A stretch of DNA of 64,000 nucleotides from a virus. Taxonomy: Duplodnaviria > Caudoviricetes. A program made the translations under genes and the position numbers. Of the stretch, positions 1 through 64,000 are shown piece after piece (the stretch's first letter is position 1; each line of letters opens with the position of its first letter). The stretch covers positions 32,001 through 96,000 of the IMG/VR virus record IMGVR_UViG_3300028591_000004, one strand, 5' to 3'. The notes beneath the pieces were generated by a model, which worked only from the letters and a program-made list of their open reading frames with translations, had not been told where the DNA came from and did not search any database.

Positions 1-412
1 TGTTCGCCCGCAGATCAATGATGTTGATAGCAGGACGGGCAGAGATTTCCTTGGTGTCAACCAGAATCTGGCTGTCAGCAACATAGCTGCGAGGAGTGGT
101 AGAACCCTTCGCCTGAATAACAGCCTTGATGCCACCGGTCTTCACCTTGAAAGCGGCCTTCTCGCCGTAGGAGATATTCTTGATGTCCGCAACCAGACCC
201 AGGAAATCCAGAGCCTTCTGCTGCAGTTCCTCAACCGTAAACGCAACGATCTGACCGATCTGATGGCAGTTCTGAGGATTCAGATCCTGTGCCAGCACAG
301 AAACAATCTGATTTGCCTCTTCGATCTTATCGGAGTCAACACGCTCGTTGCGAGCCTGCGCGGCCAGGACCTTGATTAATTTCATGCCGCGTTCGACTTT
401 AATGTCAGCCAT
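1..412 (-). CDS. Major capsid protein (5' part; runs off window start)
   Basis: ATG at 412 after SD GGAGGTG; open frame MADIKVERGMKLIKVL...; highly biased codons; last gene of terminase-portal-protease-head run. Confidence 0.7.
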   Translation of the reverse strand, partial: MADIKVERGMKLIKVLAAQARNERVDSDKIEEANQIVSVLAQDLNPQNCHQIGQIVAFTVEELQQKALDFLGLVADIKNISYGEKAAFKVKTGGIKAVIQAKGSTTPRSYVADSQILVDTKEISARPAINIIDLRAN

Positions 413-427
413 GTCTTTCACCTCCGA

Positions 428-856
428 TTAACCGATAGTGCCGTCGGCCTTCACGCCGTAGGCAGTGCCAGCGGCAGGCGTTCCGGTAACCATGGTAGTC
501 ACGAATTCCTCACCAACGACCAGCGGATGAGCACGCAGTTCGGCATCCACAGCAGTGGTGTAAACTCTCTTGTCATAAGCCTGAGAATCGTTGATGTCGA
601 AACCGTTCTCCACGAAGTAATAGCGCTTCGCCAGAGAGTCAACGATAAAACGATAAGCAGTCACACCGTCATAGATGGTGGTGACTTCTTTGCAAATAAA
701 CTTGCTATTGGTATCCGCAGAAGGCATAACCAGCTTTGTAGCGTTGTCGCCGGTGCCCTGAACCATAACAATACCGTTCGGCACGGGATCAGCGGCGCCG
801 TTTAACAGCTCGCCTTCATACAGATAGCCTTGCAGCTTTGTCATATAGCCAGCCAT
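428..856 (-). CDS. Small head structural/decoration protein
   Basis: Start re-set to MAGYMTK (ATG 856, SD AAAGGA); lies between scaffold and capsid genes. Confidence 0.55.
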   Translation of the reverse strand: MAGYMTKLQGYLYEGELLNGAADPVPNGIVMVQGTGDNATKLVMPSADTNSKFICKEVTTIYDGVTAYRFIVDSLAKRYYFVENGFDINDSQAYDKRVYTTAVDAELRAHPLVVGEEFVTTMVTGTPAAGTAYGVKADGTIG

Positions 857-872
857 AGCTATCATTCCTTTC

Positions 873-910
873 GAAAAAGAATTAAACCCCGCCACAAAAG
901 GCGGGGTTTA
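873..910 (-). terminator. Intrinsic terminator-like hairpin
   Basis: Minus strand TAAACCCCGCC-ttttgt-GGCGGGGTTTA followed by a T-rich tract. Confidence 0.55.
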
Positions 911-922
911 TATAAGATCTGC

Positions 923-2263
923 TCACCGAGAAAGCAGAGAATAGGTAGTAGGTTTGTCATCCTTTTCCAGCAGGCTAAATCTGCCTTCGCTGCGGATGTC
1001 AGCCATAATAGGATTGATTTCTGCGGTAACTGTTTTTACTTCGGCGACAGCCTTTGCTTCTTTCAGTTCTGCGATTTCATTCCTGAGTGCTTCGACTTGT
1101 TCAGCTAATTCTGCAATTAACTGCTCGGCAGTCTGTTTCTTGGAATCGTCGACGGTCACAGGAGCCTCGTCAGTGTTCCCGGGCGGTGTAGTTTGTCCCT
1201 GATCCTCTTGATTGGGATCGTCTGTTGATCCAGACGCGGGTTCTTCCGATGCGCCGGATTCGCCGGAGTTTGCTCCATCTCCATCTCCGTTTTCAGCAAT
1301 ATGAACGCCGTCATCCGCTTCTACGATCTGCGCTTCCGGTTCGACATGAGATACAGATGTTTCAACTTCAACATGCTGATAAACGTCTACACCGGATTCA
1401 GTATCGTGAGCATAGGTAGAATGTTCTTGCTTAACTTCTTCGCGAACATAAACAGCGGCATTCTGCTGTTCAGCAGTTTCAGACGTTTTTTCGTCTTCAT
1501 CTTTGCATGCGGCAGATTCTTCGGTTTCAGCAATTTCTGCGTTTTCCTCAGGCTCTGTTTCAGCTTCCTGCTGAGTGGTTTCAGCCACAACGGGCTCTTC
1601 AGCCACGGTTGGCTCTTCAGTCGTAACGGGTTCTTCTGTAACCTGTTCGGCTAAGGTTTCCTTATTATCCGCCATATCCCTTTCACCTCCTTCTTCGTCA
1701 TCTGCTTTCTGCTGTGCGACTAACTGGAGCGCAACAGCTTCTTCGCAAGCAGGGAAGGTTACAATGGCAGTACCTTCCAGGTAATTACTGTCCGACGCGT
1801 CAATCTGTATCGTTCCGTCTTCGAGTTCTGTATACTCTCCAACGTTTACTTCGAAAGAAAATTTCAGGGCGCCGTCTGCAAAGAGTTCGGATATAGCTTT
1901 GCTAAGCTTTTTGTTTCGCTTGGCGATACGCGCATATCCAACTAAATAACAGCCGTTGTCGAAATCTTCCCGTTCGAAGTCGTAGAACGAACCGATTTGC
2001 GTAGAATGGAATTCGCCTGTTCGCGAGTCATACAGATGACCGAGTCGGCGATAATTGCCGTTTGTGAGGGCGCGGACGTCCGCATATAACGGCAGCCCTA
2101 CATACTGTTCTTTGTTATCGATGATTTCGTCGATGAAAGCTTCGGTAACTCTTGCTCCGTTTAGATTCGCCGCAGGAGCTTCGCAGATGCGGGCTTTTAC
2201 AGTCATAAAAATATCTGACTGCTGGATTTCGGAGATGACGGATGCGAACATAAGTCTGTTCAT
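923..2263 (-). CDS. Prohead protease-scaffold fusion
   Basis: Globular N-terminal domain (GHLYD, FSFEV, GTAIVTFPA) plus very acidic low-complexity C-terminal half ending in a coiled coil; between portal and capsid. Confidence 0.7.
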   Translation of the reverse strand: MNRLMFASVISEIQQSDIFMTVKARICEAPAANLNGARVTEAFIDEIIDNKEQYVGLPLYADVRALTNGNYRRLGHLYDSRTGEFHSTQIGSFYDFEREDFDNGCYLVGYARIAKRNKKLSKAISELFADGALKFSFEVNVGEYTELEDGTIQIDASDSNYLEGTAIVTFPACEEAVALQLVAQQKADDEEGGERDMADNKETLAEQVTEEPVTTEEPTVAEEPVVAETTQQEAETEPEENAEIAETEESAACKDEDEKTSETAEQQNAAVYVREEVKQEHSTYAHDTESGVDVYQHVEVETSVSHVEPEAQIVEADDGVHIAENGDGDGANSGESGASEEPASGSTDDPNQEDQGQTTPPGNTDEAPVTVDDSKKQTAEQLIAELAEQVEALRNEIAELKEAKAVAEVKTVTAEINPIMADIRSEGRFSLLEKDDKPTTYSLLSR

Positions 2264-2576
2264 ATCGAATCTCCTTTGCGCGTTCGATTTCCAGTGATGG
2301 GAGACAAAGGAGAATCGAAGGCGAATCTATATCTAACAGCCCGAAGGCTGGAGATATAAAAGAAAAAGCACGGGACTTACACACAAAGGATGCCCGTGCA
2401 CTACCAAATACGCATTGCGAACGGAAGAATAAGCCTCGAAGGCATGTAAGGTTGGACGTTTCGCAAGAGGCGTTGGCAGATCATACATATCCGCTTAGGC
2501 AGCGGCAGCGCAGGTTTTATTGTTCACCATAAACAATTCAGCACTGGACTTATTTAATGACGCGACAGGCTACGTC

Positions 2577-4169
2577 TTAACCCGAATCTTCCTGTTTCTC
2601 CGATCCTTCCGGAGAAGAAGGTTTGGGCTGGCGGCCCGTCTCGGATTTGGACGGGTCGCTTTTCCGCTCACTATCGTCTAAAGTGGGTCGGCCTTGCGTT
2701 GTTTCTTCTGAAGATTCTTCTGATTTCGACTCGGCCTTAGTTGCCCTAACAGACAACACTTCGTCTGTTCCGTCTGAAGACTCTTTCTCTCGTTGAGTCT
2801 TTTCAACTTCAACAGAATAGCCCTGAGTTTTCATCATAGTCTTCGTAGAAATAACACCCTTGCTCCAGAGTTCTACGCACTTCTCGCGAAGTGTTTTCTT
2901 CCCCTCCATAGTAAGAGGTTGAAATCTGAATTCAGGTATTTCTTTTAGGTTGTATGTTCCTTGCATGAACTCTGTAAGACGTTCGTTGATTTTCGTCATC
3001 ATCTCGCAGAATTCATCCCGGGCTGCATTGATTCTTGTTTCAGCAGTTTGCATACTTACTTGTGCTGAGGCAAAAGTGGAACCGTCTTCAGACACGCCTG
3101 AAACAATGACACCGGAAACTCCCCCAGCGGAAAGAATGTCGTTGTTGACATCTTTGTACTTGTTCCACTGGAAAAGATCGTCTAAATCAGCTTGGATTAA
3201 GTTAGCTTTGGCAAGATGATTTGTAACAACAAGAGGAAAACCAGACATACCCTGTTGGAACAACCTTCTGACCTGAGTAAGCTGTATTTCGTCAGGCAGG
3301 ATATCCTGAGTTTTTCCGCTTTCTCCGTAAGTAACGTGAACAAAGGATCTTTTCCCGATATTAAGAATGGATGTTTCGTAAGAAGAGATTAACTCTTTCT
3401 TTGCCAAAGCAGGCAGACAGGCAGCAATAAAGGGAACAGAATACCTCATCCAGCCTTCCTTCGGAAGCTGAAGAACAAAAGTGTTCTCAGGATTTAACTG
3501 GGCATACTGCTCACCGGATACAATTGCTTCTTGAATTTCTTCAGGATAACCTTTTAAAACTGTTTCCCTTTCTCCGTCTTTTATGAAGTCTTCTCTTACG
3601 CTGTATCCTTTGGACCTGAATTCGTTGATAATAGACTGACAGTCGTACTCAACGATTGGAGTTCCATCGAACATAACGTTACCGATTTTCCATTTGTGGA
3701 CAGGAAGGGTAATTAAGTTTCCTTTGTGCAGATAACAACAGACATTCGCGTATTTCCATAGTTCTTTCATAATGCCTGTCATCTTTTCTTTCAGCCGCAT
3801 ACGTTTGTATTGTTCTTCGAACAATGCGTATGTTTTCTCTTTAGAACCTGTGAGGTACCAATCCGAACAGGTAGAGTAGGGAATATACACATGTTCGATA
3901 ATACCCCTTACAATAGGATCCGCATCGGCATAATAGTCTGCCAGTTGATACAATGTAACAATGTTGTCCTGCTTATTCCGGAGGATAGAAGTATAGTCGT
4001 AGCCGGCAAGTTCACCGCTGAAGGTAATGTTGGAGTTTTCGAAGCTTTGGAAAGTTTCATCGAGTGCTTTTCCTGCTCCGACCGCGATCTCTATTCGCTT
4101 TTGAGGTTTAGACGCCTCGGAGTCTGTACGGTTAAATAACCGATTGAAGAAGCCCATTGGGCGTCCCAC
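2577..4169 (-). CDS. Portal protein
   Basis: 530 aa immediately downstream of TerL; C-terminal GRP...GRQPKPS tail as seen in SPbeta-type portals. Confidence 0.75.
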   Translation of the reverse strand: MGRPMGFFNRLFNRTDSEASKPQKRIEIAVGAGKALDETFQSFENSNITFSGELAGYDYTSILRNKQDNIVTLYQLADYYADADPIVRGIIEHVYIPYSTCSDWYLTGSKEKTYALFEEQYKRMRLKEKMTGIMKELWKYANVCCYLHKGNLITLPVHKWKIGNVMFDGTPIVEYDCQSIINEFRSKGYSVREDFIKDGERETVLKGYPEEIQEAIVSGEQYAQLNPENTFVLQLPKEGWMRYSVPFIAACLPALAKKELISSYETSILNIGKRSFVHVTYGESGKTQDILPDEIQLTQVRRLFQQGMSGFPLVVTNHLAKANLIQADLDDLFQWNKYKDVNNDILSAGGVSGVIVSGVSEDGSTFASAQVSMQTAETRINAARDEFCEMMTKINERLTEFMQGTYNLKEIPEFRFQPLTMEGKKTLREKCVELWSKGVISTKTMMKTQGYSVEVEKTQREKESSDGTDEVLSVRATKAESKSEESSEETTQGRPTLDDSERKSDPSKSETGRQPKPSSPEGSEKQEDSG

Positions 4170-4174
4170 CTTTC

Positions 4175-5812
4175 TTAGAAATTACTGACAACACCGATAC
4201 ACGGAGTTCCGTGCCGGTGTTGTTTGATGTTGATTTTTTCGAGCTCACTGATGTAGTCGTTTCCCATAGCGAGAGCAGAATAACGGTCTTTATGCATTCC
4301 GGATCTGGGAACGTCGTAAAGGACATTGCCGCTTGATCCGACCTTTGCAACAACGTTATTCATTTCTATTTGAAGAGCGTCTGTTTCCAGAAAGTTCGCA
4401 AGCTCTTCCTTGGACATTCTTTTCCCTTCGGGTAATTCGTATTGTTTGTCTTTAACAAGGCGGTAAGAGTTAGGCAGTTCGAGTGTCTGTTTCTCGAGGG
4501 CAACTCTTAAGTTTGTGTAAATCCTTTGGTTCAAAGTATTTACAGCCCTGAAAGGATGAAGAGCCTGTATCGCGTCTGGATTGGAGAGTTCTTCGTCATC
4601 TACAACTAAAGGAGGATATTCTCTTCCGGATTCGTGATCTATCCATTCTTTGTCAAAGAACCTGTCGAAACTGTCGCCGATTCCTCTCGCGTCGTATACG
4701 ATTTTCTCTGTGTTGGGAAACTTTACATGAAAATATCGCCGAACTTCTTCGGCGAGATAATCCAGAGGCTTACCTTTATAAGACCTGATGTGAACAACCT
4801 TCTTTGCAAAAGATCCGTCTTTCTTTTCAGTGAATTTGTGGATCATAAGAATGCTGTTGTCTGCACTCTTTGCTTTGGAGGTTGCAATGTCCAGAGAAAT
4901 AATGTATCTGGATTTAGAGCCTTTAGGCTGGTCCATTTCGATAGCGTCTAAAGTACGGCAGCTCTGAACTAAATCGATGGGGAACGCAGAGTTCTCCGAA
5001 CCGCCTAAGAATTTGGATTCGTATTCCATTGCGAAGGTAGTTTCGGGATTGGCTCTCTGTTCCTCTTCGTAATACTTTGGTTTTGTAAGTCCTTCCGCGA
5101 TGGGTGTTTTGTAATGTAGAACACACGCAAAGTAAGACTTATCGCCTTTGGCCCGTTCCTGAACAATACGTTCGAATTCTTTGTAGAACGCATAGTTCTT
5201 AGGACAGGCAGAAGTAATATAAATTAATTTAGAGTCGAAATCTTCAAACCCGTAGGTTCTTGCGTTGTATCTCGTTTCGTTTCTGGTAGGGTTGACGACA
5301 GCCCTTAAGATGTCCATATCGACATCCCGGGCTTCATCGACAATAACCATCTTTGCACGTCTCGAGCGAGCACGGGCCATAGGAACTGAAGAGATAATGC
5401 TTCCGTTCTTTAATGTAACTGTTGATTCGTCCTTGCTGATAGACACATATGTTTTTGCGTTAGTAGGTTTGATCTCGTTCCTGAAGTTTTCGTTTTCGTT
5501 CGCGAGATCCCTTATCTTTTCCGCAATACGTGTAGCCTGGTCGGCTGTAGGAGCAACAACTAATACACTTGTTCCCGGATAAAGACATCCTAAGGAATGA
5601 GCGATAAACGCAGTCAGCCACGTTTTACCGTATCCACGTGGCGCAACAACAGCAGAGGTTGTTGCGTTCCCGACTTCTCTTGCAATGACGTGTTGTATGG
5701 GTGTTAATTTCACAGGCTTATAAGCCTGTTCAATATACATGTCCATATGTGTGCGGTAATAAATAACCTGTTTTTCTACCGCTTTCCAGTTTGTTATAAC
5801 TCCGGGTTTCAC
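4175..5812 (-). CDS. terL: Terminase large subunit
   Basis: Walker A APRGYGKT, Walker B VIVDEAR, coupling motif ITSA, nuclease motifs SLDIA and KDRYSA. Confidence 0.92.
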   Translation of the reverse strand: MKPGVITNWKAVEKQVIYYRTHMDMYIEQAYKPVKLTPIQHVIAREVGNATTSAVVAPRGYGKTWLTAFIAHSLGCLYPGTSVLVVAPTADQATRIAEKIRDLANENENFRNEIKPTNAKTYVSISKDESTVTLKNGSIISSVPMARARSRRAKMVIVDEARDVDMDILRAVVNPTRNETRYNARTYGFEDFDSKLIYITSACPKNYAFYKEFERIVQERAKGDKSYFACVLHYKTPIAEGLTKPKYYEEEQRANPETTFAMEYESKFLGGSENSAFPIDLVQSCRTLDAIEMDQPKGSKSRYIISLDIATSKAKSADNSILMIHKFTEKKDGSFAKKVVHIRSYKGKPLDYLAEEVRRYFHVKFPNTEKIVYDARGIGDSFDRFFDKEWIDHESGREYPPLVVDDEELSNPDAIQALHPFRAVNTLNQRIYTNLRVALEKQTLELPNSYRLVKDKQYELPEGKRMSKEELANFLETDALQIEMNNVVAKVGSSGNVLYDVPRSGMHKDRYSALAMGNDYISELEKINIKQHRHGTPCIGVVSNF

Positions 5813-6729
5813 GAAACATCACCCGCTTCGTCTTCCCGCATGGACTCTATAATGTAGGACAGCCCGTCTATCGCAACGTCGACAACATCCTTGGGCCATT
5901 CTATCTTTTCGATACATGGATATCCATGCGTTTCCAGATAAGCCGTTGTCTCAGCCCAACTGTTGATTCCACCCTTATCTCCTGGTTTGCGTTTGTTTGC
6001 GGCAAAGTTCCCCATACTTGCAAGAAGGTTGTAGGAGTTAACAGCGTTATTTAAATCCTGAATTTGACATCTTCCGGCAAGATAATCGTTCTGCATCTTG
6101 TCCACCGTCAAAGCAGCTTTTGCAAGTTTCTTTGCGTTGTCCCTTAACGAGACGTCCGCAAGGTCAAAGTCAGAATCCAATTCGTCGTAAAAGTTCTGGA
6201 GGTACTCCAGTTCGGAAGGTTTGAAGTCTCCGTTGAAAAAAGCATTGTACGTTTTAACGTTAGCATCTTTCTTCTTCGGTTCGTTGTCTACGACCTGTCC
6301 TGCTTCTTTCGACTCTTCGTATGTGTTGACGTTGATGTTTTGAGAATTATCGACATATTCGTAGTTAATCTGCATAACAGCAGGAACCTGTTCACAGGTC
6401 ATCTTTTCCAGAAATGATTCGCGCATATCTTCGGAAAGCTTCATGAATTTTGTGTTTTGAACAGCAACTCTTTCTGCTTTCTTTTTCGCGTTCTCCCAGA
6501 TCTTCTCATTCCACTTTCTGTCGTTCTCGAAAAAGTATTGTCTCATTTCATCCTTTGTCTGGATGGAGGCAACACACTTCTTGCACCACACATCTTTGCC
6601 TGCCTGTGCAAGCCAGTCCCGGTTAGAGTAAAACTCTGAGAGGTTCCGGATTTGATTGCAATGAAGGCAAATCTTTGTTACAGGAGGCTTCTTAGCTGTT
6701 TTACGAGGTTTGGATAATACAGTGCTCAT
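5809..6729 (-). CDS. Zn-finger protein, possible terminase small subunit
   Basis: CLHC...WCKKC N-terminus; overlaps the terL start by 4 nt. Confidence 0.5.
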   Translation of the reverse strand: MSTVLSKPRKTAKKPPVTKICLHCNQIRNLSEFYSNRDWLAQAGKDVWCKKCVASIQTKDEMRQYFFENDRKWNEKIWENAKKKAERVAVQNTKFMKLSEDMRESFLEKMTCEQVPAVMQINYEYVDNSQNINVNTYEESKEAGQVVDNEPKKKDANVKTYNAFFNGDFKPSELEYLQNFYDELDSDFDLADVSLRDNAKKLAKAALTVDKMQNDYLAGRCQIQDLNNAVNSYNLLASMGNFAANKRKPGDKGGINSWAETTAYLETHGYPCIEKIEWPKDVVDVAIDGLSYIIESMREDEAGDVS

Positions 6730-7064
6730 TCTGTATCATCCTCAATCTGCTCCTCTTTGATCGTAAGCTCCTCGTTGAGAGTCCCGTCCTTGTTCACAAA
6801 AGAAATCTGTTCAACCTTCTTCTTGGGATCGTAAGTAGCCCGGGATTTCAGATTGCGTTTATTGCGAAGATAGAAATCCGCTAAAGCGATAAACAGATCA
6901 GCCGTCTTTGTGTACTTGTATACGGGGATTTGATACTCTCCTTCTTTTTTCCGAATCGTGTAATAGATTCCACGCTCCGCAAGAAAATCAACCTCGTCAC
7001 GCCATTCGGTTCGATACTCGATGTCGAATGCTGTTTTAGGAATACCATTCTTTTCTGTTTTCAT
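6726..7064 (-). CDS. Hypothetical protein, first gene of the late operon
   Basis: SD AAGGAG; ATGA coupling to next gene. Confidence 0.7.
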   Translation of the reverse strand: MKTEKNGIPKTAFDIEYRTEWRDEVDFLAERGIYYTIRKKEGEYQIPVYKYTKTADLFIALADFYLRNKRNLKSRATYDPKKKVEQISFVNKDGTLNEELTIKEEQIEDDTE

Positions 7065-7170
7065 ATTGACTCTCCTTATCGTATATCTGCCCGACAGGGC
7101 AAAAACAAAATAAAAATACGGAGCATGTACTTTTTATGCAATTCAGGCATGCAAAGGACATGCACTTTTA

Positions 7171-7203
7171 CTCCATTATGCGGTGTTTCGAAACAAGAGG
7201 TCG
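7171..7203 (-). promoter_or_regulatory. Class-B motif (CTCYBGTTTCGAAA-N5-CATAATGGAG), facing the late operon
   Basis: Minus strand CTCTTGTTTCGAAACACCGCATAATGGAG; four further copies in the window. Confidence 0.65.
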
Positions 7204-7387
7204 CGAAACTAAAAGAAAACACCTAAGAAGAATTTAGAATGAATATAAGTTGTTTATAAAAGCTTTCAATTTTTTGGACGGAGGTTTCAAAAAGAGAAAA
7301 ACGATTCAACGTAAAGACACAAAAAGGCCCCCCAAAATCCTATACAAGTTATAGGAAAATGGGGGGTTTTGAATCGGCTTGAAAATA

Positions 7388-7453
7388 GAGATGAAAATGG
7401 AGAAAAGCGGGAATAAAGGCAAATGTGGAGATGGAGATGAAAATGGAGAAAAG
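7388..7453 (+). repeat. 20-bp direct repeat GAGATGAAAATGGAGAAAAG x2
   Basis: Copies at 7388-7407 and 7434-7453 in the divergent intergenic region. Confidence 0.8.
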
Positions 7454-7598
7454 TGTTGGAATGGAACAAAACACATAAATGAAGAAATCTGCAAAAGGAT
7501 TTCAACGTAAAGTTGGCATTTGAAAAGGACACCCTCATTAGAGGATGTCCCTTCCAGGTGCCAAGCCTGGACCGCGCAAGCGGAGAAAGGAGTGTCCC

Positions 7599-7748
7599 AT
7601 GAGTGAGCTCAACTCAGAGCAATTTGTCTGGCTAATGACGCTAACCCCGTCTGAACGCCGACAGATAGCTCGAAAGCTTGAGACTGGCAAGTGGAAGCTC
7701 GTTTGGAATGACGAGAGTCATACCTTCGAGCTAATCCCTGTCCAGTAA
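7599..7748 (+). CDS. Small early hypothetical protein
   Basis: SD AAAGGAG before ATG 7599; hairpin plus T-tract follows. Confidence 0.6.
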   Translation: MSELNSEQFVWLMTLTPSERRQIARKLETGKWKLVWNDESHTFELIPVQ

Positions 7749-7932
7749 CTCGAGGGAGGCTGGCGTCTCGAGCGCCAGCCTTCTCCTTTTCTTGATTGTA
7801 ACATCTCGAAAGAGATGCTGTCAATCGGGTCGGTAACGGACGTTAAGCGTTACCAGTCGCAAACTCATCCGACTACACAAAGCAAGGTACGTCCTGCTGA
7901 GAGATGAGCTGGTTTCAGGAGGTACTCAAGAA

Positions 7933-8118
7933 ATGTTTAAGGCTCCGTACACCGTGTTTCTGTCTGGACTGGACAATCCGTACGACTATCTCAGAGTTAA
8001 CAGCCTTGACAAAGCTGCTGATCTCTGGGCTGGATTCCCTCTTCGTGATGTTGTCGTTCTTGACGACAACGCGAAGAAAATTCCCGTCAGCTTGCTCCGT
8101 AGCATCGCCGGAGCATGA
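7933..8118 (+). CDS. Small early hypothetical protein
   Basis: SD AGGAGGT. Confidence 0.6.
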   Translation: MFKAPYTVFLSGLDNPYDYLRVNSLDKAADLWAGFPLRDVVVLDDNAKKIPVSLLRSIAGA

Positions 8119-8133
8119 AAGGGGTGCAAGCGA

Positions 8134-8310
8134 ATGAGTTTTGAATGCGCTTCGATCTTGGTGATGATCGCATACCCGATAGTGGTGTTACTCGTGTTCT
8201 TTGGAATCCCCTGGTACTTCCGGCAAATGAAAGAGTGGAACGACCGCCATCGCTCCACTCGGTTCAAGAGCCCCAGAAGGAACAACCGGTTTAAGCATCA
8301 CAGGCGTTAA
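8134..8310 (+). CDS. Small membrane protein (58 aa, not in ORF track)
   Basis: MSFECASILVMIAYPIVVLLVFFGIPWYF... hydrophobic helix then basic tail; SD AAGGGG. Confidence 0.5.
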   Translation: MSFECASILVMIAYPIVVLLVFFGIPWYFRQMKEWNDRHRSTRFKSPRRNNRFKHHRR

Positions 8311-8389
8311 CCCTCAGGAGCATCGTCATTATAACAGACGGTGCTCCTTTTGTCTACAAAATAAAAAATGACTAACAAGGAGGTACAAC

Positions 8390-8716
8390 ATGTTCTTTTC
8401 TTATATCTTTAATAAACCTACTTCTAACCAGAAGAAGGTTTTTGAAGCAGTTTCTCCTATCATAGAAAGAGTTTTCCCTAAAGCTACTTCATTTGTCTCA
8501 TGTCAGCACAACGAAGTTATCTTCACTTGCGGATACACTGAACAAGTTTCACCTTGCGAACAGAAATGCTATCCACCAGAAGAGAACAAACTTGATCAGC
8601 TTGCTGATTACCTGAATAAACTCTCTTACTCTCAGAATAGCAAGATAAAGTTTCAAGTCTGGTGCGAAGACATCGGAGGCGCAATCCCTATGGGTATAGT
8701 AGCTTCTTGGGATTAA
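8390..8716 (+). CDS. Hypothetical protein
   Basis: SD AAGGAGGT. Confidence 0.65.
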   Translation: MFFSYIFNKPTSNQKKVFEAVSPIIERVFPKATSFVSCQHNEVIFTCGYTEQVSPCEQKCYPPEENKLDQLADYLNKLSYSQNSKIKFQVWCEDIGGAIPMGIVASWD

Positions 8717-9211
8717 TCCTTCTCCCGGCTAAGCATCCGGGTTAACAACTGCTTAATTCGAAAAGAGCACCCAGCCGCAAACTGGATGCTCTTTTCGGGT
8801 TTTACCCGAACTGGAGTGCCTCCGGTATCAACGCAGTTGCAGCTGCGAAGAGAGGAGGGGTATCCATGCCGGATATCCGCCGGATGGGCGACGATTATGT
8901 TGTCGTCCTGAGGGGGAAGATCGTTAGATTCGAGTCCTACGATGCTGCGTACGCCGCGTGGGAGGAGGACTAGCGTCTTCACCATTCACTGTTATTTTAC
9001 CATAGGCACATGGTAAATACAAGCGTTTTCTATCGCTTTGAAATAGACCCTTGCCGTGGGAAGCGGCCTTTGCGGAAGCACTCCTGCCGCATCGTATCAG
9101 TCAGGGTTGACTACCCCGATTAGGGGCATCGCCTCGTCAGCCGTCAGTTCCACGAAACGGAACATTGCTCAAATATTTTGCTCAGCGGGAAACCGCAGAA
9201 AGGAAGGTACC

Positions 9212-11635
9212 ATGAATACTATCACTAAGATCAATCTCTTTGAGAACACCACTGAAGAAATTGCAGTATTCTCTTCCCAGTTCACCCGTAAGCTGGAGTC
9301 CATGGGTGTTGATGTGTCCAAAGCTATCGTCAAAGTCAATGCCAACACTCCCAAGGGAAAGAAGGACGAGACGGAAGAAGCCGAAGCCAAGGTTCGTGCT
9401 CTTCTGACCACCATGTGCAGTCAGGGTTATGTCCTGAACGGTGTTGCTTATCGTCCTTTCCTCGCCGGTGCTTCCGATGCTCGCAAGGCCACTTCCACCT
9501 GGATCGACGAGAAGATCCAGGCTGAACTCGGTCGTTGGTGCCTTTGCGGACTTCAGACCAAGGATATGACCATGGCTATCAACAAGTACATGGCATATCT
9601 GGGTCTGCTGACTTCTGCCAGCAAGCCTTTCGTCGAAGTTTTTGGCCGCACGGTTGATATCCGTCGTGTCGCGGTCGTTGCTGATCACGAGATCACCGTC
9701 AACGCCAAGGTTGACCTCGTGTCCATGTACAAAGTACAGAAGAACACTAATCGTTCTTTGGCGATCTGCACTTTCGACGGATTCGGTATCATTCGGGACA
9801 CTCTGACCGATGGCGAATCCGTTACGATTCGTGGTCCGTGGCTCAAGGCTTTCGTGCAGGCCACCAACTGGAGCGAAGTCGCTGCTTACAGCTTCTCCAA
9901 TGGCGGCGATGCCACGTTCAAGGACATCTTCGGCAACACCGTCAAGATGAAGGATGTTGACGTTATCCTGACGGCTTCCTGCTTCAAGGCTGCGAAGCTG
10001 TACAAGTCCTGGAAGCAGTATCAGGATGCGTTCGAAGCGTTCGGTCACGAGATCTGCGTTTGCGTTCGTGAACACGCTCCCAGCCTGAAGGGACTTCCTT
10101 ATCAGCAGGGTCAGACTCTGCTGGGCGATCAGGACGACGCTCTGAGCTTCATGATGCACGCCAAGAAGACCGTGTACAAGTATCATGACGCTTACGAAGC
10201 TGCGAGCCTTCTCCGCAAGGAGCATAGACTTGCTGCTCGGATGTATCCTGCTCTTCTGAACGAGAAGTTCACCGCAAAGAGCATTCAGGAGAAGTACGAG
10301 AGCAAGCGGAACGAGATGCTCGGTGGAAGGATTCCTGAAATGGGATACAACGCCTTCCTCGCTCCTGATATGACGGCGTTTGTGCAGCATCTCTTCAACA
10401 TGCCTGTAACAGGCTCCCTGAAGGCTGGAGAATGCTCCTGCGTCTCTTTCGAACAGGGTCCTGTGGACGTTACCCGGAATCCGCATCTGGACAACGCTCA
10501 TTGCATTCTGAACAATGTGAAGAACATGCCGTTCGCCACTCGCAAGAGCCCGACCATGTTCATCAACGTTCTGGATACGACCACCATCCAGCTTCGCGCT
10601 GACTATGATGGAGATCATATCCTTGCTTCTCAGGATGCGAAGCTCCTGTCCCTGGTCAACAAGACCTATGACGAGCTGAAGAACATTCCCTATGACTGGG
10701 ATGCTCCCTCTGCTCCGAAGGCTCCTGTGACCAAGTCCGCGATCTGCAGCTTCATCACGAATCTGCTTCACGGTTCTGAGATCGGCATTTATGCTGACAC
10801 TCTGACCAAGATGTGGAATAGTGAGTACAGCGCTGACACCTGCGGCTGGCTGACTTATGCAGGCAACGTGCTGATTGACTCTGCGAAGCATGGCTCCGTG
10901 AAGATCAAGAAGCCAGATGACGTGAAAGCTCTGTCCGCTGTTCCGCTGCCTGAGTTCTGCCGCTATGCCAAGGCCGACTCCGAGACTCCTGCGAACTCTT
11001 CCTACTGGGATGAGATTCGGGAGTACACCGGCACTCCTCGGTGCGAGTACTCCGGGTCTTTCCTGGATATGTACAGCCGCGCCATCAAGGAGAACGTTCC
11101 AGAAACCTTGACGATTGACGGCCTTGATGACGAGATCTTCGACCCCGCCGAGTTGATGATCAATCCTCATCGCAAGCTGATCCCCGGACTGACCCGTAGG
11201 GGAGTCTACAACAAGGAGACGAACACCTACGAGAACTGCGGCATCTTCCAGACTGTTGCGTTCCGTCATGCAGACGAATGGAACAAGCTGATTGCCGGCG
11301 AAGACATGTCTCATCGTGACGAGTGGGAGAAGTCCCGTCGCGAGATCGCTCTGAACGAGTTCATTACCTACTGCCGGGATCTGTATGCCGGTATGGGTAT
11401 CGACATCTCCAGCAAGAGCGACGACTGCATCCTGGACGCTGTCTACGATGCGGTTATTCGCGGCATCTTCAACGTCAAAATGACCGATGGCATGATGACT
11501 GCCGTTATGCAGTGCTTCTGGCTCTGCTTCGGCGATCGTGTTATCAAGACCCTTCAGTCCAAGAATCATCGCCTGAGTGACGACGACCTCGTCTTCGACG
11601 ATGACGATGAACTGTTCGACGACTCCGATTGCTAA
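9212..11635 (+). CDS. YonO-like single-subunit double-psi-barrel RNA polymerase 1
   Basis: Start re-set to ATG 9212 (SD AAAGGAAGG); motifs DGFG, TRNPHL, catalytic ADYDGDH, IDSAKHG of the YonO/cRdRP-like family. Confidence 0.85.
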   Translation: MNTITKINLFENTTEEIAVFSSQFTRKLESMGVDVSKAIVKVNANTPKGKKDETEEAEAKVRALLTTMCSQGYVLNGVAYRPFLAGASDARKATSTWIDEKIQAELGRWCLCGLQTKDMTMAINKYMAYLGLLTSASKPFVEVFGRTVDIRRVAVVADHEITVNAKVDLVSMYKVQKNTNRSLAICTFDGFGIIRDTLTDGESVTIRGPWLKAFVQATNWSEVAAYSFSNGGDATFKDIFGNTVKMKDVDVILTASCFKAAKLYKSWKQYQDAFEAFGHEICVCVREHAPSLKGLPYQQGQTLLGDQDDALSFMMHAKKTVYKYHDAYEAASLLRKEHRLAARMYPALLNEKFTAKSIQEKYESKRNEMLGGRIPEMGYNAFLAPDMTAFVQHLFNMPVTGSLKAGECSCVSFEQGPVDVTRNPHLDNAHCILNNVKNMPFATRKSPTMFINVLDTTTIQLRADYDGDHILASQDAKLLSLVNKTYDELKNIPYDWDAPSAPKAPVTKSAICSFITNLLHGSEIGIYADTLTKMWNSEYSADTCGWLTYAGNVLIDSAKHGSVKIKKPDDVKALSAVPLPEFCRYAKADSETPANSSYWDEIREYTGTPRCEYSGSFLDMYSRAIKENVPETLTIDGLDDEIFDPAELMINPHRKLIPGLTRRGVYNKETNTYENCGIFQTVAFRHADEWNKLIAGEDMSHRDEWEKSRREIALNEFITYCRDLYAGMGIDISSKSDDCILDAVYDAVIRGIFNVKMTDGMMTAVMQCFWLCFGDRVIKTLQSKNHRLSDDDLVFDDDDELFDDSDC

Positions 11636-11736
11636 TCGACCGTCCTGAGCAAGACGTTAAACTGCTCAGATTCAACAGAGCTTCTGCGTGTCGGGAGCTC
11701 TTTTGAGTCTATACTCAAAAAAAAGGAGGATGACGC

Positions 11737-12027
11737 ATGGCTTTGTCTTACACTGGATTATTGTTCAAACGGATTCTGATCTCGACCGGATACACACACG
11801 GGCAAAAGAGAAGAACCGACTCTGTCCACATCATGGTCAAATGGGGCTATCCGCTTGGATCGCAGAGCACCGAGTTCGATAACGCCTTGAAGTGGCTGGA
11901 CGACAATGGGTGGATCTCTGTCAAATGGAATACCAAAGTCAAGGTATCCCGCAACACAAGCGGGATGACTGACTTCATTACCGTCACGGAGAAAGGGTAT
12001 TCTGTTGCAGCCAAATATCTTCGTTAA
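11737..12027 (+). CDS. Hypothetical protein, possible winged-helix
   Basis: SD AAGGAGG; ALKWLDDNGWI...TVTEKG pattern. Confidence 0.55.
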   Translation: MALSYTGLLFKRILISTGYTHGQKRRTDSVHIMVKWGYPLGSQSTEFDNALKWLDDNGWISVKWNTKVKVSRNTSGMTDFITVTEKGYSVAAKYLR

Positions 12028-12181
12028 ATGTTCATACACGGGAGCCCTACAGGGGCTCTCGTAATGAGCACTTAACAACATTTCAGGCCGCAAGGCCTTT
12101 TTTATATATAAGGTGAGCCATAGAGGTGAGCCATGCATTCGCCCGGTGATTGGTCATCTACTTACCAGTCCCATCTAAAAC

Positions 12182-12207
12182 GGCCAAGGCCTGCTTGATA
12201 GGGTGAG
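12182..12207 (+). promoter_or_regulatory. Class-A motif: C-AA-G hairpin plus GATAGGGTGAG
   Basis: GGCC-AA-GGCC, then GATA 9 nt after the loop. Confidence 0.45.
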
Positions 12208-12262
12208 GAGTTTGCATGCTCCTCGAATAAACCAAGCTTGTATAGCTAAGAAGGAGGAACTC

Positions 12263-12550
12263 ATGAAAAAGTTCATCGTTGTGACACTGTCGATCCTGCT
12301 CTTCGCGTCGTTTGCCTCTGCTGACGCATACCCAGCGGCGGGAGTCGTCGTTGGTTTCGAACCCGAATCGGACATCGTACTCGTCGAAGAATCCAACGGC
12401 ACAATCTGGGCCTTCGAGGGAATCGAAGACTGGCAGTTGGGAGACCTCGCCGCGCTGCTAATGGACGACTCCGGGACCGAACTCATTTTCGACGACCAAA
12501 TCGTACTGGCCCACTACACAGGTTTCTCAATCCCAAACAATCCACGTTAA
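12263..12550 (+). CDS. Small secreted/exported protein
   Basis: SD AAGGAGG; signal peptide MKKFIVVTLSILLFASFASA. Confidence 0.65.
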   Translation: MKKFIVVTLSILLFASFASADAYPAAGVVVGFEPESDIVLVEESNGTIWAFEGIEDWQLGDLAALLMDDSGTELIFDDQIVLAHYTGFSIPNNPR

Positions 12551-12568
12551 CCCAACTCTTAAGTCCCC

Positions 12569-12597
12569 TCGGCGCAAGCGCCGATCGATAAGGTGAG
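12569..12597 (+). promoter_or_regulatory. Class-A hairpin motif
   Basis: TCGGCGC-AA-GCGCCGA-tc-GATAAGGTGAG. Confidence 0.55.
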
Positions 12598-12632
12598 AAA
12601 TAGGGCAAACCGCCCACGAAAGGAGAAAACCC

Positions 12633-12884
12633 ATGAAATACAACACTATCAACGACATCGAAAACTATCGCTCCATCATCCGCAGCAACGAGGACCGCGT
12701 ACAGGCGATCGCCCGTCGTGCCTCTGCTCTCCTTAATCAGGCTAAGTATATGTCCCTGATTGAATTGGAAAATGCTTCCAGTGAAATTGCCGAGCTTCGC
12801 AAGGAGAAAGCAGAACTGGACAAGCGTACCCGTGAAGCCAAGTTGGCCATTGCGAAATTCTATGCTCCTGCGAGTATTGCCTAA
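12633..12884 (+). CDS. Coiled-coil hypothetical protein
   Basis: SD AAAGGAG. Confidence 0.65.
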   Translation: MKYNTINDIENYRSIIRSNEDRVQAIARRASALLNQAKYMSLIELENASSEIAELRKEKAELDKRTREAKLAIAKFYAPASIA

Positions 12885-13218
12885 GATTGTACCTGTCCCG
12901 GCTACTGCTGTGCGCTGGCCGGGGCAGCTGTTCTATTCAGAAAGCCCTTAGCCGTAGAGTCCTCCTCCTGCTCTGCGGCTTTTTGAATAGAGCAGAAATG
13001 CTCTCTTGGGTACACTCCTTTCTTTTGGCCGAGCCTGAGATGTCGCCTTGAGCAAGCGATTGCATGGGCTCGGTTTCCTTCTCTGACTATAAACCTTGAC
13101 GCGGTGAGAAGGCTCACTCTTTAACAGAGTGCCAATTATAGTCAAAAAATTCGATCCGGATTAAAAGTTACAGAGATGGCTCATCCGGATCTTCAAAAGA
13201 AAAAATTGGAGGTGTCCC

Positions 13219-13704
13219 ATGCGTCACGTAATTACCATCTACACAGATGGAGCCTGCAAAGGCAATCCCGGCCCCGGAGGATGGGGCGCTATCCTTGTTT
13301 GCAACGGTCATGAAAAAATTCTTCGGGGCGGTGCTGTGCACACGACCAACAACAGAATGGAACTGACCGCAGTGCTCGAAGCTATTAAGGCTCTTACTGC
13401 TCCTTGCGACGTTACCATCGTTTCCGACTCCAAGTACGTCATCATGTCCCGTGACAAGTGGCTTAAGTGGCAGAACAAAAGCCACGTTCCGAATTGGGAC
13501 CTGTGGCAGGAGCTTGTTGAAACAGGAAAAGCCAAAGGTCACATTTTCCACTACCAGCATGTAAACGGTCACAGCGGACACGTTATGAACGAACGCTGTG
13601 ACAGAATCGCAAGCGAACAGGCTTGCAAATGGTCCCATAAAGCCGCTGGAACAAATACGCTTACGATCAATGAAGCGTTAGCTATTTTGGAAGAGAGGAA
13701 ATAA
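13219..13704 (+). CDS. rnhA: Ribonuclease HI (copy 1)
   Basis: IYTDGACKGNPGPGGW, TTNNRMEL, SDSKY, HSGH..NERCD. Confidence 0.95.
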   Translation: MRHVITIYTDGACKGNPGPGGWGAILVCNGHEKILRGGAVHTTNNRMELTAVLEAIKALTAPCDVTIVSDSKYVIMSRDKWLKWQNKSHVPNWDLWQELVETGKAKGHIFHYQHVNGHSGHVMNERCDRIASEQACKWSHKAAGTNTLTINEALAILEERK

Positions 13705-13861
13705 TCATGGGAACAATTTCTAAAAATGGCAAACTGTACGGTCTTATGCCAGACGGATCCTGGAAATGGTTCTTAAACGAAAAGCAATACGAAGATGAAT
13801 ATTACGATACGGTGTTTGAGTTAAATAATTGCTTTTTCACAGAATCTCCGGAGGATTACGC

Positions 13862-14149
13862 ATGGTAGAGAATCTTATTTACATTGGTTTAACTCTGGTT
13901 TTGGTTATTGCGTCTTTCCTGTTTGGCTTAAATCTAAGTGACAAATATCACACTAAGGCAGAACAGGATAAGAAATACGCACTCGAAAAGCAATATGCGC
14001 GATTAATGGCTGGCTGTGACGCAGACGATCCGGTCCAGCCTTACGTCGCACACCCGGACAACCGTTTCTCCGTCCCTTCAGAGTTTATCGACCGCCTCGA
14101 AACAAATAAGTCCGCAACGTTACAAATCGACAAAACCAAAGCAATCTAA
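13862..14149 (+). CDS. Small membrane-anchored protein
   Basis: SD GGAGG; N-terminal hydrophobic helix. Confidence 0.55.
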   Translation: MVENLIYIGLTLVLVIASFLFGLNLSDKYHTKAEQDKKYALEKQYARLMAGCDADDPVQPYVAHPDNRFSVPSEFIDRLETNKSATLQIDKTKAI

Positions 14150-14156
14150 AAGCACC

Positions 14157-14184
14157 GGCGCAAGCGCCTGCTGGATAAGGTGAG
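14157..14184 (+). promoter_or_regulatory. Class-A hairpin motif
   Basis: GGCGC-AA-GCGCC-tgctg-GATAAGGTGAG upstream of ssb. Confidence 0.55.
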
Positions 14185-14338
14185 AATAAATACAAATTAA
14201 CTATTCTCAAGAGCAGAATCCCACGCTCGATAAACGGGGTCGCTGACAAAATCAGGGCAGACCGGGCTAAGGCCGACCGATGGGATCTCCGGAACCTATA
14301 ACTATCCAAAAACAAATTAAGAGAAGGAGACTACAAAA

Positions 14339-14761
14339 ATGAAGAACCTGAACATCGTTGGACGCATCACGAAGGACGCCACTCTGGAGACTCGCAAGAT
14401 CGGTGATACCGAGATTGCTGTGACCAATTTCAATGTGGCTGTGAACACCCGCAAGGCGACCTCTAAGAGGGACCAGAACGGCAAGCGGATCTATGACACC
14501 CTGACCGACTACTTCCGCGTTACTCTGTGGCGCGATCATGCGAAGGCCATGGTGCCTTATCTGCAGAAGGGCCGGCTGGTTTCTATCCAGGGCGACTTCG
14601 AGCTGGAAACCTGGATGGACCGGCAGAACCAGATCCACCCGGTGGCCCACTTCACTTCTCCGGCTCTGGAGCTGCTGGACGCTACCAAGACCCAGGCCGA
14701 GGAACCCGCTGAGACGACTCCTGCGCCTGCTGCGGAGCCTGATGAGCTGCCCTTCGACTAA
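14339..14761 (+). CDS. ssb: Single-stranded DNA-binding protein (copy 1)
   Basis: GRITKD, NFNVAVN, YLQKGRLVSIQG, acidic tail DELPFD. Confidence 0.92.
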   Translation: MKNLNIVGRITKDATLETRKIGDTEIAVTNFNVAVNTRKATSKRDQNGKRIYDTLTDYFRVTLWRDHAKAMVPYLQKGRLVSIQGDFELETWMDRQNQIHPVAHFTSPALELLDATKTQAEEPAETTPAPAAEPDELPFD

Positions 14762-14770
14762 TACGAATAT

Positions 14771-14806
14771 ATGCGGCCTGCCCGAAAGGGTGGGCCGCAT
14801 TTTTTT
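14771..14806 (+). terminator. Intrinsic terminator after ssb
   Basis: ATGCGGCCTGCCC-GAAA-GGGTGGGCCGCAT followed by a T run. Confidence 0.85.
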
Positions 14807-14825
14807 GTCTGTGTTTGTCAAAGCG

Positions 14826-14858
14826 TTTTCTCCGGTTTCGAAAATCGACATAATGGAG
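14826..14858 (+). promoter_or_regulatory. Class-B motif
   Basis: TTTTCTCCGGTTTCGAAAATCGACATAATGGAG. Confidence 0.65.
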
Positions 14859-15020
14859 GACTGTTAAAGTGCCCGACTTTTTCAGGTGAGCCATATTTTT
14901 TCCAGCCCCCTTTTTTCCTCCACCCCGCGTCTTCCCCAGCAGCGCGCCCCCTTACTGGTACGGTGGTGCTCGACTCCGGGCGCACACTATACAATATATA
15001 TTTTCGACGGGAGGTTTTTT

Positions 15021-15302
15021 ATGGAGACCTGTTTTAACTACTGCGACAAGGACGTTGCTTTTTTCAGCTCCGACGAGAAGCGCTGGATCAATAAAATTCG
15101 CAAACTGAAGAAGCAGCACCCCGACGAGATCAAAATCTTAGCCGAACCCGAAACCAACGACGGTTGCATTTACTGCCGTCTTCCTGCCTATACGCTCCAG
15201 ATTCGCTTCAAGAGGGAGTACACCGAGGAAGAGAGAAAAGCAATCGCAGACCGACTTACTGGCTCGAAGAAAACTGACATTTCTGAAAACACTATTGAAT
15301 AG
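15021..15302 (+). CDS. Conserved-looking phage hypothetical protein
   Basis: SD GGAGG; start re-set to METCFNY. Confidence 0.6.
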   Translation: METCFNYCDKDVAFFSSDEKRWINKIRKLKKQHPDEIKILAEPETNDGCIYCRLPAYTLQIRFKREYTEEERKAIADRLTGSKKTDISENTIE

Positions 15303-15484
15303 GCATTTTTCGATACGAATTAGCCGTTCAGTTATTCGGATGATAATTTGTTCGTCTGAATATCTGGACGAGCTAATCGCATTTAAAATCTCCTTTGTCA
15401 AAGGTGTTTTTTTACAAGCGTGACTGATTAGAACTTCGTAACTGCAAGATTTCCTCCGTGACAGGATTTATATTTGATAAAATA

Positions 15485-15517
15485 TTTTCTCCGGTTTCGA
15501 AAATTAGCATAATGGAG
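15485..15517 (+). promoter_or_regulatory. Class-B motif
   Basis: TTTTCTCCGGTTTCGAAAATTAGCATAATGGAG. Confidence 0.65.
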
Positions 15518-15547
15518 TATAAATGCATTCGCATTCCGGAAACCGAC

Positions 15548-15570
15548 ACCGTCGCAAGCGACGGTCGATA
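15548..15570 (+). promoter_or_regulatory. Class-A hairpin motif
   Basis: ACCGTCGC-AA-GCGACGGT-c-GATA upstream of tRNA-Gln. Confidence 0.55.
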
Positions 15571-15604
15571 CAAAGAAATAATCCAACTCCCGCCGTAAAC
15601 CTAT

Positions 15605-15676
15605 AGTCGCGTCGCCAAGAGGCAAGGCAACGGACTTTGACTCCGTCATTCGCACGTTCGATTCGTGCCGCGACTG
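15605..15676 (+). tRNA. tRNA-Gln(TTG)
   Basis: Acceptor AGTCGCG/CGCGACT; anticodon arm ACGGA-CTTTGAC-TCCGT; T-loop TTCGATT; CCA not encoded. Confidence 0.9.
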
Positions 15677-16189
15677 CATTCGTACATGAGCGAACATAAC
15701 CTACTGACAGGCTGACATCCTACTGTCCGTGTTGTGTGTGCATAGTTACCTTGGGGCACGTTAAACAAGTGTCGAACAGTCCAGTCTGTTCGGACACCTC
15801 CTTTCTAAGTTTGCTAAGGGTCTTGTCAGTACTGTGAAGTTTCTCTCTTCTGCTCCGGATCTGACCGTTCGTGCGGCCAGCCCTCCGCACAGACAATTGG
15901 GATAGATGGGTTGTCTGCGGATGCGGATCTGCTCGGGAAGAGAATTAAACTTTATTCGGCCGCTGTTGAAGGGCGGCCGAAAGAAAAAAGGAGTGAGAAG
16001 CGTGACTGGTTTTGTCCCGTACAGCAAGATGAGTAAGAAACAGAAAAAAGAAAAGGACAGACAGAACCGCACTCTGTGGAATATGCCGTGTATAACTAAA
16101 GTAAAACCCAGTGGTAAAATATACAGCCGGAAAGATAAATCCATGACTGGAAATCCTTATTCCCTGTATTGAGGGTGCCGCCGAATACA

Positions 16190-17040
16190 AAAACTGAGAT
16201 TGTTCGCATTTGCGGCTGAAGGTTAGAGTTGAGATTCTCTTGCCGGAGAAGAATGACTGAGATAGGCCTATTATCTAAAGAATAATAAAATCCTCTATAG
16301 AACAATGTTTGAGAGTGGAAATTGTCTTGTAAAGAATACAATTCCAGAATGTAAGTACTGTTTCTCTCTCTATGATTGTTTGTTTTCATTTAAGTCTTTT
16401 GTTTTTATACGCTTCTTAACGGAGTATATCTCTTTATGGAGAGATATACTCCTAAAGCTAAAACAAAAGCCTTAAAGAAAACAAATTTCTAAAGAATGAT
16501 TTGGATTCTATCTCAAATAAACGAATTGCTAAAGAAATAACTGAATTTTCGATAGTAGAATTGATTCATTGAATTATCCTTCCGGAAACAAAAAGATTCT
16601 TCTATAGGAGAATCTATCTCCTATGATTGGATTTCTGAACAAAGAAAAAGATTCTATATAGCAGGATTAATCTTAATAAAGAGGATTCTATTAGAACAGA
16701 ACAGTTCTCTTTCTAATAAATCTCTCTCTTCTCTTTCTCTTTCTAATAAATCTCTCTTCTCTCTTTCTTCTTTCCTTTTTCATTTTGTCTCTCCTATAGA
16801 ATAATCCTTTTCTATAAAACAATTTCTTTTCTCTGTTATTGTCTTATAGAAAACAATCCCTTTCTATGAATTGGACTCTTTAAAAAGAAACGGTTCTCTA
16901 TAAAATGATCTTATCTCATATAGAACAATCTTTCTGAGAAAAAACAACTCTCTATAGAAGGATTGATTCTTTATAAAAAGAACTTCCTGAAGAAAGATTC
17001 TTTCTTTAATATATATATTATATATAGATAAGGGAAGTGA
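16190..17040. other. Long AT-rich non-coding region with degenerate CTATAGAA repeats and a palindrome (candidate origin)
   Basis: No credible ORF; 13-bp inverted repeat 16421-16452; tandem duplication with 30-nt period from 16707; about 9 TCTATAG(A)A-like words. Confidence 0.45.
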
Positions 17041-17044
17041 ATAT

Positions 17045-17117
17045 GCCGGTATAGCTCAATTGGCAGAGCAGCTGATTTGTAATCAGCAGGTTTTCGGTTC
17101 GAGTCCGAATACCGGCT
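17045..17117 (+). tRNA. tRNA-Thr(TGT)
   Basis: GCCGGTA/TACCGGC acceptor; GCTGA-TTTGTAA-TCAGC; TTCGAGT T-loop. Confidence 0.95.
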
Positions 17118-17144
17118 CTTTTTTTTTATACAAGGAGGGATAGT

Positions 17145-17492
17145 ATGTATTGGACAATAGAAACACAGCCGGAAAATAAAGGCTTTTATTTGTGTACATG
17201 CGGAAATAATGTTGTAATGTTGTATTTCAACGGTAAGGAATGGATTGAAGGAGAAAATATTGTTTCGGATAAAGTTATTGCGTTTAGATCTTTACCGCAG
17301 CCTTATCAGCCAACAACAACGGACGCTATTTCCGACAAAATAGATATTCTTTCTTTACGTTTAAGCATCCTTAAGGATCTTTTACCTTACACGAATACAA
17401 ATCTCAACGATAAAATTGCGAATCTTTTAGACGATACAATTATGCATCTCGGTTCATACATCTCTATTGCAAAATACGAAAAAGAAAACTAA
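17145..17492 (+). CDS. Hypothetical protein with DUF551-like N-terminus
   Basis: W....QP...G.YL...VIAFRSLPQPY pattern; SD AAGGAGG. Confidence 0.55.
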   Translation: MYWTIETQPENKGFYLCTCGNNVVMLYFNGKEWIEGENIVSDKVIAFRSLPQPYQPTTTDAISDKIDILSLRLSILKDLLPYTNTNLNDKIANLLDDTIMHLGSYISIAKYEKEN

Positions 17493-17505
17493 AGGAGAAA
17501 TACAA

Positions 17506-17703
17506 ATGCAACTGTTGCTTTCTACCGAAAACAGTGTTTACCGAATCGAAGTCAAGAAACCTACAAAACAGGAATTAGATAATATTACTCAGCCCGATTT
17601 CGAAGGACAAACCAGCCCCAAACAGGTTTATGTCGACAGACAGCTTCAGGAATTAGCCAGGGCGTTAACGCAAACCGGATACAGATACGATTGCTACGAA
17701 TAA
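17506..17703 (+). CDS. Small hypothetical protein (paralog of 21091-21279)
   Basis: SD AAAGGAG; shared IE.K.P / P..Y..L..L.R.L..TG..Y pattern. Confidence 0.6.
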   Translation: MQLLLSTENSVYRIEVKKPTKQELDNITQPDFEGQTSPKQVYVDRQLQELARALTQTGYRYDCYE

Positions 17704-17710
17704 GGAGAAA

Positions 17711-17878
17711 ATGCTTTACACAGTTTATGTTTCAGCAACAATCGACAAAACAGTCGAAGTAGAAGCAGACGATCCGGTATACGCAATGTCCCTTGCAGAA
17801 GACAAAGTTTGTTCTATGTTAAGGGGAACTCCAGATGTTACAGCCGTAGAGGCATACGAATATACTGAGCGTGACTGA
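17711..17878 (+). CDS. Small VEA-motif (DpnD/PcfM-like) protein, not in ORF track
   Basis: SD AAGGAG; MLYTVYVSATIDKTVEVEADD. Confidence 0.5.
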   Translation: MLYTVYVSATIDKTVEVEADDPVYAMSLAEDKVCSMLRGTPDVTAVEAYEYTERD

Positions 17879-17929
17879 CGGAAACACATTAGGCGTGACT
17901 GGCCGCAAAACATTGAAAGTGACTGAAAA

Positions 17930-18157
17930 ATGAAAATCTACGTACTTGTTAAAAACATCGAAGCGGACATCGATTACAGTTGGGATTACACTCCTTACGA
18001 AATTATCGAAGCAAATACGTCTCGAGCACGACTGGAAGAGATAAAAAAAGAATACGAGAAACTAAACGGCGGGGAAGTATGGGAAGAATATTACGACAAC
18101 TTCACTTGCTGTTACACAATCGAAGAAGTAGAACTGAAAGGAGAAAGCCTACAATGA
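17930..18157 (+). CDS. Small acidic hypothetical protein
   Basis: Overlaps the start of the next gene. Confidence 0.55.
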   Translation: MKIYVLVKNIEADIDYSWDYTPYEIIEANTSRARLEEIKKEYEKLNGGEVWEEYYDNFTCCYTIEEVELKGESLQ

Positions 18158-18468
18158 ACTTTGAACAGCAGAATATTCCTGTAGACAGAGTTTACAGTCT
18201 CACACGACTGGTTTCAGCCTGCGAAAAGAACAATGTCGGTTTAGAGAATGTTGTTTTCTTTCAAAACGGTTTTCAGGTGTTGTTCGAAGACATGCCGGGA
18301 GATGCGGTTTTGCACGACTATTCCTACGGGAACAAGGCGTGTATGTGGGAAACAATAGGCTTTCCGTGGGATTGCTCCGACGTATCTGTTCACGAAGCAG
18401 AAACACTCGCAAAAATGCTCGGTGCTTTAAAGACCGGAAATGACTGGAAATTATTCGAGGAAGAATAA
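18154..18468 (+). CDS. Hypothetical protein
   Basis: SD AAAGGAG; start re-set to MNFEQQ. Confidence 0.6.
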   Translation: MNFEQQNIPVDRVYSLTRLVSACEKNNVGLENVVFFQNGFQVLFEDMPGDAVLHDYSYGNKACMWETIGFPWDCSDVSVHEAETLAKMLGALKTGNDWKLFEEE

Positions 18469-18470
18469 AC

Positions 18471-18725
18471 ATGAATGTTAAAGACCTGTACAGCCAAATT
18501 TTAGATCTTCTTCCAGACAGTCCTCCGGACAGCAGCGACTGGCACGGCTTCTGGGCTAATAAACACGATCAGGAAATCATGTGTGAGTCAGATACCCAGG
18601 CAGATGTGTTAGCCGATTTCTTCGAGGATTTAGGTTTCGATGTTATGCATACGCATCACTACAACTACGGTGAATGTGTTGTCAACGAGGATTGCTACGG
18701 CTGGTGGAGTGTTTATCCGGACTAA
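18471..18725 (+). CDS. Small acidic hypothetical protein
   Basis: Tightly packed ORF in the operon. Confidence 0.6.
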   Translation: MNVKDLYSQILDLLPDSPPDSSDWHGFWANKHDQEIMCESDTQADVLADFFEDLGFDVMHTHHYNYGECVVNEDCYGWWSVYPD

Positions 18726-18734
18726 GGAGAGAAA

Positions 18735-18923
18735 ATGAGATTTTACGTAACATACAAAATAAATGCAAGGTATGAGGCTCTTGTAGAGGCAAACACAGTC
18801 GAAGAAGCACGGGAGAAAGCAAAAGAAGAATATTGGGATGCGAACTTCGGTGAATGCCACGACATAGACGGTGATCAAATAAGTGTTGAGGATGAAAACG
18901 GTAATATTCTTTGGGAGAAGTAA
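18735..18923 (+). CDS. Small VEA-motif (DpnD/PcfM-like) protein
   Basis: VEANTVEEAREKA; SD AAGGAG. Confidence 0.55.
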   Translation: MRFYVTYKINARYEALVEANTVEEAREKAKEEYWDANFGECHDIDGDQISVEDENGNILWEK

Positions 18924-19408
18924 ATGCATAAAGCAATAAGAGCTGTTTTAAGGTCTATTATCAAGCACAAACGTATTTGTAAAATATTCGAACAATGGAA
19001 ATGGTTCAATCACTTGTGTTACGAAGAAGCACAGGCGGTGATCGGAAATCGACCTTGGAAGTAAGGAATTTTACGATGTGGGTAGATGCTAAAGCTGTAT
19101 GCTACGATCTTGCCGGAATGTGGGCAAGCCGAAAGAACAGAAGAAAATCCAGATGGAAACGTAAATTTGCAAGAATGGGAATTAAAATTTAGAAGCATAG
19201 AACTGGAGTTGATTCTTAATGTACGATCTAACAAAAGCAAATGCGGATATCAAACGCCCAAGAGAATGGAATATTCTAGCCTCTCGATTTGATGAATATT
19301 CAAAAGAAACTTTTGACAAAATAATGCAGTTAATTGAACTAATTAAACAAGAAGAATAAATGTTTTATTCAGAATGGGACCAAAAGAAATGCTGAAACGA
19401 GGTAAAAT

Positions 19409-19657
19409 ATGCTAAAATGGACAAACTGTTCTTCTCCAGATGGACATACATATTTAAAATGCAAAAGCTGTAAACAGGAATTTTATGTTGTTTCAGCCGC
19501 ATATTACAGTAAAACAATCAATTTCTGTCCTTACTGCGGAGACTACGCACATAGGATTAAAAACTTAAGAGGTAAAGAAGATGAAGACTTTGGAGATTTA
19601 CAAGCAGGATCTGACTCCGGAAGCCCAGGCGAGACTGGAAGAGTTTACGAATGGTGA
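19409..19657 (+). CDS. Zn-ribbon protein
   Basis: CKSC...FCPYCG. Confidence 0.55.
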   Translation: MLKWTNCSSPDGHTYLKCKSCKQEFYVVSAAYYSKTINFCPYCGDYAHRIKNLRGKEDEDFGDLQAGSDSGSPGETGRVYEW

Positions 19658-19891
19658 CGATAACTATGATGTCTTTCCTATTGCAACACTCGAAGTAGAA
19701 GAAGACGATCAAAGCGGATGATCCTGGAAGGAGATTTCAATGAGCATAAAAGATAAAATGGTTTTAAATCAATACGCTCAAAAAATATTCGGGTGTTTTT
19801 ACGACGATCTCTCGGAAAATGAGGCACAAATGCTTATCGGTTATGTTCATGAACACGATCCGGAATTTGAAAATCACAGAGGAATAATTCA

Positions 19892-20170
19892 ATGACCAAA
19901 GCGGAACAGATTAATTTTGCACTTGTCAAAGTCAGCGAGATATTGAACATTATTCGTCCCAACGACTGGGCTGTCAAATATATTAAAGTCGAAGACGTAA
20001 ATTCCCTTGGACTGTCTGAATATCAAAAATCATATTACGGCATTGTTTCCGGAGAAGAATATTTCATGGTCTACATAAGCAATCAGCTGAGATATGTTGT
20101 GAATGTAACCGGTGACAATGTAATGACTTCACTTCAGGAATTAATTGACGTTCTTGCAAAGAAATTTTAA
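19892..20170 (+). CDS. Hypothetical protein
   Basis: SD AGAGGA. Confidence 0.6.
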   Translation: MTKAEQINFALVKVSEILNIIRPNDWAVKYIKVEDVNSLGLSEYQKSYYGIVSGEEYFMVYISNQLRYVVNVTGDNVMTSLQELIDVLAKKF

Positions 20171-20338
20171 AGGAGATCGAACATGGTAAGTAACGCGTTG
20201 AGCTCAATAATTATGTTTACAGAAGCTGTGAGTTTAATCGGTCTCGTATGCACTGGTATCTGTTTAATTGTTTCGTACGCTGGTGAATTTATTGAAAAAT
20301 ACATTGAATGGTAAAACGTAAAGTCTGAAAGGAGAGGA

Positions 20339-21025
20339 GTGTACATGCTTTACGAGGTTGCCGGGAACCTGTTGACAAATGAAAAAATAAATATCTTTTG
20401 TCATCAGACAAACTGCAAGGGAAAGATGGGAGCCGGAATTGCAAAAGCAATAGCTGAAAAATACCCCATTGTTTCTCATGAAAACTATAAATATTGTTCA
20501 AGCATGGGCTACAGCAGGAACATTCTTGGGACAAATTTGTATGTGAAAGTTTCACCCCAAAGAACCTGTGTCAATATGTATGCTCAATACAATTACGGGA
20601 GATCTGGCATTTATACTGAATACGATAAGTTCCAGTCTTGTTTGGACAGATTAGCCGAGAAACTGAACAAATCCAGTCCTTCTTTCAATGTTGGGTTCCC
20701 AGCCGGAATCGGATGTGGAAGTGCCGGAGGAGACTGGAATTTTGTAAAGCCAATGATTGAATACTTTTCAACCGAGATTAAACAAAACGTATATCTTGTT
20801 TCGTACTCGGATGAAAGCAGGCATTTGTTTGATGTCACAGCCATGTTTATAGGCAACTCCATGTCTATCTCAAACGAATGGCATAGAATCAACATTCAGG
20901 TTTTACCCAAAAACTACCTTGTAAAGTGTGGGAACACCCAGAAATTCTACAGTTCGAAATCTTCATTGCTGAATGACTGGCACTGTATTGAGGAAATCGA
21001 ACTTCCGGATCTACCAATGCGTTAA
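20339..21025 (+). CDS. Macro domain protein (ADP-ribose processing; Poa1p/DarG-like type)
   Basis: GNLL, HQTNCKGKMGAGIAKAIAEKYP, PAGIGCGSAGGDW. Confidence 0.85.
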   Translation: MYMLYEVAGNLLTNEKINIFCHQTNCKGKMGAGIAKAIAEKYPIVSHENYKYCSSMGYSRNILGTNLYVKVSPQRTCVNMYAQYNYGRSGIYTEYDKFQSCLDRLAEKLNKSSPSFNVGFPAGIGCGSAGGDWNFVKPMIEYFSTEIKQNVYLVSYSDESRHLFDVTAMFIGNSMSISNEWHRINIQVLPKNYLVKCGNTQKFYSSKSSLLNDWHCIEEIELPDLPMR

Positions 21026-21090
21026 TATATTTTAATCTTACTTAAGGTATAAGGCATAAGGTCATTCTTCATTCTGAAAGGAGCTTTCTT

Positions 21091-21279
21091 ATGCGTATAC
21101 ATGTGTACAAAGACAACGAGGATTTCTATATCGAGTTTAAAGACCCCCAAAATACAGAGCTCAAAGAAGAAAACGAACGATTAACTCCAGAAGAACTTTA
21201 TACAAATAAAAAACTGGAGATGCTTACAAGACTTTTAACAACTGGCTGTAAGTATAAATTGTTGTCCTGTACGCAGTGA
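21091..21279 (+). CDS. Small hypothetical protein (paralog of 17506-17703)
   Basis: SD AAAGGAG. Confidence 0.55.
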   Translation: MRIHVYKDNEDFYIEFKDPQNTELKEENERLTPEELYTNKKLEMLTRLLTTGCKYKLLSCTQ

Positions 21280-21361
21280 AATCAGTTTCGCGAACTGTAA
21301 ATATAACGTCTGTTTGGGCGGCACGGGACAGCCGCCCGGACAGATTAAGAGGAGGATTAAA

Positions 21362-21622
21362 ATGAACAGGGGAATCCGCAGGAAGAACGATTACAATAAA
21401 GCGATCAGGAAGCAGAATATTGCACGTTTTGTTTACGGCTTTCAATGGTACGACAATCTTCACGAATACTCCAAAGGAAAAATTCATTGTTCCTGTCCTC
21501 TGTGCGCGGCCAAGACCAATCCGAAGCGTAAAAGGATTGGGCATGGATATACAATCAAAGACACCAAGAGAGTGAATGAAATGTCGTACGAGGAGGCGTA
21601 TATGTGTGAGGAAGAATTTTAA
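21362..21622 (+). CDS. Small basic Cys/His protein
   Basis: SD AGGAGG; KIHCSCPLC. Confidence 0.6.
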   Translation: MNRGIRRKNDYNKAIRKQNIARFVYGFQWYDNLHEYSKGKIHCSCPLCAAKTNPKRKRIGHGYTIKDTKRVNEMSYEEAYMCEEEF

Positions 21623-22028
21623 ACAGTTAATTCTTAAGTTTGGGGATAGCGGCCAGTTAATTCTTGATCCAGAGGATATTGAATATTTATCAGCTTGGAA
21701 TATTGTAAAGCATTTGATGTTGATTGACTGTTCAAAAGCGATTTACGAAAGAGATATTGCTAAGGATATTTGCTTAATTCTAAAAAAGTCTGCGAATAAA
21801 CAATTTGATTCTTTCGGCACAGTGTTTGAAAGACTTATGTATTCCAGAGACATTGTTACGCTGCGTTTTGTGTATGAAGACGAAACTCAGGAAATAGACG
21901 TCGACTGGAAAGATGAAAATGAATACGGGTCCGACAACAAAAGGCAGACATTTGCAATGAAAGGCGATAGTCTTTTAATTGCGATAGGAAAACTGAAAGC
22001 AAAAGATTATCTTAAAGGTTTCAATTAG
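21606..22028 (+). CDS. Hypothetical protein
   Basis: GTG start after GGAGG (start uncertain). Confidence 0.55.
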   Translation: MRKNFKQLILKFGDSGQLILDPEDIEYLSAWNIVKHLMLIDCSKAIYERDIAKDICLILKKSANKQFDSFGTVFERLMYSRDIVTLRFVYEDETQEIDVDWKDENEYGSDNKRQTFAMKGDSLLIAIGKLKAKDYLKGFN

Positions 22029-22099
22029 GGGCATTAGTTTAACGGCTAAAACTTTCGCTTTGCACGCGAAGGATAAGGTTTCGACTACCTTATGCTCCA
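22028..22099 (+). tRNA. tRNA-Ala(TGC)
   Basis: GGGGCAT/ATGCTCC acceptor with the G3:U70 Ala determinant; TTCGC-TTTGCAC-GCGAA. Confidence 0.85.
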
Positions 22100-22302
22100 C
22101 ATCAGGAGAGAAATCTCCTGAATATGCGGTTGCGCATAAGCATTAATCCGGAGCTTGCCACTCCGGGCCGTCAATTTAATATTGACTGAAAGCGGTGCAA
22201 TGAGTTCAGTCAAAAATGTCGCACAACTCCATTTGCCAGCAATACAATTATTTGTATTATTGCAAACGCGACGTAGGCGGAAACAATTATGTTTCCGTTT
22301 AT

Positions 22303-22389
22303 GCGGATATGGCGGAATAGGCAGACGCCAGAGACTTAAAATCTCTTGCTCAATAGAGCGTGTGGGTTCAAGTCCCACTATCCGCACCA
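22303..22389 (+). tRNA. tRNA-Leu(TAA)
   Basis: GCGGATA/TATCCGC acceptor, long variable arm, CTTAAAA loop, encoded CCA. Confidence 0.93.
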
Positions 22390-22473
22390 GTCCCCCAAAA
22401 GGGGACCGATTTCTGGCAACCGGGAAAGACCGGCATACTAACGGTTGATTGGCACTCTGGAAAGACAGAGATT

Positions 22474-22566
22474 TGCAGGTGACGGAATAGGTAGACGTGA
22501 AAGGCAATAACATAGTGCCGGGGACGCCACTGTGTGCTATGTGAGGTGCAAATCCTCACCCTGTAT
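22474..22566 (+). ncRNA. tRNA-like RNA with 6/6 acceptor/T stems and no anticodon arm (copy 1)
   Basis: TGCAGG/CCTGTA; D-like GGAATAGGTAGACG; GTGAGG-TGCAAAT-CCTCAC. Confidence 0.6.
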
Positions 22567-22570
22567 CTAT

Positions 22571-22655
22571 GCAGCGATGGCCGAGAGGCTTAAGGCATCT
22601 GTCTTGAAAACAGAAGAGTGTAAAAGCTCCGTGGGTTCAAATCCTACTCGCTGCG
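22571..22655 (+). tRNA. tRNA-Ser(TGA)
   Basis: GCAGCGA/TCGCTGC; TCTGT-CTTGAAA-ACAGA; long variable arm; G73. Confidence 0.92.
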
Positions 22656-22661
22656 TTTTAT

Positions 22662-22739
22662 GCTCCACTAGCTAAGTTGGTTGTAGCGACGGCCTTATAA
22701 GCCGTGTCATTAAGCTGGGTTCGAGCCCCAGGTGGAGTA
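22662..22739 (+). tRNA. tRNA-Ile(TAT)
   Basis: GCTCCAC/GTGGAGT; ACGGC-CTTATAA-GCCGT; TTCGAGC T-loop; A73. Confidence 0.85.
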
Positions 22740-22763
22740 CTATTTTTTTTAAAGGAGATTGAT

Positions 22764-22952
22764 ATGCACTTTTTCAAACAAAACTGTGATCCTGCTATTT
22801 ATTTTAACGGGAAAGCCTATCCAACCAGTGTTTATATGCAAGCCTATAACGAAGCCATGCATGATAAACAGCTTGAAAAAGAAATTGACGCTCTGGAAAA
22901 GAAATACATTCAACTGCATTTAGACGTGCTGATGAATGAACAAACCAATTAA
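22764..22952 (+). CDS. Small hypothetical protein
   Basis: SD AAAGGAG; start re-set. Confidence 0.55.
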   Translation: MHFFKQNCDPAIYFNGKAYPTSVYMQAYNEAMHDKQLEKEIDALEKKYIQLHLDVLMNEQTN

Positions 22953-22978
22953 AACTATTTATTAAAGGAGACTGAACA

Positions 22979-23758
22979 ATGGCAAAGAAACTCGTAGCAG
23001 AAGTAACTAACAACGAAGGCGAACAGCAGGAAGTACAGTTCAATGAACAGACGGCGTCCGTGAGAGTAGAAATCAAGCGGGTCCCTGTAGAGAAAGCGCG
23101 TATCAAAATTGTCGGAGACTCTCCTTTGCTGGTCCATGCGTGGAGTGAGAAAGTCAAGAAAGAACTGCTTGCGAATATGCAGATGGACAAGCGGGAGAAA
23201 AAGCAGAAGACCCACGAAAAGAAAGACCCGTTTGCGGACTTTGTCGAAGCTGCTTATTGGATTACTCCGATGCCTGATGTTCGGGGTCTTGAACCCGAGA
23301 AGCAGATTGAACTGTTCGAAAAAGCAATCGACGACGGCGCCCAGTTTGGTTTCCCAGTTATTGCGTTTAAGAAGGCCGCTATTGCTGCCTGCTTGAGTTC
23401 TGGCTTGATTAAAAGTGTGTCTCTGATGCGGCGGTTGTTCCATGTCAATGCTGTGAATGGAGCTCATGTTAAGTCTTCTCAGGAGCTGGCCATTCTGAAG
23501 ATTGAAGAGCCTCCGGAACTGTCTGAAGACGTTGTTAAGGTTGGTCCTTTCAACAATCGTCAGCCAGACCTGAGATATCGCCCTTCTTTCAGGAAGTGGA
23601 GTACAGAACTGGAACTGAGCCTGATTAAAACCGGAATGTTTACGATGGAAGATATTGTTAATGCTATTGATATGGGTGGTTTTATGAACGGCGTTGGAGA
23701 ATGGCGAACCGAAAAAGACGGTGAATTCGGCAATTATCATGTCGAGATTACAGATTAA
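22979..23758 (+). CDS. Stand-alone RAMP/Cas7-like RNA-binding protein (putative)
   Basis: N-terminal IKIVGDSPLLVH strand, GFPVIAFKKA helix-start motif, and C-terminal Gly-rich loop GGFMNGVGEWRTEKDGEFGNYHV, i.e. RAMP layout; strong SD. Confidence 0.65.
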   Translation: MAKKLVAEVTNNEGEQQEVQFNEQTASVRVEIKRVPVEKARIKIVGDSPLLVHAWSEKVKKELLANMQMDKREKKQKTHEKKDPFADFVEAAYWITPMPDVRGLEPEKQIELFEKAIDDGAQFGFPVIAFKKAAIAACLSSGLIKSVSLMRRLFHVNAVNGAHVKSSQELAILKIEEPPELSEDVVKVGPFNNRQPDLRYRPSFRKWSTELELSLIKTGMFTMEDIVNAIDMGGFMNGVGEWRTEKDGEFGNYHVEITD

Positions 23759-23766
23759 GGAGGACT

Positions 23767-24294
23767 TTGATGGCCGCATTTGAATATCGGTTTAAAATGC
23801 CCAAGATGCATAAGGTTTCCGCGGATGTTGCTGGTAAGATTTGTCAGGAGTTGTCTGATTCAGAAGACGGTTTGACTCCCAAGCGACTGGTCGATGTAAG
23901 TCGTAATAAGAACGCTCCTCTTCACGATGAATTTGAATGGGACGACTCCATTGCCGGAGAAAAATATCGTGAGCAGCAAGCTCAGACACTGATCCAGCAT
24001 TTGGTTATTGTTCAAACGGACAATGAGGCTGAAAGGATCGTCAAGCTTACAAAGCAAAACAAAGACTCAGAAGATGCTGAAGTAAAAGATTATCCGGCAG
24101 ATCGTGGATTTGTTTCTACCGGGGAGCATAACACTCGATATGTTCCTCTTGCTTCGGCTTTAACTAATGATTTATGGAGAGCCAGCTTGCTGGAGTCTGC
24201 ACGAAAGGACAGTAGAATTTTTGTGTCTAAGTACAACAGGTTGGAAGAGCTGGCTGAGATTGTCGACGATATGAACAGATTCCTTGGTGCCTGA
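23767..24294 (+). CDS. Partner protein of unknown function between the RAMP-like gene and the array
   Basis: SD AAGGAGG; LTPKRLVDVSR...PLHDEFEWDDSIAGEKYREQQA motif; co-oriented and tightly packed. Confidence 0.7.
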   Translation: MMAAFEYRFKMPKMHKVSADVAGKICQELSDSEDGLTPKRLVDVSRNKNAPLHDEFEWDDSIAGEKYREQQAQTLIQHLVIVQTDNEAERIVKLTKQNKDSEDAEVKDYPADRGFVSTGEHNTRYVPLASALTNDLWRASLLESARKDSRIFVSKYNRLEELAEIVDDMNRFLGA

Positions 24295-24350
24295 AAGTAA
24301 GGAGACACTATAAGATCTCCCGGAGTGGATGAAAGGTCTGAACATGGTCA

Positions 24351-24773
24351 GGCAGCCATGGCGAGTACGGGTCAGTTGTTTTCGGGTAAGCAATGTCAAG
24401 GCAGCCGAGGTGAATTTTGTAAAGGTACGGTGCGCACGGGCAGCCATGTTCTGTTGAGTTGAGCTCTGCCGATGCACGTTAAGTTAAGTTGTGGCAGCCT
24501 AGGATGGGTATTGCACGTTTTGTTCCGCATCGGAGTGGCAGCCACGGTAAGTTCCGTTGGGTTTGTTGCGTGGTGAAGTGCGGCAGCCATGGTGTGTACC
24601 GGAGCTATTGGGAGTGCAAAGGTTTGGCAGCCTTGGTCAGTTGCGTAGTGTTACGGACGTGTATGTTAAGTTTCGGAACGGCAGCCTAGGTATGTACAGG
24701 TCTGTATGGGTCTCGTGCGAAATGGCAGCCAAGGACAGGAGCGTAATGTATAGTCCGCATGGGACGGGCAGCC
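24351..24773 (+). repeat. Array of 10 GGCAGCC repeats with 5-nt-phased variable spacers (putative guide ncRNA array, not a canonical CRISPR)
   Basis: GGCAGCC at 24351, 24400, 24439, 24493, 24537, 24582, 24626, 24680, 24724, 24767; spacers of 42, 32, 47, 37, 38, 37, 47, 37, 36 nt. Confidence 0.9.
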
Positions 24774-24883
24774 GATATAAAATTGTCCGTGCAATGTCAC
24801 AGCCAATCCAATTCGCGATGGGGAGACGCGATCAACAAATATCTCCCTGCTTTTATTAAACGAATAGTGAATTCACCAGTCCC

Positions 24884-24908
24884 GCCGCAAGCGGCTGGAG
24901 ATAAAGAG
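24884..24908 (+). promoter_or_regulatory. Class-A hairpin motif
   Basis: GCCGC-AA-GCGGC-tgga-GATAAAGAG. Confidence 0.5.
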
Positions 24909-24921
24909 AAAGGAGCCGCAG

Positions 24922-25284
24922 ATGCAACTCATCCGACTTAATCTCGACGGGACAACCGAATTAATACCATTCAACCCAAAAGATTCATTTTCCCAAATCA
25001 TCGAATGCGAATACATCGAAATAGTTCGACCAAGAAACTGCAAGCATTCGCTCATCGTAGACGAAGAGGGAAGGTTGAAAGAAAACAAAATAAACATTTT
25101 AGCGTCATATCTTTACGGCACACATTTTCATTATCAGCCTATTATGGGAACAGTGCTTGTTTGTGATATTACGCCATACGGAGAAATAACCGGACTAACT
25201 GATGATTCTGCGATTGAATTTAAAAAGAAACTAGATGACATATATTTGTTTGCGTTTAACATGATAAAGAACGCACTTGAATGA
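24922..25284 (+). CDS. DUF3846-like phage protein
   Basis: IEIV...LIVDEEGRLK...N..AS.LY...PIMGTVLV. Confidence 0.7.
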   Translation: MQLIRLNLDGTTELIPFNPKDSFSQIIECEYIEIVRPRNCKHSLIVDEEGRLKENKINILASYLYGTHFHYQPIMGTVLVCDITPYGEITGLTDDSAIEFKKKLDDIYLFAFNMIKNALE

Positions 25285-25530
25285 TTGTGCAGGCAAATTA
25301 TCTTTTTGAGGATGATGTTTTTTGAAAATTCAGCAAAAGATCGTAACTCTTAAAAACGAAAATCAACTGTATGAAGCAATGATGCGCAGGCCGGATGCAA
25401 CATACGAAGAGAAAGGCAATTACGGTCGGATGATCATGCAAAACAATAAAGAAATCAAAGAGCTGAAAAAAGAATTATATCAGGCAAAAAATGCTAAAGA
25501 ACTCTTAATTGAATAAAGCAAGAGGTTTAG

Positions 25531-25734
25531 ATGACAAAAGAAAAATATCAGGATGTTAAAGGCCTGTATGAAGGCAAACATGCTCCGAAAGAATATCATG
25601 TCTGGATGGTTATAGGCCCGGCAGGACCAATTATAGAGCGGAATATCTGGGGCCTGGATCAGGCTAAACAGTTTGTTCGCGGATCCTGGGATCACGAAAT
25701 CAGACGAGTTGAAGATGGGAGAATTATACCATGA
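25531..25734 (+). CDS. Small hypothetical protein
   Basis: SD GAGG; ATGA coupling to next gene. Confidence 0.55.
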   Translation: MTKEKYQDVKGLYEGKHAPKEYHVWMVIGPAGPIIERNIWGLDQAKQFVRGSWDHEIRRVEDGRIIP

Positions 25735-26345
25735 CATGGACACCTGTAGCGGAACAATTGCCTAAGGATTATATTAACTTGTTGATCACAGTTAAAGAAA
25801 AGAAAACAGGTAAAAGGTATGTAATGTCCTGCGTGTGGAGCAGTGTCATTGATCTTGAAACAGGAGAAATTATCGGCCCTCCGACTTTTGCGGATTTGAT
25901 TTCCGAAGACGGAAGAATGATTTTTGTAGACTACCAAAAAAACAAAAGCATTGAAATTTTAGCGTGGATGCCATATCCAAGTCCGTACGAAGACCAATTC
26001 AGGGTTATCGTTGCCGGATCAAGATCTTTCAACGATTATGCTTTGCTGAAAGACAAGCTTGACAAGGCGTTTTTAAAGCATAAACCAACATCTATCGTAT
26101 GTGGTGAAGCAAGTGGTGCCGACACTCTCGGAAGGCGTTACGCTGAAGAAAACGGCATTAAGATAGACAGTTTTCCGGCGGATTGGAATACGCATGGAAA
26201 GCAGGCCGGCTATATCAGGAACGAAGAAATGGCAGGCAATGCGGATGCGTTGATTGCTTTTCATGTAAATAATTCAGCCGGAACAAGGCACATGATTAAT
26301 ACAGCGAAGAAAATGGGGCTTCAAGTAAGAGTAATTAACATTTAA
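25731..26345 (+). CDS. DUF551-like plus SLOG (YspA/DUF2493-like) fusion
   Basis: WTPVAEQLP...AWMPYPSPY then VIVAGSRSF..Y, CGEASGAD, AGYIRNEEM, GTRHMI. Confidence 0.8.
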   Translation: MTWTPVAEQLPKDYINLLITVKEKKTGKRYVMSCVWSSVIDLETGEIIGPPTFADLISEDGRMIFVDYQKNKSIEILAWMPYPSPYEDQFRVIVAGSRSFNDYALLKDKLDKAFLKHKPTSIVCGEASGADTLGRRYAEENGIKIDSFPADWNTHGKQAGYIRNEEMAGNADALIAFHVNNSAGTRHMINTAKKMGLQVRVINI

Positions 26346-26357
26346 AGGAGAAAACAA

Positions 26358-27005
26358 ATGAAAGAAACAATGACTGTGCATAAGGCTCTGAGTGAACTGA
26401 AAATCCTTGCGGATCGGATCAACAAGGAGATTAACAATCTGACTTTCCTGACAGTGAATAAGCATTCCAATGCCAAGATTGCAGGACAGTCGATTGAAAA
26501 GTATGTTAAACAGGTGCAGGACGACTACAAGTCCGTGATGACCTTGATTAACCGTCGGAATGCGATTAAGCGGGCTGTGACCAATTCCAATGCGATTACA
26601 AAAGTCAGAATTGGAGATGGAGAATATACTGTTGCTGAAGCCATCGACATGAAGGCGAACGGCATCAACTATCCTTATAGCATTCTGAATCGCATGGAGA
26701 CACAGTGGCGTTCTTGCAATGCTATGGCAGATCGGGAAAACGGGGAAAAGCTTGATCGCCGTGCGGATGAATACATAAAGTCTCTGTACGAAAATGCGGA
26801 CATGAAAAATATGTCCAGTGAGATTCAGAAAGTCCGGGAGAACTTTGTCGAGTCTCAAACCATGGACATTGTTGATCCTATCGATGTCCAGAAAGCTATG
26901 CTTAATCTGAAAAATCAGATTGACGCTTTCATGTCTGAAGTGGATTCCGCTCTGTCCGTTTCCAATGCCTTGACAACAATCGAGGTGGAATACGAAACGC
27001 TATGA
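26358..27005 (+). CDS. All-helical coiled-coil protein upstream of a structured RNA candidate
   Basis: MTVHKALSELKIL..RI / TVAEAI / DSALSVSNALTTIEV; biased codons; strong SD. Confidence 0.75.
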   Translation: MKETMTVHKALSELKILADRINKEINNLTFLTVNKHSNAKIAGQSIEKYVKQVQDDYKSVMTLINRRNAIKRAVTNSNAITKVRIGDGEYTVAEAIDMKANGINYPYSILNRMETQWRSCNAMADRENGEKLDRRADEYIKSLYENADMKNMSSEIQKVRENFVESQTMDIVDPIDVQKAMLNLKNQIDAFMSEVDSALSVSNALTTIEVEYETL

Positions 27006-27178
27006 AAGAATTAGCAATTCACTGCTCGATTTATATTCAGAGTCCTGATGGATGGAACGAAGATGATCTTGATGACGATGCTTATAATGCATTGGATGCT
27101 ATCAGGACTGCTTCGTCTCTCCCCGGTGGATGGGATTTTGACTTTCAGATTTACGATACAAACATAAACGACGTATAA
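27002..27178 (+). CDS. Small acidic protein (58 aa, not in ORF track)
   Basis: ATGA overlap with the upstream stop. Confidence 0.45.
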   Translation: MKELAIHCSIYIQSPDGWNEDDLDDDAYNALDAIRTASSLPGGWDFDFQIYDTNINDV

Positions 27179-27185
27179 CAAACAT

Positions 27186-27577
27186 GCCTTGTGCGCGAAA
27201 ACTGTAAATGATATTCACTGCATGTTTCTTCGGATAACCATGCAGCAAATAAAAAACCGAAGACCTTAATAACAGCTTGTGAAAAAAGCTATAATGAGCG
27301 AATCGCACCTGAAATGCGAACAAATGTCTGCCGGGGCTATCATTAAGACCGGCGTAAAGCTCAAAGCATAAAGGTCAAATACAAAAGATAAAAATTTAAA
27401 TTTCAGTTTTTGTGAAAGTTTAAATAAGAATGATGACATTGTCACATAAAGATCAGAGACATGATCAATGCGCCATTGTCGCAAAAGTTCATGCAGTAAA
27501 CCTCGATAAAATCCCGGAGATACGGTTAGCGGATGAATATCCTGCCGCACAGAAAACCGCCGGGCTGCGCACAAGGC
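27186..27577 (+). ncRNA. Putative ~390-nt structured ncRNA with a heptamer tract
   Basis: Perfect 11-bp closing stem GCCTTGTGCGC/GCGCACAAGGC followed by T5; internal hairpins; seven NNAAA(G)N heptamers at 27354-27402. Confidence 0.6.
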
Positions 27578-27709
27578 TTTTTATATCAGAAGATGGTGTA
27601 CGGGACACACATTATGAGTAACAGTTCGACTCTGGTATTCTGGTCAAAACAAAAGAATGCTGAAATAAACTGAAAATAATTTCAACGGTCTGTTTCGTGG
27701 AGACACAAG

Positions 27710-27931
27710 ATGAGAAAAGTAATAACGGTAAGATTCTGGGTGGACGATGACTGGTGTGGAGATCCGGAAGTCGCAAAAAACTATATGGACAACGATAAGA
27801 TTAAAGAAGACATACAGACTGAAATAGAATATTGCTGGCATAATTTTGAAATGATAAACTTTGAAACAATGGAGATCTCAAATGAAAAAAGTACCGAAAA
27901 TACTGAAGATTTTGCCTGTAATTTACTTTAG
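27710..27931 (+). CDS. Small hypothetical protein
   Basis: SD GGAG. Confidence 0.5.
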   Translation: MRKVITVRFWVDDDWCGDPEVAKNYMDNDKIKEDIQTEIEYCWHNFEMINFETMEISNEKSTENTEDFACNLL

Positions 27932-28044
27932 CAAAGAGCCCGGAGAAACACAGGAACAGGCGGTAAAACGTTTTATGAATATATTAAAGGATAATGGAAT
28001 TGAAATAGAATCCTATAATGTTTCTGAGCTTGAAGGTGTAGATA

Positions 28045-28254
28045 ATGAAAACGTATGAACTTGGAGTTGTAATAGAAGCATATAAAACAATTCTCATTGA
28101 GGCTGAAAGTGACGATGAAGCATGTGACAGGCTTCAGGAAATCTGTGAAACAAATACAATTTCTATAAACCCAACAGATGAGCCGAATGTTTTGATCGAT
28201 TACGTTGAAGAGCTTTCGGATAAGCCAATTATAAGTCTTTCGAAAGAACAATAG
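28045..28254 (+). CDS. Small VEA-motif (DpnD/PcfM-like) protein
   Basis: IEAESDDEA. Confidence 0.5.
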   Translation: MKTYELGVVIEAYKTILIEAESDDEACDRLQEICETNTISINPTDEPNVLIDYVEELSDKPIISLSKEQ

Positions 28255-28439
28255 CTGGATATGATTACAGTATTACAGAAAAAAGATTTTTAGAGGGATT
28301 GAACTAGCCTTTTATGCGGAATATTTGTTTGATTAACTGAAAGATAAAATAGCATGTAAACGAAGATAACAAAAGCATTTTGGACAAGTAAACCGAAAAT
28401 TGTCTTTATTATTGGTTCAGCCCGATTGAATAATTTAAC

Positions 28440-28463
28440 ACCGTCGCAAGCGACGGTAAAATA
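28440..28463 (+). promoter_or_regulatory. Class-A hairpin motif
   Basis: ACCGTCGC-AA-GCGACGGT, identical to the 15548 copy; upstream of the Ubl-RT operon. Confidence 0.55.
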
Positions 28464-28592
28464 AAATGAATTATTACCCATAAAACAAACTATCGCAAAC
28501 CGTAACAAAATCATTCTCTTTTAAAAACGACAAAACATATCTGTAGATTTTTATAAAAAAAGAGAAAGATTTTAAACAGTGAAGGAGAGGAA

Positions 28593-29078
28593 ATGTATTA
28601 TTTAATTGACAATGATCCTGATCAAAGATATGAACAGGGCGAAGAAGATAATGTAAAAGAAGAATGCATTTCGGTAGATTATTTTGAGAGCGATGAAGAT
28701 CGTTTTGATGAATATTTGAATGATACAGAAAGAAATGTAGAAATTTATGGATATGAATTTACCCCATCCGATGTCCTGAGGTCCAATGAAGGGTTTTATG
28801 AAAATGCATTAGAAGACTGGGCGAATGACATGGTCAGCAACGAATATGAAAATGCTGACTATGAGTTTCGCCATTGTTGTCCGGGAGATTCATTCTGGAT
28901 TTGCAATTATGAAATCTTTGTCTATGAAGACGAAGAGGAAGAAGAACCCGAATCTGCGGAAGATATTACTTGTTTAAAGGAACAAGTGGAACAGCAGATT
29001 AAGAAAGAAGAAGATCTGAGATCTGAAAACTCCCGTTTGGAAGATGCTTTCATGTCTGTTTTCCAATCCATTCAGTGA
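28593..29078 (+). CDS. Highly acidic hypothetical protein
   Basis: SD AAGGAGAGG; D/E-rich. Confidence 0.7.
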   Translation: MYYLIDNDPDQRYEQGEEDNVKEECISVDYFESDEDRFDEYLNDTERNVEIYGYEFTPSDVLRSNEGFYENALEDWANDMVSNEYENADYEFRHCCPGDSFWICNYEIFVYEDEEEEEPESAEDITCLKEQVEQQIKKEEDLRSENSRLEDAFMSVFQSIQ

Positions 29079-29171
29079 AGACAATGCCGAAAGGCGTGTC
29101 GATAGCCCGTCCGTATCTTCGTATGCGGCTCCGGGCATTTTAAACTATTTTATTTAAAAAGGAGAAACAAA

Positions 29172-29783
29172 ATGTCTGTAGTGAATCTGACTCTCATTAC
29201 CAACCGAGGCAGGAAGGTCGACCAGGTTTCCGACAGTATGACCGTCCGGCAGATCTACGAAAAGTTCGATGTGAACTATGATGCCTGCACCAATACCATT
29301 GACTCTGTTCCGCTCCAGATTGGACAGCTGGATCAGAGCCTGCGCCAGCTCGGCTGCGGAGAATCCGTTCGTATGTCTTCTATTGTGAAGATGGACAACG
29401 CGGTTGAAGTCTTCATTGCCGGTTCTGCCGCGATTCTGAAGTCCAAGTACGATCTGGAGGATTGGAAGACTGCTCTGCGCTTCGATCCGGAGCTGGGTCT
29501 GTACAACGAAACTGACGAACCTATCTTCAAGGTGTTTGTCGAAGAAGGCCCCGGTTCTCTGAATGAAAACGGCGTTGTCTTCTCTGAAATCCCGAGTGAA
29601 GACGGGAAGGCTGTGGCGACTATCATTGTCGATCCGACTGCCGAGAACAAGCGCGAGCTTGTAAAGGCCCATCAGGGTCTTGCTCTTCTGCGGCTGAAGG
29701 AAGTCGAGGAGAATCTGGAAGAAGTTATCAACGACGCTAAGGAATCCGCAAAGGAGATCGATAAGATGGTGAAGGCCATCTAA
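29172..29783 (+). CDS. Ubiquitin-like (beta-grasp) domain fused to a C-terminal domain (putative)
   Basis: First ~77 aa have a Ubl-like pattern (LTLIT..TVRQIYEK..LDQSLRQLGC..VKMDNA); upstream of E2/JAB/E1-like genes; highly biased codons. Confidence 0.55.
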   Translation: MSVVNLTLITNRGRKVDQVSDSMTVRQIYEKFDVNYDACTNTIDSVPLQIGQLDQSLRQLGCGESVRMSSIVKMDNAVEVFIAGSAAILKSKYDLEDWKTALRFDPELGLYNETDEPIFKVFVEEGPGSLNENGVVFSEIPSEDGKAVATIIVDPTAENKRELVKAHQGLALLRLKEVEENLEEVINDAKESAKEIDKMVKAI

Positions 29784-29794
29784 AATCTCCTTGC

Positions 29795-29827
29795 AAGGGG
29801 GCGGTGTAAAATCCGTCCCCTTTTTTT
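29795..29827 (+). terminator. Terminator/attenuator after the Ubl gene
   Basis: GGGGGCGG-tgtaaaat-CCGTCCCC then T7. Confidence 0.75.
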
Positions 29828-29849
29828 AAAATTAAAGGAGATTTAAACT

Positions 29850-31277
29850 ATGTTTTCGAAAGTAATTAGTGCTCCAATTGCACCTTTAACATTCAGTTAT
29901 TTGAACAACTTTACGAGGCCGGAAGGAGAGCTGGACTGGACTTTATCTTCTCTCGGTTTTGTTTTATTCCAGCCGAGAATTCCAGATTATAGTGGGATTT
30001 GCGGAAACTATACCCGTTTTATTGAACTTGATGCAAAATTAATTGATCAAATTCAGAAAACATGTGATAGAGAAAACAAGTCAACACCAAGTTTTAACTA
30101 TCATATATGTTTGGATCTTACAGAAAGTAAGTTACAAATAATTAAAAAGGCTATGACAACGATTGGACTGAGTGAACTTGAGCCAATCGAAAGATATATA
30201 GCCCAGCAACTTCTAATGAAGGATTTTGCTGTATTTATTCACGAAGAAAGTAATAGCGCCTTTATATTTGCACCTAGTACGAACATACAGTTGTATCACT
30301 TGTGCTTGGCGTTTACCTATACATTGTTTCCAGCTATATTCAAAAATAAACCTTTGTCTGATGACGAAATCCAGGTACTGAAATCTCTTTCGCATAAAAC
30401 GGCTGATTCATTTATAAGCTTAATGCAGAAAATGCTTCAGCCTGTGCGGAGTGTTATTCTGCGCACGGAATTGGCTTCGTGCTTCAGAGGTTTCCGTCAA
30501 GGCAAAATTTCAACGGCAGAAAACCGTGTTCATGCACTGCGTTCTCAAATAGAAGCAGTTCTCGAAGATTATAGGAGAAAAGAAACAGAACTTGAAAACG
30601 CAATTGTCATGTTAGAAGGTTTAAAAGTTATCAGCGACGGAGATAGCGAAGAAGAGAAAGAAGTCATTGAATATCTTTCAAAAGAACCTCGGATTCAGAA
30701 CATCAGTTATGATAGAGGCTCTTTGATCTTTGATGTAACAACACTCCTGACGAATACAGATGTCAAGAAATATGAAAATGCGGAGAAAACTCAGGGCATT
30801 TATGATGGATATCGAATTGCAAGTACAAATGTGTTCAACAATAAAGCAAACAGAATGATGTTGATGAAAGCATTATTTGCAAATCCAAATCCTGATTTGC
30901 GGGTTAAGATCAGTGGACATATTGTTTTCCAGCCGAGCACAAACTGGATGGATGCTCCCCGTGGACAAAATATAGATATGACTGATCCGATCCTTTCCAA
31001 TTGCCTGATTAATCCGCATTATAAACTTCATGGATGTCCAGGACGAAATAGAGATCAGATTATCCAATGCCTGCAGCAGGGCGACTTGATCTCTGCTATA
31101 GAGTGTTCAATTGCGGCAACCGGAAGCGTTAACATTGGAGAAACAGACATTACTTTCAGACCGTTTGTTCAGGAGATCCTAACCAGCGATAAAAGAATTA
31201 TTCAGCGTAGCGATGGAACAGACTTAACACCTGTTGAAGCCTTGTTGTGGCTTCAGACCAAGGAGAAAACGGCATGA
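29850..31277 (+). CDS. Coiled-coil protein with C-terminal prokaryotic E2-like domain (putative)
   Basis: INPHYKLHGCPG matches the E2 xPH...C active-site layout; operon context. Confidence 0.55.
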   Translation: MFSKVISAPIAPLTFSYLNNFTRPEGELDWTLSSLGFVLFQPRIPDYSGICGNYTRFIELDAKLIDQIQKTCDRENKSTPSFNYHICLDLTESKLQIIKKAMTTIGLSELEPIERYIAQQLLMKDFAVFIHEESNSAFIFAPSTNIQLYHLCLAFTYTLFPAIFKNKPLSDDEIQVLKSLSHKTADSFISLMQKMLQPVRSVILRTELASCFRGFRQGKISTAENRVHALRSQIEAVLEDYRRKETELENAIVMLEGLKVISDGDSEEEKEVIEYLSKEPRIQNISYDRGSLIFDVTTLLTNTDVKKYENAEKTQGIYDGYRIASTNVFNNKANRMMLMKALFANPNPDLRVKISGHIVFQPSTNWMDAPRGQNIDMTDPILSNCLINPHYKLHGCPGRNRDQIIQCLQQGDLISAIECSIAATGSVNIGETDITFRPFVQEILTSDKRIIQRSDGTDLTPVEALLWLQTKEKTA

Positions 31278-32074
31278 AGAAATTAAAACTAAGCAAGCAG
31301 GATAAAGAAAAGTTATTGGCTGAATTTTCGAAGAAAATTGATAAGTATGAAGATGAACTCAAAGACACAGAGATTTCTTTCGAAAAAAATCTCAGCGAAA
31401 AAGCAAAAGAAAAAATAACAATTTATTTTACGCCTGAGGCATACATTGAGTCTCAGGCGCTGGTAAAGAATTTTGATGGCGAAGTAGGCTGGCATGGGCT
31501 AATCGAAAAGATCGATGACAATGCGTACATTGTCACAGGGATTATTGTGTATCCTCAGGTTGTAAATGGAGCAAGGACTCTTGATCCAACAAAGACAAAC
31601 AAATGGTATGAGGATCACGAAGATGTTCTGGATCTGCTACACTTTCAGGCTCATTCACATGTAAATATGTCAACCAGTCCTTCGTCTACAGATATGGAAA
31701 ACCAAAAGAATATCGTTCGGAATCTGCAAGGAGAAGGATTTCAACTCTTTCAGATATGGAATAAATCCGGAGATATTAATTCATTCCTTTATGATCTAGA
31801 CAATAATGTTATGTATGACCGTAACGATATTCAGATTGAGATCGTAAAAGAAGATAACTCGACAGTCTCTGAATTTATTCAGAAAGCGAAAGAAATGGTA
31901 GAGTCCATGCCTGTAACTGTTCCTAAGAAAACCGTCACAGCAGTAACTCCGAAATATGGCAGTTATGCATGGACAAACAATGATACCGTAGAAAATAAAT
32001 TAACTAATCCATTTTATTGGAAAGATGAAACTTCAGAAGGAGAGTGGGGCTATGAATCTCGCAAAATCATTTGA
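31274..32074 (+). CDS. JAB/MPN+ metallopeptidase
   Basis: EVGWHG plus JAMM motif HSHVNMSTSPSSTD; start re-set to ATG 31274. Confidence 0.85.
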   Translation: MKKLKLSKQDKEKLLAEFSKKIDKYEDELKDTEISFEKNLSEKAKEKITIYFTPEAYIESQALVKNFDGEVGWHGLIEKIDDNAYIVTGIIVYPQVVNGARTLDPTKTNKWYEDHEDVLDLLHFQAHSHVNMSTSPSSTDMENQKNIVRNLQGEGFQLFQIWNKSGDINSFLYDLDNNVMYDRNDIQIEIVKEDNSTVSEFIQKAKEMVESMPVTVPKKTVTAVTPKYGSYAWTNNDTVENKLTNPFYWKDETSEGEWGYESRKII

Positions 32075-32717
32075 GTTTTTTAACCCTGATTTATTCCATG
32101 AACAGATCCACATCATTGGGTGTGGATCTGTAGGTTCTACGGTAGCTGAACTGATTACAAGATTCGGCATCGAAGAAGTATGCCTATATGATTTCGATGT
32201 TGTAGAAGAACATAACCTGGTGAACCAGATGTTCACGCGAGATGATTTATATAAGCCGAAAACAGAATGCGTGAAGAACAATTTATTGAAAATAAATCCA
32301 GATATGAACATCATCTTATTTGACCGGGGATATATAGGACAAAAACTGTCAGGTTATGTTTTTCTGTGTGTAGATAAGATAGAGATAAGAAAGAGAATAG
32401 TTGAAGAAAACAAATTCAACGACACAATCAAAGCAATGTTTGATTTCAGAACCGGATTGACTGATTGCCAGCATTATGCTGCCGACTGGAGCAGGATGGA
32501 TCAAAAGAAATTGCTTTTGAGTAGAATGAATTTCACACACGAAGAAGCACAGCAAGCCGTACCAATGTCAGCTTGCAGAGTTGCGCTTTGTGTGGCACCA
32601 ACAGTAAGACTTGTATCTAATATCGGAGTCTGCAATTTTATTAATTTTGTAAAAGGAAATGGATTAAAGAATGCGATAGTTGCAGACGCATTTAATTTTA
32701 TGATCGAAGAATTTTAA
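32052..32717 (+). CDS. ThiF/MoeB (E1-like) adenylyltransferase
   Basis: IIGCGSVGS, DFDVVEEHNL.NQ, KPKTE, FLCVD; start re-set to ATG 32052. Confidence 0.92.
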   Translation: MNLAKSFEFFNPDLFHEQIHIIGCGSVGSTVAELITRFGIEEVCLYDFDVVEEHNLVNQMFTRDDLYKPKTECVKNNLLKINPDMNIILFDRGYIGQKLSGYVFLCVDKIEIRKRIVEENKFNDTIKAMFDFRTGLTDCQHYAADWSRMDQKKLLLSRMNFTHEEAQQAVPMSACRVALCVAPTVRLVSNIGVCNFINFVKGNGLKNAIVADAFNFMIEEF

Positions 32718-32718
32718 A

Positions 32719-32976
32719 TCACAATGAAAATTCGGTTATACCGGTCTGCTAATGTAAGTAACAGAAACACTTTGCCCGACAAGAAAGGGAACGCGGATCC
32801 GCCGGCCGCACGTCGAAGGCAGCCTGAATAACACCTCCATTTCTCGTGCTAAGACGAAATTTCTAGACTATGCACAAGTTTTATTACAGCTGAGAGATTT
32901 AAATCGACTGGTTTGAGATCGCTCGGGACCTGTAAGTAGCAGCTCTAGATCCAGCAACTAACTAATTAGATTGTGA
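32719..32976 (+). ncRNA. Retron-type msr-msd-like ncRNA, upstream copy
   Basis: Terminal IR TCACAAT/ATTGTGA; unpaired G32726 in CAATGAAAA; ends TTAGATTG. Confidence 0.65.
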
Positions 32977-32985
32977 GATGAAAAA

Positions 32986-34122
32986 ATGTATTACTTTACA
33001 ATAAGGCAAAATAGAAAACCAGTTCAACTAAAATTCGAAGATGTATTGTTTGGAAATGTTGTAATAAATTCATTAAATACAGAATCTGATAAGACCGGTA
33101 CCATAACCAGAGCATTAGACGAAATACCTAAAGAGTTAACTGAAAAAGTAGATATAAAATCGATTATTGAATGGTTGAAAGAATTCAATAATAAAAACAG
33201 TTCTTTGTTTGAAGCTAATAGAGAAACACTGTATAGGCATTATAAAATTCCAAAGAAAACAGGTGGATGGAGGCCCATAGATGAACCTTGTCCGGAATTG
33301 CAAAATGCATTAGGAGAATTGGCCTCTTTTCTACAAAGAGATGTTGGTGTTCTTTATCATACATCTGCATTTGCATACATAGAAGACAGATGCGTTGTAG
33401 ACGTATTGAAAAAACATGCCAAGTTTAAGAGTAATTGGTTCCTGAAAACGGATTTAAGCGGATTCTTTCCTCACACTACTCTTGAATTTACAATGAAGAT
33501 GTTAAGTAAGATCTTTCCTCTATGTGAAGTTATGAAAGATCCGGAAGGGGGAAAAGCCTTAACTAAGGCAATTTCTTTGGGGTTCTTAAACAATGGATTA
33601 CCGCAGGGAACAAAGCTTTCGCCGTGTTTGACAAATTTCATTATGATTCCAATTGACCATCGACTGGCTGGTGAATTCTCCAAGCGTAAAATGGTTTATA
33701 CAAGATATGCTGATGATATGCATATTTCAGCGCAGGAAGAGTTCCCATTTAAACAGATGGTGAAATTTATTGAAAATACTTTTAAAGAATTTAGTGCCCC
33801 GTATGAAATTAAGGATGAGAAAGTTCACTATGGAAGTGTAAAAGGGAAGAACTGGATGCTTGGCTTAATGCTGAATGGCGAGTACAAGATAACAGTAGGA
33901 TATAGAACTAAGAAATATTTTAAAGCGGCTTTGTGTAACTTTATTCTTGATACTAAGAACAATAAACCTTGGGACATTGATGATGTTCAGCATCTGTCTG
34001 GTCAGCTTTCATATTACAGGATGGTTGAAGAGAATTATTTTAATAAAATTATCAATACAGCAAATAAAAAGTGGAACGTAGATGCAGAACAAATGATGAA
34101 ATCTTATTTGAAAATAGCATAA
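32986..34122 (+). CDS. Retron-like reverse transcriptase
   Basis: IPKKTGGWRPIDEP, SAFAY, KTDLSGFFP, LPQGTKLSP, YTRYADD; 378 aa; no maturase or endonuclease domain. Confidence 0.9.
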   Translation: MYYFTIRQNRKPVQLKFEDVLFGNVVINSLNTESDKTGTITRALDEIPKELTEKVDIKSIIEWLKEFNNKNSSLFEANRETLYRHYKIPKKTGGWRPIDEPCPELQNALGELASFLQRDVGVLYHTSAFAYIEDRCVVDVLKKHAKFKSNWFLKTDLSGFFPHTTLEFTMKMLSKIFPLCEVMKDPEGGKALTKAISLGFLNNGLPQGTKLSPCLTNFIMIPIDHRLAGEFSKRKMVYTRYADDMHISAQEEFPFKQMVKFIENTFKEFSAPYEIKDEKVHYGSVKGKNWMLGLMLNGEYKITVGYRTKKYFKAALCNFILDTKNNKPWDIDDVQHLSGQLSYYRMVEENYFNKIINTANKKWNVDAEQMMKSYLKIA

Positions 34123-34126
34123 TCAT

Positions 34127-34331
34127 TGGCAATGAAAAGCTTTTGCTCTTTTGCTGTAATCAGAAGATTCGATTTGATAAAGAGTAGCTCCACATCTTGT
34201 TAAAGGCGCCGCAACATCTAAAGATGATGCGGCGCCTCCCGCAAGATGCTACGCTACTTCCAACTTATTACCTGGTTCTAAGGCCCCAGGTAAACGTTGG
34301 AAGTTTTAAACTCTTCGAATTTAGATTGCCG
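34127..34331 (+). ncRNA. Retron-type msr-msd-like ncRNA, downstream copy
   Basis: Terminal IR TGGCAAT/ATTGCCG; G34134 in CAATGAAAA; ends TTAGATTG; two long internal hairpins. Confidence 0.65.
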
Positions 34332-34332
34332 G

Positions 34333-34366
34333 ATAGAGCATTGCATTCGCAGTGCTCTATTTTTTT
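34333..34366 (+). terminator. Intrinsic terminator closing the Ubl-RT operon
   Basis: ATAGAGCATTGC-attc-GCAGTGCTCTAT plus T6. Confidence 0.85.
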
Positions 34367-34389
34367 CTTTAATTACCTTTGATCAAATA

Positions 34390-34422
34390 TTTTCTCCCGT
34401 TTCGAAAATCACCATAATGGAG
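34390..34422 (+). promoter_or_regulatory. Class-B motif upstream of RNAP 2
   Basis: TTTTCTCCCGTTTCGAAAATCACCATAATGGAG. Confidence 0.65.
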
Positions 34423-34535
34423 AAGAAAACAAATCATAACAGAACGCAAACAATTCCAGTTGCGCAACCACTCAACGCGACTGTTTTTATAGATGCTTGA
34501 TTGATCCATACCTATAGCGATCGAAAGGAGTATGT

Positions 34536-37364
34536 ATGGGAGAGAAGAGCTATCTAAAAAATCAAGTCTATTTACCCGGTTTCAACAGTTACGATCTTTT
34601 TACTGAGCAGGAATTTGAACAGTATATGAAGATCGTAGAAGCAAAAAACGAACTGAACAGAATTGAAAAAGATCAGAAATCACTAAAACAAAGTCTTATT
34701 ACAAAAAAAAAGGAAGCACAATCCAAGTTAAATGAATTAATCAACAAGCATGATGGTATTCCCAGAGAAGTCCGACTAAAAAATGTTATTTATCATCCTG
34801 ATTCAGAAGATCAATTTCCGGCTGGAGTTACGTGGCATAATCTGAATTTTTCAAAGAAAATCTCTGAGTTTTCATCTGAGCTTACAAGAGCGATGAAGCT
34901 TGAAAGAGATTATACTTTGGATCAGATTGTTGTGAAATGGAAATCCTTGGATGTAATGCATCAGTTGATTACAGATGGATTCTATATGAAGATTCTGAAT
35001 CCGGATGGATCAACAACAAACAAACATTATCATTTTTTCACAGCATCAGCCGGTCAATTAAGACGAGATAAACTTGTCTTTATTTCCGATGAAATGTGGG
35101 AGAAAATAAAAAAAAGAATTGAATGTGGACTTCCATGGGATGTAATCAATGCTCATGGAGGTATCTGTACAAATAAATTAATGGCTTATACTGCACTACC
35201 TGGAAGTGCAACAGATGAGTGGACAGACTTTGATTTGGATCGATGCATCGTCATCAATCAATTCAAAGGCAAAGTCACTGACAGGATGATGTACATTAAC
35301 CATGATTATACATACAAAGAAGAAGTATGTACCGTTGAAATTGATCACACAGATGGATGCGGTATGATGCTCCCGTCTGTTTCGGATTTCAACTTCATGG
35401 TTAGAGGGCCATATGTCAAAGGACTGTTGTGTGTATTTGACTATTTAAAGTTCTGTGAAGAGAAAGGTGTTCGGCCTGTCATTGTCGACTATTGGGGCTT
35501 AGAACACGATCTTGTAAAAGAAAACATACAGATCATCTTCACGGAAAGCATGGTCAAAATGGCAAAATTCTATGATTCATGGCAGGATTTCAAAGACAAA
35601 TGCCGTTCATGCGGTGCAATGTTCGGCAAAATGAACTATGAAGAAGAAGAAATAGATGACACAACAGTATGTTATCAGTTTACTCAAACGCTTACGGATT
35701 TCACAGACGAGGAAATAAAAGAGTATACAAAGCGGGAACATGATCGTATCATGAATGTCACAAAAGACAAAGATACGATGATCAGAACACTGAAAGGTGA
35801 TGTGAAATCTGATAATCCTTATAAAGCAGCGTTGGCTTATTATCCGGAAATGTTATGGGAAGGATATACGAGAAGCCAGCTAAAAGACACGAGGAAGAGG
35901 ATGCTTCTCGATGCGAAATCCGGAAAGATAAGGATGCTTAATAAACGTCTGTTTGCTATTCCGGATTTATATGCGGCTTGTGAGTATTGGTTCTGTCATA
36001 TTGAAGAACCGGAAGGGCTGCTGAAGAATGGAGAAATAGCGTGCTCTGTCTTTAGAAAATATAATGAAGCTGATGTTTTAAGGAGTCCCCATTTATACTG
36101 CGAGCATCGAATTGAAAAAATTTCGCATGATCCGGAAGTGTATAAATGGTTTAATACAAATGGTGTGTACACAAGCTGTAAAGATTTAATTTCTCGCGTT
36201 TTGCAATTCGATGTTGACGGAGATCAGCTGAATGTAATAGTTGATCCGTTGTTTGTTTCCGTAGCAAAACGCAACATTGAAAAATACGATGTAATACCTC
36301 TCTTCTACGAAGCGAATAAGCCCAAAGCAGAACCCGTTACAAAAGAGTCCCTATATAACGGGTTGAAAAGAGCTCACGATTACTCAAGTGGCGGTATTAC
36401 ATCAATAGGAGAGATATCCAACATGCTCACACGGCTTTGGAATCGTGAAAATCCTGACAGAGTAGCGGCAGCATGGTTAACCATGTTCAATAATTTAACA
36501 ATTGACGCCGCTAAAACCGGGCAGCTGTCCCATTATAAAGACTACCCGGCTGTAGCCAGAAAGATTAACAAAGCCATAGGAGGGAAAAACGGTCGGTTAC
36601 CTTATTGGTTCGCTTTTTCAAAGAACGGCCGAAAAGCTCCGGCTCCGGGAAAAAAGAAACGAAAGTACCTTGCTCCCAACAATTCAACAATGAATAGAAT
36701 TTGTGCTGCTTTCAGTGACATTGGCAACATCAATCTCCACAACGCAGACATTTCACCATTTAACTGGCAGATGTTTTTATCAGAACCATGCAAAGATACG
36801 AATCCTGAAATGTGTAAAGTATTTTGCGACATGGACAACATTAACATTTCTGGGGTCATAGAGGCTAAAGATTTTGATTACTTTACCGAAAGAGAATCAA
36901 AATCGAAATATGAACTTTTAGCCAAGATGATCATCGAAGAAATGACCGACCGATTCGGTCCGCTGGAAAACTCTTATCCGTATATTGTGAAGTTTCTGTT
37001 TGCGGATAAAGCAGTTGATAAAGCGGTTCATAAGCAAATGTTCTGGAGAGTTTATGGAGACATTGCTTTAAAGAACCTGAAGCAGAATCTTAGCAACTAT
37101 AAAGTCTGTAAAAACTGTAGTATGAAATACCCCATATGGGCAGAAACCCATACCTGTATAAAAGATAGCACTGGTTTTGTAACCTGTATTGACTGCGGTG
37201 CTGTTCGTCCAAGAATGAATTCAAAACAGCAGCGCTGTGAAATCTGTCAGGATATATACAATAAAACATCAGACTCAGTCCGAAAAAGAAACAAATACAA
37301 GAAATTAAAGGAAGAGGAACAACAACGTATTACTTCCTTGGTCTCGCGCTTAGAGAAGACATAA
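34536..37364 (+). CDS. YonO-like single-subunit RNA polymerase 2
   Basis: ASAGQLR, TDGCGM, RSPHL, catalytic FDVDGDQ, IDAAKT; C-terminal Cys-rich Zn ribbons. Confidence 0.9.
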   Translation: MGEKSYLKNQVYLPGFNSYDLFTEQEFEQYMKIVEAKNELNRIEKDQKSLKQSLITKKKEAQSKLNELINKHDGIPREVRLKNVIYHPDSEDQFPAGVTWHNLNFSKKISEFSSELTRAMKLERDYTLDQIVVKWKSLDVMHQLITDGFYMKILNPDGSTTNKHYHFFTASAGQLRRDKLVFISDEMWEKIKKRIECGLPWDVINAHGGICTNKLMAYTALPGSATDEWTDFDLDRCIVINQFKGKVTDRMMYINHDYTYKEEVCTVEIDHTDGCGMMLPSVSDFNFMVRGPYVKGLLCVFDYLKFCEEKGVRPVIVDYWGLEHDLVKENIQIIFTESMVKMAKFYDSWQDFKDKCRSCGAMFGKMNYEEEEIDDTTVCYQFTQTLTDFTDEEIKEYTKREHDRIMNVTKDKDTMIRTLKGDVKSDNPYKAALAYYPEMLWEGYTRSQLKDTRKRMLLDAKSGKIRMLNKRLFAIPDLYAACEYWFCHIEEPEGLLKNGEIACSVFRKYNEADVLRSPHLYCEHRIEKISHDPEVYKWFNTNGVYTSCKDLISRVLQFDVDGDQLNVIVDPLFVSVAKRNIEKYDVIPLFYEANKPKAEPVTKESLYNGLKRAHDYSSGGITSIGEISNMLTRLWNRENPDRVAAAWLTMFNNLTIDAAKTGQLSHYKDYPAVARKINKAIGGKNGRLPYWFAFSKNGRKAPAPGKKKRKYLAPNNSTMNRICAAFSDIGNINLHNADISPFNWQMFLSEPCKDTNPEMCKVFCDMDNINISGVIEAKDFDYFTERESKSKYELLAKMIIEEMTDRFGPLENSYPYIVKFLFADKAVDKAVHKQMFWRVYGDIALKNLKQNLSNYKVCKNCSMKYPIWAETHTCIKDSTGFVTCIDCGAVRPRMNSKQQRCEICQDIYNKTSDSVRKRNKYKKLKEEEQQRITSLVSRLEKT

Positions 37365-37432
37365 ACAGAGGGAATTTCTATCCTTCTTATGTTTTATGCC
37401 GTGCGTGGACGTCTTCTAACACAAGGACTGGT

Positions 37433-37852
37433 TTGAGGGTTACAAAACAGCTCGACGGCAAGCCGTCGAAGAATCTCCCGAAAATCTTAGTAACGGAGCC
37501 GACTGGCCACGACGACCTTTTAAATTTCTTATCAGTATATCAAACGCAGGATTATTTTAAAGGACCTCACTATCATCCGGAAGGTGCACTTTGCTGGTAT
37601 GCCTGTAACAAGTACGGTGAACCTTCCGGAGAAGTGATTTTTGCCAGAAAAGTACCTGTGAAAGAACTGATGTGGTCGTTTTCGTTTAAGAAAAAATACA
37701 GAATGGAAGGATTTAATCGATCGGTTAAATTCAAGAATGTATTTTCAAGAGAGCCCCGTTATGAAGATTATAAAACTTTAAAGCCGAGGTTATATCAATC
37801 GGTGAAAAAAACTGGGAAAGGAAAGAAAAAGAATGGCAACAAAAACAGATGA
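37433..37852 (+). CDS. Hypothetical protein
   Basis: TTG start after AAGGA (start uncertain). Confidence 0.55.
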   Translation: MRVTKQLDGKPSKNLPKILVTEPTGHDDLLNFLSVYQTQDYFKGPHYHPEGALCWYACNKYGEPSGEVIFARKVPVKELMWSFSFKKKYRMEGFNRSVKFKNVFSREPRYEDYKTLKPRLYQSVKKTGKGKKKNGNKNR

Positions 37853-38582
37853 TGTGTATGGCATTCTGAGAGTTGTTGATGTCAGCGGTCATGTCGAAGA
37901 AAAAGACACTGGCAAAGCGAAGCTGAAATATCTCTCCTGGGCATGGGCTTGGGACGAGGTTCGAAAACGCTATCCGAGCGCCAACTACACAATCGTCAAA
38001 AACGAACAGGGCCTTCCATATTTCATTGATCCTGCAATGGGAATTATGGTTTATACCACGGTTACCATTGAAAACGAAACACATGAAATGTGGCTGCCGG
38101 TCATGGACGGTGCCAACAATCCAATGAAGATGGAACCTTATGACATTCAGATGTCTTGGGGAAAGAAGCATGTTAATGCTGCAACAATGTTCGACATCAA
38201 CAAGACAGTTATGAGGTGTCTGACAAAGAATCTTGCGATGTTTGGTATCGGCCTTGCCCTGTATGCCGGGGAGGATCTGTTTGACGACACAGAGGGCAAC
38301 AAAGGCGATGCTGCGACAAAGAAAGCTGAGTCAAAATCGGAAGCGAAAGTCACAGCGAAGAAAGCTGAGGCCGAAAACAAGAAGGCTGAACCAGCACTGG
38401 GTCTTACAGAGGTTATCAAAGAACTCGATTTCAAAGTACAGGCAATGACAAAAAATATGACAGACGAACAGAAGAATGCGCTTGCAGAAACAATTAAACA
38501 GAAGTGCGGCATTAAGAACTATCGCATGTGTACAGATGTAAATGCGTTGAATAGTTTGCTTGCCGTGCTGCAGGCTGCATAA
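37833..38582 (+). CDS. Sak/Rad52-like single-strand annealing protein (DUF1071 type)
   Basis: LKYLSWAWAW, MWLPVMD, DINKTVMRCLTKNLAMFGIGL.LYAGEDL. Confidence 0.88.
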   Translation: MATKTDDVYGILRVVDVSGHVEEKDTGKAKLKYLSWAWAWDEVRKRYPSANYTIVKNEQGLPYFIDPAMGIMVYTTVTIENETHEMWLPVMDGANNPMKMEPYDIQMSWGKKHVNAATMFDINKTVMRCLTKNLAMFGIGLALYAGEDLFDDTEGNKGDAATKKAESKSEAKVTAKKAEAENKKAEPALGLTEVIKELDFKVQAMTKNMTDEQKNALAETIKQKCGIKNYRMCTDVNALNSLLAVLQAA

Positions 38583-38597
38583 GAAAAGGAGTAAAAT

Positions 38598-38984
38598 ATG
38601 GCAAACGATGCAACAGTATTTGTAACTGGAAACTTAATTAAGGACCCGACTCATAGTGTCGTAAACAATCAGGTTGTTGTTTCATTCACGGTTGCCGTGA
38701 ATACAACCCTGAAAAAAACAGATGGTTCTGGATATGAATCCAATTTCTATAATGTTTCCGTTTGGGGTAAACCAGCCGAATGGTTGCTGGAAAAGATCCA
38801 GAAGGGAACACAGGTTGAGGTGTGTGGAGATCTGTTCCTTCAGAAGTATATTAATCAAAAGACAGGCGAGGCTGGACAGTCTATGAACATTCGAGCTTAT
38901 AAGGTAACTCCTCGTGCGAGAATGAAGGGCGCTCCGACTCGTCAAAATAGTGCAGACCCTGATCCTGATACCCGTCCATTTTAA
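38598..38984 (+). CDS. ssb: Single-stranded DNA-binding protein (copy 2)
   Basis: GNLIKDP, FTVAVN, VSVWGK, KGTQV.V.G, tail DTRPF. Confidence 0.9.
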   Translation: MANDATVFVTGNLIKDPTHSVVNNQVVVSFTVAVNTTLKKTDGSGYESNFYNVSVWGKPAEWLLEKIQKGTQVEVCGDLFLQKYINQKTGEAGQSMNIRAYKVTPRARMKGAPTRQNSADPDPDTRPF

Positions 38985-39047
38985 CAACTGCTAAGAAAAG
39001 TAGCTGCTGATGTAATTAACATAAACAATTTGAGCATATCTCAAACA

Positions 39048-39116
39048 CTTTATCTATTTGAAACTTAATTAGAAACGGTCAAGACCCGTTTCAAATTAAG
39101 TTACAAATAGATAAAG
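39048..39116. repeat. 31-bp inverted repeat (candidate origin cruciform)
   Basis: Arms pair fully apart from two A/A mismatches 10 bp apart; between ssb and primase-helicase. Confidence 0.75.
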
Positions 39117-39330
39117 AGACAAATAAAATCATAGATTTTATTAGTTAGCAGTACGCATTATGATAAGCATTGGGAAACTATTATAATAATTATATAAAAC
39201 TATCAATGCTCTATCAGGTGTAATCGATAGAAAAGCGTAAACTATACCGAAGCGCAGCGACCATTCCAACTTAGGGTCGCTGCGCTTATTATAAATTAAA
39301 AATTTAGATAATGCGTAAGGAGATAAAATA

Positions 39331-41181
39331 ATGGATGCAATTTCTAGTGCTGTAATCGATCTGGCCGAAAAACACATTAAAGATTTTAGAATTAGGAACG
39401 GTCAGGTAATGGCAAAGCGTTGCCCTTTCTGTGGCGGCGGAATGAATAACGACTATGAAACTTTTGCAATTGGTTTGAGCAACGGCCTCTGGAATTGCAT
39501 GAGGGGTAGCTGCAAGAAAAAGAAAGGAAACTTCAAAGATCTGTGTGATTTCTTCGGAGAAACTCATTACGATATTGAAAGTTATGGACAGGTTGGTCAG
39601 ATGGTCACTAAAAAGAAGGCCTATGATAAGCCTGACGAAAACAAGTTCAACGAAGTAACTGAAGAAATCATTACTTATTTCGGAACTCGCAAGATCAGTG
39701 AACAGACAGTCCGGGAATGGAGAATCATGAGCGATGAAAAGGGCAATATTGTTTTTCCTTTTTATTGGGACGGAGTACTGACATATGTAAAATATCGTCT
39801 GCCTCGGAAAGTAAAAAAGGAAGAAAAGGTTGCCAAAGAATGGCAGATGGCTAATACCAAGCCCATTCTGTTCGGCATGGACAATGTGTCTTATAACAAG
39901 CCTCTCGTGATTTGTGAAGGTGAAATCGACGCTATGTCTCTGTACGAAGCAGGAGTAACGAATGTTGTATCCGTTCCCTGTGGATGTAACAACCTTGAAT
40001 GGGTTAATATCTGTTACGATTGGCTTGATCAGTTCAATCAGTTTATCCTGTTTGGAGATTCTGATGAACCCGGACAGGAAATGGTTTCTGTTCTGACCAA
40101 ACGGCTTGGCGAAGATCGCTGCATGATTCCCAGTGAATACCCTGAATTGGTCTACAAAGGCGAAGACTATGGACGTCTTTGCAAGGATGCTAATGAAATT
40201 CTCTATGCCTATGGACCAGAAGCTCTCAAGTCTCTCGTTGATGCTTGTGAACCTGCTCCTGTGAAGGGCATTCTGGATATCTCGTCTATTCCGTATATTG
40301 ATCCTACTACCATTCCGCGTATTATGACGAAGATTCCGGCTCTGGATCATGCTATCGGCGGATTCGCTGAAGGCGGAGTCACTGTAATCTCTGGTAATTC
40401 CGGAGAGGGTAAGTCTACAATTACCGGCAACATGCTTCTTAATGCTGTTGAACAGGGATATAAAGTTTGTGCGTATTCCGGAGAACTCAGCGCTCAGCAG
40501 TTCCTCGACTGGATTATGCATCAGGCAACCGAAAGCCGTTATATTGGGTACAAATACGATCAGCGTTCCGGTAAAAACGTAACATTTGTAAGCGAAACAA
40601 TTCAGCGTCGAATCAAGGACTGGCTGGCTGGAAAGTTCTTTCTCTATGATAATAACAATATCATGGAGACAAATCAGGGTGAAGCGGTCATTAAGATGTT
40701 TGAAATCTGTGCTCGTCGGTATGGATGCAAGCTTTTCCTTGCTGACAATCTCATGTGCATGACAGTCTCTCCGGAAGAAGAGAATCGTGCTCAGGCGAAA
40801 ATCAGTGCCCAACTAAAGGCATTTGCGACGAAGTATAAAGTCCATGTCATACTCGTTGCCCACCCGAGGAAGAGAAAGCCCGGAGAAGTGTTTTCTAACC
40901 AGGATATTTCCGGTTCTTCTGCTATCGGTAACCTCGCTGATACTGTTCTGAACATTGAAAGGCCTAACGTGCGTATTACGAAAAATCGGGCTTTCGGGAT
41001 TAAGGACCTGATCATTTGCACTTTCGATCCTTGTAACAGGAGAATTTTCCAGACCAGCACAAAGGATCGTATTGTTTACAGTTGGGATCATAGAGGAATC
41101 GAGCTTCCCGAAAATCCGGCGAACAAGCTTGAAGAGTTTGCGCTGCAGGGCGGCGGGGCTGAAGAAAAAGGTCCGTTCTAA
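39331..41181 (+). CDS. Primase-helicase (T7 gp4/Twinkle-like)
   Basis: Zn finger CPFC..C..C; TOPRIM CEGEIDAMS, DSD, KDANE; Walker A GNSGEGKST; VAHPRK; ISGS. Confidence 0.93.
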   Translation: MDAISSAVIDLAEKHIKDFRIRNGQVMAKRCPFCGGGMNNDYETFAIGLSNGLWNCMRGSCKKKKGNFKDLCDFFGETHYDIESYGQVGQMVTKKKAYDKPDENKFNEVTEEIITYFGTRKISEQTVREWRIMSDEKGNIVFPFYWDGVLTYVKYRLPRKVKKEEKVAKEWQMANTKPILFGMDNVSYNKPLVICEGEIDAMSLYEAGVTNVVSVPCGCNNLEWVNICYDWLDQFNQFILFGDSDEPGQEMVSVLTKRLGEDRCMIPSEYPELVYKGEDYGRLCKDANEILYAYGPEALKSLVDACEPAPVKGILDISSIPYIDPTTIPRIMTKIPALDHAIGGFAEGGVTVISGNSGEGKSTITGNMLLNAVEQGYKVCAYSGELSAQQFLDWIMHQATESRYIGYKYDQRSGKNVTFVSETIQRRIKDWLAGKFFLYDNNNIMETNQGEAVIKMFEICARRYGCKLFLADNLMCMTVSPEEENRAQAKISAQLKAFATKYKVHVILVAHPRKRKPGEVFSNQDISGSSAIGNLADTVLNIERPNVRITKNRAFGIKDLIICTFDPCNRRIFQTSTKDRIVYSWDHRGIELPENPANKLEEFALQGGGAEEKGPF

Positions 41182-41192
41182 AGGAGTAAAAG

Positions 41193-41438
41193 ATGCATTT
41201 TGAACAAGTTAAATTCAGAACGTACATAGGTGAACCAGACGCAGAGCTGGGTGGAATTGCAATATACAAATACGACAATTTAGAGGGTGTCATCTGCGGT
41301 CTCTGCGGCAGATGGCACCCAGCAAAAGAAGTAAAAATTCTCAAACAGTATAGAGACTGGGTTGATCTTAGTGACATAATTGTCGAGTTCAACGAAGTAG
41401 AACTTGATGACAGTTGGTTCAAGGATGAAAATGAATGA
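41193..41438 (+). CDS. Small hypothetical protein
   Basis: SD AAAGGAG; ICGLCG. Confidence 0.55.
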   Translation: MHFEQVKFRTYIGEPDAELGGIAIYKYDNLEGVICGLCGRWHPAKEVKILKQYRDWVDLSDIIVEFNEVELDDSWFKDENE

Positions 41439-41621
41439 AATACAATGCAATCATTACGATTGGTGTAGACCTGGCAAAAGCATTCGAGAAAATCGAAGAA
41501 GCTGAACAATGGCTTGATTCCATGAACGACGATTTAAAATATGCTTCTGTTATTCAGGAGCTGGACGATCATGGACACGTAATTGATTCATTTAATTACA
41601 CAGAAAGGTAAGGTGGTGCCT

Positions 41622-42638
41622 TTGGGCTTAATAAAAGACAATCATGTATATTCCTACAGCCAGTTAAGTTCATTCGATGAATGTCCGTATTCTTTTTATC
41701 TTCAACGCATTGAGCGAGTAGATAACATTATGTCCAATGCGTTTTCAGAAAGAGGTTCTTTGATCCATGATCTTCTGGACAAATGGGCTAAAGGAATTCT
41801 AAAAAAAGAAGATATGAAAGAAGAATACATTCGGAGATACGCGGATGAAGTTGTGACAGCATTTCCTTCGGTGATGAGGGGATATGCTGAAAAAGCTTAT
41901 TATTCTGGAATAGATTTTCTTGAGAATTTTGATGAATTCGAGGGATATAAAGTAGAATCTGCTGAAGAAAAGTTTACAATCGATTTACCTCTGTGTGATG
42001 GCTCTACTCGAAAGTTCACAGGTATTATTGACCTTATTCTTCGGGAACAATGGACAAATGATCTCGTTATCTGCGATCACAAATCGAAGTCAATGGCTTC
42101 GTTTAAGAAATCAGAAAACGAAATGTACCGACAACAGCTTCTTTATTCTTTATATGTATATGAAAAGTACGGAGAATATCCTAAAACATTGATGTTCCAT
42201 CTCTTCGGAGAAAACGGAGAAAAACCGTTTCGAGCATTTGATCTTAAACAATTCAGAGAAACGCTTTCGTGGGCTTCAGACTGCATCCATAAGATAGAAG
42301 GATATACAGTACTCGACTGGCTGACAGACAAGGACAGCTCAGATTTTTATTGCCAGAATCTGTGCAACGTCAGAAAAAATTGCAATAAGAGTGTTGAAAA
42401 ACCATTAACAAAAAAGGAAAAAGAAGAGCTAAAAGCTCGTCGAGAAGTTGAGACGAATAAATCCTCATCCGAAAATAATGAGCCTGCAATAGAAGAAAAT
42501 GCACCTGTAGAAAAGAAAAACAAAGAAACCGTTAAAACAGTTCTTACTTGTGAAAACTGTGGAGCTCCTTATGAGCCCGGTAAGAGAAAATGTCCGCATT
42601 GTAAAACATGGTATAAAACAAGAAAGGTGTATGAATGA
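41622..42638 (+). CDS. PD-(D/E)XK exonuclease (RecB/Cas4-like) with C-terminal Zn ribbon
   Basis: SYSQL..F..CP, G.IDL, DHKS, QQLLY, C..LC; start uncertain. Confidence 0.85.
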   Translation: MGLIKDNHVYSYSQLSSFDECPYSFYLQRIERVDNIMSNAFSERGSLIHDLLDKWAKGILKKEDMKEEYIRRYADEVVTAFPSVMRGYAEKAYYSGIDFLENFDEFEGYKVESAEEKFTIDLPLCDGSTRKFTGIIDLILREQWTNDLVICDHKSKSMASFKKSENEMYRQQLLYSLYVYEKYGEYPKTLMFHLFGENGEKPFRAFDLKQFRETLSWASDCIHKIEGYTVLDWLTDKDSSDFYCQNLCNVRKNCNKSVEKPLTKKEKEELKARREVETNKSSSENNEPAIEENAPVEKKNKETVKTVLTCENCGAPYEPGKRKCPHCKTWYKTRKVYE

Positions 42639-42857
42639 AGGCATACAAAGAACCTACACTGAGAAAAGCTTGCAGTAATGTAATGAACGAATGGAAATAT
42701 ATGGCTAATGTCGCTGTTTTAATTCGAGAAAATCGTTGCAGTTCTGATTTCATTGATGAAAACAAGCCTAAATTTACAGGTATCTATAAACGCTTATTAG
42801 AAGATCCGATTGAAGAAGTAATACGAGAAGCAAAACAAAACTAAAAGGAGATCAAAT

Positions 42858-43937
42858 ATGAAACAGGGACGAACATTGACAGAACTGGCAATGGAACTTG
42901 AGCGTCAACGAACAGCTAAAAAGGATTATCTTCTTGATACCAGAAACATGCACATGGATGCCTATGAGAACAACGCTCAGCTTAGTTTAACAAACGACAG
43001 CACGGGAGAGGTTCTGATTCTGAATGTAAACGAAATTGCGCATAATCAAATCGGGGCCAATCTTGGAATCCCTTCAAAGTATTATGACAAGATGCGGTAT
43101 GAAAATCCGGATTTGTTGGCCGCGAATGTAAATAGCTGGTTTGAAAGAGAACCGAAGAGAAGGATGATCCGTACGCTGGACGGAACAGCCAGAGCTTTTC
43201 TGAGCGATCGATATCGTCGAATTGACAATTTTGAAATTGCTCAGACGGTTCTTCCGATTATTGCAGAAATGCCTGAAGCAAAAATTGAGTCTTGCGAAAT
43301 CACAGACGAACGACTTTATATCAAGGTTGTAAATCCGCGTTTGACTACGGAAGTTGTTCCAGGAGATGTGGTCCAATCTGGAATGATGATTACCAACAGT
43401 GAAGTTGGTCTTGGTTCAATGACAATCCAGCCGCTTGTCTATCGACTCGTTTGTACAAACGGCATGGTTGTCAATGATGCAAAAACCAGAAAATATCACG
43501 TCGGAAGAGGGAATGAAGCAGCTGAAGATTATACAATCTACAGCGACGAAACTCTGATGGCCGACGACAGAGCGTTAATGCTGAAAGTGCAGGATTCTGT
43601 ACGGGCTGTAGTAGACCAGACAAGGTTTGAAAAGGTTGTCGATAAAATGCGCCAGGCAAAAGGCGCAAAAATCCTTACTTCGAATATTCCTGCAATGGTA
43701 GAACTCGGGGCCGCCGACTTCGGTTATACAAAGAAGGAAGGCGAAGGCATTCTGGATTATTTGATTCGTGGTGGCGACCTCAGCCTGTATGGATTCGCAA
43801 ACGCAACAACTCGTTATGCACAGGACGTTGCCAGCTACGACAGGTCTACTGCACTTGAAAGCGTAGGATACAGCATTCTCGGTATGAGTTCTGCGCAATG
43901 GAACAAGCTGAATGCAGTAGAAAGGGTTGCAGCGTGA
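42858..43937 (+). CDS. DUF932/DUF945-family protein
   Basis: RAFLSDRYRRIDN, NSEVG.GS, RLVCTNGM. Confidence 0.85.
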   Translation: MKQGRTLTELAMELERQRTAKKDYLLDTRNMHMDAYENNAQLSLTNDSTGEVLILNVNEIAHNQIGANLGIPSKYYDKMRYENPDLLAANVNSWFEREPKRRMIRTLDGTARAFLSDRYRRIDNFEIAQTVLPIIAEMPEAKIESCEITDERLYIKVVNPRLTTEVVPGDVVQSGMMITNSEVGLGSMTIQPLVYRLVCTNGMVVNDAKTRKYHVGRGNEAAEDYTIYSDETLMADDRALMLKVQDSVRAVVDQTRFEKVVDKMRQAKGAKILTSNIPAMVELGAADFGYTKKEGEGILDYLIRGGDLSLYGFANATTRYAQDVASYDRSTALESVGYSILGMSSAQWNKLNAVERVAA

Positions 43938-44185
43938 ATATAATAAAATCACTTCATACGGCTCTCGGAGATTTAAAGATCTCCGAGAGTCCATTTTCAT
44001 CAGGCGATTATCCTGGATATGCGTTATCGATACAAATCGACAATGAGGAATATGAATTTGCTTTGATTGAAGTAGACAATCAGACTGAAGAATTAAAGAT
44101 TCACATCTGGGATGGATATCAGGACGATCCATGTTTTACATTAAATCAAAATAAAGAAAGAATCATTGGTGGAGAATTTCGGTAA
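43934..44185 (+). CDS. Small hypothetical protein
   Basis: GTGA overlap with the upstream stop. Confidence 0.5.
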   Translation: MNIIKSLHTALGDLKISESPFSSGDYPGYALSIQIDNEEYEFALIEVDNQTEELKIHIWDGYQDDPCFTLNQNKERIIGGEFR

Positions 44186-44203
44186 AAGAAAGGATGATGC
44201 GGA

Positions 44204-47200
44204 TTGCTGGACTATGAACCGTATCATGTCCATACTTGCTACTCCAATTGTTTGACACAGCCTGACTCAACAATGTTCATTAAAGATTATGCAAAAGAAT
44301 TCAAAAAAAGAGGACATAAGGTCTTATGCATATCTGAACACGGAAATCGTTCCAATGTCTGGGAACAGTTTGATATCTGTCAGGCTTTTAAAAACGACAA
44401 GAATGATCCTTACGACATGACACCGCTGGCTGCGGCTGAAGTTTATTTTGTACCGGACAGACTTGCCGAAATTGAAGGGAAAAAAGATAAAAGAAACTTT
44501 CACTTAATATTGGTTGCTAAAGATATGGAAGGCTTCTATCAATTAAACGAAGCTATATCTGAAGCAAATTTGACAGGATTTTATAGTCGAGCCAGAGTGG
44601 ACTTTGATATACTGGGTCGATTGGATTATAAGCATTTCTTATGCACGACAGCTTGTGTTGCCGGAATATGTTCAGACCCTGATTATGAACGACTGGCCTG
44701 TCAGTTGCATGAAATATTCAAAGAAAACTTCTATCTCGAAATTCAGGATCATCCTCAAAAGATTCAGGTAGAAACAAATATGAAGATTCTGAGGCTGTAC
44801 GGTAAATACCGATGGCCTTTAATCTTTGGAACGGACAGTCATTACATCAATAAAGAAGATAAAGAATTAAGAAAAGAACTTCTGTTATCGGCTAAAATAA
44901 ATTATGGCGATGAAGACGAATTTATTCTGGACCTTCCAACGGCTGATGAAGCATTCAGGAGATTGCAGGATCAAGGCGTTTTTGTAAGAGCACGTATAGA
45001 AGAAGCAATGGAAAACACTCTCATCTTGAGAGAGTTTGAAGGTGTCCATTTCACAAACGAAAAAAAGATTCCGAATTCATATTCTAATTTACCGTTAGAT
45101 CGAAGAAATTATCTATACAAAAAAACGGTATGCGATGAATACATAAAGAAAGATGGAATGCCAAACAAGGAAGAAGCGGCTGAGCTTCACGCCGAAATGG
45201 ACACGATTACAAGCACTGGAACAGCTGATTATTTCCTTATCATGAAACAGATTGTGGATAAGGGAATTGAATATGGAGGAGTTTTAACAAAAACAGGCAG
45301 AGGATCTGGCGCATCATTTGCTACAAATTACGCACTTGGATTCAGCTCGATTAATCGTCTTCATTGTCCGGTAAAGATGCTTCCAGAAAGATTTATTTCT
45401 GCCGATCGGTTAGCGAACGGATTGCCTGATCTGGATTTAAACATGGCAAACGTACCGGCCTTTGAAAAAGCTGCCAAGGAAATACTCGGCGAGTATGGAT
45501 GCCTTCCAATGATTGCATTTGGCACAGTGAAAACTTTATCTGCCTTTAAATTACTGACAAGAGCAAGAGATATTGATTTTGAAATTTCAAATACAGTCTC
45601 AAAGCAAATTCAAAACTATGAATTAGACGTTAAACATGCAATTGAAAATAATTCAGATGATCCAGATTATGATGTAGATGACGATATTCAAATCGAATCT
45701 TATGTAGAAGAGCAATATCTCGGACTTGTTGAAGATTCAAAACAATATAAAGGTATTGTAACTAGTATTTCTCCTCATCCATGTGCGCATATACTTCTTG
45801 ATAGAGATCTTAGAAGGGAAATTGGAGTAATACAGGTAAAATCGAAAAGCGGTAATAAACCAGCTGTATACGCAGCTTATATCGACGGTCGTACAGCAGA
45901 TGCCTATAATTACCTTAAAGCTGATTTCTTAAGGGTAGATGTAGTCAAAATCATTGCAGAAACATACAAATTGGCAGGACTACCTGTTATGACTGTAGAC
46001 GAATTACTTGCTGCTATTAAAAACGATCAGCAAGTATGGGATCTGTATGCAAATGGATTTACACAAGGACTGAATCAGTGTGAAAGAGAAGCATCTACAA
46101 AAAAATGCATGCAATATAAGCCAAAGAACGTTGAAGAACTAACAGCTTTTATTGCCGGAATCAGACCTGGTTTCAAATCCATGATCAATATTTTTCTGGC
46201 TAGAGATCACTTTGAGTATGGGATCCCTTCGCTGGATAATCTTTTGAAAACAAAAGCTATTCCGGATTCTTTTCTGGAATTTGACGAACAGATATTACAG
46301 ATTTTGAAGGCGGCTGGAATTCCTGGACCAGAAGCATACGCGACAACAAAGGCCATAAAGAAAAAAAAAGTAGAAAAAGTTGCGGCCGAAAAGGAGAAAT
46401 TTAAAGCAGGATTTACTACATTGTTAATGGAAACCGAGGGCGCTTCGGAAAAGAAGGCGCACGAGGTCGTAGAACAGATATGGACAATTATCGAAAATGC
46501 AGCAAATTATATGTTTTGTGCTGCGCATGCATTTTCTATGGCCTGCGACAGTCTTTACTGCGCATGGCTGAAAGTCCATTATCCATATGAACTCTATGTG
46601 ACTATGTTAAAACTTTATGATGAGAAGAAAAATACGGATAAAATTTCTGCTATAATCTCTGAAATGAAACGTTATAAGGACATAAAACTTTTAGCCGGGA
46701 AATGGAGACAGGACAACAGAGACTGGACTGTAGATAAAGAAAATCAAACAATCAGTCAGAGCCTGTCTTCAATAAGATTTATGTCCAAGGTCGCAGCCGA
46801 GGATTTATACAACCTTGGAAATCAAAAAGAAGCCGAAATGGGTATCGAGTATGTTTCGGCTACACTGAACAAAGAAGGAAAAGCGCAGAAAAAAGCTTTA
46901 ACTTCACTCTTAAAACAACCTATTAGCAACGATAAGCTTGACGATATAAGAAAGCAGTTGGATGAGCTGATAACAAAGCCTGAATATCTTGAAAGAGAAG
47001 CTGCTGAAATACATCATAAAGCAGAGCTTAATTGTTTCACGAATGTTTTAAGAGCTCTTCAAATGCAGACGTGTCTGGATACTCGCCAGATAAAGATTCT
47101 GATAGAGCTTGGTTACTTCGAAGAATTTGGCGGAAGCGGAAAACTTATGAAAGTTTACAACGAATTCTTTGAAGGTAAAAACAAGCTTACAAAATCCATC

Positions 47201-47599
47201 AAATCTTTTAATGAACGGCTGGACAGTATCCGAAATTTTGAAAGTTCTATTTCCGATGAAGAACTTTCAATACAGGAAAAATTAACATCCGAACAAGAAA
47301 ACATCGGACTATGTTTGTCAATCGATCCTGAAGCAAATCCAAGTACTTATTTTGTCAGGGCCGTTGACGAAAAATGGGGAACTACTGTAACCCTATATTC
47401 AATTAGCAATGGGAGAAGTGGAAACGTTCGCTTCAGAAAGGACGACATCCGCAAGAAACCTGTTGTTCCGAATCAAATCATCAAAATACTTGAAGGAAAC
47501 AGGTCGCCTCGGTATACTTATAAAGGAGGCCAGAGGGCGATTATTCCCGGAGAGAAAGAATATTGGGTTAAACAGTATTCAATTGTTAAACTGAATTAA
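44204..47599 (+). CDS. dnaE: DNA polymerase III alpha-like (family C)
   Basis: PHP HVHT, SEHG, TDSHY; GRGSG; PDLD; KADFL; FCAAHA. Confidence 0.93.
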   Translation: MLDYEPYHVHTCYSNCLTQPDSTMFIKDYAKEFKKRGHKVLCISEHGNRSNVWEQFDICQAFKNDKNDPYDMTPLAAAEVYFVPDRLAEIEGKKDKRNFHLILVAKDMEGFYQLNEAISEANLTGFYSRARVDFDILGRLDYKHFLCTTACVAGICSDPDYERLACQLHEIFKENFYLEIQDHPQKIQVETNMKILRLYGKYRWPLIFGTDSHYINKEDKELRKELLLSAKINYGDEDEFILDLPTADEAFRRLQDQGVFVRARIEEAMENTLILREFEGVHFTNEKKIPNSYSNLPLDRRNYLYKKTVCDEYIKKDGMPNKEEAAELHAEMDTITSTGTADYFLIMKQIVDKGIEYGGVLTKTGRGSGASFATNYALGFSSINRLHCPVKMLPERFISADRLANGLPDLDLNMANVPAFEKAAKEILGEYGCLPMIAFGTVKTLSAFKLLTRARDIDFEISNTVSKQIQNYELDVKHAIENNSDDPDYDVDDDIQIESYVEEQYLGLVEDSKQYKGIVTSISPHPCAHILLDRDLRREIGVIQVKSKSGNKPAVYAAYIDGRTADAYNYLKADFLRVDVVKIIAETYKLAGLPVMTVDELLAAIKNDQQVWDLYANGFTQGLNQCEREASTKKCMQYKPKNVEELTAFIAGIRPGFKSMINIFLARDHFEYGIPSLDNLLKTKAIPDSFLEFDEQILQILKAAGIPGPEAYATTKAIKKKKVEKVAAEKEKFKAGFTTLLMETEGASEKKAHEVVEQIWTIIENAANYMFCAAHAFSMACDSLYCAWLKVHYPYELYVTMLKLYDEKKNTDKISAIISEMKRYKDIKLLAGKWRQDNRDWTVDKENQTISQSLSSIRFMSKVAAEDLYNLGNQKEAEMGIEYVSATLNKEGKAQKKALTSLLKQPISNDKLDDIRKQLDELITKPEYLEREAAEIHHKAELNCFTNVLRALQMQTCLDTRQIKILIELGYFEEFGGSGKLMKVYNEFFEGKNKLTKSIKSFNERLDSIRNFESSISDEELSIQEKLTSEQENIGLCLSIDPEANPSTYFVRAVDEKWGTTVTLYSISNGRSGNVRFRKDDIRKKPVVPNQIIKILEGNRSPRYTYKGGQRAIIPGEKEYWVKQYSIVKLN

Positions 47600-47631
47600 A
47601 CTACTCCCAATAGAAACTATAGGAGAAAGCG

Positions 47632-47970
47632 ATGAAATATATATTTAGCATGCCAGGGTTCTTTGAAGGCGTGACAAATCATTATGACGAAAGCGGCCGT
47701 CTTGTAGGCTATACACAGGATGGAGTTTTCGATGGAGTCGAAGAACACTTTGATACAGCAGGACATGAAGTAGGTTTTTCTACAGATGGAACACTCGCAG
47801 ATAAAGTTCATTTTGACTCTACTGGAAATTATGCAGGATTTTCAATGGACGGTTTACTTGACTTTGATGAACATTTCAACAGTTCAGGAGGCTATGAAGG
47901 CTTTTCTGGGGAAGGTCTTGCAGCAGACACTAGCAGTTTCTTTATGGATGACGGATTCATTGACTTTTAA
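47632..47970 (+). CDS. Acidic Gly-rich protein of four ~21-aa repeats
   Basis: H(Y/F)D..G...G(Y/F)S.DG repeated; SD AGGAG. Confidence 0.65.
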   Translation: MKYIFSMPGFFEGVTNHYDESGRLVGYTQDGVFDGVEEHFDTAGHEVGFSTDGTLADKVHFDSTGNYAGFSMDGLLDFDEHFNSSGGYEGFSGEGLAADTSSFFMDDGFIDF

Positions 47971-48038
47971 CACGAAAAAATAATAGGGAGTAGAAAGCCG
48001 ACAAGGCTTTATATCCTATTATTTGGAGTGTGATTCTC

Positions 48039-48434
48039 ATGGCTTATACATTACCCGTGAATTTTGTGAAAGTAAGTGTTGGACGCAGTGACAACAAACA
48101 GTCGGATGTGGCTGTTTGCATTACAAGAATAGTAGCAATGATGTCCACTGAAATATATCAGGCAAGAAAGACAGTCGCGGCTGAGAAAAAAGCAGGAACT
48201 TTAATCAATGCAGCTGGAATTGAAAAAACAAAAACAGCTATATTTTTAGATAATGGTTCTGTAATTGCATCGCCCCTGTCTGTGAACAGACTTCTTACGC
48301 AGATTCACAAAGCAAATGTTAAAGCAGATGCTTATATTACAAATAAGATAAAGGTTTTCGATGTTCCACACCACGAAGAAGAAACAGAAGATTACGAAGA
48401 TTTATACGACGAAGAAGACGACGACGAATACTAA
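48039..48434 (+). CDS. RemA/DUF370-like protein with acidic tail
   Basis: RIVAMMS..ARKTV...GTLINAAG.EKTKTAIFLDNGSVIASPL matches the DUF370 pattern. Confidence 0.65.
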   Translation: MAYTLPVNFVKVSVGRSDNKQSDVAVCITRIVAMMSTEIYQARKTVAAEKKAGTLINAAGIEKTKTAIFLDNGSVIASPLSVNRLLTQIHKANVKADAYITNKIKVFDVPHHEEETEDYEDLYDEEDDDEY

Positions 48435-48611
48435 GAAGCTTTCTCCAATCCTTCTCGGATGGCAAGCCATCCGACTCATACCTCGAGAGATCCAAAGACG
48501 ACCAACTAATCCCACCAAAACCACTCAATTCACAAATTGGTTGTGTTGGATCTTTCAGATTAAACCCATTTCATTTTATAAGGGGTTAATAAAATAAAAG
48601 GAGTTGATGGA

Positions 48612-48830
48612 ATGGAAAAAGAATTCTACGGCGATGAAACACAGAACGACTTAATGCGAATGATCGGACAAAGCAAAGGAGAAGAATTGAACATGACTGA
48701 TTTTGAAGCCCGAATTAAGGAACTGGATGCAGAGATCGAATCTTATCGTAGTGCTGCACAGGACGCTGAAGCCGCTCTTGATTCCGCCGAGAAAGAACTG
48801 AATGAAGTTCTTGACGAACTTCCTTACTGA
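48612..48830 (+). CDS. Small acidic coiled-coil protein
   Basis: SD AAAGGAG. Confidence 0.55.
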   Translation: MEKEFYGDETQNDLMRMIGQSKGEELNMTDFEARIKELDAEIESYRSAAQDAEAALDSAEKELNEVLDELPY

Positions 48831-48891
48831 TCGGTAGCCCTGAGCGGTCGAGCTGAAAAGCTCGGCCGCTCTTTTTTAATTAAGTAAAGGA

Positions 48892-49122
48892 GTGAGTGCT
48901 TTGAGTGCGACATTAGACTTGTCTGGTTCTTTACACGGTTGGGTATGTTCAAACTGTCATCAATTATATGATGCTTTATGGAGACCGATAGAAAAGGAAA
49001 AAGCGTGGATTCCATCTCCGGTGTTCAACTGGGTTGCTGACAAACCGACATTCCATTTCTGTTGTCATTGTGGTGCGGATTTCACTGGGGGACTTGATAA
49101 TGGAAAGACTTGTCCGGAATGA
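48892..49122 (+). CDS. Zn-ribbon protein
   Basis: CSNC...FCCHCGA. Confidence 0.55.
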   Translation: MSALSATLDLSGSLHGWVCSNCHQLYDALWRPIEKEKAWIPSPVFNWVADKPTFHFCCHCGADFTGGLDNGKTCPE

Positions 49123-49555
49123 AATGAATACACTGAAGAGATTCGCTGCTGCGTTCAGTGAATTTCTGTTTGCAAAAGACGAATTAACTAACCGTTTAAA
49201 GACAATTCAGGACGGAGAACAGAGACTGGATGAAATCATAGAAAAGACAGATTCCCTGTTCGCAGAAATATTGGAAACTGCTCCGGAGAATCAAATAAAA
49301 CAATTAAAGAATACATTATCTGATTATCGTTTTGAGCTTATACCTAAACTTCATCCGGGATCTACAAACATAATAATGACTAAAGATCAGGCAAAAGAGT
49401 TAGTGAATTTAGCTCAGGAAAAATGTAAGACTTGCATAGAGTATGCAAACGACGCTCAAAACTGTTCGATATACAAATTACTGGAAAAGACAGCCTTGCC
49501 TGATCATTATGATACGATAATTTGTCCATATTCATTAGCCGAATGGGCAGATTAA
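49100..49555 (+). CDS. Hypothetical protein
   Basis: Start re-set to MERLVR; C-terminal Cys cluster. Confidence 0.6.
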   Translation: MERLVRNEMNTLKRFAAAFSEFLFAKDELTNRLKTIQDGEQRLDEIIEKTDSLFAEILETAPENQIKQLKNTLSDYRFELIPKLHPGSTNIIMTKDQAKELVNLAQEKCKTCIEYANDAQNCSIYKLLEKTALPDHYDTIICPYSLAEWAD

Positions 49556-49564
49556 GGAGGCCGT

Positions 49565-50056
49565 ATGAAAATTCTCGCAATAGATCCAGGAGATGTATAT
49601 AGCGCATATTGTGTTATGGACAGCGAATACAATATAACTGAATTTAAAAAAGACGAAAACAAAGCCATCATGAAAAAGATGATTGATTGGCTAGATTATA
49701 TAGATGCTGTAATTATTGAACGAATTGCAAACATGGGAATGCCTGCGGGTCAAACACTATTCCAAACAGCAGAATGGATAGGCCGGTTCTCTCAGGAGGC
49801 TGAAAAAAAAGTTCCTGTGTTTTATATTTTCAGAAGAGACGAGAAACTATATATATGCGGTAGTCCAAGAGCAAAAGACACAAACATTCGCGCTTCTTTA
49901 ATCGAACGTTTTGCGAAGTTCGATAAAATAAACGGAAAAGGAACAAAGAAAAATCCGGATGTGTTCTATGGTGTTACGAAAGATTGTTGGGCGGCTATTG
50001 CTGTTGCGGTAACATATTTGGACATGGAAAAAGAAAAGGAGGACGATTATGCTTAA
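49565..50056 (+). CDS. RuvC-like Holliday junction resolvase
   Basis: ILAIDPG, VIIE, D.WAAIAVA. Confidence 0.75.
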   Translation: MKILAIDPGDVYSAYCVMDSEYNITEFKKDENKAIMKKMIDWLDYIDAVIIERIANMGMPAGQTLFQTAEWIGRFSQEAEKKVPVFYIFRRDEKLYICGSPRAKDTNIRASLIERFAKFDKINGKGTKKNPDVFYGVTKDCWAAIAVAVTYLDMEKEKEDDYA

Positions 50057-50182
50057 AGGATTTATAGACTGGCTGTTGACATCAGAGCCTGTCAGCCGCT
50101 GGATTTTGATTTTAATGTTGCTTGGGATAGTTGCTGGAATTGCTTTTGCAATAAAGAATCTTGCAAAACCAGGAGAATCCTC

Positions 50183-50500
50183 ATGGCAATAAAAAATACT
50201 TACATATATAAAGTTTCCATGGGAAACGGAGAAGACATCAAAGAAGTTGTCTTCTGTTATGCTCGAAATGCTGAAGCAGCAAGAGACGGATATAAAACAG
50301 TTTTTAAAGAAAAAAAGTACGATAAGTTTCACGTTGTAATGTTCGGTGAAGCTGATATCAGGGTGCATCCTGAAAGGTTTATGCCGATGCCGAAAGATGA
50401 AGTCGATTATGTGATTAAACGGAAACTTGCTGAAGCAGACGCTTATGCTCAGCGAAAAACACAGTCAATCGAATTTATCCCGGAGAGTGAAAACAAATGA
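50183..50500 (+). CDS. Hypothetical protein
   Basis: SD AGGAG. Confidence 0.6.
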   Translation: MAIKNTYIYKVSMGNGEDIKEVVFCYARNAEAARDGYKTVFKEKKYDKFHVVMFGEADIRVHPERFMPMPKDEVDYVIKRKLAEADAYAQRKTQSIEFIPESENK

Positions 50501-50865
50501 ATGTAGTTTTTTTCGAGGTCGACAACGTTTTAAATTTTGACAAATCGGAAGCAAAAGCGCCAAGCGGGAGAGTCGGAATTGCCGAGTCTCGCGTCAAGGC
50601 TTTAAAAAAAAGGACAGATAAAGACGGGTCCAAACTTGTTTTAATCGGAGGCTGGAAAAAGGATTGGAGTTTCGACGATTCGAAATGCACTTCAGACGGA
50701 ATATATCTGAATAAAAAATTGGACCGCAGAGGACTTCATATTCTGGACAAAACTAAAGATATGGAATCTGTTCAGGATGAAGTAGAAGACTGGCTAAAAC
50801 GGCATCCAAACGTAGAAGCATATGAAATTATAACGAATGGAGATGTTTTAGAAAATGCAGTCTGA
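50497..50865 (+). CDS. HAD-like (RNA-repair-associated type) protein, degenerate motif I
   Basis: VVFFEVDNVLN versus canonical FLDIDGVLN. Confidence 0.55.
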   Translation: MNVVFFEVDNVLNFDKSEAKAPSGRVGIAESRVKALKKRTDKDGSKLVLIGGWKKDWSFDDSKCTSDGIYLNKKLDRRGLHILDKTKDMESVQDEVEDWLKRHPNVEAYEIITNGDVLENAV

Positions 50866-51148
50866 ATTAATAGAAATAATGAATGAAAGTATAGATAATG
50901 CACATTGTTTATTACAGAAAACAAAGTGCAGAGAAGCTTTAATTAATTATGAATTAGTGAAGTCTTTATGTGAAATCATAAAACAGCAGGATTCTTCATT
51001 CGATCGATTAACAGATGTGTGTATACAAGCCGCTGATTCTATTATCGAAAATAAAAGATTTGTTGACATTATAAAGACATACGTCAGCGAAGATGCGTGG
51101 CGCTTATTTAATCATGAATTTAAGAGAAAGAGGTGTGCTTGTTCATGA
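50855..51148 (+). CDS. Hypothetical protein
   Basis: Overlapping operon ORF. Confidence 0.5.
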   Translation: MQSELIEIMNESIDNAHCLLQKTKCREALINYELVKSLCEIIKQQDSSFDRLTDVCIQAADSIIENKRFVDIIKTYVSEDAWRLFNHEFKRKRCACS

Positions 51149-51372
51149 CGCCAAAGGAATTGATCAATAAACTGACAACGTATCAAGGGCCTTGTATGCG
51201 GTTATGTTCATATTGTCCTGAAGACTTTAATACTGCTGAAGTAAAAAAATGCGTAGAAAAAATGATTGAAACAATCTATAAACTTCAGGCTGATAAAGAT
51301 CTGTTAATGGAGCAATTAGTAAAAATCAGAGAAGCATACAAAGAGCAAACGGGCAAAGACTATCTGTTTTAA
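51133..51372 (+). CDS. Hypothetical protein
   Basis: Overlapping operon ORF. Confidence 0.5.
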   Translation: MCLFMTPKELINKLTTYQGPCMRLCSYCPEDFNTAEVKKCVEKMIETIYKLQADKDLLMEQLVKIREAYKEQTGKDYLF

Positions 51373-51381
51373 GGAGGAGCT

Positions 51382-52119
51382 ATGGCAGAAAGAAAAAAAT
51401 TAAATGTGGTTCTGATTCGGCATACACTTTCTCCGGAAGAAACAATTGCGCTTGGAGCAAAGTTATGCTATTCAAAATCTGAAATAAAAGATCTTAAAAA
51501 CAAAATTTCAGAGAATGATCAAGACATGTTCATTAAGAAGCTGATGTCTACAAGGCATGAATCAGTTCTTGAACATGCTTCATTTACGTTTGGAATAGAG
51601 GGAGTCAGCCGATCTCTGTTGGCTCAAATTACAAGACATCGTCTTGCAAGCTTTTCCGTTCAAAGCCAAAGATACGTTTCCTATGAAAACGGATTCGGTT
51701 ATATTATTCCGCCCAAGATTGAGGCATTAGGACAAGAAGCCGTTAAGCAATATGCCGATCAGATGAACACAATCGAAACCTGGTATAAAGACTGGCAAGA
51801 CAAATTAGGTCATGGTGAAACGTCGAATGAAGATGCTCGTTTTGTTTTGCCTAATGCCTGTGAAACAAGAATGATTGTTACCATGAATGTTCGGGAATTA
51901 AGGCATTTCTTCTCTTTAAGAATGTGCAACAGAGCGCAGTGGGAAATCCGCCAGTTAAGTGAGCAGATGTTCATGGAATGTCTGAATGTTGCTCCTATAT
52001 TATTTGAAACGGCAGGTCCTCCTTGCCTGAGAGCAGGATGCGAAGAAGGAGCAAAGAGCTGTGGCAAGGCAAATGAAATTCGAAAGAAACGGCAAGAGCT
52101 TCTAAATGAAATGCGATAG
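51382..52119 (+). CDS. thyX: FAD-dependent thymidylate synthase
   Basis: HESVLEH, RHRLASFSVQSQRY, EDARFVLP, RAQWEIR. Confidence 0.97.
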   Translation: MAERKKLNVVLIRHTLSPEETIALGAKLCYSKSEIKDLKNKISENDQDMFIKKLMSTRHESVLEHASFTFGIEGVSRSLLAQITRHRLASFSVQSQRYVSYENGFGYIIPPKIEALGQEAVKQYADQMNTIETWYKDWQDKLGHGETSNEDARFVLPNACETRMIVTMNVRELRHFFSLRMCNRAQWEIRQLSEQMFMECLNVAPILFETAGPPCLRAGCEEGAKSCGKANEIRKKRQELLNEMR

Positions 52120-52309
52120 ATGCGGGCTGGAGCAATTAAGTGTGAAAGACAGTCGCCCATATGACTGGGGAATTAAAAGAAAACGTGTCTGTTTGAATTG
52201 CGGTCATTGTATGCCAACAATCGAAATAAATAAAATAACAGATGAAGCTGTTAAATCCTTAGACAGAAGTAAGAAGATAGCGGAAAGAAAGGAAACTAAA
52301 AAGAAATGA
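52106..52309 (+). CDS. NrdR-like N-terminal Zn-ribbon protein
   Basis: CDRCG....VKDSR....IKRKRVCLNCG. Confidence 0.7.
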   Translation: MKCDRCGLEQLSVKDSRPYDWGIKRKRVCLNCGHCMPTIEINKITDEAVKSLDRSKKIAERKETKKK

Positions 52310-53010
52310 GAACTAGTGATATAGCTTATGTAAAGAATTCTCCGATGGTATTACAGCCGTCCGTTGATCTTCAGGATATGGATTTGGAAGAAATAAAAAA
52401 TAAGTACCTGAAAACATGCCTGAAATCCGGAGGAGACCCATCGAAGTGTTCAAAGTGCAGTCACCCGTGCGTGTACGGAAAACGGGCTATGCAATTAATT
52501 GCAAATCAGATTTACAATGATCCTCCCATTCCTCTTTATGGAGGGAAAACATTGATCGAAAGAGCCAGAGAAGAGAACATGAAAAGACGCCAGGCTGAAG
52601 AAGAGAAGAAGCAGGAAGAACAGCAAAAACAAGAAGTAAAAAAGAGAGAAAAGAAACGGGTAGAAAACTGGTGGGAAGACTCACTTGCGTCTGGCAATCA
52701 AATTGAGTGGCTGTGTTCTCATTTAAACATGTCTAAAACTCAGGCTAAGAAAAAAGTATATAATTATAAATATCTTCATGGATTACTTCAGCCTAAAACT
52801 CCAGAACCAGAGAAAACTGTTGTGGAAACAAAACAGCCGAATGAATCAGAAGAATCCAGAATGATTGAACAACTGGAAAACAAGATTAATAAGCTAATGA
52901 AACAACAGGATGAATTCAAATCTTTAGCTGAACATTATCAGAAATTATATCAGGAAACAAAAACTAAAACCGATGCTTTGTTTGAAGCTCTAAATATTCT
53001 GAATGAATAA
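52306..53010 (+). CDS. Hypothetical coiled-coil protein
   Basis: ATGA-coupled; Cys cluster. Confidence 0.65.
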   Translation: MRTSDIAYVKNSPMVLQPSVDLQDMDLEEIKNKYLKTCLKSGGDPSKCSKCSHPCVYGKRAMQLIANQIYNDPPIPLYGGKTLIERAREENMKRRQAEEEKKQEEQQKQEVKKREKKRVENWWEDSLASGNQIEWLCSHLNMSKTQAKKKVYNYKYLHGLLQPKTPEPEKTVVETKQPNESEESRMIEQLENKINKLMKQQDEFKSLAEHYQKLYQETKTKTDALFEALNILNE

Positions 53011-53067
53011 CATTAAAGGGAGCCGCCTTGTAAAAGGAGGCGGCTCCCGGTTGAATAAGGAGAAGAT

Positions 53068-53292
53068 ATGGACTTTTTATCGATTAATGAAAACACGTAC
53101 GGTAAAATGATAATCAATATTGATAATATTGTCTCGTTTGCGAAGATAGAACATCCAGACGGTTTGATGACAAGGATTGATACAGTGATCGAAGGCAATC
53201 CTCTTTATGTAAAAGGAGATGTCACGAAAGACTTATCCCATTTGTTTAGAGCCCATGGCTGGTCCTGTACTCCTTTGGGTGAAAATGTTTGA
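53068..53292 (+). CDS. Small hypothetical protein
   Basis: SD AAGGAG. Confidence 0.55.
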   Translation: MDFLSINENTYGKMIINIDNIVSFAKIEHPDGLMTRIDTVIEGNPLYVKGDVTKDLSHLFRAHGWSCTPLGENV

Positions 53293-53299
53293 TTAAATA

Positions 53300-53332
53300 T
53301 TTTCTCTTGTTTCGAAAAACAACATAATGGAG
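53300..53332 (+). promoter_or_regulatory. Class-B motif
   Basis: TTTTCTCTTGTTTCGAAAAACAACATAATGGAG. Confidence 0.65.
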
Positions 53333-53339
53333 TAATTAA

Positions 53340-53954
53340 ATGAAAACAGAATTAAATACAATCGATGAACGTCTCGCTGATTTCTCATCTCTGTGGGAAG
53401 CGCTTGGTGGAGGAGACGACAGTCTTGTAGTTAAAAACGAAAACCTGATGGCTTTTTTAAACAGCGAGGGTTTTTTCACGGCTCCGGCATCTACAAAGTA
53501 CCACGGAAATTATGAAGGCGGATTATACGATCACAGCCGTTTTGTAGCAATGCGCCTTCATTGGCTTACGCTGAACAACGGCTTGAAGTGGAAGAGGCCG
53601 GAAAGTCCATTTATTGTTGGGATGTTCCATGATATTTGCAAGCATGATCAATACGTTATGAGTGAAGGCCCGGAAACTTTTACTTCCGGAGGACAGGAAA
53701 TTGTAATCTCTCCCTTTTCTACTAAATATACTTATAACGAAAACACTCTCTTGAAAGGACATGGATCAAAGTCTGTGATGATTCTGTCTCAGTTCATCAA
53801 TCTGACAGAAGAAGAGATGCTTTGCATCCGTTATCACATGGGAGCATATGAAAAGGAAGAATGGCAGGAGTTCGATCGCGCTATCAGAAAGTATTCGAAT
53901 GTATTATGGACACATCACGCCGATCAATTAGCTAGTAAGGTTGATGGAGTATGA
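53340..53954 (+). CDS. HD-domain phosphohydrolase
   Basis: APASTKYH...GGL.DHS, HDICK, GHG.KS, IRYHMG, HHAD. Confidence 0.88.
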   Translation: MKTELNTIDERLADFSSLWEALGGGDDSLVVKNENLMAFLNSEGFFTAPASTKYHGNYEGGLYDHSRFVAMRLHWLTLNNGLKWKRPESPFIVGMFHDICKHDQYVMSEGPETFTSGGQEIVISPFSTKYTYNENTLLKGHGSKSVMILSQFINLTEEEMLCIRYHMGAYEKEEWQEFDRAIRKYSNVLWTHHADQLASKVDGV

Positions 53955-54181
53955 GCAACGAAATAACCAAAAGCAATATTGATGATTTTCTGATGTTTGT
54001 AAAAGAGAATGATGGAAGAAATTTCAGACAGGGTTCGTTTATGTCTGAATCTGAAAAGGTTTATAAATCCAAAGACGTAGAAAAAGTATTTTCTGATTTT
54101 TATAATCGAATAAAACAGCTTGAAGAAAGAGTATCAAATATTGAAAAAGATCTTGTAAAAATATGGAAACCGCCATGTTAA
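53951..54181 (+). CDS. Small hypothetical protein
   Basis: ATGA-coupled. Confidence 0.5.
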   Translation: MSNEITKSNIDDFLMFVKENDGRNFRQGSFMSESEKVYKSKDVEKVFSDFYNRIKQLEERVSNIEKDLVKIWKPPC

Positions 54182-54193
54182 AGGAGGAAAACC

Positions 54194-54745
54194 GTGACTG
54201 GGAAATTAAAAGACCTGACAATTAACCGAGATGGAACACAAAATATAACCATCACGGTTAATTCTGATTTCAGGGAAATGTTTGACGAGCTTTTCGATAG
54301 CGAAATTAAAATAGATATTAAAAAATATAATCCTCGCAGAGGATTGGATGCGAATGCAAGATGCTGGGTTTTAATCGATCAGATTGCAGAGAGAACCGGC
54401 GTGAAAAAATATGAAGTATATAAAAACGCCATAAAGGAAATCGGTGGAGTATCAGATGTTGTCTGCGTAAAAGAAATTGCCGCTGATACTTTGTGCAGAA
54501 ACTGGCAGGAAAAAGGAGAAGGATGGATGGCTGAAAAATCTCCAAGCAAGCTGCCGGGATGTGTAAATGTTACTTTATGGTATGGCTCATCAGTATGGGA
54601 CAAGAAACAAATGTCTGACCTGATTGACAGCCTCGTGCAGGATGCGGAGTCTTTAGGCTTGCCGACAATAACACCAGAGGAACAGGAACGGCTGATCATG
54701 CAATGGGGAAAAAAGGTTGACAAAAAGAGGGAGAGAGTTGCTTGA
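54194..54745 (+). CDS. NinB/YbcN-like recombination protein
   Basis: R.LDANA.CW.L..QIA; GSS.WDKKQMS.LID. Confidence 0.75.
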   Translation: MTGKLKDLTINRDGTQNITITVNSDFREMFDELFDSEIKIDIKKYNPRRGLDANARCWVLIDQIAERTGVKKYEVYKNAIKEIGGVSDVVCVKEIAADTLCRNWQEKGEGWMAEKSPSKLPGCVNVTLWYGSSVWDKKQMSDLIDSLVQDAESLGLPTITPEEQERLIMQWGKKVDKKRERVA

Positions 54746-55023
54746 GCAGCAAGTCTATTGTACAGGACGGAGAAAAACAATGTTTTCTGTGCGGCCGTCA
54801 AACAAATCTGGAGCGCCATCACATAATGGCTGGACCGAACAGGAAACATTCTGAAAAATATGGAGTTTGGGTGTGGCTTTGTCATGACTGTCACACAGGA
54901 ACTGATGGCGCTCAATACAATACAACAAAAGGAAATTTGTTAAAAATAGAAGGACAGATTGCATTTGAACGCATTCATTCACACGAAGAATGGATGCGTA
55001 TTTTTGGACGAAACTACCTTTAA
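54742..55023 (+). CDS. Small HNH-like Zn-finger protein
   Basis: CFLCG...ERHH, LCHDCH, W...FGRNYL. Confidence 0.7.
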   Translation: MSSKSIVQDGEKQCFLCGRQTNLERHHIMAGPNRKHSEKYGVWVWLCHDCHTGTDGAQYNTTKGNLLKIEGQIAFERIHSHEEWMRIFGRNYL

Positions 55024-55036
55024 GGAGATGATTTAG

Positions 55037-56092
55037 ATGAGAAAATTGGCAAGTATTCAAAAAGTATGGGATGTTCAGCCAATTGAAGGAGCCGACAGAC
55101 TTGATCTCGCCAGAGTCTTAGGCTGGCAATGTGTTGTAAATAAAGGTCAGTTCAAAAAAGGAGATATCGGAGTCTATTTTGAAATAGATTCATTTCTTCC
55201 TGTACGTCCTGAATTTGAGTTTTTAAGAGCCTCGAGCTATAAGAAAAACGATATTTTGGGCGAAGGTTTTAAATTAAGGAGCATGAAATTCAGAGGACAG
55301 ATCAGCCAGGGTTTGCTGCTTCCTCTGAATTCTTTTAAAGAACTTCCTTCTGAATTGGACATTGCCGTTGGAATGGACGTAACGGAATGGCTCGGAGTAA
55401 GAAAATGGGAAATAGAAGAACGAGCCACAACAGGTGGAAATGTTATCGGAACACTTCCATATGATGTGCCTCACACAGATGAAACAAGAGTCCAGTCCAG
55501 GCCGGAACTGATTCAAGAATTCAGTGGATTGGAATATTACATTTCCACGAAAATGGACGGATCTTCGCATTCGTTAAGCGTGGACGAAAATGGTTTCCAT
55601 GTCTGCGGACATAACTATGAATACAAAGACGACGACTCCAGCTCGTTCTACAAATTCATAAAAGAAAAGGGCTTTGACAAGACAATGCCTGAGTTCGCCC
55701 GTAAAATGGGCTATAAAACACTGACCATTCAAGGAGAATTCTGTGCTCCTGGAATTCAGAAAAATCCATTACGCTTAAGCAAACCTGAATGGTACGTATT
55801 TACAGTTCGTATTGACGGAGACCGGGTAGATCTTGAAACGATGAGTTTAATTACAAAAGATCTGAATATGGAAATGGTACCAGTTGAAGAAGTCGGTAAT
55901 GACTTGCCTTCAAAATATCCTACAGTTGAATCATTGCTTGAAAGAGCTGATGGAAACTATCCTAACGGAGGGAGAAAGGAAGGCATTGTAATTCGTACAA
56001 CACAGCCTGTTTATAATTCTTTTATCGGAGGCCCACTTTCGATGAAAGTTGTCAGTAATAAATACCTTTTGAAAAACGGCGAACAGACATGA
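55037..56092 (+). CDS. ATP-dependent RNA ligase (DRB0094/Rnl5-like)
   Basis: MRKLASIQ, YFEIDS, GQISQGL, TDETRVQ, motif I KMDGSS, QGEF, EGIV, KVVSNKYLLK. Confidence 0.92.
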   Translation: MRKLASIQKVWDVQPIEGADRLDLARVLGWQCVVNKGQFKKGDIGVYFEIDSFLPVRPEFEFLRASSYKKNDILGEGFKLRSMKFRGQISQGLLLPLNSFKELPSELDIAVGMDVTEWLGVRKWEIEERATTGGNVIGTLPYDVPHTDETRVQSRPELIQEFSGLEYYISTKMDGSSHSLSVDENGFHVCGHNYEYKDDDSSSFYKFIKEKGFDKTMPEFARKMGYKTLTIQGEFCAPGIQKNPLRLSKPEWYVFTVRIDGDRVDLETMSLITKDLNMEMVPVEEVGNDLPSKYPTVESLLERADGNYPNGGRKEGIVIRTTQPVYNSFIGGPLSMKVVSNKYLLKNGEQT

Positions 56093-56352
56093 ACAAATAT
56101 ACATTATGCTGGGATTGTGCGAAAGCGACAGGGACAATGGACTGTCAGTGGGCGAATGCAGGCAAACCTGTTAGAGGTTGGCACGCTGAAAAAGTTGAAA
56201 AAACAGTGTCAAGACCTTATTCAACATACTGTATTTATCGCTGCCCCAAATTCATAAGGGATTCCTATTATGGTGGAACCGTGAAATTGGATGGAAGAAA
56301 ATGTCGAAGAGAGCGATTTGACTCGGAGATACAAATCGGAGGCCGGGCATGA
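56089..56352 (+). CDS. Small Cys-rich hypothetical protein
   Basis: LCWDC..C.W...CPKF. Confidence 0.6.
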   Translation: MNKYTLCWDCAKATGTMDCQWANAGKPVRGWHAEKVEKTVSRPYSTYCIYRCPKFIRDSYYGGTVKLDGRKCRRERFDSEIQIGGRA

Positions 56353-57074
56353 ACAATACTGTGCCTCATAACGGAAACAGCTTAAAGATAATTGGTTTAA
56401 AGATAACAGACAAAGGTAGATTTGGAAACTTAAACATTCCTTTGTTTGAATCATTACCTTCAAATACAAAACTTATTATAAAAGGAGAAAATCTAACATC
56501 ACATCCAGACCTTGAAGATTTTTTATTCAGAATGTCTGCCAGTAAAATAGTTTGCGACATAAGAATTAATTGGACTTCATTCTTAGAACAGTATGAACGA
56601 TTAAAAAAATGGACAGAACAAAAGTTGATTAATGAAGTCGGTGTAATAATAAACGAACATGTGTTTTGCGAAACAATTGACAGACTCTGTGATCTGGAAA
56701 ATACTGCAATTTACACTGTTCTTGGAACGAACGAGAGCGTTTTTCGGCAATTGATGGGCCGGAATTTAAAACTTATAATCCTTGGATATAGACAATGTGA
56801 CAATCAACCAAATAAAGAAAATATTAATTGGACGAAAAACAATCTCTTCTCAATCTTCTCTGGATTTAAAACTGTTTATATTAGCAATATTGCTTTCCGT
56901 CAAATGAGGTTAACAAGTGGTGTTGAATTTCATGTTATAAAAGATGAAGAACTGTTCATAGATCTGCCAAATAACCAGTTCGCTGTTTCTGACATATCTC
57001 CGAAGGAAGAAAAAAGAACAATCAATAGTACATATATAGATGATTTGTTCGAGCAGATAAGAAAGGAGATATAA
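56349..57074 (+). CDS. Degenerate radical-SAM-like protein lacking CxxxCxxC
   Basis: LKIT, HPDL..FL, KLIILGY, FIDL...FAVS resemble phage radical-SAM proteins; the Cys motif is absent. Confidence 0.4.
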   Translation: MNNTVPHNGNSLKIIGLKITDKGRFGNLNIPLFESLPSNTKLIIKGENLTSHPDLEDFLFRMSASKIVCDIRINWTSFLEQYERLKKWTEQKLINEVGVIINEHVFCETIDRLCDLENTAIYTVLGTNESVFRQLMGRNLKLIILGYRQCDNQPNKENINWTKNNLFSIFSGFKTVYISNIAFRQMRLTSGVEFHVIKDEELFIDLPNNQFAVSDISPKEEKRTINSTYIDDLFEQIRKEI

Positions 57075-57075
57075 A

Positions 57076-57420
57076 ATGCCACTTGATTTTAATCCATTGA
57101 CCACACAACAAATATTGTTAAATGGTAATACATATCGTGTGACTGATTTTACAACAACTACATCAATTAATGAGTTGCCTATAACAACAATAACTTTAAC
57201 CCCCGAAGTGAATCAGTTAGACACTGCCGTTGACGGCGATTATCTCGAGTATCTAACAAACAGAAACACAACACAACTAGAAGAAATAGAGGAAAGCATA
57301 GAAAACTTAAAACGAAATTTAAAACCTATGATTGCTGCAATTGTTGAAGAACTTCTTGAATCAAAAGGATTTATTCTTGGCAGAATACCTGACACCATTG
57401 AAGAACCTCCTATTGAATAA
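57076..57420 (+). CDS. Hypothetical protein
   Basis: SD AAAGGAG. Confidence 0.6.
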   Translation: MPLDFNPLTTQQILLNGNTYRVTDFTTTTSINELPITTITLTPEVNQLDTAVDGDYLEYLTNRNTTQLEEIEESIENLKRNLKPMIAAIVEELLESKGFILGRIPDTIEEPPIE

Positions 57421-57433
57421 GGAGGATTAATGA

Positions 57434-57820
57434 ATGGCTGATGAAATAAAAAATACCCAAACAGGCATAGAACTTCTTGATGAATGGACTGCCCGCCTGG
57501 GGTTAAAGGACTGGCTGGTAACACTCTGCGACAATTGCAACCCGGAAGATATGGTTCTTGATAATTCTGATGGATGTGTAAGCTACGAAGAGACAACAAG
57601 AGCTGCAAAAATCCAGATCGTTAATCCGGGAAAAAGACAGGGCGGATTAAGGCCTTTCAATTACGAAGAAACGTTGGTTCATGAATTGCTTCATATTAAA
57701 TTATGTTTACTTGAAAGAGGAGAAAACTGGGAGAATAAACTTCAACTAAGGCTTCTCCATCAGTATATTGACGATCTTGCCAGGGCGCTGGTAGATGCAA
57801 AAAGGACTGAAAACAAATGA
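57434..57820 (+). CDS. Zincin-like metallopeptidase (HEXXH)
   Basis: W..RLGL.DW, EETLVHELLH. Confidence 0.7.
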   Translation: MADEIKNTQTGIELLDEWTARLGLKDWLVTLCDNCNPEDMVLDNSDGCVSYEETTRAAKIQIVNPGKRQGGLRPFNYEETLVHELLHIKLCLLERGENWENKLQLRLLHQYIDDLARALVDAKRTENK

Positions 57821-58350
57821 AGAAATTAATTCTGATGCTGATTTTGATCCTGTCAGCATCTTTTTGTTATGCGGAAACTGAATGTTGGATCTTATGTCAG
57901 CCTGACTCGTATGTAAATGTTCGTCCAAACTCAAACAAGAAAGGTCAGGCTGAAGGGTATCTTCTTTGTGGAGATAAAGCGGCAACAGAAAACGCAACAA
58001 GAAACGGATATCTGTTTCTCACGCAAGTTTCTACTGAAAGAGGAGAAGGATGGGTTAATTCAGGATATGTCGTTTATTCCAAACCGGTTTATCTGAATAA
58101 AAAAGTAAACATCTGTTCTAAGGGACGAGTCGCCTGCCGGAGAGCAATCGGTGGCAGCAGACGATGCTGGGCAAAAGACGGGGATACAGTGACTGTTTAC
58201 TATGTCTCAGACGAATGGAGTATTACAAATAAAGGTTTCATTAAAACAGAATATCTTGGAGTGAGTTACGATGTTTGTTCGAGATTCCTGGCATCAGGAT
58301 CACATAACGGAGAACCAGAAGGTCTATATTTCGAAGATGATGAAAGATAA
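57817..58350 (+). CDS. Secreted tandem SH3b-domain protein
   Basis: Signal peptide; YVNVR...GWVNSGYV; RVACR...GFIKTEYL. Confidence 0.7.
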   Translation: MKKLILMLILILSASFCYAETECWILCQPDSYVNVRPNSNKKGQAEGYLLCGDKAATENATRNGYLFLTQVSTERGEGWVNSGYVVYSKPVYLNKKVNICSKGRVACRRAIGGSRRCWAKDGDTVTVYYVSDEWSITNKGFIKTEYLGVSYDVCSRFLASGSHNGEPEGLYFEDDER

Positions 58351-58428
58351 CCCAGAACTACCACCGTTCACGGGAAAGACAAAAATAGATGCGGCTCGTT
58401 ATATATCAATGTACAGAAAGGCAAACAA

Positions 58429-58830
58429 ATGCAGATCGTTCAGTTAAGTATGTTTGATGACCCGCTCGAATGGATAGACCAATGTTTATTGTATGGGTCC
58501 GGATATGAAAACGGAAAGCTTAGAATTTATGCAGCTGCGGCAAAATTAAATAAAAAAGAATTCAACGAGTTTCTGAAAAACGAATACGGGATTGGCGGCC
58601 GATCCATTGACGACGGATTTATGGATTACAACGGCAAAGGGATCTCATTAAAAAGATTCAAAAGCAACTATCAGGAATTCCATCCTTGGGCATCTGTTGC
58701 CAAACGAATTTTGCACTTAATTAATACCGAAAACTACCTAACAGACAAGGAAAAAATGAGATTCAAATCTGTTTGCGATATGCATAATGGACAAATACCC
58801 ATGCCTAGAGCAAGACTGAATTTTGAATAA
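58429..58830 (+). CDS. Hypothetical protein
   Basis: GSGYENGKLRIY, LKNEYGIGG. Confidence 0.6.
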   Translation: MQIVQLSMFDDPLEWIDQCLLYGSGYENGKLRIYAAAAKLNKKEFNEFLKNEYGIGGRSIDDGFMDYNGKGISLKRFKSNYQEFHPWASVAKRILHLINTENYLTDKEKMRFKSVCDMHNGQIPMPRARLNFE

Positions 58831-58870
58831 AAAACAGCTTTATCAAAAGAAAAAGAAAGAAGGGAACAAA

Positions 58871-59377
58871 ATGAAATTTTCTTACAAAAAAGCCGATATT
58901 ACGACAACCGAAACAAAGAGCGTAAAGCTTTCTCCTCCGTGGATTACTTATGTGAAATACATTAAGGCACTGTTTGAAAATGATCCTCAGATTGTTATCG
59001 ATTACTCGGAAGGCGATTATGTCCTTACGCTGATTGTAAATGGGATCGAAAAGTATCAAGCTATTTCTACTTTACTGCCTAACAAAAAGGAATTTGGCAA
59101 CGTGGTCTTAACGATCAATGTGGTACAATCTCCTAATGAGCTTACCGATGAAGAACTTTTCAGGAATGCATTTAACGGTAACGATGTTCTGTCTGATTTT
59201 AAAAGCTTTGATACCCCGTTTGGACCGCAGAATTACGCTGTTTTCAAGAAAGAAGTCGTTCAGTTCTATGATGACAATATGGGAGACATTAATGGTCTGA
59301 AGTCAACTCTCTATGAGGAGATTGCCAGAGAAGTGTTTGGCGAAGCTTCTGTCCATTTCTGCACAAGTATGGAATGA
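58871..59377 (+). CDS. Conserved-looking phage protein
   Basis: KLSPPW, FKKEVVQFYDDNMGD.NG; start re-set. Confidence 0.65.
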   Translation: MKFSYKKADITTTETKSVKLSPPWITYVKYIKALFENDPQIVIDYSEGDYVLTLIVNGIEKYQAISTLLPNKKEFGNVVLTINVVQSPNELTDEELFRNAFNGNDVLSDFKSFDTPFGPQNYAVFKKEVVQFYDDNMGDINGLKSTLYEEIAREVFGEASVHFCTSME

Positions 59378-59428
59378 CAAAAGAGAGGGGGAGCCATAAA
59401 GGCTCCCCCTCTTATAATAGGAAGAAAC

Positions 59429-60238
59429 ATGAAAGAAAAAGTTCTTGAATGTGGTATTTGCGGGGTATCTTCTGAGAAAAAGATAATAAAATACTGCGGG
59501 AAAACCCAATGCAATTTGTGCAGTAAACATTACGCACAGATTTACAGATATGGAAAAATCACAGATGCAACACCGGCTACAATTCAGGATAAAAATCAAT
59601 ATGTCTTACACGACGAATATGCGGAAATGATCTTAGTCGATGGCCGAAATAATTATGTTGCTACAGCAGTGATTGATCTCGAGGATGTAGAGAAATGCAA
59701 GCCTTATAAATGGGCTTTTGTAAATCGGTATGTTATATCAAGGATTCACGGAAAGAATGTTCGCTTGCACAGGTTTTTATTAGATTATTACGGGGATAAA
59801 GTAATTGATCACATAGATCGCAATCCGTTAAATAATCGTAGAAGCAATATGAGGATTGTGGAAATAACAATTAACAACTGCAATCGTGAAGCCAAGAACA
59901 TAAGATGCTCAGATAACGGGAAATATTCTGTTGAACTCAGAAGATTCGGGAAAAGATATACAAGCAGAAGATTTGACACAATGGAAGAGGCACTGGAAGA
60001 AAAGAATAAAATAATTAAAAAGTTCGAGAATGAAATAGATAGTCATATTAAAGAATATCAACTGAAAAAAGGTATTACAATGACTGGAGTTTCATTAGTG
60101 CCCTCAGGTAGATGGAAAGCAAACTTCTGGAGAAATAACAAATGTCATTATGTGGGAACTTATGATACAAAAGAAGAAGCGTATGAAGCAAGAATGAAAG
60201 CACTGAGAATTTACAATCAAAAGAAACAAGCTGGATGA
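59429..60238 (+). CDS. HNH homing-type endonuclease with AP2 domains
   Basis: LHRFL...IDHIDRNPLNNRRSNMR; two AP2-like modules (FDT.EEA; GTYDTKEEAYEAR). Confidence 0.88.
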   Translation: MKEKVLECGICGVSSEKKIIKYCGKTQCNLCSKHYAQIYRYGKITDATPATIQDKNQYVLHDEYAEMILVDGRNNYVATAVIDLEDVEKCKPYKWAFVNRYVISRIHGKNVRLHRFLLDYYGDKVIDHIDRNPLNNRRSNMRIVEITINNCNREAKNIRCSDNGKYSVELRRFGKRYTSRRFDTMEEALEEKNKIIKKFENEIDSHIKEYQLKKGITMTGVSLVPSGRWKANFWRNNKCHYVGTYDTKEEAYEARMKALRIYNQKKQAG

Positions 60239-60294
60239 TTATACAAATATGATTATCTTCTGTCTTTGCTTTAAAGGAATTGTTTAAATTGAAA

Positions 60295-60765
60295 ATGAAA
60301 AAGATTTTAGTTTACACTGATGGCTCCTGCTTCGGTAACCCAGGAAAAGGAGGGTACGCAGCAATAATTAGAAATGGAAATAAATGTCAGACAATAACTG
60401 GAAGCGTACCCTGGTCAACAAATAATCGCATGGAACTCACAGCTGTAATTGAAGGATTGTCTGCTGTTCCTTACGGATCGGCAGTTTCAGTTTTCACTGA
60501 CAGCGGCTACATTGAGCGTGCTTTTAACGAAGGTCGTGTAGATATTTGGATGAGTAATGGCTGGCGAAGGATTAGAACAGGTGAGCCAGTGCAAAATGCA
60601 GACAGATTCTTAGTATTGTGCGAACTGATTCAAAGCAAAAATCTTAATGTTGAATTCATAAAATTAAAAGCTCACGCAATCAACTATTACAACAACATGG
60701 CAGATTATTTTGCACGTAAAGCTGCTAAAAACCAGATAGAGAGGCATTCATTTTATGACAATTGA
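60295..60765 (+). CDS. rnhA: Ribonuclease HI (copy 2)
   Basis: YTDGSCFGNPGKGG, STNNRMEL, TDSGY, KAH...N.MAD. Confidence 0.93.
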   Translation: MKKILVYTDGSCFGNPGKGGYAAIIRNGNKCQTITGSVPWSTNNRMELTAVIEGLSAVPYGSAVSVFTDSGYIERAFNEGRVDIWMSNGWRRIRTGEPVQNADRFLVLCELIQSKNLNVEFIKLKAHAINYYNNMADYFARKAAKNQIERHSFYDN

Positions 60766-60958
60766 AGATATCATAAAAATCGATAAAGAAATTTTGACCC
60801 CATGTGATGTAGCTCCTCTGCTTAGATGCGATCCTAATGTAATCAGATATCAAGCTTCAAAAGATATTAAGCAACTTGGATTTCCGGCTTCAAAAATAGG
60901 ATCAAGAATCAAGATTCCAAAAGACGCTTTTGTAAAGTGGTATAAAGGGAATATCTGA
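60755..60958 (+). CDS. xis: Excisionase-like HTH protein
   Basis: LTPCDVA.LL..., KIGSRIKIPKDAF..W; immediately upstream of the integrase. Confidence 0.75.
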   Translation: MTIEDIIKIDKEILTPCDVAPLLRCDPNVIRYQASKDIKQLGFPASKIGSRIKIPKDAFVKWYKGNI

Positions 60959-61017
60959 TTTGATTTTAGAGTATCTTCCAATTATAATAGTCTCATTATT
61001 CTGAAGGGAGATCGGAA

Positions 61018-62112
61018 ATGGGGAAACCAAAATCCAGAGGAAATCACACTGGATCGGTTTATAAACGCAAAAATACAGGTACTTGGACAGCTCAGATTGT
61101 TGTAGGCTGGAAGCAGTCCCAAGACGGATCTAAGCTTATTCCCATTAAGAAAACATTCGGCGGCTTTCAAACAAAGAAAGAAGCACTTGAAGCATTAAAC
61201 AGACTCCTCAACGGAGAGTCTGTTGAATATGACAATATATATCTCCATGAAGTATTTGATCTTTGGAAGAAGTCATATGAGAATAGAGTTAAACCTAAAA
61301 CGTTCAAAGGATACGAGCAGGCATATAAACACTTTTCCGATCTCCAATTTCGTAGAATAAATTCTATTACAGCAGCAGATCTTCAATCCTGTATGGATCA
61401 ATGTCCGGCGGGGAAACGAACTCATCAAATGATGAAGGTAACCGCCGGACTGATCTGGGCTTATGCCTTAAGCGCTAACATCGTCAAAAAAGATATTACA
61501 GAGAATCTGTACATCGGGAAACACCAGACGACAACAAGAGAACCTCTTACGCCAAATGATATAAAACTGATTAAGGAATCAATCGGGCAGCTTCGCTACG
61601 CAGAGTATATCTTTTGTTTATGTTATCTCGGTTTCAGACCTGGAGAATTTCTGGAAATAAAAAAAGATCAGGTAATGTCTGAGGAAATTGACAAGGAGAT
61701 TGTGTACTACATTGTTGAAGGGAAGAAAACTCAGGCTGGCATTAACAGAAAAGTTGTAATACCAAAGCAGATTCTTCCATACGTATTAGACAGATTGTTT
61801 ATTCCCGGCACGGAATATTTGTTCCCATTCTACTATTTCACAAAGAATAATGGAACGCTAATCGAATTGAGACAAATGAAAGTAAACTATTTCGAAGAAT
61901 CTGTTTTTAAAAAGATTACGTCTCAACTTGGAATAGAAGGGAAGGTCCCATATTCTGCAAGGCATTCCTATGCGGATAAATTAAAACATGCGGACGGAGA
62001 CGTGAGAGATAAAGCCGCGCTGATTGGTCACTCTGATTACTCGTTTACAAGGATGCAATATCAGAGCAGCCCACTCGAAGATTTGAAAACTGTAACAGAT
62101 TCAATCGAGTAA
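61018..62112 (+). CDS. int: Tyrosine integrase
   Basis: N-terminal arm-binding GSVYKR..W; GFRPGE, KT.AG.NR, YSARHSY, IGH, Y. Confidence 0.95.
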   Translation: MGKPKSRGNHTGSVYKRKNTGTWTAQIVVGWKQSQDGSKLIPIKKTFGGFQTKKEALEALNRLLNGESVEYDNIYLHEVFDLWKKSYENRVKPKTFKGYEQAYKHFSDLQFRRINSITAADLQSCMDQCPAGKRTHQMMKVTAGLIWAYALSANIVKKDITENLYIGKHQTTTREPLTPNDIKLIKESIGQLRYAEYIFCLCYLGFRPGEFLEIKKDQVMSEEIDKEIVYYIVEGKKTQAGINRKVVIPKQILPYVLDRLFIPGTEYLFPFYYFTKNNGTLIELRQMKVNYFEESVFKKITSQLGIEGKVPYSARHSYADKLKHADGDVRDKAALIGHSDYSFTRMQYQSSPLEDLKTVTDSIE

Positions 62113-62123
62113 AATTTCAGGTC

Positions 62124-62321
62124 TACTACCGACATACTACCGACAAAACGGCAGGCAAAATAAAAGAACCCGTTGATTTACAACGAGTTTTGGTTATCTT
62201 CGTGTAAGATTTCGAGTCAGCCCCGTTATGACCGCTTCGATACCGCTCCACTTGATTTATAATGGTTTTCGGTTGTAGTGATTTGTAAAAACTTGTTCTA
62301 CTACCGACACTACTACCGACA
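62124..62321. other. attP: arm-type repeats TACTACCGACA x4 flanking a tRNA-Ser core
   Basis: Copies at 62124, 62135, 62299, 62311; core between them; directly after int. Confidence 0.85.
62208..62249 (-). pseudogene. 5' half of tRNA-Ser(CGA) (attP core homology)
   Basis: GGAGCGGTATCGAAGCGGTCATAACGGGGCTGACTCGAAATC; stops just after the anticodon loop. Confidence 0.85.
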
Positions 62322-62488
62322 CAACCAACTTCCGAAGAACATCTATAGCTCTTGCGGTTCGACACAGTATATCACATCCAAAATAAAAAAACAAACTGTT
62401 TCTATAATACAGAATCTGGACACCAGATTTTGTGTGTTGGGAACAGAGATCAACATCGACAGCCACAAACGAAAAAAGGAGAAATATT

Positions 62489-62770
62489 ATGAATAGAGAA
62501 AACCTGATTATGAAATTAATGGAAAAGACAAAGAATCCCGTTTCCCACTCTGACATGGATCGTATTGTACGTGGATTTATGGAAGAGATTGTAAACGCAG
62601 TAGCGAATGGCGATACCGTGTCTTTGATTGGACTTGGAACATTTAGCGCTCGTGAGCGTGCTGCTCGTACTGCTCGTAATCCGCTCACAGGGGAGAGCAT
62701 TTCCGTTCCTGCGAAGAAGGTTCCTGTGTTCAAACCGGGCACCGTGTTTAAAGCGGCCGTTAACAAGTAA
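62489..62770 (+). CDS. hup: HU family DNA-binding protein
   Basis: V.LIGLGTF..RERAARTARNPLTGE.I.VPAKKVP.FKPG; start re-set to ATG 62489. Confidence 0.95.
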   Translation: MNRENLIMKLMEKTKNPVSHSDMDRIVRGFMEEIVNAVANGDTVSLIGLGTFSARERAARTARNPLTGESISVPAKKVPVFKPGTVFKAAVNK

Positions 62771-62814
62771 TTTTACAAATAATATTAACCGGTTGTCGAT
62801 TTGATATACATTAT

Positions 62815-62843
62815 GCCCCGCCTGGAAGTGGCGGGGCTTATTA
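62815..62843 (+). terminator. Hairpin after HU
   Basis: GCCCCGCC-tggaagt-GGCGGGGC-TTATT. Confidence 0.55.
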
Positions 62844-62930
62844 TGTGGTGTCAGGTTCTCAGCAAAGTCATTCGAAAGAATAGCACTACTGGACTTAATT
62901 CGGCTGTTCGATTCAGTTGAGCCACGATTT

Positions 62931-63038
62931 ATGCGGTGGCGGAATAGGTAAACGCTATCCGATAAGGTTTGCGGCTCTTGCGTTGCAAGGCTTCGAGATA
63001 CTTGCAAACCATGTGAGGTGCAAATCCTCACCCGCATT
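62931..63038 (+). ncRNA. tRNA-like RNA with 6/6 acceptor/T stems and no anticodon arm (copy 2)
   Basis: ATGCGG/CCGCAT; GGAATAGGTAAACG; GTGAGG-TGCAAAT-CCTCAC. Confidence 0.6.
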
Positions 63039-63165
63039 TTAATACTCAAGGAGATAAACATAATGAATACATGTGATAAATGTCCATGCATTGGAAACAG
63101 TTTTTGTTATATTGAAAACGGAGAACCAAAGCCAGATAAATGTCTGCTTATGAATGGAGGCCCTA

Positions 63166-63513
63166 ATGAAAAAGCGAACATACAAACGATTACAGAATCG
63201 ATTGTACAGAGAAATCAAACGAAGACTGATTCTTGAACAAATTCTTGAACGAACACGGCCTCTAAAGGCAGAAATATTCAAATCGTACCAGCAGCATATC
63301 GATACTATCAAGATCAAAAGAGATGTTCCGCTCGAGATAATTGAGAAAAACAAAGAAGCGTTAGCTTATTTTAAAGAAGAACTTGCACAAACAATGAGCA
63401 GGCAGTTGTTAGCAGATGGTTATATATCATTTAATACCGAAGTATTAAATTACAATTCCGGCCCAATATTTGAAATTGCAGCATTATTGAACGTTATAAA
63501 ACAAAAGGACTGA
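63166..63513 (+). CDS. Hypothetical protein
   Basis: SD GGAGG; start re-set. Confidence 0.55.
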   Translation: MKKRTYKRLQNRLYREIKRRLILEQILERTRPLKAEIFKSYQQHIDTIKIKRDVPLEIIEKNKEALAYFKEELAQTMSRQLLADGYISFNTEVLNYNSGPIFEIAALLNVIKQKD

Positions 63514-63736
63514 TGCAAATAAAACGTGGGCTGTATCGTAAATTAAAGAAAGGCAAATGTACAGGATGCGATCATCCTGCTTACGCGCCAAGTAAAAATG
63601 TTAATCCATACAGAGCTTGTCGAAAATGCTGGAAGGACTCAACCAAAAGAAAAGATAAATATCCAAGCTTCCTGCGCTGTGAATGACAACGCATTTTATA
63701 TAGGAAGAAATTTTTTATTTCAGGAGGACTCATAAT

Positions 63737-64000
63737 ATGAATATGGGTAATTGGAATGTCAACGTTAACACAAAGGGCTTGCCTCAGAAAGTTGCTTCTG
63801 CAATGTCTTCTCTGGGTGATACCATCATGGGAGCTCAATACGAAATGATTGCTTATCTTGGTTCTCAAATCGTAAATGGAACAAACCATGCAGTCTTGGC
63901 AAAACAGACAATCGTGACTGGCAGAGATACTGAAAACATAGTTCTGTTGATTTTTAATGAAAAGCCCAACGATCCTGAAGCCAGCCTTGTTTCTATTGAA
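63737..64000 (+). CDS. Hypothetical protein (partial, runs off window end)
   Basis: SD AGGAGG; open frame MNMGNWNV...YLGSQIVNGTNH to the window end. Confidence 0.6.
   Translation, partial: MNMGNWNVNVNTKGLPQKVASAMSSLGDTIMGAQYEMIAYLGSQIVNGTNHAVLAKQTIVTGRDTENIVLLIFNEKPNDPEASLVSIE

Follow-up and report, generated by a model that had tools for sequence, protein, structure and literature searches.

The 64,000-nt stretch of viral DNA analyzed here (the window), part of a complete 150,780-bp record with terminal repeats, carries a locus that, going by its sequence, is almost certainly a genuine member of the VIPR (Viral Interference Programmable Repeat) family, with that family's mechanism and its silencing of rival phages. 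VIPR as a kind is already known and is not new here; the family was published in 2026 in two preprints (bioRxiv 10.64898/2026.04.26.720920; bioRxiv 10.64898/2026.04.26.720927). What is new is that three guides of the array match amidoligase and large terminase genes of rival gut and rumen Firmicutes proviruses. VIPR is a newly reported RNA-based way of reading DNA, proposed to be older than CRISPR, and this locus, found in a large uncultured phage, is one more natural example that is well resolved.

Two packed plus-strand genes (22979-23758 and 23770-24294) are followed by a non-coding array at 24351-~24803. The features are as follows.

22979..23758, plus strand: vipr gene, 259-aa single-RRM RAMP (Cas7-like)
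23770..24294, plus strand: vap-like accessory gene, 174 aa from ATG 23770 (175 aa if TTG 23767)
24295..24352, plus strand: leader that separates the vap stop from the first array unit
24353..24769, plus strand: staggered vrRNA array, units U1-U9, with fixed first pentamer CA-GCC and final NN-GGC
24353-24402, 24402-24441 and 24441-24495, plus strand: units U1, U2 and U3
24495-24539, 24539-24584 and 24584-24628, plus strand: units U4, U5 and U6
24628-24682, 24682-24726 and 24726-24769, plus strand: units U7, U8 and U9
24769..24803, plus strand: degenerate last unit ending CACAGCC, in which two pentamers fit the pattern; array end

An earlier note on this DNA had described two tightly packed genes running into an array that begins 57 nt past the second stop. 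Both open reading frames exist, with AAGGAG 7 nt before the ATG of vipr and AAGGAGG before the partner, and the first GGCAGCC stands at 24351, at that very distance from the partner stop. The partner frame is likewise real, and only its listed length of 175 aa probably needs changing: the start is likely ATG 23770 rather than TTG 23767, because AAGGAGG lies 5 nt upstream and the resulting 174 aa is the length of the closest homologue. No cas gene, nuclease or CRISPR array was found near the locus among the open reading frames and Pfam domains of its neighbours, just as the note had stated of cas genes and nucleases, and repeat searches of the window found no CRISPR repeats. The locus thus has the content of a minimal VIPR locus, namely vipr with one accessory gene in a viral genome, free of a CRISPR array and of other cas genes. 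The leader is partly phased (AG-GTC, AT-GGT, CA-GGC). A promoter and terminator scan of the plus strand gave no useful site of either kind, and since the leader holds no terminator the array is probably co-transcribed with vipr and vap.

The 259-aa protein matches PDB 36pp_D, 'SUSP1 Vipr protein', by sequence (phmmer, E 3.8e-5), and a profile of its family aligns with SUSP1 Vipr over 182 columns (hhalign, 98.6%, E 1.3e-15), which is full-length homology and bears out the resemblance to VIPR suggested in the earlier note. The same note had proposed a RAMP layout and a fold check by predicted structure and Foldseek. The AF2 model (pLDDT 87.9) has as its best Foldseek matches type VII Cas7 and Csm3, at E 2.8e-5 and weaker (to 1e-3). 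As modelled, residues 1-36 form an N-terminal beta-hairpin extension, followed by strand beta1 (37-46), a helical bundle (57-118), RRM helix-1 (127-140), a thumb hairpin (180-204) that includes R199-Y200-R201, and a G-loop GVGEWR (G238-V-G-E241-W242-R243) that precedes the last strand (253-257); first strand, helix start and glycine-rich loop are all where the proposed layout had put them. On this model, Vipr is a single-RRM RAMP of Cas7-like fold with a thumb and a glycine-rich loop.

An RRM core, thumb hairpin and glycine-rich loop are also found in the backbones of class 1 CRISPR systems (Csm3, type VII Cas7, Cmr4). Cas7 polymerises along guide RNA with periodic base flipping. Vipr likewise polymerises along its guide RNA with periodic base flipping (bioRxiv 10.64898/2026.04.26.720927). 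Unlike class 1 systems, the window has no repeat-spacer array, Cas5, Cas6, Cas10, Cas11 or Cas1-2, and its protein has a single RRM; the VIPR period is 5 nt with three hidden bases, not 6 nt with one, and VIPR is phage-borne with a non-contiguous guide. A class 1 CRISPR-Cas effector was rejected on these grounds, as there is neither a CRISPR array nor any partner cas gene and only the fold is in common.

Cryo-EM of SUSP1 Vipr names H17, R138, D177, W178 and R179 as contact residues (bioRxiv 10.64898/2026.04.26.720927). These align with H53, R201, E241, W242 and R243 of the window protein, so four of the five RNA-contact residues checked are kept and the fifth changes from Asp to Glu. All five window residues are invariant or nearly so among 33 relatives, and the position of Asp177 is Glu throughout the clade of the window Vipr. 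Asp177 is essential in SUSP1; the window G-loop carries Glu there.

The motif GGCAGCC that marks the unit boundaries occurs 10 times on the plus strand between 24351 and 24773. The whole 64-kb window has 13 copies against 3.0 expected, a count that no shuffle reached. Successive spacings are 49, 39, 54, 44, 45, 44, 54, 44 and 43 nt, seven of the nine being of the form 5n+4, and neighbouring units have one C in common, a 1-nt overlap. Units hold 8-11 pentamers each (40-55 nt), with one base extra in U5 and one base short in U9. Among the 60 in-phase pentamers, positions 1-2 are variable, position 3 is G in 53 (88%), position 4 is G in 30 and T in 22 (37%; G or T together 87%), and position 5 is never G and is A in 28%. 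The consensus pentamer is NN-G-[G/T]-[not G], a G-K-H triplet and not a strict GGY. When at least six of eight phased G-K-H triplets were demanded, no tract but the array qualified, whether in the window or across all 150,780 bp of the genome, and shuffled windows gave 0-2 short hits. The array went undetected by Tandem Repeats Finder, by a strict 7-of-7 G-K scan and by a Fourier scan of G at period 5, because -1 slips and off-pattern pentamers break its long-range phase. A hammerhead-interspersed array was ruled out, an Rfam search of the array having returned no ribozyme or other family. Small open reading frames can be drawn across the array.

Targets were sought by the published one-base skip, in which guide dinucleotides are read NN-x-NN-x. 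In the first pentamer the constant CA has no counterpart in targets, so it was left out of the guide. Three guides have predicted targets:

24402..24441, plus strand: guide U2, dinucleotides GA GA TT AA AC GC CG
24495..24539, plus strand: guide U4, dinucleotides TA TG AT AC TT CC TC GT
24682..24726, plus strand: guide U8, dinucleotides TA AT CA CT TG CT GC AT

U2 is predicted to read the sense strand of a prophage Amidoligase_2 gene at codons D-E-F-K-T-A-R, with a 14/14 match at L068:238-257 (L068 is also the only contig among the target phages with a VIPR of its own). The 80 viral loci searched hold 4 perfect U2 sites and 56 with one mismatch; shuffled guides give no perfect site and a mean of 0.35 one-mismatch sites. 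The predicted U8 site lies in the sense strand of the same gene, ~130 nt upstream of that of U2, at codons Y-I-Q-L-C-L-A-[L/M], and is perfect in 8 and off by one mismatch in 47 sites of the 80 loci, with none for shuffled guides. For U4 the predicted target lies on the antisense strand, at a conserved site within the nuclease domain of TerL (codons T-E-G-N-V-I-H-Y in contig L148, where the site at 9268-9290 is in frame with TerL at 8104-9693). This guide has 18 perfect and 34 one-mismatch sites in the 80 loci, again with none for shuffled guides. Of 71 bacterial-genome loci that have TerL homologues, most match U4 at 16/16. This guide is predicted to read a conserved peptide-coding site of the terminase nuclease domain, kept across many Bacillota prophages.

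The matches of U2, U4 and U8 arise only with a skip of one and only from pentamer positions 1-2, so that the published skip rule is independently re-derived from sequence data alone. All three sites are in frame, and the skipped base is the codon wobble position, which varies among homologues; this illustrates how, by wobble-base skipping, one short guide covers diverged rivals. The target proviruses are found in Megasphaera, Veillonella, Acidaminococcus and Lachnospiraceae. When guides of related arrays were compared with the same target set, 5 of 98 had a site at one mismatch or fewer, against 0 of 98 shuffled guides. Going by its predicted targets, the most likely role of the system is to shut off competitors within the same host cell, either prophages or co-infecting phages. 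Since the targets found belong to temperate phages of gut and rumen Bacillota, they suggest a Bacillota bacterium as the host, and we infer contact between the phage and its predicted targets. The preference of the earlier note for silencing of competing phages over cutting agrees with the lack of a nuclease and with guides that match genes of other phages on both strands.

For six of the nine guides, searches of viral sequences, metagenome contigs and target records gave no convincing target. Exact gapped-pattern scans of IMG/VR and metagenome contigs found no match to the longest guides, U7 and U3; U7 with up to three mismatches found nothing in five whole target virus records, and U1, U3, U6 and U7 had no match above the shuffled level in four such records. 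U1 has three exact viral hits at unrelated sites where ~1 is expected by chance, and these were treated as not significant; one of the three reads in frame with the N-terminus of a small serine recombinase. Exact viral hits of U6 number 12, roughly what chance predicts, and are spread over unrelated phages and samples. In every one of them the opposite-strand frame is open and encodes [K/N][L/F]TQAGT[I/M], which is a lead only.

The guides without an assigned target (6/9) leave room for the reading that this VIPR machinery is directed chiefly against host genes or defences, or regulates the phage's own genes, and that the prophage matches are side effects of conserved peptide-coding motifs; the 12 viral hits of U6 do show that short gapped guides can match widespread motifs. 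We consider this unlikely, as the matches of three guides fall together on two genes within a single provirus group, two of them at sites 130 nt apart in one gene, and the published natural VIPR targets are likewise competing phages and satellites (bioRxiv 10.64898/2026.04.26.720920). Self-regulation is further opposed by the phage's own 151-kb genome, in which no self-match above the control level was found; a search of that genome for an amidoligase homologue also found none.

In SUSP1, one Vipr protomer sits on each 5-nt repeat, hides the GGY triplet and presents the NN (bioRxiv 10.64898/2026.04.26.720927), and silencing has been shown experimentally (bioRxiv 10.64898/2026.04.26.720920;.720927). 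It is by homology with this protein that polymerisation with a 5-nt period, triplet binding and dinucleotide display, all proposed in the earlier note, gain support for the window. By analogy, the vipr-vap-array operon would give one transcript, and the array would yield nine guide RNAs, each short at 8-11 pentamers. The one-base overlap would make the pentamer phase slip by -1 at every GGC|AGCC boundary, so that a filament on one unit should lose register at the next. One Vipr protomer would cover each pentamer, with the conserved residues His53, Arg201 and Glu241-Trp242-Arg243 gripping the G-[G/U]-[not G] triplet, as homology with the solved SUSP1 complex suggests, and the two variable bases left exposed. 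These dinucleotides would pair with double-stranded DNA read NN-x-NN-x, and the bound complex may block transcription, silencing the gene without a nuclease. Base recognition cannot be identical to that of SUSP1, because the third triplet base is A in 28% of the window pentamers and the SUSP1 pocket excludes purines at that base (bioRxiv 10.64898/2026.04.26.720927).

DNA targeting is favoured because U2 and U8 are sense-identical, unable to pair with the mRNA, and because both strands are used. Action on RNA instead, by mRNA silencing or cleavage as in type III or Cas7-11, would fit the closest solved folds outside VIPR, the RNA-targeting Csm3 and type VII Cas7, and the guide-RNA duplex that SUSP1 VIPR forms in vitro (bioRxiv 10.64898/2026.04.26.720927). 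It is nonetheless very improbable: U2 and U8 share their sense with the amidoligase mRNA whereas U4 runs antisense to TerL, a use of both strands that fits DNA, and cryo-EM filaments are incomplete on RNA and full only with a DNA third strand (bioRxiv 10.64898/2026.04.26.720927).

The partner protein has the conserved motif PLHxEFEWDD..A.E.YR..QA and a model of pLDDT 87.5 with a possible winged-helix-like core and a predicted C-terminal helical hairpin. It had no Pfam, NCBIfam or Foldseek match, and the Atlas gave viral hypothetical clusters only; its structural matches are weak and are to winged-helix regulators (Z about 5). Because of this weak fold match, the partner is probably a DNA-binding helper that would strengthen the block, like Vap1 in SUSP1. 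A 31-sequence Vap profile showed no similarity to SUSP1 Vap1 (hhalign, probability 0.2%); the two might still be distantly related in a way visible by structure alone.

The nearest described system is the type II VIPR of Escherichia phage SUSP1 (also in a Pseudomonas fulva prophage; PDB 36pp). It has in common with the window a Vipr homologous over its full length, the gene order vipr, accessory gene and downstream array, pentamers with two variable bases, one-base-skip targets with wobble alignment, and the targeting of other phages with no nuclease. The window Vipr differs in its length (259 aa against 195 aa), its extra N-terminal hairpin and Glu in place of Asp177, and the accessory protein in having no similarity to SUSP1 Vap1. 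The window triplet is G-[G/T]-[T/A/C], whereas SUSP1 arrays vary the first G and always have T or C as the third base. Window units are 40-55 nt, overlap by 1 nt and are free of a hairpin or pseudoknot tail, whereas SUSP1 RNAs are ~100 nt, each with a structured tail; since the window units abut with a 1-nt overlap, there is no room for one. The window locus therefore lacks both marks of type II, the ~100-nt tailed vrRNA and, by sequence, vap1. Its 5n+4 spacing and the 1-nt overlap of its units resemble the 'staggered' VIPR arrays of fig. S18 (bioRxiv 10.64898/2026.04.26.720920), a likeness drawn to the description in the figure legend.

VIPR is divided into seven types (bioRxiv 10.64898/2026.04.26.720920), and the variant consensuses given in the methods of that preprint all retain the second G. 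The idea of the earlier note that a broader triplet and the partner mark a distinct subtype is plausible, with the triplet now set as G-K-H and the partner unlike SUSP1 Vap1. That this abundant rumen and gut phage clade forms a VIPR subtype with its own RNA grammar we put forward tentatively, as a possibility that leans towards the doubtful side. Candidate markers of a subtype are a strict first G with G or U second and anything but G third, and guide ends set only by the -1 phase slip at GGC|AG[C/T]C, which replaces a structured tail. Two more are a tendency to one off-pattern pentamer inside each guide, and an obligatory accessory protein (PLHxEFEWDD) that may fall outside vap1-6. 'Exactly one non-G triplet per unit' is true in the window and a mere tendency in relatives. 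If such a subtype exists, Vipr base pockets would be retunable and filament length settable by register alone; the compact tail-less guides of 40-55 nt and the looser triplet may interest VIPR engineers.

The neighbourhood survey suggested in the earlier note found protein, partner and phased array to be strictly linked across relatives. A phased tract lies on the gene strand in all 80 related viral loci fetched (80/80), and a family HMM finds the partner in 77 of 81 Vipr loci, downstream of vipr and on its strand; the other four are cut contigs. Units of the relatives are bounded by GGCAGTC or GGCAGCC and hold 7-15 variable pentamers. None of seven in-phase window guides compared occurs among 98 distinct related guides.

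The Gordonia phages Pipp, UmaThurman, ODay and Ecliptus, of Actinobacteria hosts, carry unannotated Vipr-Vap loci whose proteins have 29-34% (Vipr) and 31-33% (Vap) identity to those of the window. A phased array adjoins Vipr-Vap in Pipp, where it is annotated as protein-coding 'gene 43'; such arrays are thus annotated as genes in public phage records. That annotation, with the small frames drawable across the window array, is what speaks for a tract that is no set of guides and is instead a decayed repeat, a protein-binding scaffold or a coding region beside a RAMP-like RNA-binding protein of other role, a reading with a negligible chance of being right, as position and strand of the tract are conserved in 80/80 relatives and its dinucleotides are not, and as in-frame gene sites turn up far more often for these dinucleotides alone, read with a one-base skip, than for shuffled controls. 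The gene order in the Gordonia phages is vipr-array-vap, in contrast to vipr-vap-array in the window.

The source virus record is complete (150,780 bp, with direct terminal repeats), and the window is its bases 32001-96000. Two closely packed genes running into a phased array had been proposed here, and that arrangement holds: both reading frames are present, each with a Shine-Dalgarno site, and the array follows. The length of 259 aa first read for the RAMP-like gene, vipr, stands, and that of its partner, vap, is probably 174 rather than 175 aa, since a start at ATG 23770 is well placed for the AAGGAGG site and matches the closest homologue in length.

22028-22740, cluster of four tRNA genes preceding vipr
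22979-23758, + strand, vipr ORF, 259 aa, AAGGAG upstream
23770-24294, + strand, vap-like ORF, 174 aa, likely start ATG 23770
between 24351 and 24773, + strand, ten copies of GGCAGCC, the first 57 nt past the vap stop

The four tRNA genes are packed directly upstream of vipr, the last ending ~240 nt before it, and belong to six in the window at 15605-22740 (Gln, Thr, Ala, Leu, Ser, Ile). Downstream lie genes for a DUF3846 protein (24922-25284) and a YspA/SLOG-family (PF10686) protein (25731-26345), neither of which is a conserved neighbour of Vipr among the related loci examined.

VIPR systems were introduced by two 2026 preprints (bioRxiv 10.64898/2026.04.26.720920 and 10.64898/2026.04.26.720927). 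According to these, Vipr is a phage-borne minimal RAMP that coats YNNGG-repeat RNAs, one protomer per repeat; the GGY triplet is hidden while the NN pairs with double-stranded DNA, every third target base being skipped, and transcription of competing phages is silenced. The vipr gene is usually followed by an accessory gene (vap), and among the seven types described are 'staggered' arrays with RNAs overlapping by 1 nt, as well as variant consensuses. The window locus fits this definition on every feature that can be tested in sequence. Since the kind is already published, the locus is a new and well-documented member rather than a new system; what it adds is a natural target set, a host lead and details of array grammar.

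Vipr has no Pfam or NCBIfam match and falls in PHROG 4652 (unknown function). A PDB sequence search returned a single entry, 36pp, 'SUSP1 Vipr protein' (E 3.8e-5), in an alignment spanning the thumb (RYRPSFRKWS) and the G-loop (GVGEWR in the window, GVGDWR in SUSP1). A 33-sequence Vipr profile matched the whole SUSP1 Vipr gene product (98.6% probability, E 1.3e-15), and this homology, together with the phased array and one-base-skip targets, bears out the resemblance to VIPR-type systems suggested in the earlier note. The RAMP layout that it read in the protein is recovered in the AlphaFold model (pLDDT 87.9), which has the RRM strands, helix-1, a helical bundle, the thumb hairpin and the glycine loop, and whose best solved structural matches are type VII Cas7 and Csm3. 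The triplet-holding residues that the cryo-EM preprint names for SUSP1 Vipr (H17, R138, D177, W178, R179) align with H53, R201, E241, W242 and R243, all of them invariant or almost invariant in the family.

GGCAGCC occurs 13 times in the whole window (3 expected), a count reached by no shuffle. The ten array copies are spaced by 49, 39, 54, 44, 45, 44, 54, 44 and 43 nt, seven of these nine values being 5n+4. Reading in fives from each boundary gave 60 in-phase pentamers of pattern NN-G-K-H: the first two positions are free, the third is G in 53, the fourth is G in 30 and T in 22, and the fifth never takes G. The boundary is best interpreted as a final NN-GGC pentamer and a first CA-GCC pentamer with one C in common, so that units would be whole pentamers (8-11 each) and neighbours would overlap by 1 base; two units are exceptions, one with an extra base and one a base short. 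A search for G-K-H tracts (at least 6 of 8 phased triplets) found the array as the sole match in the whole genome, and shuffles gave 0-2 short matches.

The association recurs among relatives, where a survey of protein, partner and array had been suggested. More than 575 IMG/VR stretches encode Vipr relatives. A phased tract lies on the gene strand, adjoining or near vipr, in 80/80 fetched loci (with one stray opposite-strand match), and the Vap profile has a same-strand, downstream match in 77 of 81, the other four being contigs that end just past vipr. Two gene orders are found, vipr-vap-array (as in the window) and vipr-array-vap, and the boundary motif is GGCAGTC or GGCAGCC. In 911 related pentamers the first triplet base is G in 89%, the second G/T in 67/27% and the third T/C/A in 43/35/22%. 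The seven in-phase window guides compared share none with 98 distinct related guides. The Vipr-Vap pair is also present in Gordonia phages, and in phage Pipp (MN234179.1) the array carries a protein-coding annotation, gene 43, 'hypothetical protein', and is probably a vrRNA array miscalled as a CDS to judge from its phasing.

L082:3133-3360 (MN234179.1 ~33097-33324), phased pentamer array of Pipp, between gene 42 (Vipr homologue) and gene 44 (Vap homologue)

For the target search, each in-phase unit was rewritten as NNxNNx and so on, and mismatches were tolerated. Within the first local set, contig L068 (IMGVR_UViG_3300028591_002193, 1-5754) matched units U2 (14/14) and U8 (15/16) at sites separated by 130 nt within a single gene fragment, an Amidoligase_2, and with the one-base skip only. 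We then searched 80 viral loci with homologues of that gene, using order-shuffled guides as control. U2 has 4 perfect and 56 one-mismatch sites (shuffled, 0 perfect and a mean of 0.35 one-mismatch), U8 has 8 and 47 (0 and 0), and U4 has 18 and 34 (0 and 0). U4 sites lie ~3 kb downstream on the opposite strand, within the nuclease domain of the large terminase (TerL). All three sets keep the reading frame of their genes and place the skipped base at the wobble position; that base varies freely among homologues while the NN bases are fixed, and other skip lengths and pentamer registers gave essentially no matches. U2 and U8 are mRNA sense and U4 is antisense, which fits recognition of DNA rather than mRNA. 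The phage's own genome has no amidoligase homologue and no guide self-match above control level. That the guides match genes of other phages agrees with the proposed silencing of competitors. Three of five target records queried are classed as proviruses, and bacterial genomes with TerL homologues bearing perfect U4 sites include Megasphaera, Veillonella, Acidaminococcus, Lachnospiraceae, Blautia and Roseburia.

L068 carries its own Vipr (2797-3504), array (~3553-4099) and Vap (4015-4620), and these matches suggest that one phage with a VIPR system targets another; for the remaining 153 target loci or records, neither Vipr nor Vap is present in the fetched DNA. In one target provirus an AbiEii-type nucleotidyltransferase toxin gene (L148:9843-10685, - strand) directly follows the terminase gene.

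Vap belongs to a viral family without annotation, with the conserved core motif PLHxEFEWDD..A.E.YR..QA. Its model (pLDDT 87.5) has a C-terminal helical hairpin, and residues 13-129 have only weak structural matches, to winged-helix regulators and Z-alpha domains (Z ~5). It has no detectable relationship to SUSP1 Vap1. By analogy with the predicted DNA-binding Vaps of the preprint, a DNA-binding helper is a reasonable guess.

The locus differs from type II (SUSP1) in several respects. In the SUSP1 arrays variation falls on the first G, and the third base is a pyrimidine without exception, whereas in the window array the second base can be G or T and A also occurs at the third. The window units are short, tail-less and divided only by a -1 phase slip, unlike those of the type II studied. 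The window Vipr has Glu for Asp in the G-loop and an extra N-terminal hairpin, and the accessory protein is different.

Guides other than U2, U4 and U8 gave no firm target. The U6 pattern (24584-24628) has 12 exact IMG/VR matches (L251-L262), about the chance number; all 12 lie in an opposite-strand open frame reading [K/N][L/F]TQAGT[I/M], some in tail-fibre-like contexts, and as a candidate target this set is a lead only.

Each of the seven in-phase window units (24353-24769) has exactly one off-pattern pentamer, its triplet not G-led, and the two other units each have one 'pentamer' of 4 or 6 nt. In 98 related units (arrays in L002-L079), 0, 1, 2 and 3 off-pattern pentamers occur in 24, 51, 20 and 3 units (34, 38, 19 and 6 expected), so one per unit is a tendency and not a rule. 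The off-pattern pentamer is never at a unit end, and in U2, U4 and U8 its NN nevertheless matches the target sequence.

Follow-up and report, generated by a model that had tools for sequence, protein, structure and literature searches.

A probable VIPR guide-RNA array with a relaxed repeat handle, encoded by a complete phage genome of 150.8 kb

Positions 24351–24773 (+ strand) of the window, i.e. the whole 64-kb stretch of DNA that was analyzed, very probably hold the guide RNAs (vrRNAs) of a VIPR system in the form of an array. The phage genome that carries it is complete, 150.8 kb long and has direct terminal repeats. Systems of this kind are already known: VIPR (Viral Interference Programmable Repeat) is a phage-encoded CRISPR relative first described in 2026, in which a minimal RAMP protein, built of an RRM core, a G-loop and a thumb, polymerizes on a vrRNA of GGY-NN repeats with the GGY buried and the NN presented, and the NN base-pair to double-stranded DNA, skipping one target base in three, which leads to transcriptional silencing (bioRxiv 10.64898/2026.04.26.720920, 720927). 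Seven types have been distinguished, with NNNGG, YNNNG and NNNNG as alternative repeats, and the published targets are mobile elements, namely competing phages and satellites. An origin before CRISPR has been proposed for the system, and experimental work covers only a few loci. What is new here is a locus with a relaxed handle, in which the first G (G1) alone is kept. The locus combines an adjacent Vipr homolog, the handle residues, 5-nt repeats with a variable NN and matches to foreign genes with a 1-nt skip, and has no self-targets.

An initial annotation had proposed a non-CRISPR multi-guide RNA in which each pentamer is the footprint of one protein subunit and the dinucleotides carry the targeting information. 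This interpretation is supported as essentially right: a Vipr homolog adjoins the array, the NN taken in the register of that annotation match foreign phage genes perfectly, and one subunit per pentamer is the mechanism shown experimentally for VIPR (bioRxiv 10.64898/2026.04.26.720920, 720927).

The operon comprises vipr, a vap-like accessory gene, a conserved leader, nine guides and a trailer. Its homology to the SUSP1 system, for which structures are solved, lets it be expected to function as follows. The array would be transcribed and Vipr protomers would polymerize along each guide, one per pentamer, each burying a G, a not-A and a not-G base and presenting the NN. The presented NN would pair with double-stranded DNA, two bases being read and one skipped, and the bound filament would silence transcription. 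Between guides the 4-nt GGCA takes the place of a pentamer and shifts the register by one base, which probably ends one filament and starts the next. Processing of the transcript is presumed as well, as is prophage suppression, of resident or co-infecting prophages, as the purpose of the whole. The heptamer GGCAGCC, which the initial annotation had taken as the boundary signal, does mark the units; given the register shift at GGCA it is better read as the step GGCA plus the first triplet of the next guide, and the NN of this first pentamer (GCC-NN) belongs to the guide.

Organization of the array

Ten exact copies of GGCAGCC, all on the + strand and starting at 24351, 24400, 24439, 24493, 24537, 24582, 24626, 24680, 24724 and 24767, bound nine guides of 7–10 pentamers of the form G-B-H-N-N in a staggered arrangement. 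The ten copies and the spacer lengths originally reported (42, 32, 47, 37, 38, 37, 47, 37 and 36 nt, in array order) were all reproduced. In the entire 64-kb window the heptamer occurs 13 times against 3.0 expected, a number reached in none of 100 shuffles. The units measure 39–54 nt and abut, separated solely by the 4-nt step; two of the nine are off phase by one base. The 5-nt phasing is evident from the autocorrelation of G, which peaks with 0.29 at lag 5, 0.25 at lag 10 and 0.15 at lag 15 and falls below zero at the intervening lags. The array has the strongest period-5 signal in the window and is the sole long period-5 tract of the genome (150,780 bp), the other, short tracts having been rejected as arrays.

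For the base counts, each unit was cut after the first four bases of the heptamer (GGCA) and then parsed as G-B-H-N-N, where G-B-H stands for G, not-A, not-G, and the seven in-phase units (60 pentamers) were counted. Position 1 was G in 53/60 (88%), position 2 was G in 23/60 (38%), and position 3 was A in 17/60 and G in 0/60, while all bases occurred at positions 4 and 5. The figure of 53/60 equals the 46 of 53 G-led triplets counted earlier once the seven GCC of the heptamers are included, and no triplet ends in G, as had been claimed. Each in-phase unit holds one non-G triplet. Its position fourth or fifth from the 3′ end, which the initial annotation had pointed out, holds for six of the seven units here and is not conserved across five related arrays, where the non-G triplets are scattered over interior positions with none in the first two pentamers. 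Such triplets sit inside perfect target matches (see below), and the register is therefore unbroken by them; the single non-G triplet neither breaks the register nor counts as a conserved feature.

The array fills the gap between two + strand genes, and no long ORF was found in the region. Tandem Repeats Finder detected no satellite. Scanning the array against Rfam returned no family, including no CRISPR RNA family, and no similarity was seen between the array DNA and GenBank phages. A structured 3′ tail, pseudoknot or ribozyme, as in characterized VIPR types, is absent from the array units.

Downstream, the trailer (24774–24858, + strand) consists of a decayed, non-periodic unit after the tenth boundary followed by a hairpin (24820–24848) and a U-rich run; its motif and hairpin are shared with one relative (L152). 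The hairpin has a fold energy of −9.9 kcal/mol, not better than shuffles (z = −0.3), and was not called by a simple terminator scan. In view of these unremarkable fold statistics and the missing call, hairpin and U-run are therefore regarded as a putative terminator, judged from their sequence.

The vipr gene pair and related loci

Upstream of the array lies vipr (22979–23758, + strand), encoding a 259-aa Cas7-like RAMP protein that, by its sequence and its predicted structure, is a Vipr homolog with a Cas7/Csm3-like fold and is predicted to be the subunit polymerizing on the guide RNA. A profile built from 28 homologs retrieved PDB 36pp, "SUSP1 Vipr protein" (E 1.2e-9), as the only solved structure matched, with the similarity mainly within the C-terminal 70 residues. 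H53, R201 and E241-W242-R243 align with SUSP1 H17, R138 and D177-W178-R179, where D177 is replaced by E and H53 is placed by a weak N-terminal alignment, and all five residues are invariant among the 28 homologs. The AF2 model (pLDDT 86.7) resembles Csm3, type VII Cas7 and Cmr4 (Foldseek E 5e-5), with 157 residues aligned to Csm3-type folds at Z about 10.

The second gene (23767–24294, + strand) encodes a vap-like accessory protein of 175 aa (phrog_15946), a conserved partner that is found beside vipr in every close relative inspected. No Pfam family was assigned to it and a Foldseek search of its AF2 model (pLDDT 87.9) against the PDB returned nothing; the model gave weak winged-helix-like matches only (MecI, Zur, IdeR and Z-alpha; Z about 5), beyond which the protein ends in a helical hairpin. 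From the vap stop codon to the first boundary extends the leader (24295–24350, + strand), which is conserved among relatives at 54/56 (L155), 46/56 (L152), 47/59 (L154) and 45/57 (L129) identical positions, with Vap identities of 52–68% (L152, L154, L155) and 45% (L129). The similarity stops at the first guide. In the genome, vipr, vap and the array are co-oriented; this, the conserved leader and the hairpin with its U-run speak only indirectly for transcription of the array. Of the eight annotated proteins that surround the array, the RAMP alone is Cas-like, and nothing resembling an adaptation module is found among the genes annotated at 21576–27005.

The wider neighborhood contains tRNA genes for Ala-TGC, Leu-TAA, Ser-TGA and Ile-TAT at 22028–22740, directly upstream of vipr, and two further ones for Gln (at 15605) and Thr (at 17045). 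Downstream of the array (24922–26345) lie genes for a DUF3846 protein (24922–25284) and a DUF551 and YAcAr/SLOG fusion (25731–26345); a SLOG gene is found near the VIPR locus in relatives too.

Related loci were collected with both proteins, 22 viral ones with the 175-aa protein and 35 from bacterial genomes with the 259-aa protein, and one sliding-window criterion was applied to both sets. On the gene strand, 55 of 57 carry a period-5 G tract, i.e. 33/35 bacterial-genome loci and 22/22 viral loci, the latter including one (L147) with a weak signal under the calling threshold. It nearly always adjoins the 175-aa gene in the viral loci, and directly adjoins the vipr/vap pair in all loci read. 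In GC-rich relatives the tract takes the form of long NNGGC runs with a 4-nt unit every 10–15 pentamers, hence GGCAGGC. The low-GC close relatives (L129, L152/L153, L154 and L155) have the same gene order as the window and share the boundary GGCAG[C/T]C-NN-GG with differing NN. In five related arrays the unit length is 4 mod 5 in 41/49 units, and G occupies position 1 in 339/381 pentamers and position 3 in 4/381. Among the close relatives, leader and boundary are thus kept and the NN differ.

Guides are shared only near the trailer end. Guide 8 of nine (24684–24723) corresponds to guide 7 of nine in L155 (L155:3256–3315), with all eight NN identical and 4/8 triplets different, and the last guide of L152 (L152:3440–3480) is partly similar; the leader-proximal guides of the related arrays all differ. 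Sharing confined to the trailer end may hint at a polarized turnover as in CRISPR arrays.

The looseness of the repeats raises the question of a decaying or orphan array, a VIPR relic whose expression or loading has been lost. Degenerate triplets, two units one base off phase and the loss of periodicity in the unit after the last boundary are what such decay could leave behind. Against this, vipr and vap are intact with their key residues conserved, the NN are kept where the triplets drift, and perfect 14/14 and 16/16 target matches persist (see below). The looseness of the triplets is moreover common to all four close relatives and therefore a property of the clade, not of decay. We consider a relic extremely unlikely.

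Other array forms were seen during this survey. Two or three separate period-5 arrays surround the gene pair in L148 (2401–3200 and 4381–4960), L143 (2361–2720 and 3811–4100) and L156. The L143 units close with a conserved ~25-nt word (GGGAACGCGCAATTATCATTGAC-like), possibly a tail-type architecture within the same protein family. A scan of IMG/VR for three spaced copies of GGCAGCC was not informative, nearly all matches being coding tandem repeats; it also brought up L027:2360–2700 (IMGVR_UViG_2515154185_000003), an unrelated type of array in which hairpins of the form GGCAGCCC-loop-GGGCTGCC recur every ~45–60 nt, separated by G/T-rich, non-repeating spacers.

Guides and their targets

Targets were sought with the NN of each unit, placing one wildcard base between dinucleotides. 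Guide 8 (24684–24723, + strand; NN: TA AT CA CT TG CT GC AT) was chosen because L155 keeps its eight NN while half of the triplets differ. Its exact 1-nt-skip pattern occurs in at least 117 IMG/VR loci, compared to 4 for the reversed control pattern, and nearly all of them represent one site in an amidoligase gene (PF12224, phrog_2443), namely its codons Y-I-Q-L-C-L-A-(I/M). The skipped bases are the wobble positions, and variation falls there.

The loci retrieved with guide 8 alone were then used to test guides 2 and 4 and the guides of relatives. Guide 4 (24497–24536, + strand; NN: TA TG AT AC TT CC TC GT) matches the large terminase gene, among the guide-8 loci listed at 16/16 in 22 and with two or fewer mismatches in 57, against 0.25 sites for shuffled controls. 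Guide 2 (24404–24438, + strand; NN: GA GA TT AA AC GC CG) matches the amidoligase gene again, 129 nt downstream of the guide-8 site and on the same strand; 63 of the guide-8 loci listed carry this match with at most two mismatches, 13 of them a perfect 14/14, and shuffled controls gave 12 sites on average and 51 at most. Since guide 2 is short, its match is the least secure of the three; what makes it convincing is the fixed offset to the guide-8 site. Among the same listed loci, the relatives' guide L154_8 has a 20/20 match to a ParB-methyltransferase fusion gene in 22 loci; for L152_3 the matched gene is the terminase, at 24–25/26. Apart from the short guide 2, shuffled guides came out near zero on the target loci.

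In the target, one base is passed over for every dinucleotide read: with skips of 0, 2 or 3 bases, guides 4 and 8 and the relatives' guides lose all matches, and guide 2 falls from 72 to 4–13 sites. As a rule, the targets do not match the AG that is constant in the last pentamer. Target sites occur on both strands relative to the gene and lie inside genes, not at promoters. In the phage's own genome the best guide matches equal those of shuffled guides, i.e. there are no self-targets, and the amidoligase gene is absent from it. A search of the guides against other VIPR loci gave nothing above chance.

These matches also bear on whether the array might be a purely protein-binding element devoid of guides, such as a TRAP-like RNA ligand or decoy, or a set of iterons, a centromere or a packaging site. 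A fixed G every 5 nt does recall the triplets with 2–3-nt spacers bound by TRAP, and the heptamers stand about four helical turns apart. A pure binding site has no need of hypervariable NN, however, and the strand asymmetry always follows the gene strand; the spacings differ by 5 nt, i.e. half a helical turn, which is a poor fit for phased binding to DNA. Neither the foreign-gene matches under a single skip rule nor the neighboring Cas7-like protein would be explained. Such an element is hardly credible, and the candidates considered under this heading (TRAP-like ligand, iterons, pac site), together with two-tier G-quadruplexes, were displaced by the Vipr match and the target matches. The G-quadruplex reading fails because the second G is not conserved in the array.

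For the remaining six guides of the VIPR array no convincing target was found, leaving three of nine (2, 4 and 8). In exact 1-nt-skip scans of IMG/VR, guides 3 and 7 gave 0 matches each; a 17/20 match of guide 3 in one of the target contigs only equals the highest score among shuffled guides. Guide 6 gave 12 exact matches, mostly to the peptide T-Q-A-G-T-I in unrelated large proteins, and guide 1 gave 3, too few for a claim; a 15/18 match of guide 1 in the provirus G004 falls in an unrelated gene. Two of the three exact guide-1 matches (18/18) lie in serine-recombinase-like ORFs of two viral contigs (L333:4128–4153 and L334:1366–1391), in the region of the catalytic motif S-I-D/E-R-Q/H-V-R-N-I, and such genes are a possible fourth target class.

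The target contigs are 44–68 kb long, one of them being a complete provirus, and their terminase shares ~78% identity with that of Coprococcus, Agathobacter, Blautia and Dorea phages assigned to Ca. Heliusvirales, a widespread temperate lineage of the gut. Within this lineage, Coprococcus phage NatCom_29765 is matched by guide 4 at 16/16 (TerL), by guide 8 at 15/16 and by guide 2 at 13/14. By their sequences, the target phages thus resemble temperate Ca. Heliusvirales phages of gut Lachnospiraceae. Since at least three of the nine guides match gut-prophage genes by the two-read-one-skip code, the array looks like a weapon of one phage against others. That the VIPR locus is functional in another role, regulating host genes or the phage's own program with incidental Heliusvirales matches, would accommodate the six guides that have no identified target. 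It leaves aside that three independent guides and at least two guides of relatives converge on one phage family, unlike shuffled controls, that self-matches are absent, and that competing mobile elements are the published VIPR targets too; we regard such a role as very unlikely.

The targets of the clade can be inferred: in Heliusvirales-like prophages, which form one of the gut's most widespread phage lineages, they are conserved codons in the genes for terminase, amidoligase and ParB-methylase. Targets of this type suggest an ecological interaction, and the host of the uncultured 150-kb phage is likely to be of the Lachnospiraceae type. The array also provides a clear natural example of a tail-less, "staggered" organization, with up to 19 guides in the largest relative array, and indicates that one conserved G per handle is enough for the register to be kept.

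More tentatively, a joint reading is possible, though on balance doubtful, in which the array is self-punctuating, turns over in a CRISPR-like manner and serves as a broad-spectrum anti-prophage weapon. For the punctuation, the GGCA slip beside two always-canonical pentamers could be the sole signal for filament end and start, in which case a tail, ribozyme or dedicated nuclease would be unneeded and only G1 of the handle required. For the turnover, arrays of 7–19 guides, a near-identical leader and sharing at the trailer end are hints of a polarized gain of guides, for which we know of no mechanism. If true, a large lytic phage would be using the array against an entire order of prophages in the gut, at stretches of codons in which positions one and two are not free to change.

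Comparison with known systems

The most distant parallel is TRAP in the attenuation of the Bacillus trp operon, where RNA carries a triplet every 5 nt, each bound by one subunit of an oligomer. The spacers in that RNA carry no information and no target is recognized, and the TRAP fold is unrelated to that of Vipr, which makes the likeness an analogy only. With the Cas7/Csm3 filament of Class 1 CRISPR, the subunit fold itself is shared (Z about 10 to Csm3), as are one subunit per fixed RNA step, periodic flipped bases, a conserved leader and variable guides. The step differs, being 5 nt with three buried bases here and 6 nt with one flipped base in Class 1 CRISPR, and the array system is, unlike the latter, phage-encoded. 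By repeat length and gene content the locus falls outside CRISPR-Cas, with a longest exact repeat of 7 nt compared to repeats of about 23–50 nt and no cas genes among those annotated around the array.

Among VIPR systems, type II from Escherichia phage SUSP1 (PDB 36pp, 36PK) has the same RAMP residues in contact with RNA, the same operon logic of vipr, one accessory gene and a flanking non-coding array, and the same 5-nt repeat with a variable NN. With a 1-nt skip, its guides likewise match competing elements within their coding sequences, on either strand, and self-targets are absent. SUSP1 encodes four vrRNAs of ~100 nt with 9–16 strict GGY-NN repeats and a conserved pseudoknot tail each, whereas nine guides of 7–10 loose repeats are found here, with none of the tails by which type II is recognized. 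The SUSP1 array targets a satellite and the array of the window temperate phages. Even though the G2-holding residues of SUSP1 are kept, the handle also follows the published GGY far less strictly.

Closer in array form are the Gordonia phages Pipp, UmaThurman, ODay and Ecliptus, which encode Vipr homologs of 29–34% identity together with homologs of the accessory protein. In Pipp an NNGGC array with GGCAGGC boundaries lies between the Vipr homolog gp42 and the accessory homolog gp44. The handle of these phages is GC-rich and strict (GGC), in contrast to the loose G-B-H of the window. The Pipp array (L332:3129–3398; MN234179.1 33093–33362) is annotated in GenBank as a protein, gp43 ("hypothetical protein"). 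VIPR arrays thus occur mis-annotated as protein-coding genes in GenBank phage records, and similar cases are likely in other actinophage records.

The nearest published counterpart appears to be the "staggered arrays" of VIPR, in which, according to the figure legend, vrRNAs overlap by one nucleotide (fig. S18, bioRxiv 10.64898/2026.04.26.720920). As far as that legend goes, the likeness lies in GGCA being followed by a new series of pentamers, here and in all relatives, and the difference in the boundary GGCAG[C/T]C-NN-GG and the handle reduced to G-B-H that characterize the present low-GC clade.

Follow-up and report, generated by a model that had tools for sequence, protein, structure and literature searches.

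We found that the segment 22979-24860 of a phage genome is very probably a VIPR locus, composed of a vipr gene, a vap-like gene, a leader and a vrRNA array of nine units. It lies in a 64,000-nt stretch of DNA, hereafter the window, taken from a virus record of 150,780 bp that has terminal repeats (bases 32001-96000 of that record). The locus is a further case of VIPR, with a relaxed scaffold, short guides and heptamer (GGCAGYC) punctuation. Its parts, numbered from the first base of the window, are the following.

22979..23758, + strand, vipr, encoding a 259-aa Cas7-like RAMP protein (P0001) that matches SUSP1 Vipr
23767..24294, + strand, vap-like accessory gene, 175 aa (P0002), phrog_15946, conserved 3' of vipr
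24295..24350, + strand, conserved leader that separates the stop codon of vap from the first GGCAGCC
24351..24773, + strand, predicted vrRNA array of 9 units punctuated by 10 GGCAGCC marks
24351-24399, + strand, array unit U1, between GGCAGCC marks (as are all units below)
24400-24438, + strand, array unit U2
24439-24492, + strand, array unit U3
24493-24536, + strand, array unit U4
24537-24581, + strand, array unit U5
24582-24625, + strand, array unit U6
24626-24679, + strand, array unit U7
24680-24723, + strand, array unit U8
24724-24766, + strand, array unit U9
24820..24857, + strand, candidate terminator in the centroid fold, hairpin GGGGAGA/UCUCCCU with a U-run after it

VIPR (Viral Interference Programmable Repeat) is described in three 2026 preprints as a CRISPR-related DNA silencer (10.64898/2026.04.26.720920, 10.64898/2026.04.26.720927, 10.64898/2026.10.15.759431). 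It consists of the Vipr RAMP protein, an accessory vap gene and vrRNAs of 9-16 GGY/NN pentamers (10.64898/2026.04.26.720920). One Vipr protomer occupies each repeat, so that GGY is buried and NN is presented (10.64898/2026.04.26.720920, 10.64898/2026.04.26.720927). The NN dinucleotides pair with DNA, one base being skipped per dinucleotide, and the skipped base is mostly the wobble position of a codon, by which synonymous escape is blunted (10.64898/2026.04.26.720920). The preliminary description of our window, made from the raw sequence alone, had proposed a gapped guide (NNx) that skips one target base per dinucleotide and ignores wobble positions. Since the VIPR papers describe just such a skip-one, wobble-blind code, that proposal coincides with the published one; for the present locus it is supported by homology and by one clade relative, as detailed below.

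Judged by sequence comparison, 22979..23758 is a Vipr related to that of SUSP1; such minimal RAMP proteins have an RRM core, a G-loop and a thumb. Used as a single sequence in phmmer, the protein matched PDB 36pp_D ('SUSP1 Vipr protein') with an E value of 3.8e-5, and a profile of 27 Vipr homologs matched the same entry with 3.6e-10. The AF2 model (pLDDT 85.7) gave as best Foldseek matches the Csm3, Cmr4 and type VII Cas7 chains at E about 1e-4. More specifically, H53, R201, E241, W242 and R243, which are invariant among the 27 homologs, align to SUSP1 H17, R138, D177, W178 and R179. Among these SUSP1 residues are those that hold two guanines in the cryo-EM work (10.64898/2026.04.26.720927). 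The G-loop GVGEWR aligns to SUSP1 GVGDWR, the YRP motif aligns at R138, and N237 is found at the place of SUSP1 C173 in the Y-pocket. At 259 aa the protein is longer than the 202-aa SUSP1 Vipr, and in the last 60 residues at the C terminus the two share a likeness of only about 30%. The nearest Vipr homologs in Clostridia MAGs are about 40% identical.

The accessory gene follows vipr directly and belongs to a family of 150-190 aa proteins that is found at this place, on the same strand, in 56 of 64 GTDB loci; a family member also lies 3' of vipr in related viral contigs. Searches of the protein against Pfam and NCBIfam gave no match. Its structure model is of good confidence (pLDDT 88.7), and the resemblance of the fold to winged-helix proteins is weak, with a best Z of 5.9 that lies below the noise level. 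The leader of about 60 nt behind the gene has a mean column identity of ~80% in five related phages, far above that of the array bodies. No consensus sigma-70 promoter was called in it; it may serve as a promoter, a processing signal or a handle. The leader also holds an inverted repeat, GGAGA...TCTCC, of which both sides are altered in two sister phages (GAAGA...TCTT-C), and which could form an RNA hairpin or serve as a signal for processing. The candidate terminator at the other end is weak: its loop measures 15 nt, the z-score of the fold is non-significant and it is not among the calls of the consensus scan. RNA-library contigs from sheep gut (four runs, three studies) cover the locus and show neither ends, strand nor transcription.

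Within 24351-24773, GGCAGCC occurs in ten exact copies; the rest of the 64-kb window has three, of which two are on the + strand and the third is on the - strand. The copies are spaced by 49, 39, 54, 44, 45, 44, 54, 44 and 43 nt, and seven of these nine values leave a remainder of 4 on division by 5. The units that the marks delimit are built from NN-G-[G/T]-[T/A] pentamers, with 7-10 NN dinucleotides in each, and the pentamer register moves by one base at each GGCAGCC. Looking at the 67 pentamers of the array, we find G at position 3 in 56, G or T at position 4 in 56 and T or A at position 5 in 57, while positions 1 and 2 have a near-uniform composition. The autocorrelation of G along the array peaks at lags 5 and 10. 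The motif GGCAGCCNNGKNNNGKNNNGK matched the 150,780-bp phage genome seven times in the forward and zero times in the reverse direction, its backwards control gave zero matches, and no second comparable pentamer array exists elsewhere in that genome. Taking positions 1-2 of the pentamers between successive GGCAGCC marks, we reproduced letter for letter the seven dinucleotide strings (U1-U4, U6-U8) that the preliminary description had listed. Its peptide reading of U3, I-L-E-E-L-E-T-K-K-V, is one valid reading of AT. CT. GA. GA. CT. GA. AC. AA. AA. GT. U5 (45 nt) and U9 (43 nt), the two that remain, contain small indels by which the pentamer register is lost, and they may be decaying guides. A 50-nt unit that is irregular in a like manner is common to two sister phages. 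Known RNA families did not emerge from an Rfam scan of 23500-25500, which returned chance-level matches only, and the array had no blastn match among 50,697 phage records. A first motif scan for three GGCAGCC within 32-60 nt was discarded; among the matches listed, it returned unrelated, mostly coding repeats.

Arrays of like build were detected in unrelated phages when we scanned viral contigs for the motif. These related arrays use GGCAGCC or GGCAGTC marks with spacings of 4 mod 5, vipr and the accessory gene recur beside them, and their pentamers read NNGGC in high-GC and NNG[G/T]T in low-GC contigs. A set of 64 GTDB Vipr loci extends the family to Clostridia, Alphaproteobacteria, Actinomycetota, Bacteroidota and others; here runs of at least six NNG[G/T] pentamers were present on the vipr strand in 63 of 64 loci and on the opposite strand in 24 of 64. 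Closest to the window are four sister phages, whose Vipr proteins are 83, 80, 73 and 68% identical to ours. They keep the synteny, vipr, the accessory gene, the leader, the scaffold and the GGCAG[C/T]C marks, and their arrays comprise 4-15 units with unrelated NN strings. For all five phages together (39 regular units, 309 pentamers), positions 1, 2, 4 and 5 have entropies of 1.94, 1.97, 1.58 and 1.43 bits, with G at position 3 in 278 pentamers, G or T at position 4 in 266 and a base other than G at position 5 in 306. More importantly, the sole guide common to two sisters differs at 0 of 16 NN positions and at 6 of 21 scaffold positions (Fisher p 0.023). Because NN is unchanged and the scaffold has changed, we conclude that NN is the selected part and that positions 4-5 drift, free within limits. 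SD-like motifs precede 69 of 121 ORFs of the phage, compared to 10 of 121 in a control window.

Further members of the branch differ in their marks. Alphaproteobacterial prophage relatives (loci L226, L200, L203, L219, L196 and L188, about 5050-6100 in each) carry NNGGC arrays with GGCAGGC marks, from which it follows that the branch-wide core of the mark is GGCAG plus a one-base register shift. The cultured Gordonia phages Pipp, ODay, UmaThurman and Ecliptus encode Vipr homologs about 30% identical to that of the window. In Pipp (MN234179), gene 43 (L335, 3129-3398), annotated as a 'hypothetical protein' CDS right after the Vipr homolog, gene 42, is an NNGGC pentamer array and thus probably a mis-annotated vrRNA array.

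The surroundings of the locus hold several other features. On the 3' side of the array (24922-26345), a DUF3846 gene is followed by a YAcAr/SLOG-domain gene (25731-26345), which has a 57%-identical homolog about 1.7 kb from a related array on contig L138. Elsewhere in the window, a ThiF-family E1-like gene (32025-32717) adjoins a reverse transcriptase gene (RVT_1, 32986-34122); a lone GGCAGCC at 32818 sits between the two, and there is no pentamer array at that place. Two large phrog_8308 paralogs of 859 and 942 aa occupy 9056-11635 and 34536-37364, the second directly downstream of the reverse transcriptase.

Compared with the systems of Escherichia phage SUSP1 and a Pseudomonas fulva prophage, which are the type II reference, the locus shares one small RAMP protein whose G-binding residues are the same, a two-gene operon with an accessory gene (vap-like here), the flanking non-coding tandem pentamers, the location on a phage and the lack of a self-target. 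The tandem pentamers with their fixed triplet and hypervariable NN adjoin vipr on the same strand. Different from SUSP1-type VIPR, the scaffold is G-[G/T]-[T/A/C] instead of GGY; such a G-K-H scaffold can be counted as a 'related consensus', the term used in the description of the seven VIPR types (10.64898/2026.04.26.720920). Guides are also shorter, with 7-10 NN per unit where 9-16 are published, and the array of nine units is located entirely 3' of vap. In addition, the conserved structured 3' tail after the repeat tract is absent from our array: the units abut through GGCAGCC, and where SUSP1 VIPR has a pseudoknot tail of about 40 nt, we find the 7-nt GGCAGYC mark with its one-base shift. 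Since the structured tail is given as a type II trait that is not common to all seven types (10.64898/2026.04.26.720920), its absence counts against type II only. The abutting guides, with a register that moves by one base per boundary, resemble the 'staggered arrays' of vrRNAs with 1-nt overlap, a comparison that is based on a figure legend (10.64898/2026.04.26.720920, fig. S18 legend).

By the published mechanism, the array would be transcribed on the + strand and the vrRNAs would be expressed as small RNAs and bound by Vipr. The Vipr protomers would polymerise along each unit, one per pentamer, burying the scaffold triplet G-[G/T]-[T/A/C], which is GGY in the published case, and presenting the two variable bases. 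The NN string would pair with double-stranded DNA that carries the same dinucleotides one skipped base apart (NNx). The skipped base would usually be the wobble position in a gene of a rival mobile element, the transcription of which would be silenced. Through its one-base break of the 5-nt register, GGCAGCC would separate one guide from the next, and the marks are probably ends or processing points of a 'staggered' array. Transcription and processing, the 1-nt skip of this scaffold variant and the natural targets are inferred from that mechanism.

The skip rule itself could be probed in a relative of the clade, a Mesorhizobium prophage with a Vipr about 31% identical to that of the window, GGCAGGC marks and the canonical GGC scaffold. 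We searched the first clean unit of nine dinucleotides from its array, the sole relative's guide tried, against 151 Mesorhizobium genomes. With a skip of 1 we obtained four matches at no more than two mismatches, of which two were perfect (18/18). The loci of the two perfect matches are 98% identical, and we therefore treat these matches as a single event; both are in codon phase inside a DUF3383/tail-sheath gene. A skip of 2 furnished zero matches at up to one mismatch in the 151 genomes, and a skip of 0 gave no perfect match and one with a single mismatch, compared to three for the control. The result supports the view that the Vipr-vap branch would use NNx and target phage, based on one guide of a relative with the GGC scaffold.

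With the guides of our own array the picture is different, as no target rose above the level of a candidate. For the self-target search, the seven regular guides were compared with shuffled guides on the 150.8-kb genome, and their scores stayed within the nulls at skips 0-2; skip 3 returned the array itself. The preliminary description had seen no self-target by eye, and the best NNx scores, which lie within the shuffled nulls of this genome, bear this out. VIPR is likewise published as being without self-targets (10.64898/2026.04.26.720920). We then have the 39 guides on the five phage genomes (0.6 Mb, arrays masked), where 0, 1, 1 and 1 exceeded the shuffled maximum at skips 0, 1, 2 and 3, and a scan of 1.3 Mb of other loci, which gave no new target. 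Large collections were scanned for exact matches at skip 1 with U1, U3 and U7. Exact NNx matches of U3 and U7 numbered zero in viral_contigs and metagenome_contigs. U1, with its 18 informative bases, gave three exact NNx matches in viral_contigs against one for the reversed control, which is chance level. An early U1 result in two of five genomes was not upheld either: 401 Clostridia genomes gave three matches at up to one mismatch compared to five for the control, and none of the three was in a long frame. Thus, the enrichment over shuffled controls that the preliminary description had looked for does not appear with this array's guides, neither in its own genome, the sister phages and the 1.3 Mb of loci nor for U1, U3 and U7 in the collections.

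One of the three U1 matches is nevertheless worth following as a candidate target, a lead rather than a finding. The first match is on a high-GC contig and out of wobble phase, and the second is in phase in an unrelated 418-aa ORF. The third, an NNx match of 18/18 that is in codon phase, falls within a 256-aa resolvase-family (small serine recombinase) gene of a 10.7-kb provirus record; the same record has genes for a large serine recombinase, a D5-like primase, YqaJ and Sak. The matched site encodes IDRQVRNIK, just past the catalytic-serine motif. Among 69 homologous recombinase loci, U1 matches the NN positions with 18/18 in one, 17/18 in 51 and 16/18 in 11, hence with at least 16/18 in 63 of 69 family members, and the skipped bases vary. 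This conservation follows from homology and is therefore not independent support for the target. Against the candidate, none of the other guides of the window converges on the recombinase element or on the other U1-matched contigs, and relatives of the element in the phage collection come from human faeces, the RNA libraries that hold the window from sheep gut. The counts in Clostridia genomes weaken it as well. The target of SUSP1 VIPR is of the same class, a recombinase; that one was proven experimentally (10.64898/2026.10.15.759431).

Periodic guides held by a RAMP protein are familiar from Class 1 CRISPR-Cas, where the thumb of the Cas7 backbone flips guide bases at fixed intervals, one base in a period of 6. 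Our Vipr shares with Csm3, Cmr4 and type VII Cas7 the RAMP fold and, by the published mechanism, the principle of one protomer per periodic guide segment. Unlike in these systems, the VIPR period is 5 with three bases buried and the pairing is gapped. Direct repeats of 24-40 nt, as in CRISPR, are absent from 24200-24950, where all repeat families are built on the 7-mer. A 5-nt rhythm is also known from TRAP-binding RNA, which has (G/U)AG triplets with 2-3-nt spacers. The array is similar in that a protein-bound triplet would alternate with free spacer bases. Different from TRAP sites, the bases after the fixed G are semi-fixed, no A is conserved, the partner is a RAMP protein and not the MtrB ring, and the spacers carry information; (G/U)AG triplets every 5-6 nt are not found, and A precedes the fixed G in only 21 of 67 pentamers. 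Readings as a TRAP-like element, a sigma-54 promoter, an iteron or pac site or a Chi cluster were dropped when the RAMP gene was recognised.

Other explanations of the locus have to be weighed against the VIPR reading. One could imagine that this is a VIPR array in which the G-[G/T]-[T/A/C] clade reads by another rule, either with a different skip or with a contribution of positions 4-5. These positions are indeed partly fixed (1.58 and 1.43 bits), the Y-pocket residue C173 of SUSP1 is N237 here, and six of the seven regular guides lack a candidate target in searches whose large collections were scanned with U1, U3 and U7. Alternative repeat types are moreover listed with rules that are untested (10.64898/2026.04.26.720920, Methods). 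We nonetheless regard another rule as unlikely, given that the G-contacting residues are conserved, that the guide shared by two sisters keeps NN while positions 4-5 drift, and that the guide of the same clade is perfect at skip 1 only, although that relative has the canonical GGC scaffold.

The array could also be a protein-binding RNA in which NN is a neutral spacer, whether as a TRAP-like sponge or as a decoy by which the Vipr of a rival is sequestered. A near-uniform NN composition and the lack of a significant target for this array would fit, and decoy and 'solo' vrRNAs have been described in satellites and phages (10.64898/2026.10.15.759431). Yet the cognate vipr and vap lie directly upstream, the one shared guide keeps NN while its scaffold drifts, and position 2 lacks the A required in TRAP sites; even the published decoys still act through NN pairing. 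We hence judge a sponge or decoy to be quite improbable. Finally, ten 7-mers of the same orientation in 420 bp of non-coding DNA, next to a gene for a weakly winged-helix-like accessory protein, could bring to mind a binding site of a phage protein for replication (iterons), partition or packaging. We give such DNA-level repeats hardly any credence: the 5-nt rhythm of G is confined to the gene strand, the units are wholly different between sister phages although the 7-mer is kept, and the array travels with the RAMP gene across phyla.

In summary, the VIPR locus is an example from a large gut phage with a relaxed form of the GGY scaffold and with short guides set off by punctuation. It bears on how much of the repeat Vipr needs and on how guide ends can be set without a tail. 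One may speculate further, in a proposal that we hold only tentatively and doubt more than we trust, that the Vipr-vap branch (Clostridia, Alphaproteobacteria, Actinomycetota including the Gordonia phages, and Bacteroidota) is an uncharacterised VIPR type. In it, the 7-nt GGCAG[C/T/G]C mark would take the place of the structured tail and set the guide length by breaking the filament register, Vipr would tolerate G-[G/T]-[not G], and guides like U1 would be aimed at the I-D/E-R-Q-V-R-N-I-K motif of small serine recombinases. If this were true, a single 18-base guide would cover a whole family of rival elements. The locus offers nine concrete guides and one candidate target class, the recombinases, and the cultured Gordonia phages of the same branch are a possible bench model.

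Follow-up and report, generated by a model that had tools for sequence, protein, structure and literature searches.

The locus examined in this study raises the question of why a virus should carry a set of ubiquitin-like (Ubl) conjugation genes directly beside a retron-like reverse transcriptase (RT), and whether the two belong to one system. Retrons and bacterial Ubl systems have both entered the field of prokaryotic immunity recently, and they have so far been described separately and as weapons of the host; no report of their pairing was found in the literature searched. The gene block, of about 5 kb, belongs to an uncultured phage of about 150 kb from the sheep gut, and was analysed within a window of 64,000 nucleotides, that is, the whole stretch of DNA studied. 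Our data are best explained if the block is a mobile module that phages conserve, in which one arm is a Ubl conjugation cascade and the other a retron-like RT together with its template RNAs. Against GenBank phages, megablast gave no match to the block and tblastn matched only MT835544.

On the + strand, the block runs from a Ubl-D2 fusion gene (ORF1) through a 475-aa E2-like gene (ORF2), a JAB/JAMM gene and a minimal ThiF-type E1 gene to ncRNA1, the retron-like RT, ncRNA2 and a terminator (Table 1). The phage is large and has terminal repeats, and the genes around the block are early genes and genes of DNA metabolism. The original prediction had placed the Ubl, E2-like, JAB and E1 genes, joined to the RT module, within 29172-34366, and all four were present on the + strand where it put them. 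The overlap that it described among the last three is real, as the JAB start codon (ATG at 31274) and the stop codon of ORF2 run into each other as ATGA, and the E1 ATG at 32052 lies 23 nt inside the JAB gene; these internal ATGs are the likely starts, as against the alternatives at 31247 and 32025. The spacing of 2 nt between E1 and ncRNA1 was likewise recovered, with the E1 stop ending at 32717 and the 5' arm of ncRNA1 beginning at 32719. No terminator occurs from E1 to the RT, and the one expected near 34333 at the end of the block was found at 34331-34362 as a 14-pair stem with a T run.

The further claim that the conjugation genes are transcriptionally joined to the RT holds for ORF2 through the RT but not for ORF1, which is set apart by a conserved terminator-like or attenuator hairpin. 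This strong hairpin has ten pairs, seven of them G-C, and is flanked by an anti-SD sequence, ATCTCCT, and the ORF2 SD, AAGGAGAT. A comparable GC-rich hairpin with a T run occurs in six relatives, and across the relatives the flanking ATCTCC/GGAGAT covary to GTCTCC/GGAGAC. The earlier description had not included this hairpin between the Ubl gene and the genes for the enzymes.

Table 1. Positions of the block's genes, RNA units and signals, and of nearby features, in the window
Feature	Position	Strand	Remarks
161-aa ORF	28593..29078	+	upstream neighbour, outside the core block
Ubl domain of ORF1, residues 1-77	29172..29402	+	ends in conserved motif K-M-D-N-A
D2 domain and C-terminal long helix of ORF1, residues 78-203	29403..29783	+	separate gene in relatives
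Terminator-like/attenuator hairpin and T run	29795..29832 (hairpin 29795-29822)	+	between ORF1 and ORF2
ORF2, E2-like, 475 aa	29850..31277	+	N-terminal alpha/beta domain, 76-residue helix, C-terminal UBC/RWD-like domain
JAB/JAMM metallopeptidase	31274..32074 (alternative start 31247)	+	invariant active site; Rpn11 match
Minimal E1, one ThiF-type adenylation domain	32052..32717 (alternative start 32025)	+	Pfam ThiF
ncRNA1, retron-like	32719..32976	+	TCACAAT, G, internal region, TTAG, ATTGTGA
Retron-like RT, 378 aa, YADD box	32986..34122	+	PADLOC RT_II-A, Pfam RVT_1
ncRNA2, second retron-like unit	34126..34332	+	arm TTGGCAAT, G, internal region, TTTAG, 3' arm ATTGCCGG
Intrinsic terminator closing the block	34331..34366	+	14-pair stem and T run; conserved in relatives
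Two further tandem candidate units	38987-39152, 39152-39317	+	pattern scan, arm-G...TTAG-arm frame

With reference to the individual proteins, the gene that had been called Ubl-like shows a clear beta-grasp fold, but it encodes a Ubl fused to a second domain, D2. ORF1 found nothing in Pfam, NCBIfam, PADLOC or PHROGs, and its profile gave no meaningful match among PDB sequences (best E-value 0.14). In 53 loci D2 is encoded by a gene of its own that precedes the Ubl gene, and in 23 it is fused to the Ubl, as here; no fold, family or feature match was obtained for it in fold and profile searches. The Ubl ends in Ala (...D-N-A), without Gly-Gly, and the Asn of this motif is changed to Ser or Gly in several lineages. 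Since the stand-alone Ubls of relatives mostly terminate exactly at ...K-A-D-N-A, or with one to three extra residues, it is probable that the Ubl-D2 fusion requires cleavage after Ala77, for which the JAB is the presumed enzyme.

The original prediction of an E2-like ORF2 with a coiled coil and an NPH....C motif was borne out in its coiled-coil-type helix (residues 186-261 of the model) and in the motif N388-P-H390...C396 of the C-terminal domain, where N388, H390 and C396 are invariant in relatives and Cys396 is the sole invariant cysteine of the family, whereas the UBC fold obtained only weak structural matches. The C-terminal domain follows the order alpha-beta4-(NPH..C)-alpha3, with weak RWD-like matches to structure predictions that covered whole proteins, and on these weak matches and the context ORF2 is a candidate E2. 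ORF2 and 45 relatives matched no E2 sequence model in Pfam, NCBIfam, PADLOC or PHROGs, and the ORF2 profile matched nothing among PDB sequences. The family comprises about 1,570 clusters at 50% identity, and a search for shorter, stand-alone relatives of the E2 domain returned one fragment. Related loci were retrieved with the degenerate pattern P-N-P-H-[LF]-x-x-[HY]-x-C-x-G for the ORF2 motif; single distant ORF2 relatives used as locus-search queries found nothing, and a broad ORF2 alignment was too diverse for patterns.

The JAMM motif of the JAB, described beforehand as intact, is indeed so, with E70, H127-x-H129, S137 and D140 invariant, and the family profile matches Rpn11 (E = 1e-3, motif aligned); the protein also matches the PADLOC JAB model (E = 5e-3). 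The E1, of 221-230 aa, matches Pfam ThiF (E = 6e-21); all 76 sequences compared have its G-x-G-x-x-G and its sole invariant cysteine, and at least 95% of them have Asp108. This cysteine is Cys175 from the ATG at 32052 and Cys184 counted from the ATG at 32025; the alignments to solved E1s end at about residue 126, and Cys184 is a candidate crossover-loop residue. We consider it probable that the kit is a complete ubiquitin-like protein-tagging set.

For the second arm of the module, the best PADLOC profile of the RT is retron RT_II-A (E = 1.7e-44), Pfam RVT_1 matches too, the NCBIfam retron St85 model gives 160 bits, below its 235-bit cut-off, and at least 525 relatives were found in IMG/VR. 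Retron RTs carry NAXXH in region X and VTG in region Y, with H and G the most conserved residues (PMC7736814). In our RT, H and G have counterparts, matched to these motifs by position only, in the invariant H144 before RT3 and in T303-V-G305 of the C-terminal part, whereas the N and the V-T order differ (x-x-K-K-H, T-V-G). The arm stem of ncRNA1 is 100% paired in seven relatives, with compensatory changes in three of its seven pairs, a result equalled by 3 of 500 shuffles. The fold of ncRNA1 as a whole is no better than that of shuffled sequence (z = -0.1), and ncRNA2 has a minimum free energy of -82.6 kcal/mol (z = -8.4 against shuffles). The G directly after the 5' arm, a candidate branching G, does not vary in the alignment, and each of the four units in the window has it, two of these units being found by the arm-G...TTAG-arm pattern, for which about five chance matches are expected per strand of the window. 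Of 84 distinct gaps upstream, only 17 yield an ncRNA with the strict form of the pattern, which is no detector for distant relatives; the ncRNAs have no Rfam match. A hint of expression comes from RNA-library contigs of three studies, which may include DNA; they cover the locus, with ORF1 covered most consistently and ncRNA1 most deeply, and one of them (32735-32966) lies within the ncRNA1 unit. The accessory genes of the block had no match to any PADLOC model of a retron partner.

Whether the two arms belong together was approached through their linkage across phages. The RT is not sporadic beside the operon, as the order (D2/Ubl)-E2-like-JAB-E1-RT is kept in 72 of 83 distinct related loci, a count inflated by co-inheritance within one phage lineage, most loci being from related large phages; the pairing is kept in about 80 related phage contigs. 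Five loci showed the RT only, all cut within about 1.2 kb of the contig or locus end, and save for those cut at the end, every RT of this clade in the surveyed loci was accompanied by the kit. One lineage (L031), represented by a 98% complete record, has the Ubl kit, including D2, and lacks the RT. The occurrence of the kit without the RT, yet not of the RT without the kit, fits a self-sufficient effector and a dependent sensor. As judged from these sequences, the linkage of the kit and the RT is not a matter of chance.

On balance, we slightly favour the view that in this block a Bil-like conjugation effector is coupled to a sensor or regulator of retron-like type, for use in conflict between phages or between phage and host. 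We infer each biochemical step, and the direction of control, from the observed folds, motifs, gene order and ncRNA architecture. ORF1 would be made in excess over the enzymes, because the conserved hairpin and T run after it would attenuate transcription into the enzyme genes. The JAB peptidase would cut the Ubl-D2 precursor after Ala77 of K-M-D-N-A, the minimal and probably homodimeric E1 would adenylate the Ubl C-terminus and may hold the Ubl on Cys184, and the Ubl would then be transferred to Cys396 in the E2-like domain of ORF2. The E3 being absent, targets may be chosen by the N-terminal domain and coiled coil of ORF2 together with D2. The RT would copy the ncRNAs into msDNA, and the RT-msDNA complex would sense or gate the cascade, which would itself be the retron's effector arm, likely during infection and against rival phages or host defence proteins. 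A retron RT with its ncRNA has been proposed as the sensing module, and the associated protein as the response module (Mestre et al., PMC7736814). The earlier suggestion that the pathway may be the effector of the RT-msDNA complex, or be controlled by it, gains partial support from the steady RT linkage and the beta-grasp of ORF1; both refuting checks that came with that suggestion were made, and neither went against it. The coupling and the role in conflict are what we infer.

Retrons consist of an RT, an msr-msd ncRNA and an effector, and 13 types have been recognized (Mestre et al. 2020, PMC7736814). The block resembles them in that the best profiles of its RT are retron RTs (type II-A, St85 family), terminal inverted repeats close its ncRNA and a G immediately follows the 5' arm, and a conserved accessory gene set adjoins the RT. 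It differs in that this set is a Ubl conjugation cascade of four to five genes, the RT falls under the NCBIfam cut-off with altered VTG and NAXXH motifs, two ncRNAs surround the RT with two candidates about 5 kb away, and the carrier is a phage. We therefore raise, tentatively and as something a little short of probable, the idea of a fourteenth kind of retron, phage-borne, whose effector is a Ubl cascade instead of a toxin, so that the covalent tagging of proteins would be gated or directed by DNA made by reverse transcription. Four different msDNAs might each tune the cascade to its own trigger or target and, in the boldest version, the Ubl would be joined to the RT-msDNA particle itself.

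Comparatively, the conjugation arm resembles in gene content the anti-phage Bil operons (BilABCD, bacterial ISG15-like), which have the same Ubl-E2-JAB-E1 set and no E3 (PMC11601596), and the block shares with them a beta-grasp Ubl and a JAB/JAMM peptidase with invariant catalytic residues. Unlike Bil, its E1 has a single adenylation domain (Bil: IAD-AAD-CYS), its E2-like protein, with no detectable sequence similarity to E2 models, carries a coiled coil and a further domain at the N-terminus, its Ubl ends in D-N-A (Bil: Gly), and it has an extra D2 partner, is phage-encoded and is joined to an RT and ncRNAs. In Bub systems, the JAB cuts a Ubl fusion and the E1 is minimal and homodimeric (PMC11601596). 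The block resembles Type I Bub (BubAB, BubCD, BubE) in making its Ubl as a fusion for JAB cutting and in its minimal, homodimer-type E1; however, its Ubl is fused to D2 and not to the E2, its JAB and E1 are separate instead of fused, its candidate catalytic residues are Cys where Bub has Ser, and it has no DUF6527 (BubE) protein by Pfam search. With the PRTRC cassette (ParB-related, ThiF-related; NCBIfam TIGR03735-03742) it shares the character of a mobile-element cassette with a ThiF-like E1, but the E1 scored 18.2 bits against a cut-off of 144.75 bits, and ORF1, ORF2, the JAB and 46 members of the ORF2 family matched none of these models.

Type II CBASS, in which E1/E2 and JAB (Cap2/Cap3) form a reversible pair beside a nucleotidyltransferase, suggests an alternative that we regard as unlikely, namely that the kit regulates the polymerase, as Cap2/Cap3 act on the CD-NTase. 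The Ubl, placed on the RT or on RT-bound D2, would prime or tune the synthesis of msDNA in a way that the JAB could undo, and the msDNAs would be the output, for example as decoys or as recombination donors beside a Sak-like annealing protein (encoded at 37833-38582) and SSB. Such a role agrees with the matches of the E1 to the PADLOC CBASS E1-E2 models (E = 3e-16) and the NCBIfam 6A-MBL cap2_3 model, with the absence of an obvious toxic effector domain in the block, and with the four ncRNA units in a replication and recombination region near the Sak-like gene. The block, however, has neither a CD-NTase nor an E2-E1 fusion, its neighbouring polymerase is an RT, and its dedicated Ubl has a conserved C-terminus of its own, whereas CBASS conjugates the C-terminus of the CD-NTase itself. 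The persistence of the kit in the nearly complete record lacking the RT is also hard to explain if regulation of the RT were its only role.

It is improbable, in our estimation, that the locus serves counter-defence, with the phage JAB, E1 and E2-like protein undoing or hijacking Ubl-type immunity of the host (Bil, or CBASS Cap2 priming) and the msDNAs acting as decoys for host nucleic-acid sensors, so that the arms share a purpose without being one machine. The JAB active site is intact, Bil and CBASS both depend on JAB-reversible conjugation, and the early and DNA-metabolism genes around the block would suit this use; but an isopeptidase alone needs no Ubl, D2, E1 or E2-like protein of its own, all of which are strictly conserved, and a distant, temperate-type contig in which the genes are ordered alike and just as tightly spaced favours one machine.

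This contig (L001), from a gut phage with an integrase, bears equally on the very improbable case of two unrelated modules that are neighbours only as accessory genes co-inherited in one phage lineage. The predominance of related large phages, which inflates the linkage, speaks for that case, and so does the foreign DNA tolerated inside the block, namely a 269-aa ORF that separates E1 from the RT in 28 loci and, in some loci, 0.9-2.3 kb inserted after JAB and before E1. In L001, however, the block, D2 included, is intact despite other flanks and protein identities of only 22-48% (RT 38%, ORF2 22%), and the ncRNA of L001 keeps the frame but uses another arm, of 13 bp. The block stays where genes at its flanks are exchanged (up161, p942 and p139 are common to close relatives only), and the lack of a terminator between E1 and the RT, with the ncRNA 2 nt past the E1 stop, also argues against separate modules.

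Sulfur-carrier or peptide-nucleotide chemistry (ThiS/ThiF, MoaD/MoeB or MccB type) in place of protein conjugation is hardly credible, for though MccB is the best solved match of the single E1 sequence (E = 7e-12), sequence and fold matches include ThiF, MoeB and MoaD, and an Asn stands next to the end of the Ubl motif, the Ubl has no Gly-Gly end, ThiG, ThiH and MoaE are absent among the scanned neighbours, in line with the original prediction, a JAB and an E2-like protein with a Cys accompany it in every case, and the E1 family profile ranks the Uba1 adenylation domain and UBA5 (E about 1e-15) above MccB, ThiF and MoeB. The MccB-like peptide-nucleotide reading was rejected because the Asn is not invariant; in microcin C, MccB-type chemistry requires a terminal Asn.

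Returning to the coupled sensor and effector, the retron-like RT and the Ubl kit form here one conserved, virus-carried and widespread unit. If the coupling is functional, it would link nucleic-acid sensing by RT products to covalent protein tagging, provide a new effector class for retrons, and mean that phages themselves use ubiquitin-like conjugation. The small size of the cassette, its clear catalytic residues and the predicted site of Ubl cleavage make it open to direct testing in a laboratory strain.

Outside the core block, the upstream 161-aa ORF, which had no match in Pfam, PHROG or PADLOC, was kept only in close relatives by tblastn, and phmmer recovered it in five loci.

We observed that the pairing of the kit (Ubl/D2-ORF2-JAB-E1) with the reverse transcriptase (RT) is real. 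At least 525 relatives of the RT were detected in IMG/VR, and among the best 80 of these (40-76% identity) E1 lies directly upstream wherever the upstream DNA suffices, while nearly all of them also carry ORF2, JAB and either ORF1 or D2, the second domain of ORF1. When duplicates were merged into 83 distinct versions, 66 harbored all five families and 6 more harbored ORF2-JAB-E1-RT. The joining of the operon to the RT in the original prediction is thus borne out by its relatives, as the RT is not a sporadic neighbor but stands with ORF2, JAB and E1 in 72 of the 83 versions. The order up161 (a 161-aa ORF upstream)-ORF1-ORF2-JAB-E1-RT is kept in all 10 loci detected by means of the ORF2 alignment as far as the DNA reaches, and a degenerate DNA pattern for NPH..C disclosed 21 true loci from viral contigs of 30-150 kb. 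The flanking genes up161, p942 and p139 are common only to close relatives. MT835544 (L001), an integrase-bearing human-gut contig of 35 kb, displays D2 (141 aa), Ubl (78 aa), ORF2, JAB, E1, one ncRNA and RT at 22-48% identity, within different flanks. One lineage, L031/L032, is an exception: its 127,916-bp record (98% complete) lacks an RT throughout and contains D2-Ubl as two gene pairs, an ORF2 of 606 aa, JAB and E1, indicating that the kit can exist by itself. No RT of this clade was seen apart from the kit, the RT-only versions (5 of 83) all being cut at an end.

Coordinates of the conjugation genes, the RT and the intervening gaps within the window
Feature	Position	Strand	Remark
ORF1	29172-29783	+	203 aa
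ORF2	29850-31277	+	475 aa
JAB	31274-32074	+	likely start ATG 31274; ORF opens at 31247
E1	32052-32717	+	likely start ATG 32052
E1-RT gap		+	268 nt
RT	32986-34122	+	
Gap after RT		+	210 nt; strong terminator at its end, 34331-34362

The start of JAB is likely placed at its ATG because a good ribosome-binding site precedes it and an ATGA overlap joins it to the ORF2 stop, and the E1 ATG lies 23 nt inside JAB, in agreement with the overlap of these three genes reported earlier. No terminator-like site of any strength was found on the plus strand between 29822 and 34331, so a single transcript can run from ORF2 through ncRNA2. The original prediction that the operon is transcriptionally joined to the RT therefore stands for ORF2 to ncRNA2, but not for ORF1, which is set off by a hairpin at 29795-29822 (10 pairs, 7 of them G-C, plus a T run). 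A comparable GC-rich hairpin with a T run occupies the same place in six relatives. Within 29784-29850, ATCTCCT directly follows the ORF1 stop and is complementary to the ribosome-binding site of ORF2, AAGGAGAT, and in two related loci (L003 and L009) the hairpin flanks covary to GTCTCC and GGAGAC. From these features we read the hairpin as a putative attenuator through which Ubl would stay more abundant than the enzymes; the ribosome-binding site of ORF2 may be masked as well, and the arrangement suggests that such masking would be relieved by ribosomes finishing ORF1. In the contigs of RNA libraries, which are unable to rank expression, may include DNA and give coverage as a hint only, the part for which all four libraries (three studies) give coverage is ORF1, one contig spans the hairpin, and in the best run contig depth peaks over the ncRNA1 bins. 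Over ncRNA1 the contig depth was 4-10 times that of the flanking genes in one metatranscriptomic run, from the same sample as the run of a 232-nt metatranscriptomic contig (32735-32966) lying wholly within ncRNA1, and it fits an abundant small RNA or msDNA.

The AF2 model of ORF1 (mean pLDDT 85.5) consists of three parts, namely a beta-beta-alpha-beta-alpha-beta domain (residues 1-72), a flexible linker (73-78) and D2, a second beta-rich domain followed by a 40-residue helix. Foldseek matched ORF1 to the Ubl domains of SUMO, Smt3, ISG15 and ubiquilin, with target-length normalised TM of about 0.6-0.7 and rmsd of 2.4-3.0 A; the Ubl-like gene first noticed from the sequence accordingly has the beta-grasp fold by prediction, and is a Ubl-D2 fusion. 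No fold or family match was found for D2, which accompanies Ubl everywhere, the RT-less lineage included. The two halves are usually separate genes in relatives and in reverse order (D2 then Ubl in 53 loci, fused Ubl-D2 in 23). The linker motif K-M-D-N-A is nearly invariant, most stand-alone Ubls stop exactly at ...V-V-K-A-D-N-A, some have one to three extra residues (...DNAA, ...DSAVA, ...DGAAI), and the Ubl of L001, the distant temperate-type contig, ends in ...KMDNALAA. Such termini fit a ubiquitin-type modifier that has the Ala of K-x-D-[NSG]-A as its putative active C-terminus, in some cases masked by a short extension. The entire D2 domain forms this extension in the window, so a cut after Ala77 would be needed. 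The JAB domain of BubCD, which cuts the BubAB fusion and exposes the Ubl C-terminus, is a precedent for this proposed cut (PMC11601596). Duplication of modifier genes recurs: besides the two pairs of L031, four ORF1-type genes (D2, Ubl-D2, Ubl-D2, Ubl) stand in tandem upstream of ORF2 at L111:732-3141.

The JAB and E1 named in the original prediction were both recovered. JAB carries invariant E70, H127-S-H129, S137 and D140, which its family profile aligns to the Rpn11 active site (E = 1e-3), so the JAMM motif is indeed intact. E1 comprises one adenylation domain of the ThiF type (Pfam E = 6e-21), and its family profile best matches the active adenylation domain of Uba1 and UBA5 (E ~1e-15), with ThiF-type proteins, MccB, TcdA, MoeB, ThiF and Cap2 scoring lower. 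One cysteine and the nucleotide loop G-C-G-x-x-G are present in 76 of 76 E1 sequences, and Asp108 in at least 95%. Counted from ATG 32052 the cysteine is Cys175, and from 32025 it is Cys184; its distance from the nucleotide loop would suit a crossover-loop cysteine, the alignments to solved E1s stopping near residue 126. In several loci JAB and E1 are separated by inserts of 0.5-2.3 kb (L088:4580-6944, L025:1008-1871, L075, L076 and L082).

Moderate evidence indicates that ORF2 is E2-like. Its model (mean pLDDT 90.6) displays an alpha/beta domain (1-180), a single helix (186-261) and a C-terminal domain (265-475) ordered as helix, two strands, two-helix insert, two strands, N388-P-H390/C396 loop and three helices. 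In the UBC fold an HPN motif precedes the catalytic Cys, and the predicted secondary-structure order of this domain is, we take it, that of the UBC fold. Residues R43, N388, H390, C396 and E431 are invariant even when relatives with as little as about 20% identity are aligned; across the distinct ORF2 sequences C396 is conserved in 83 of 83, and N388, H390 and G398 in at least 95%. An Atlas structure search returned clusters of RWD domains (TM 0.48 and 0.39) along with a ThiF cluster of 540 aa, and the Atlas feature search gave, as a lead only, a cluster at score 0.89 with Prok-E2_D on 15% of its members. E2-family sequence models matched neither ORF2 nor 45 diverse relatives, and this large, unnamed family (1,572 clusters at 50% identity, E < 0.001) is not represented by any model in Pfam, NCBIfam, PADLOC or PHROG. 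In the subfamily, small residues are common at the C-termini of ORF2 and RT (...KTA, ...TAA, ...KIA, ...RVA, ...LVG; compare Ubl ...DNA), with these termini at 31266-31277 and 34111-34122 in the window, which may reflect chance or further substrates.

The RT has a YADD box, and its best matches are retron RT models, led by PADLOC RT_II-A (E = 1.7e-44); it scored 160 bits against NCBIfam retron St85, under the 235-bit cut-off, and group II intron, Drt2 and Drt3 models scored far lower. Retrons have been defined by the RT motifs NAXXH and VTG, terminal inverted repeats and a branching G (PMC7736814). The H and G of these motifs have invariant counterparts by position in our RT, whereas the motifs themselves read K-K-H and T-V-G. 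The ncRNA1 and ncRNA2 gaps share a common frame of a 5' arm, G, a run starting AA, internal hairpins, TTAG and a complementary 3' arm. In a seven-sequence alignment all 49 of 49 cells of the ncRNA1 arm stem are paired, with both-side changes in three of seven pairs, a result equaled by 3 of 500 shuffles and with all slid registers far worse; in L001 the frame is kept with a 13-bp arm that is entirely different. The ncRNA2 fold is far better than shuffled sequence (z = -8.4), and that of ncRNA1 is no better (z = -0.1). A pattern scan, the pattern alone not being specific, found two further units of this frame at 38987-39317. In 28 loci a 269-aa ORF lies between E1 and RT (e.g., L069:6827-7636); a PHROG with the annotation Hoc-like head decoration matches the N-terminal 126 residues (E = 3e-11), no Pfam match was found, and the ORF may be an extra module component in its subgroup.

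In the mechanism we favor, Ubl would be matured by JAB to end in Ala77, activated by a minimal E1 possibly acting via Cys184, and transferred to Cys396 of the E2-like ORF2, with no E3. The RT-msDNA complex would be the sensor or gate, and the conjugation cascade the effector arm. The presence asymmetry, with the kit seen without RT and RT never without the kit, suggests that the RT depends on the kit as effector; the main rival, a CBASS-like reverse in which the cascade would tune the polymerase, appears to us unlikely. The sensor-to-effector direction preferred here follows the general retron logic of a sensing and a response module (PMC7736814). Identity with the PRTRC cassette was rejected, as the block fell outside that class on a membership test.

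A full-text literature search found no paper in which a Ubl/E1/E2/JAB set is linked to a retron or to a retron-like RT. To this our study adds a defined Ubl C-terminus, the D2 partner with its two gene arrangements, the invariant cysteines, the putative attenuator hairpin and the RT-less lineage. The source record is a 150,780-bp IMG/VR virus with direct terminal repeats and a completeness rating of 100%, and the block is surrounded by phage genes for DNA polymerase, primase-helicase, a Sak-like annealing protein and exonuclease. The DNA and RNA runs holding the stretch originate from sheep gut and other animal gut metagenomes, and megablast of the block found no DNA-level similarity to any cultured GenBank phage. 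Positions 1-16000, from the same virus record, have a G+C of 0.43-0.53 against 0.35-0.45 elsewhere, with ORFs mostly on the minus strand. Downstream of the RT, the 942-aa p942 (34536-37364, phrog_8308) is split in some relatives by inserts of about 1 kb with exact junctions of the query (L003:16486-17478, L004:11926-12926 and L004:13750-14695), an indication that mobile introns or inteins have entered this conserved phage gene.
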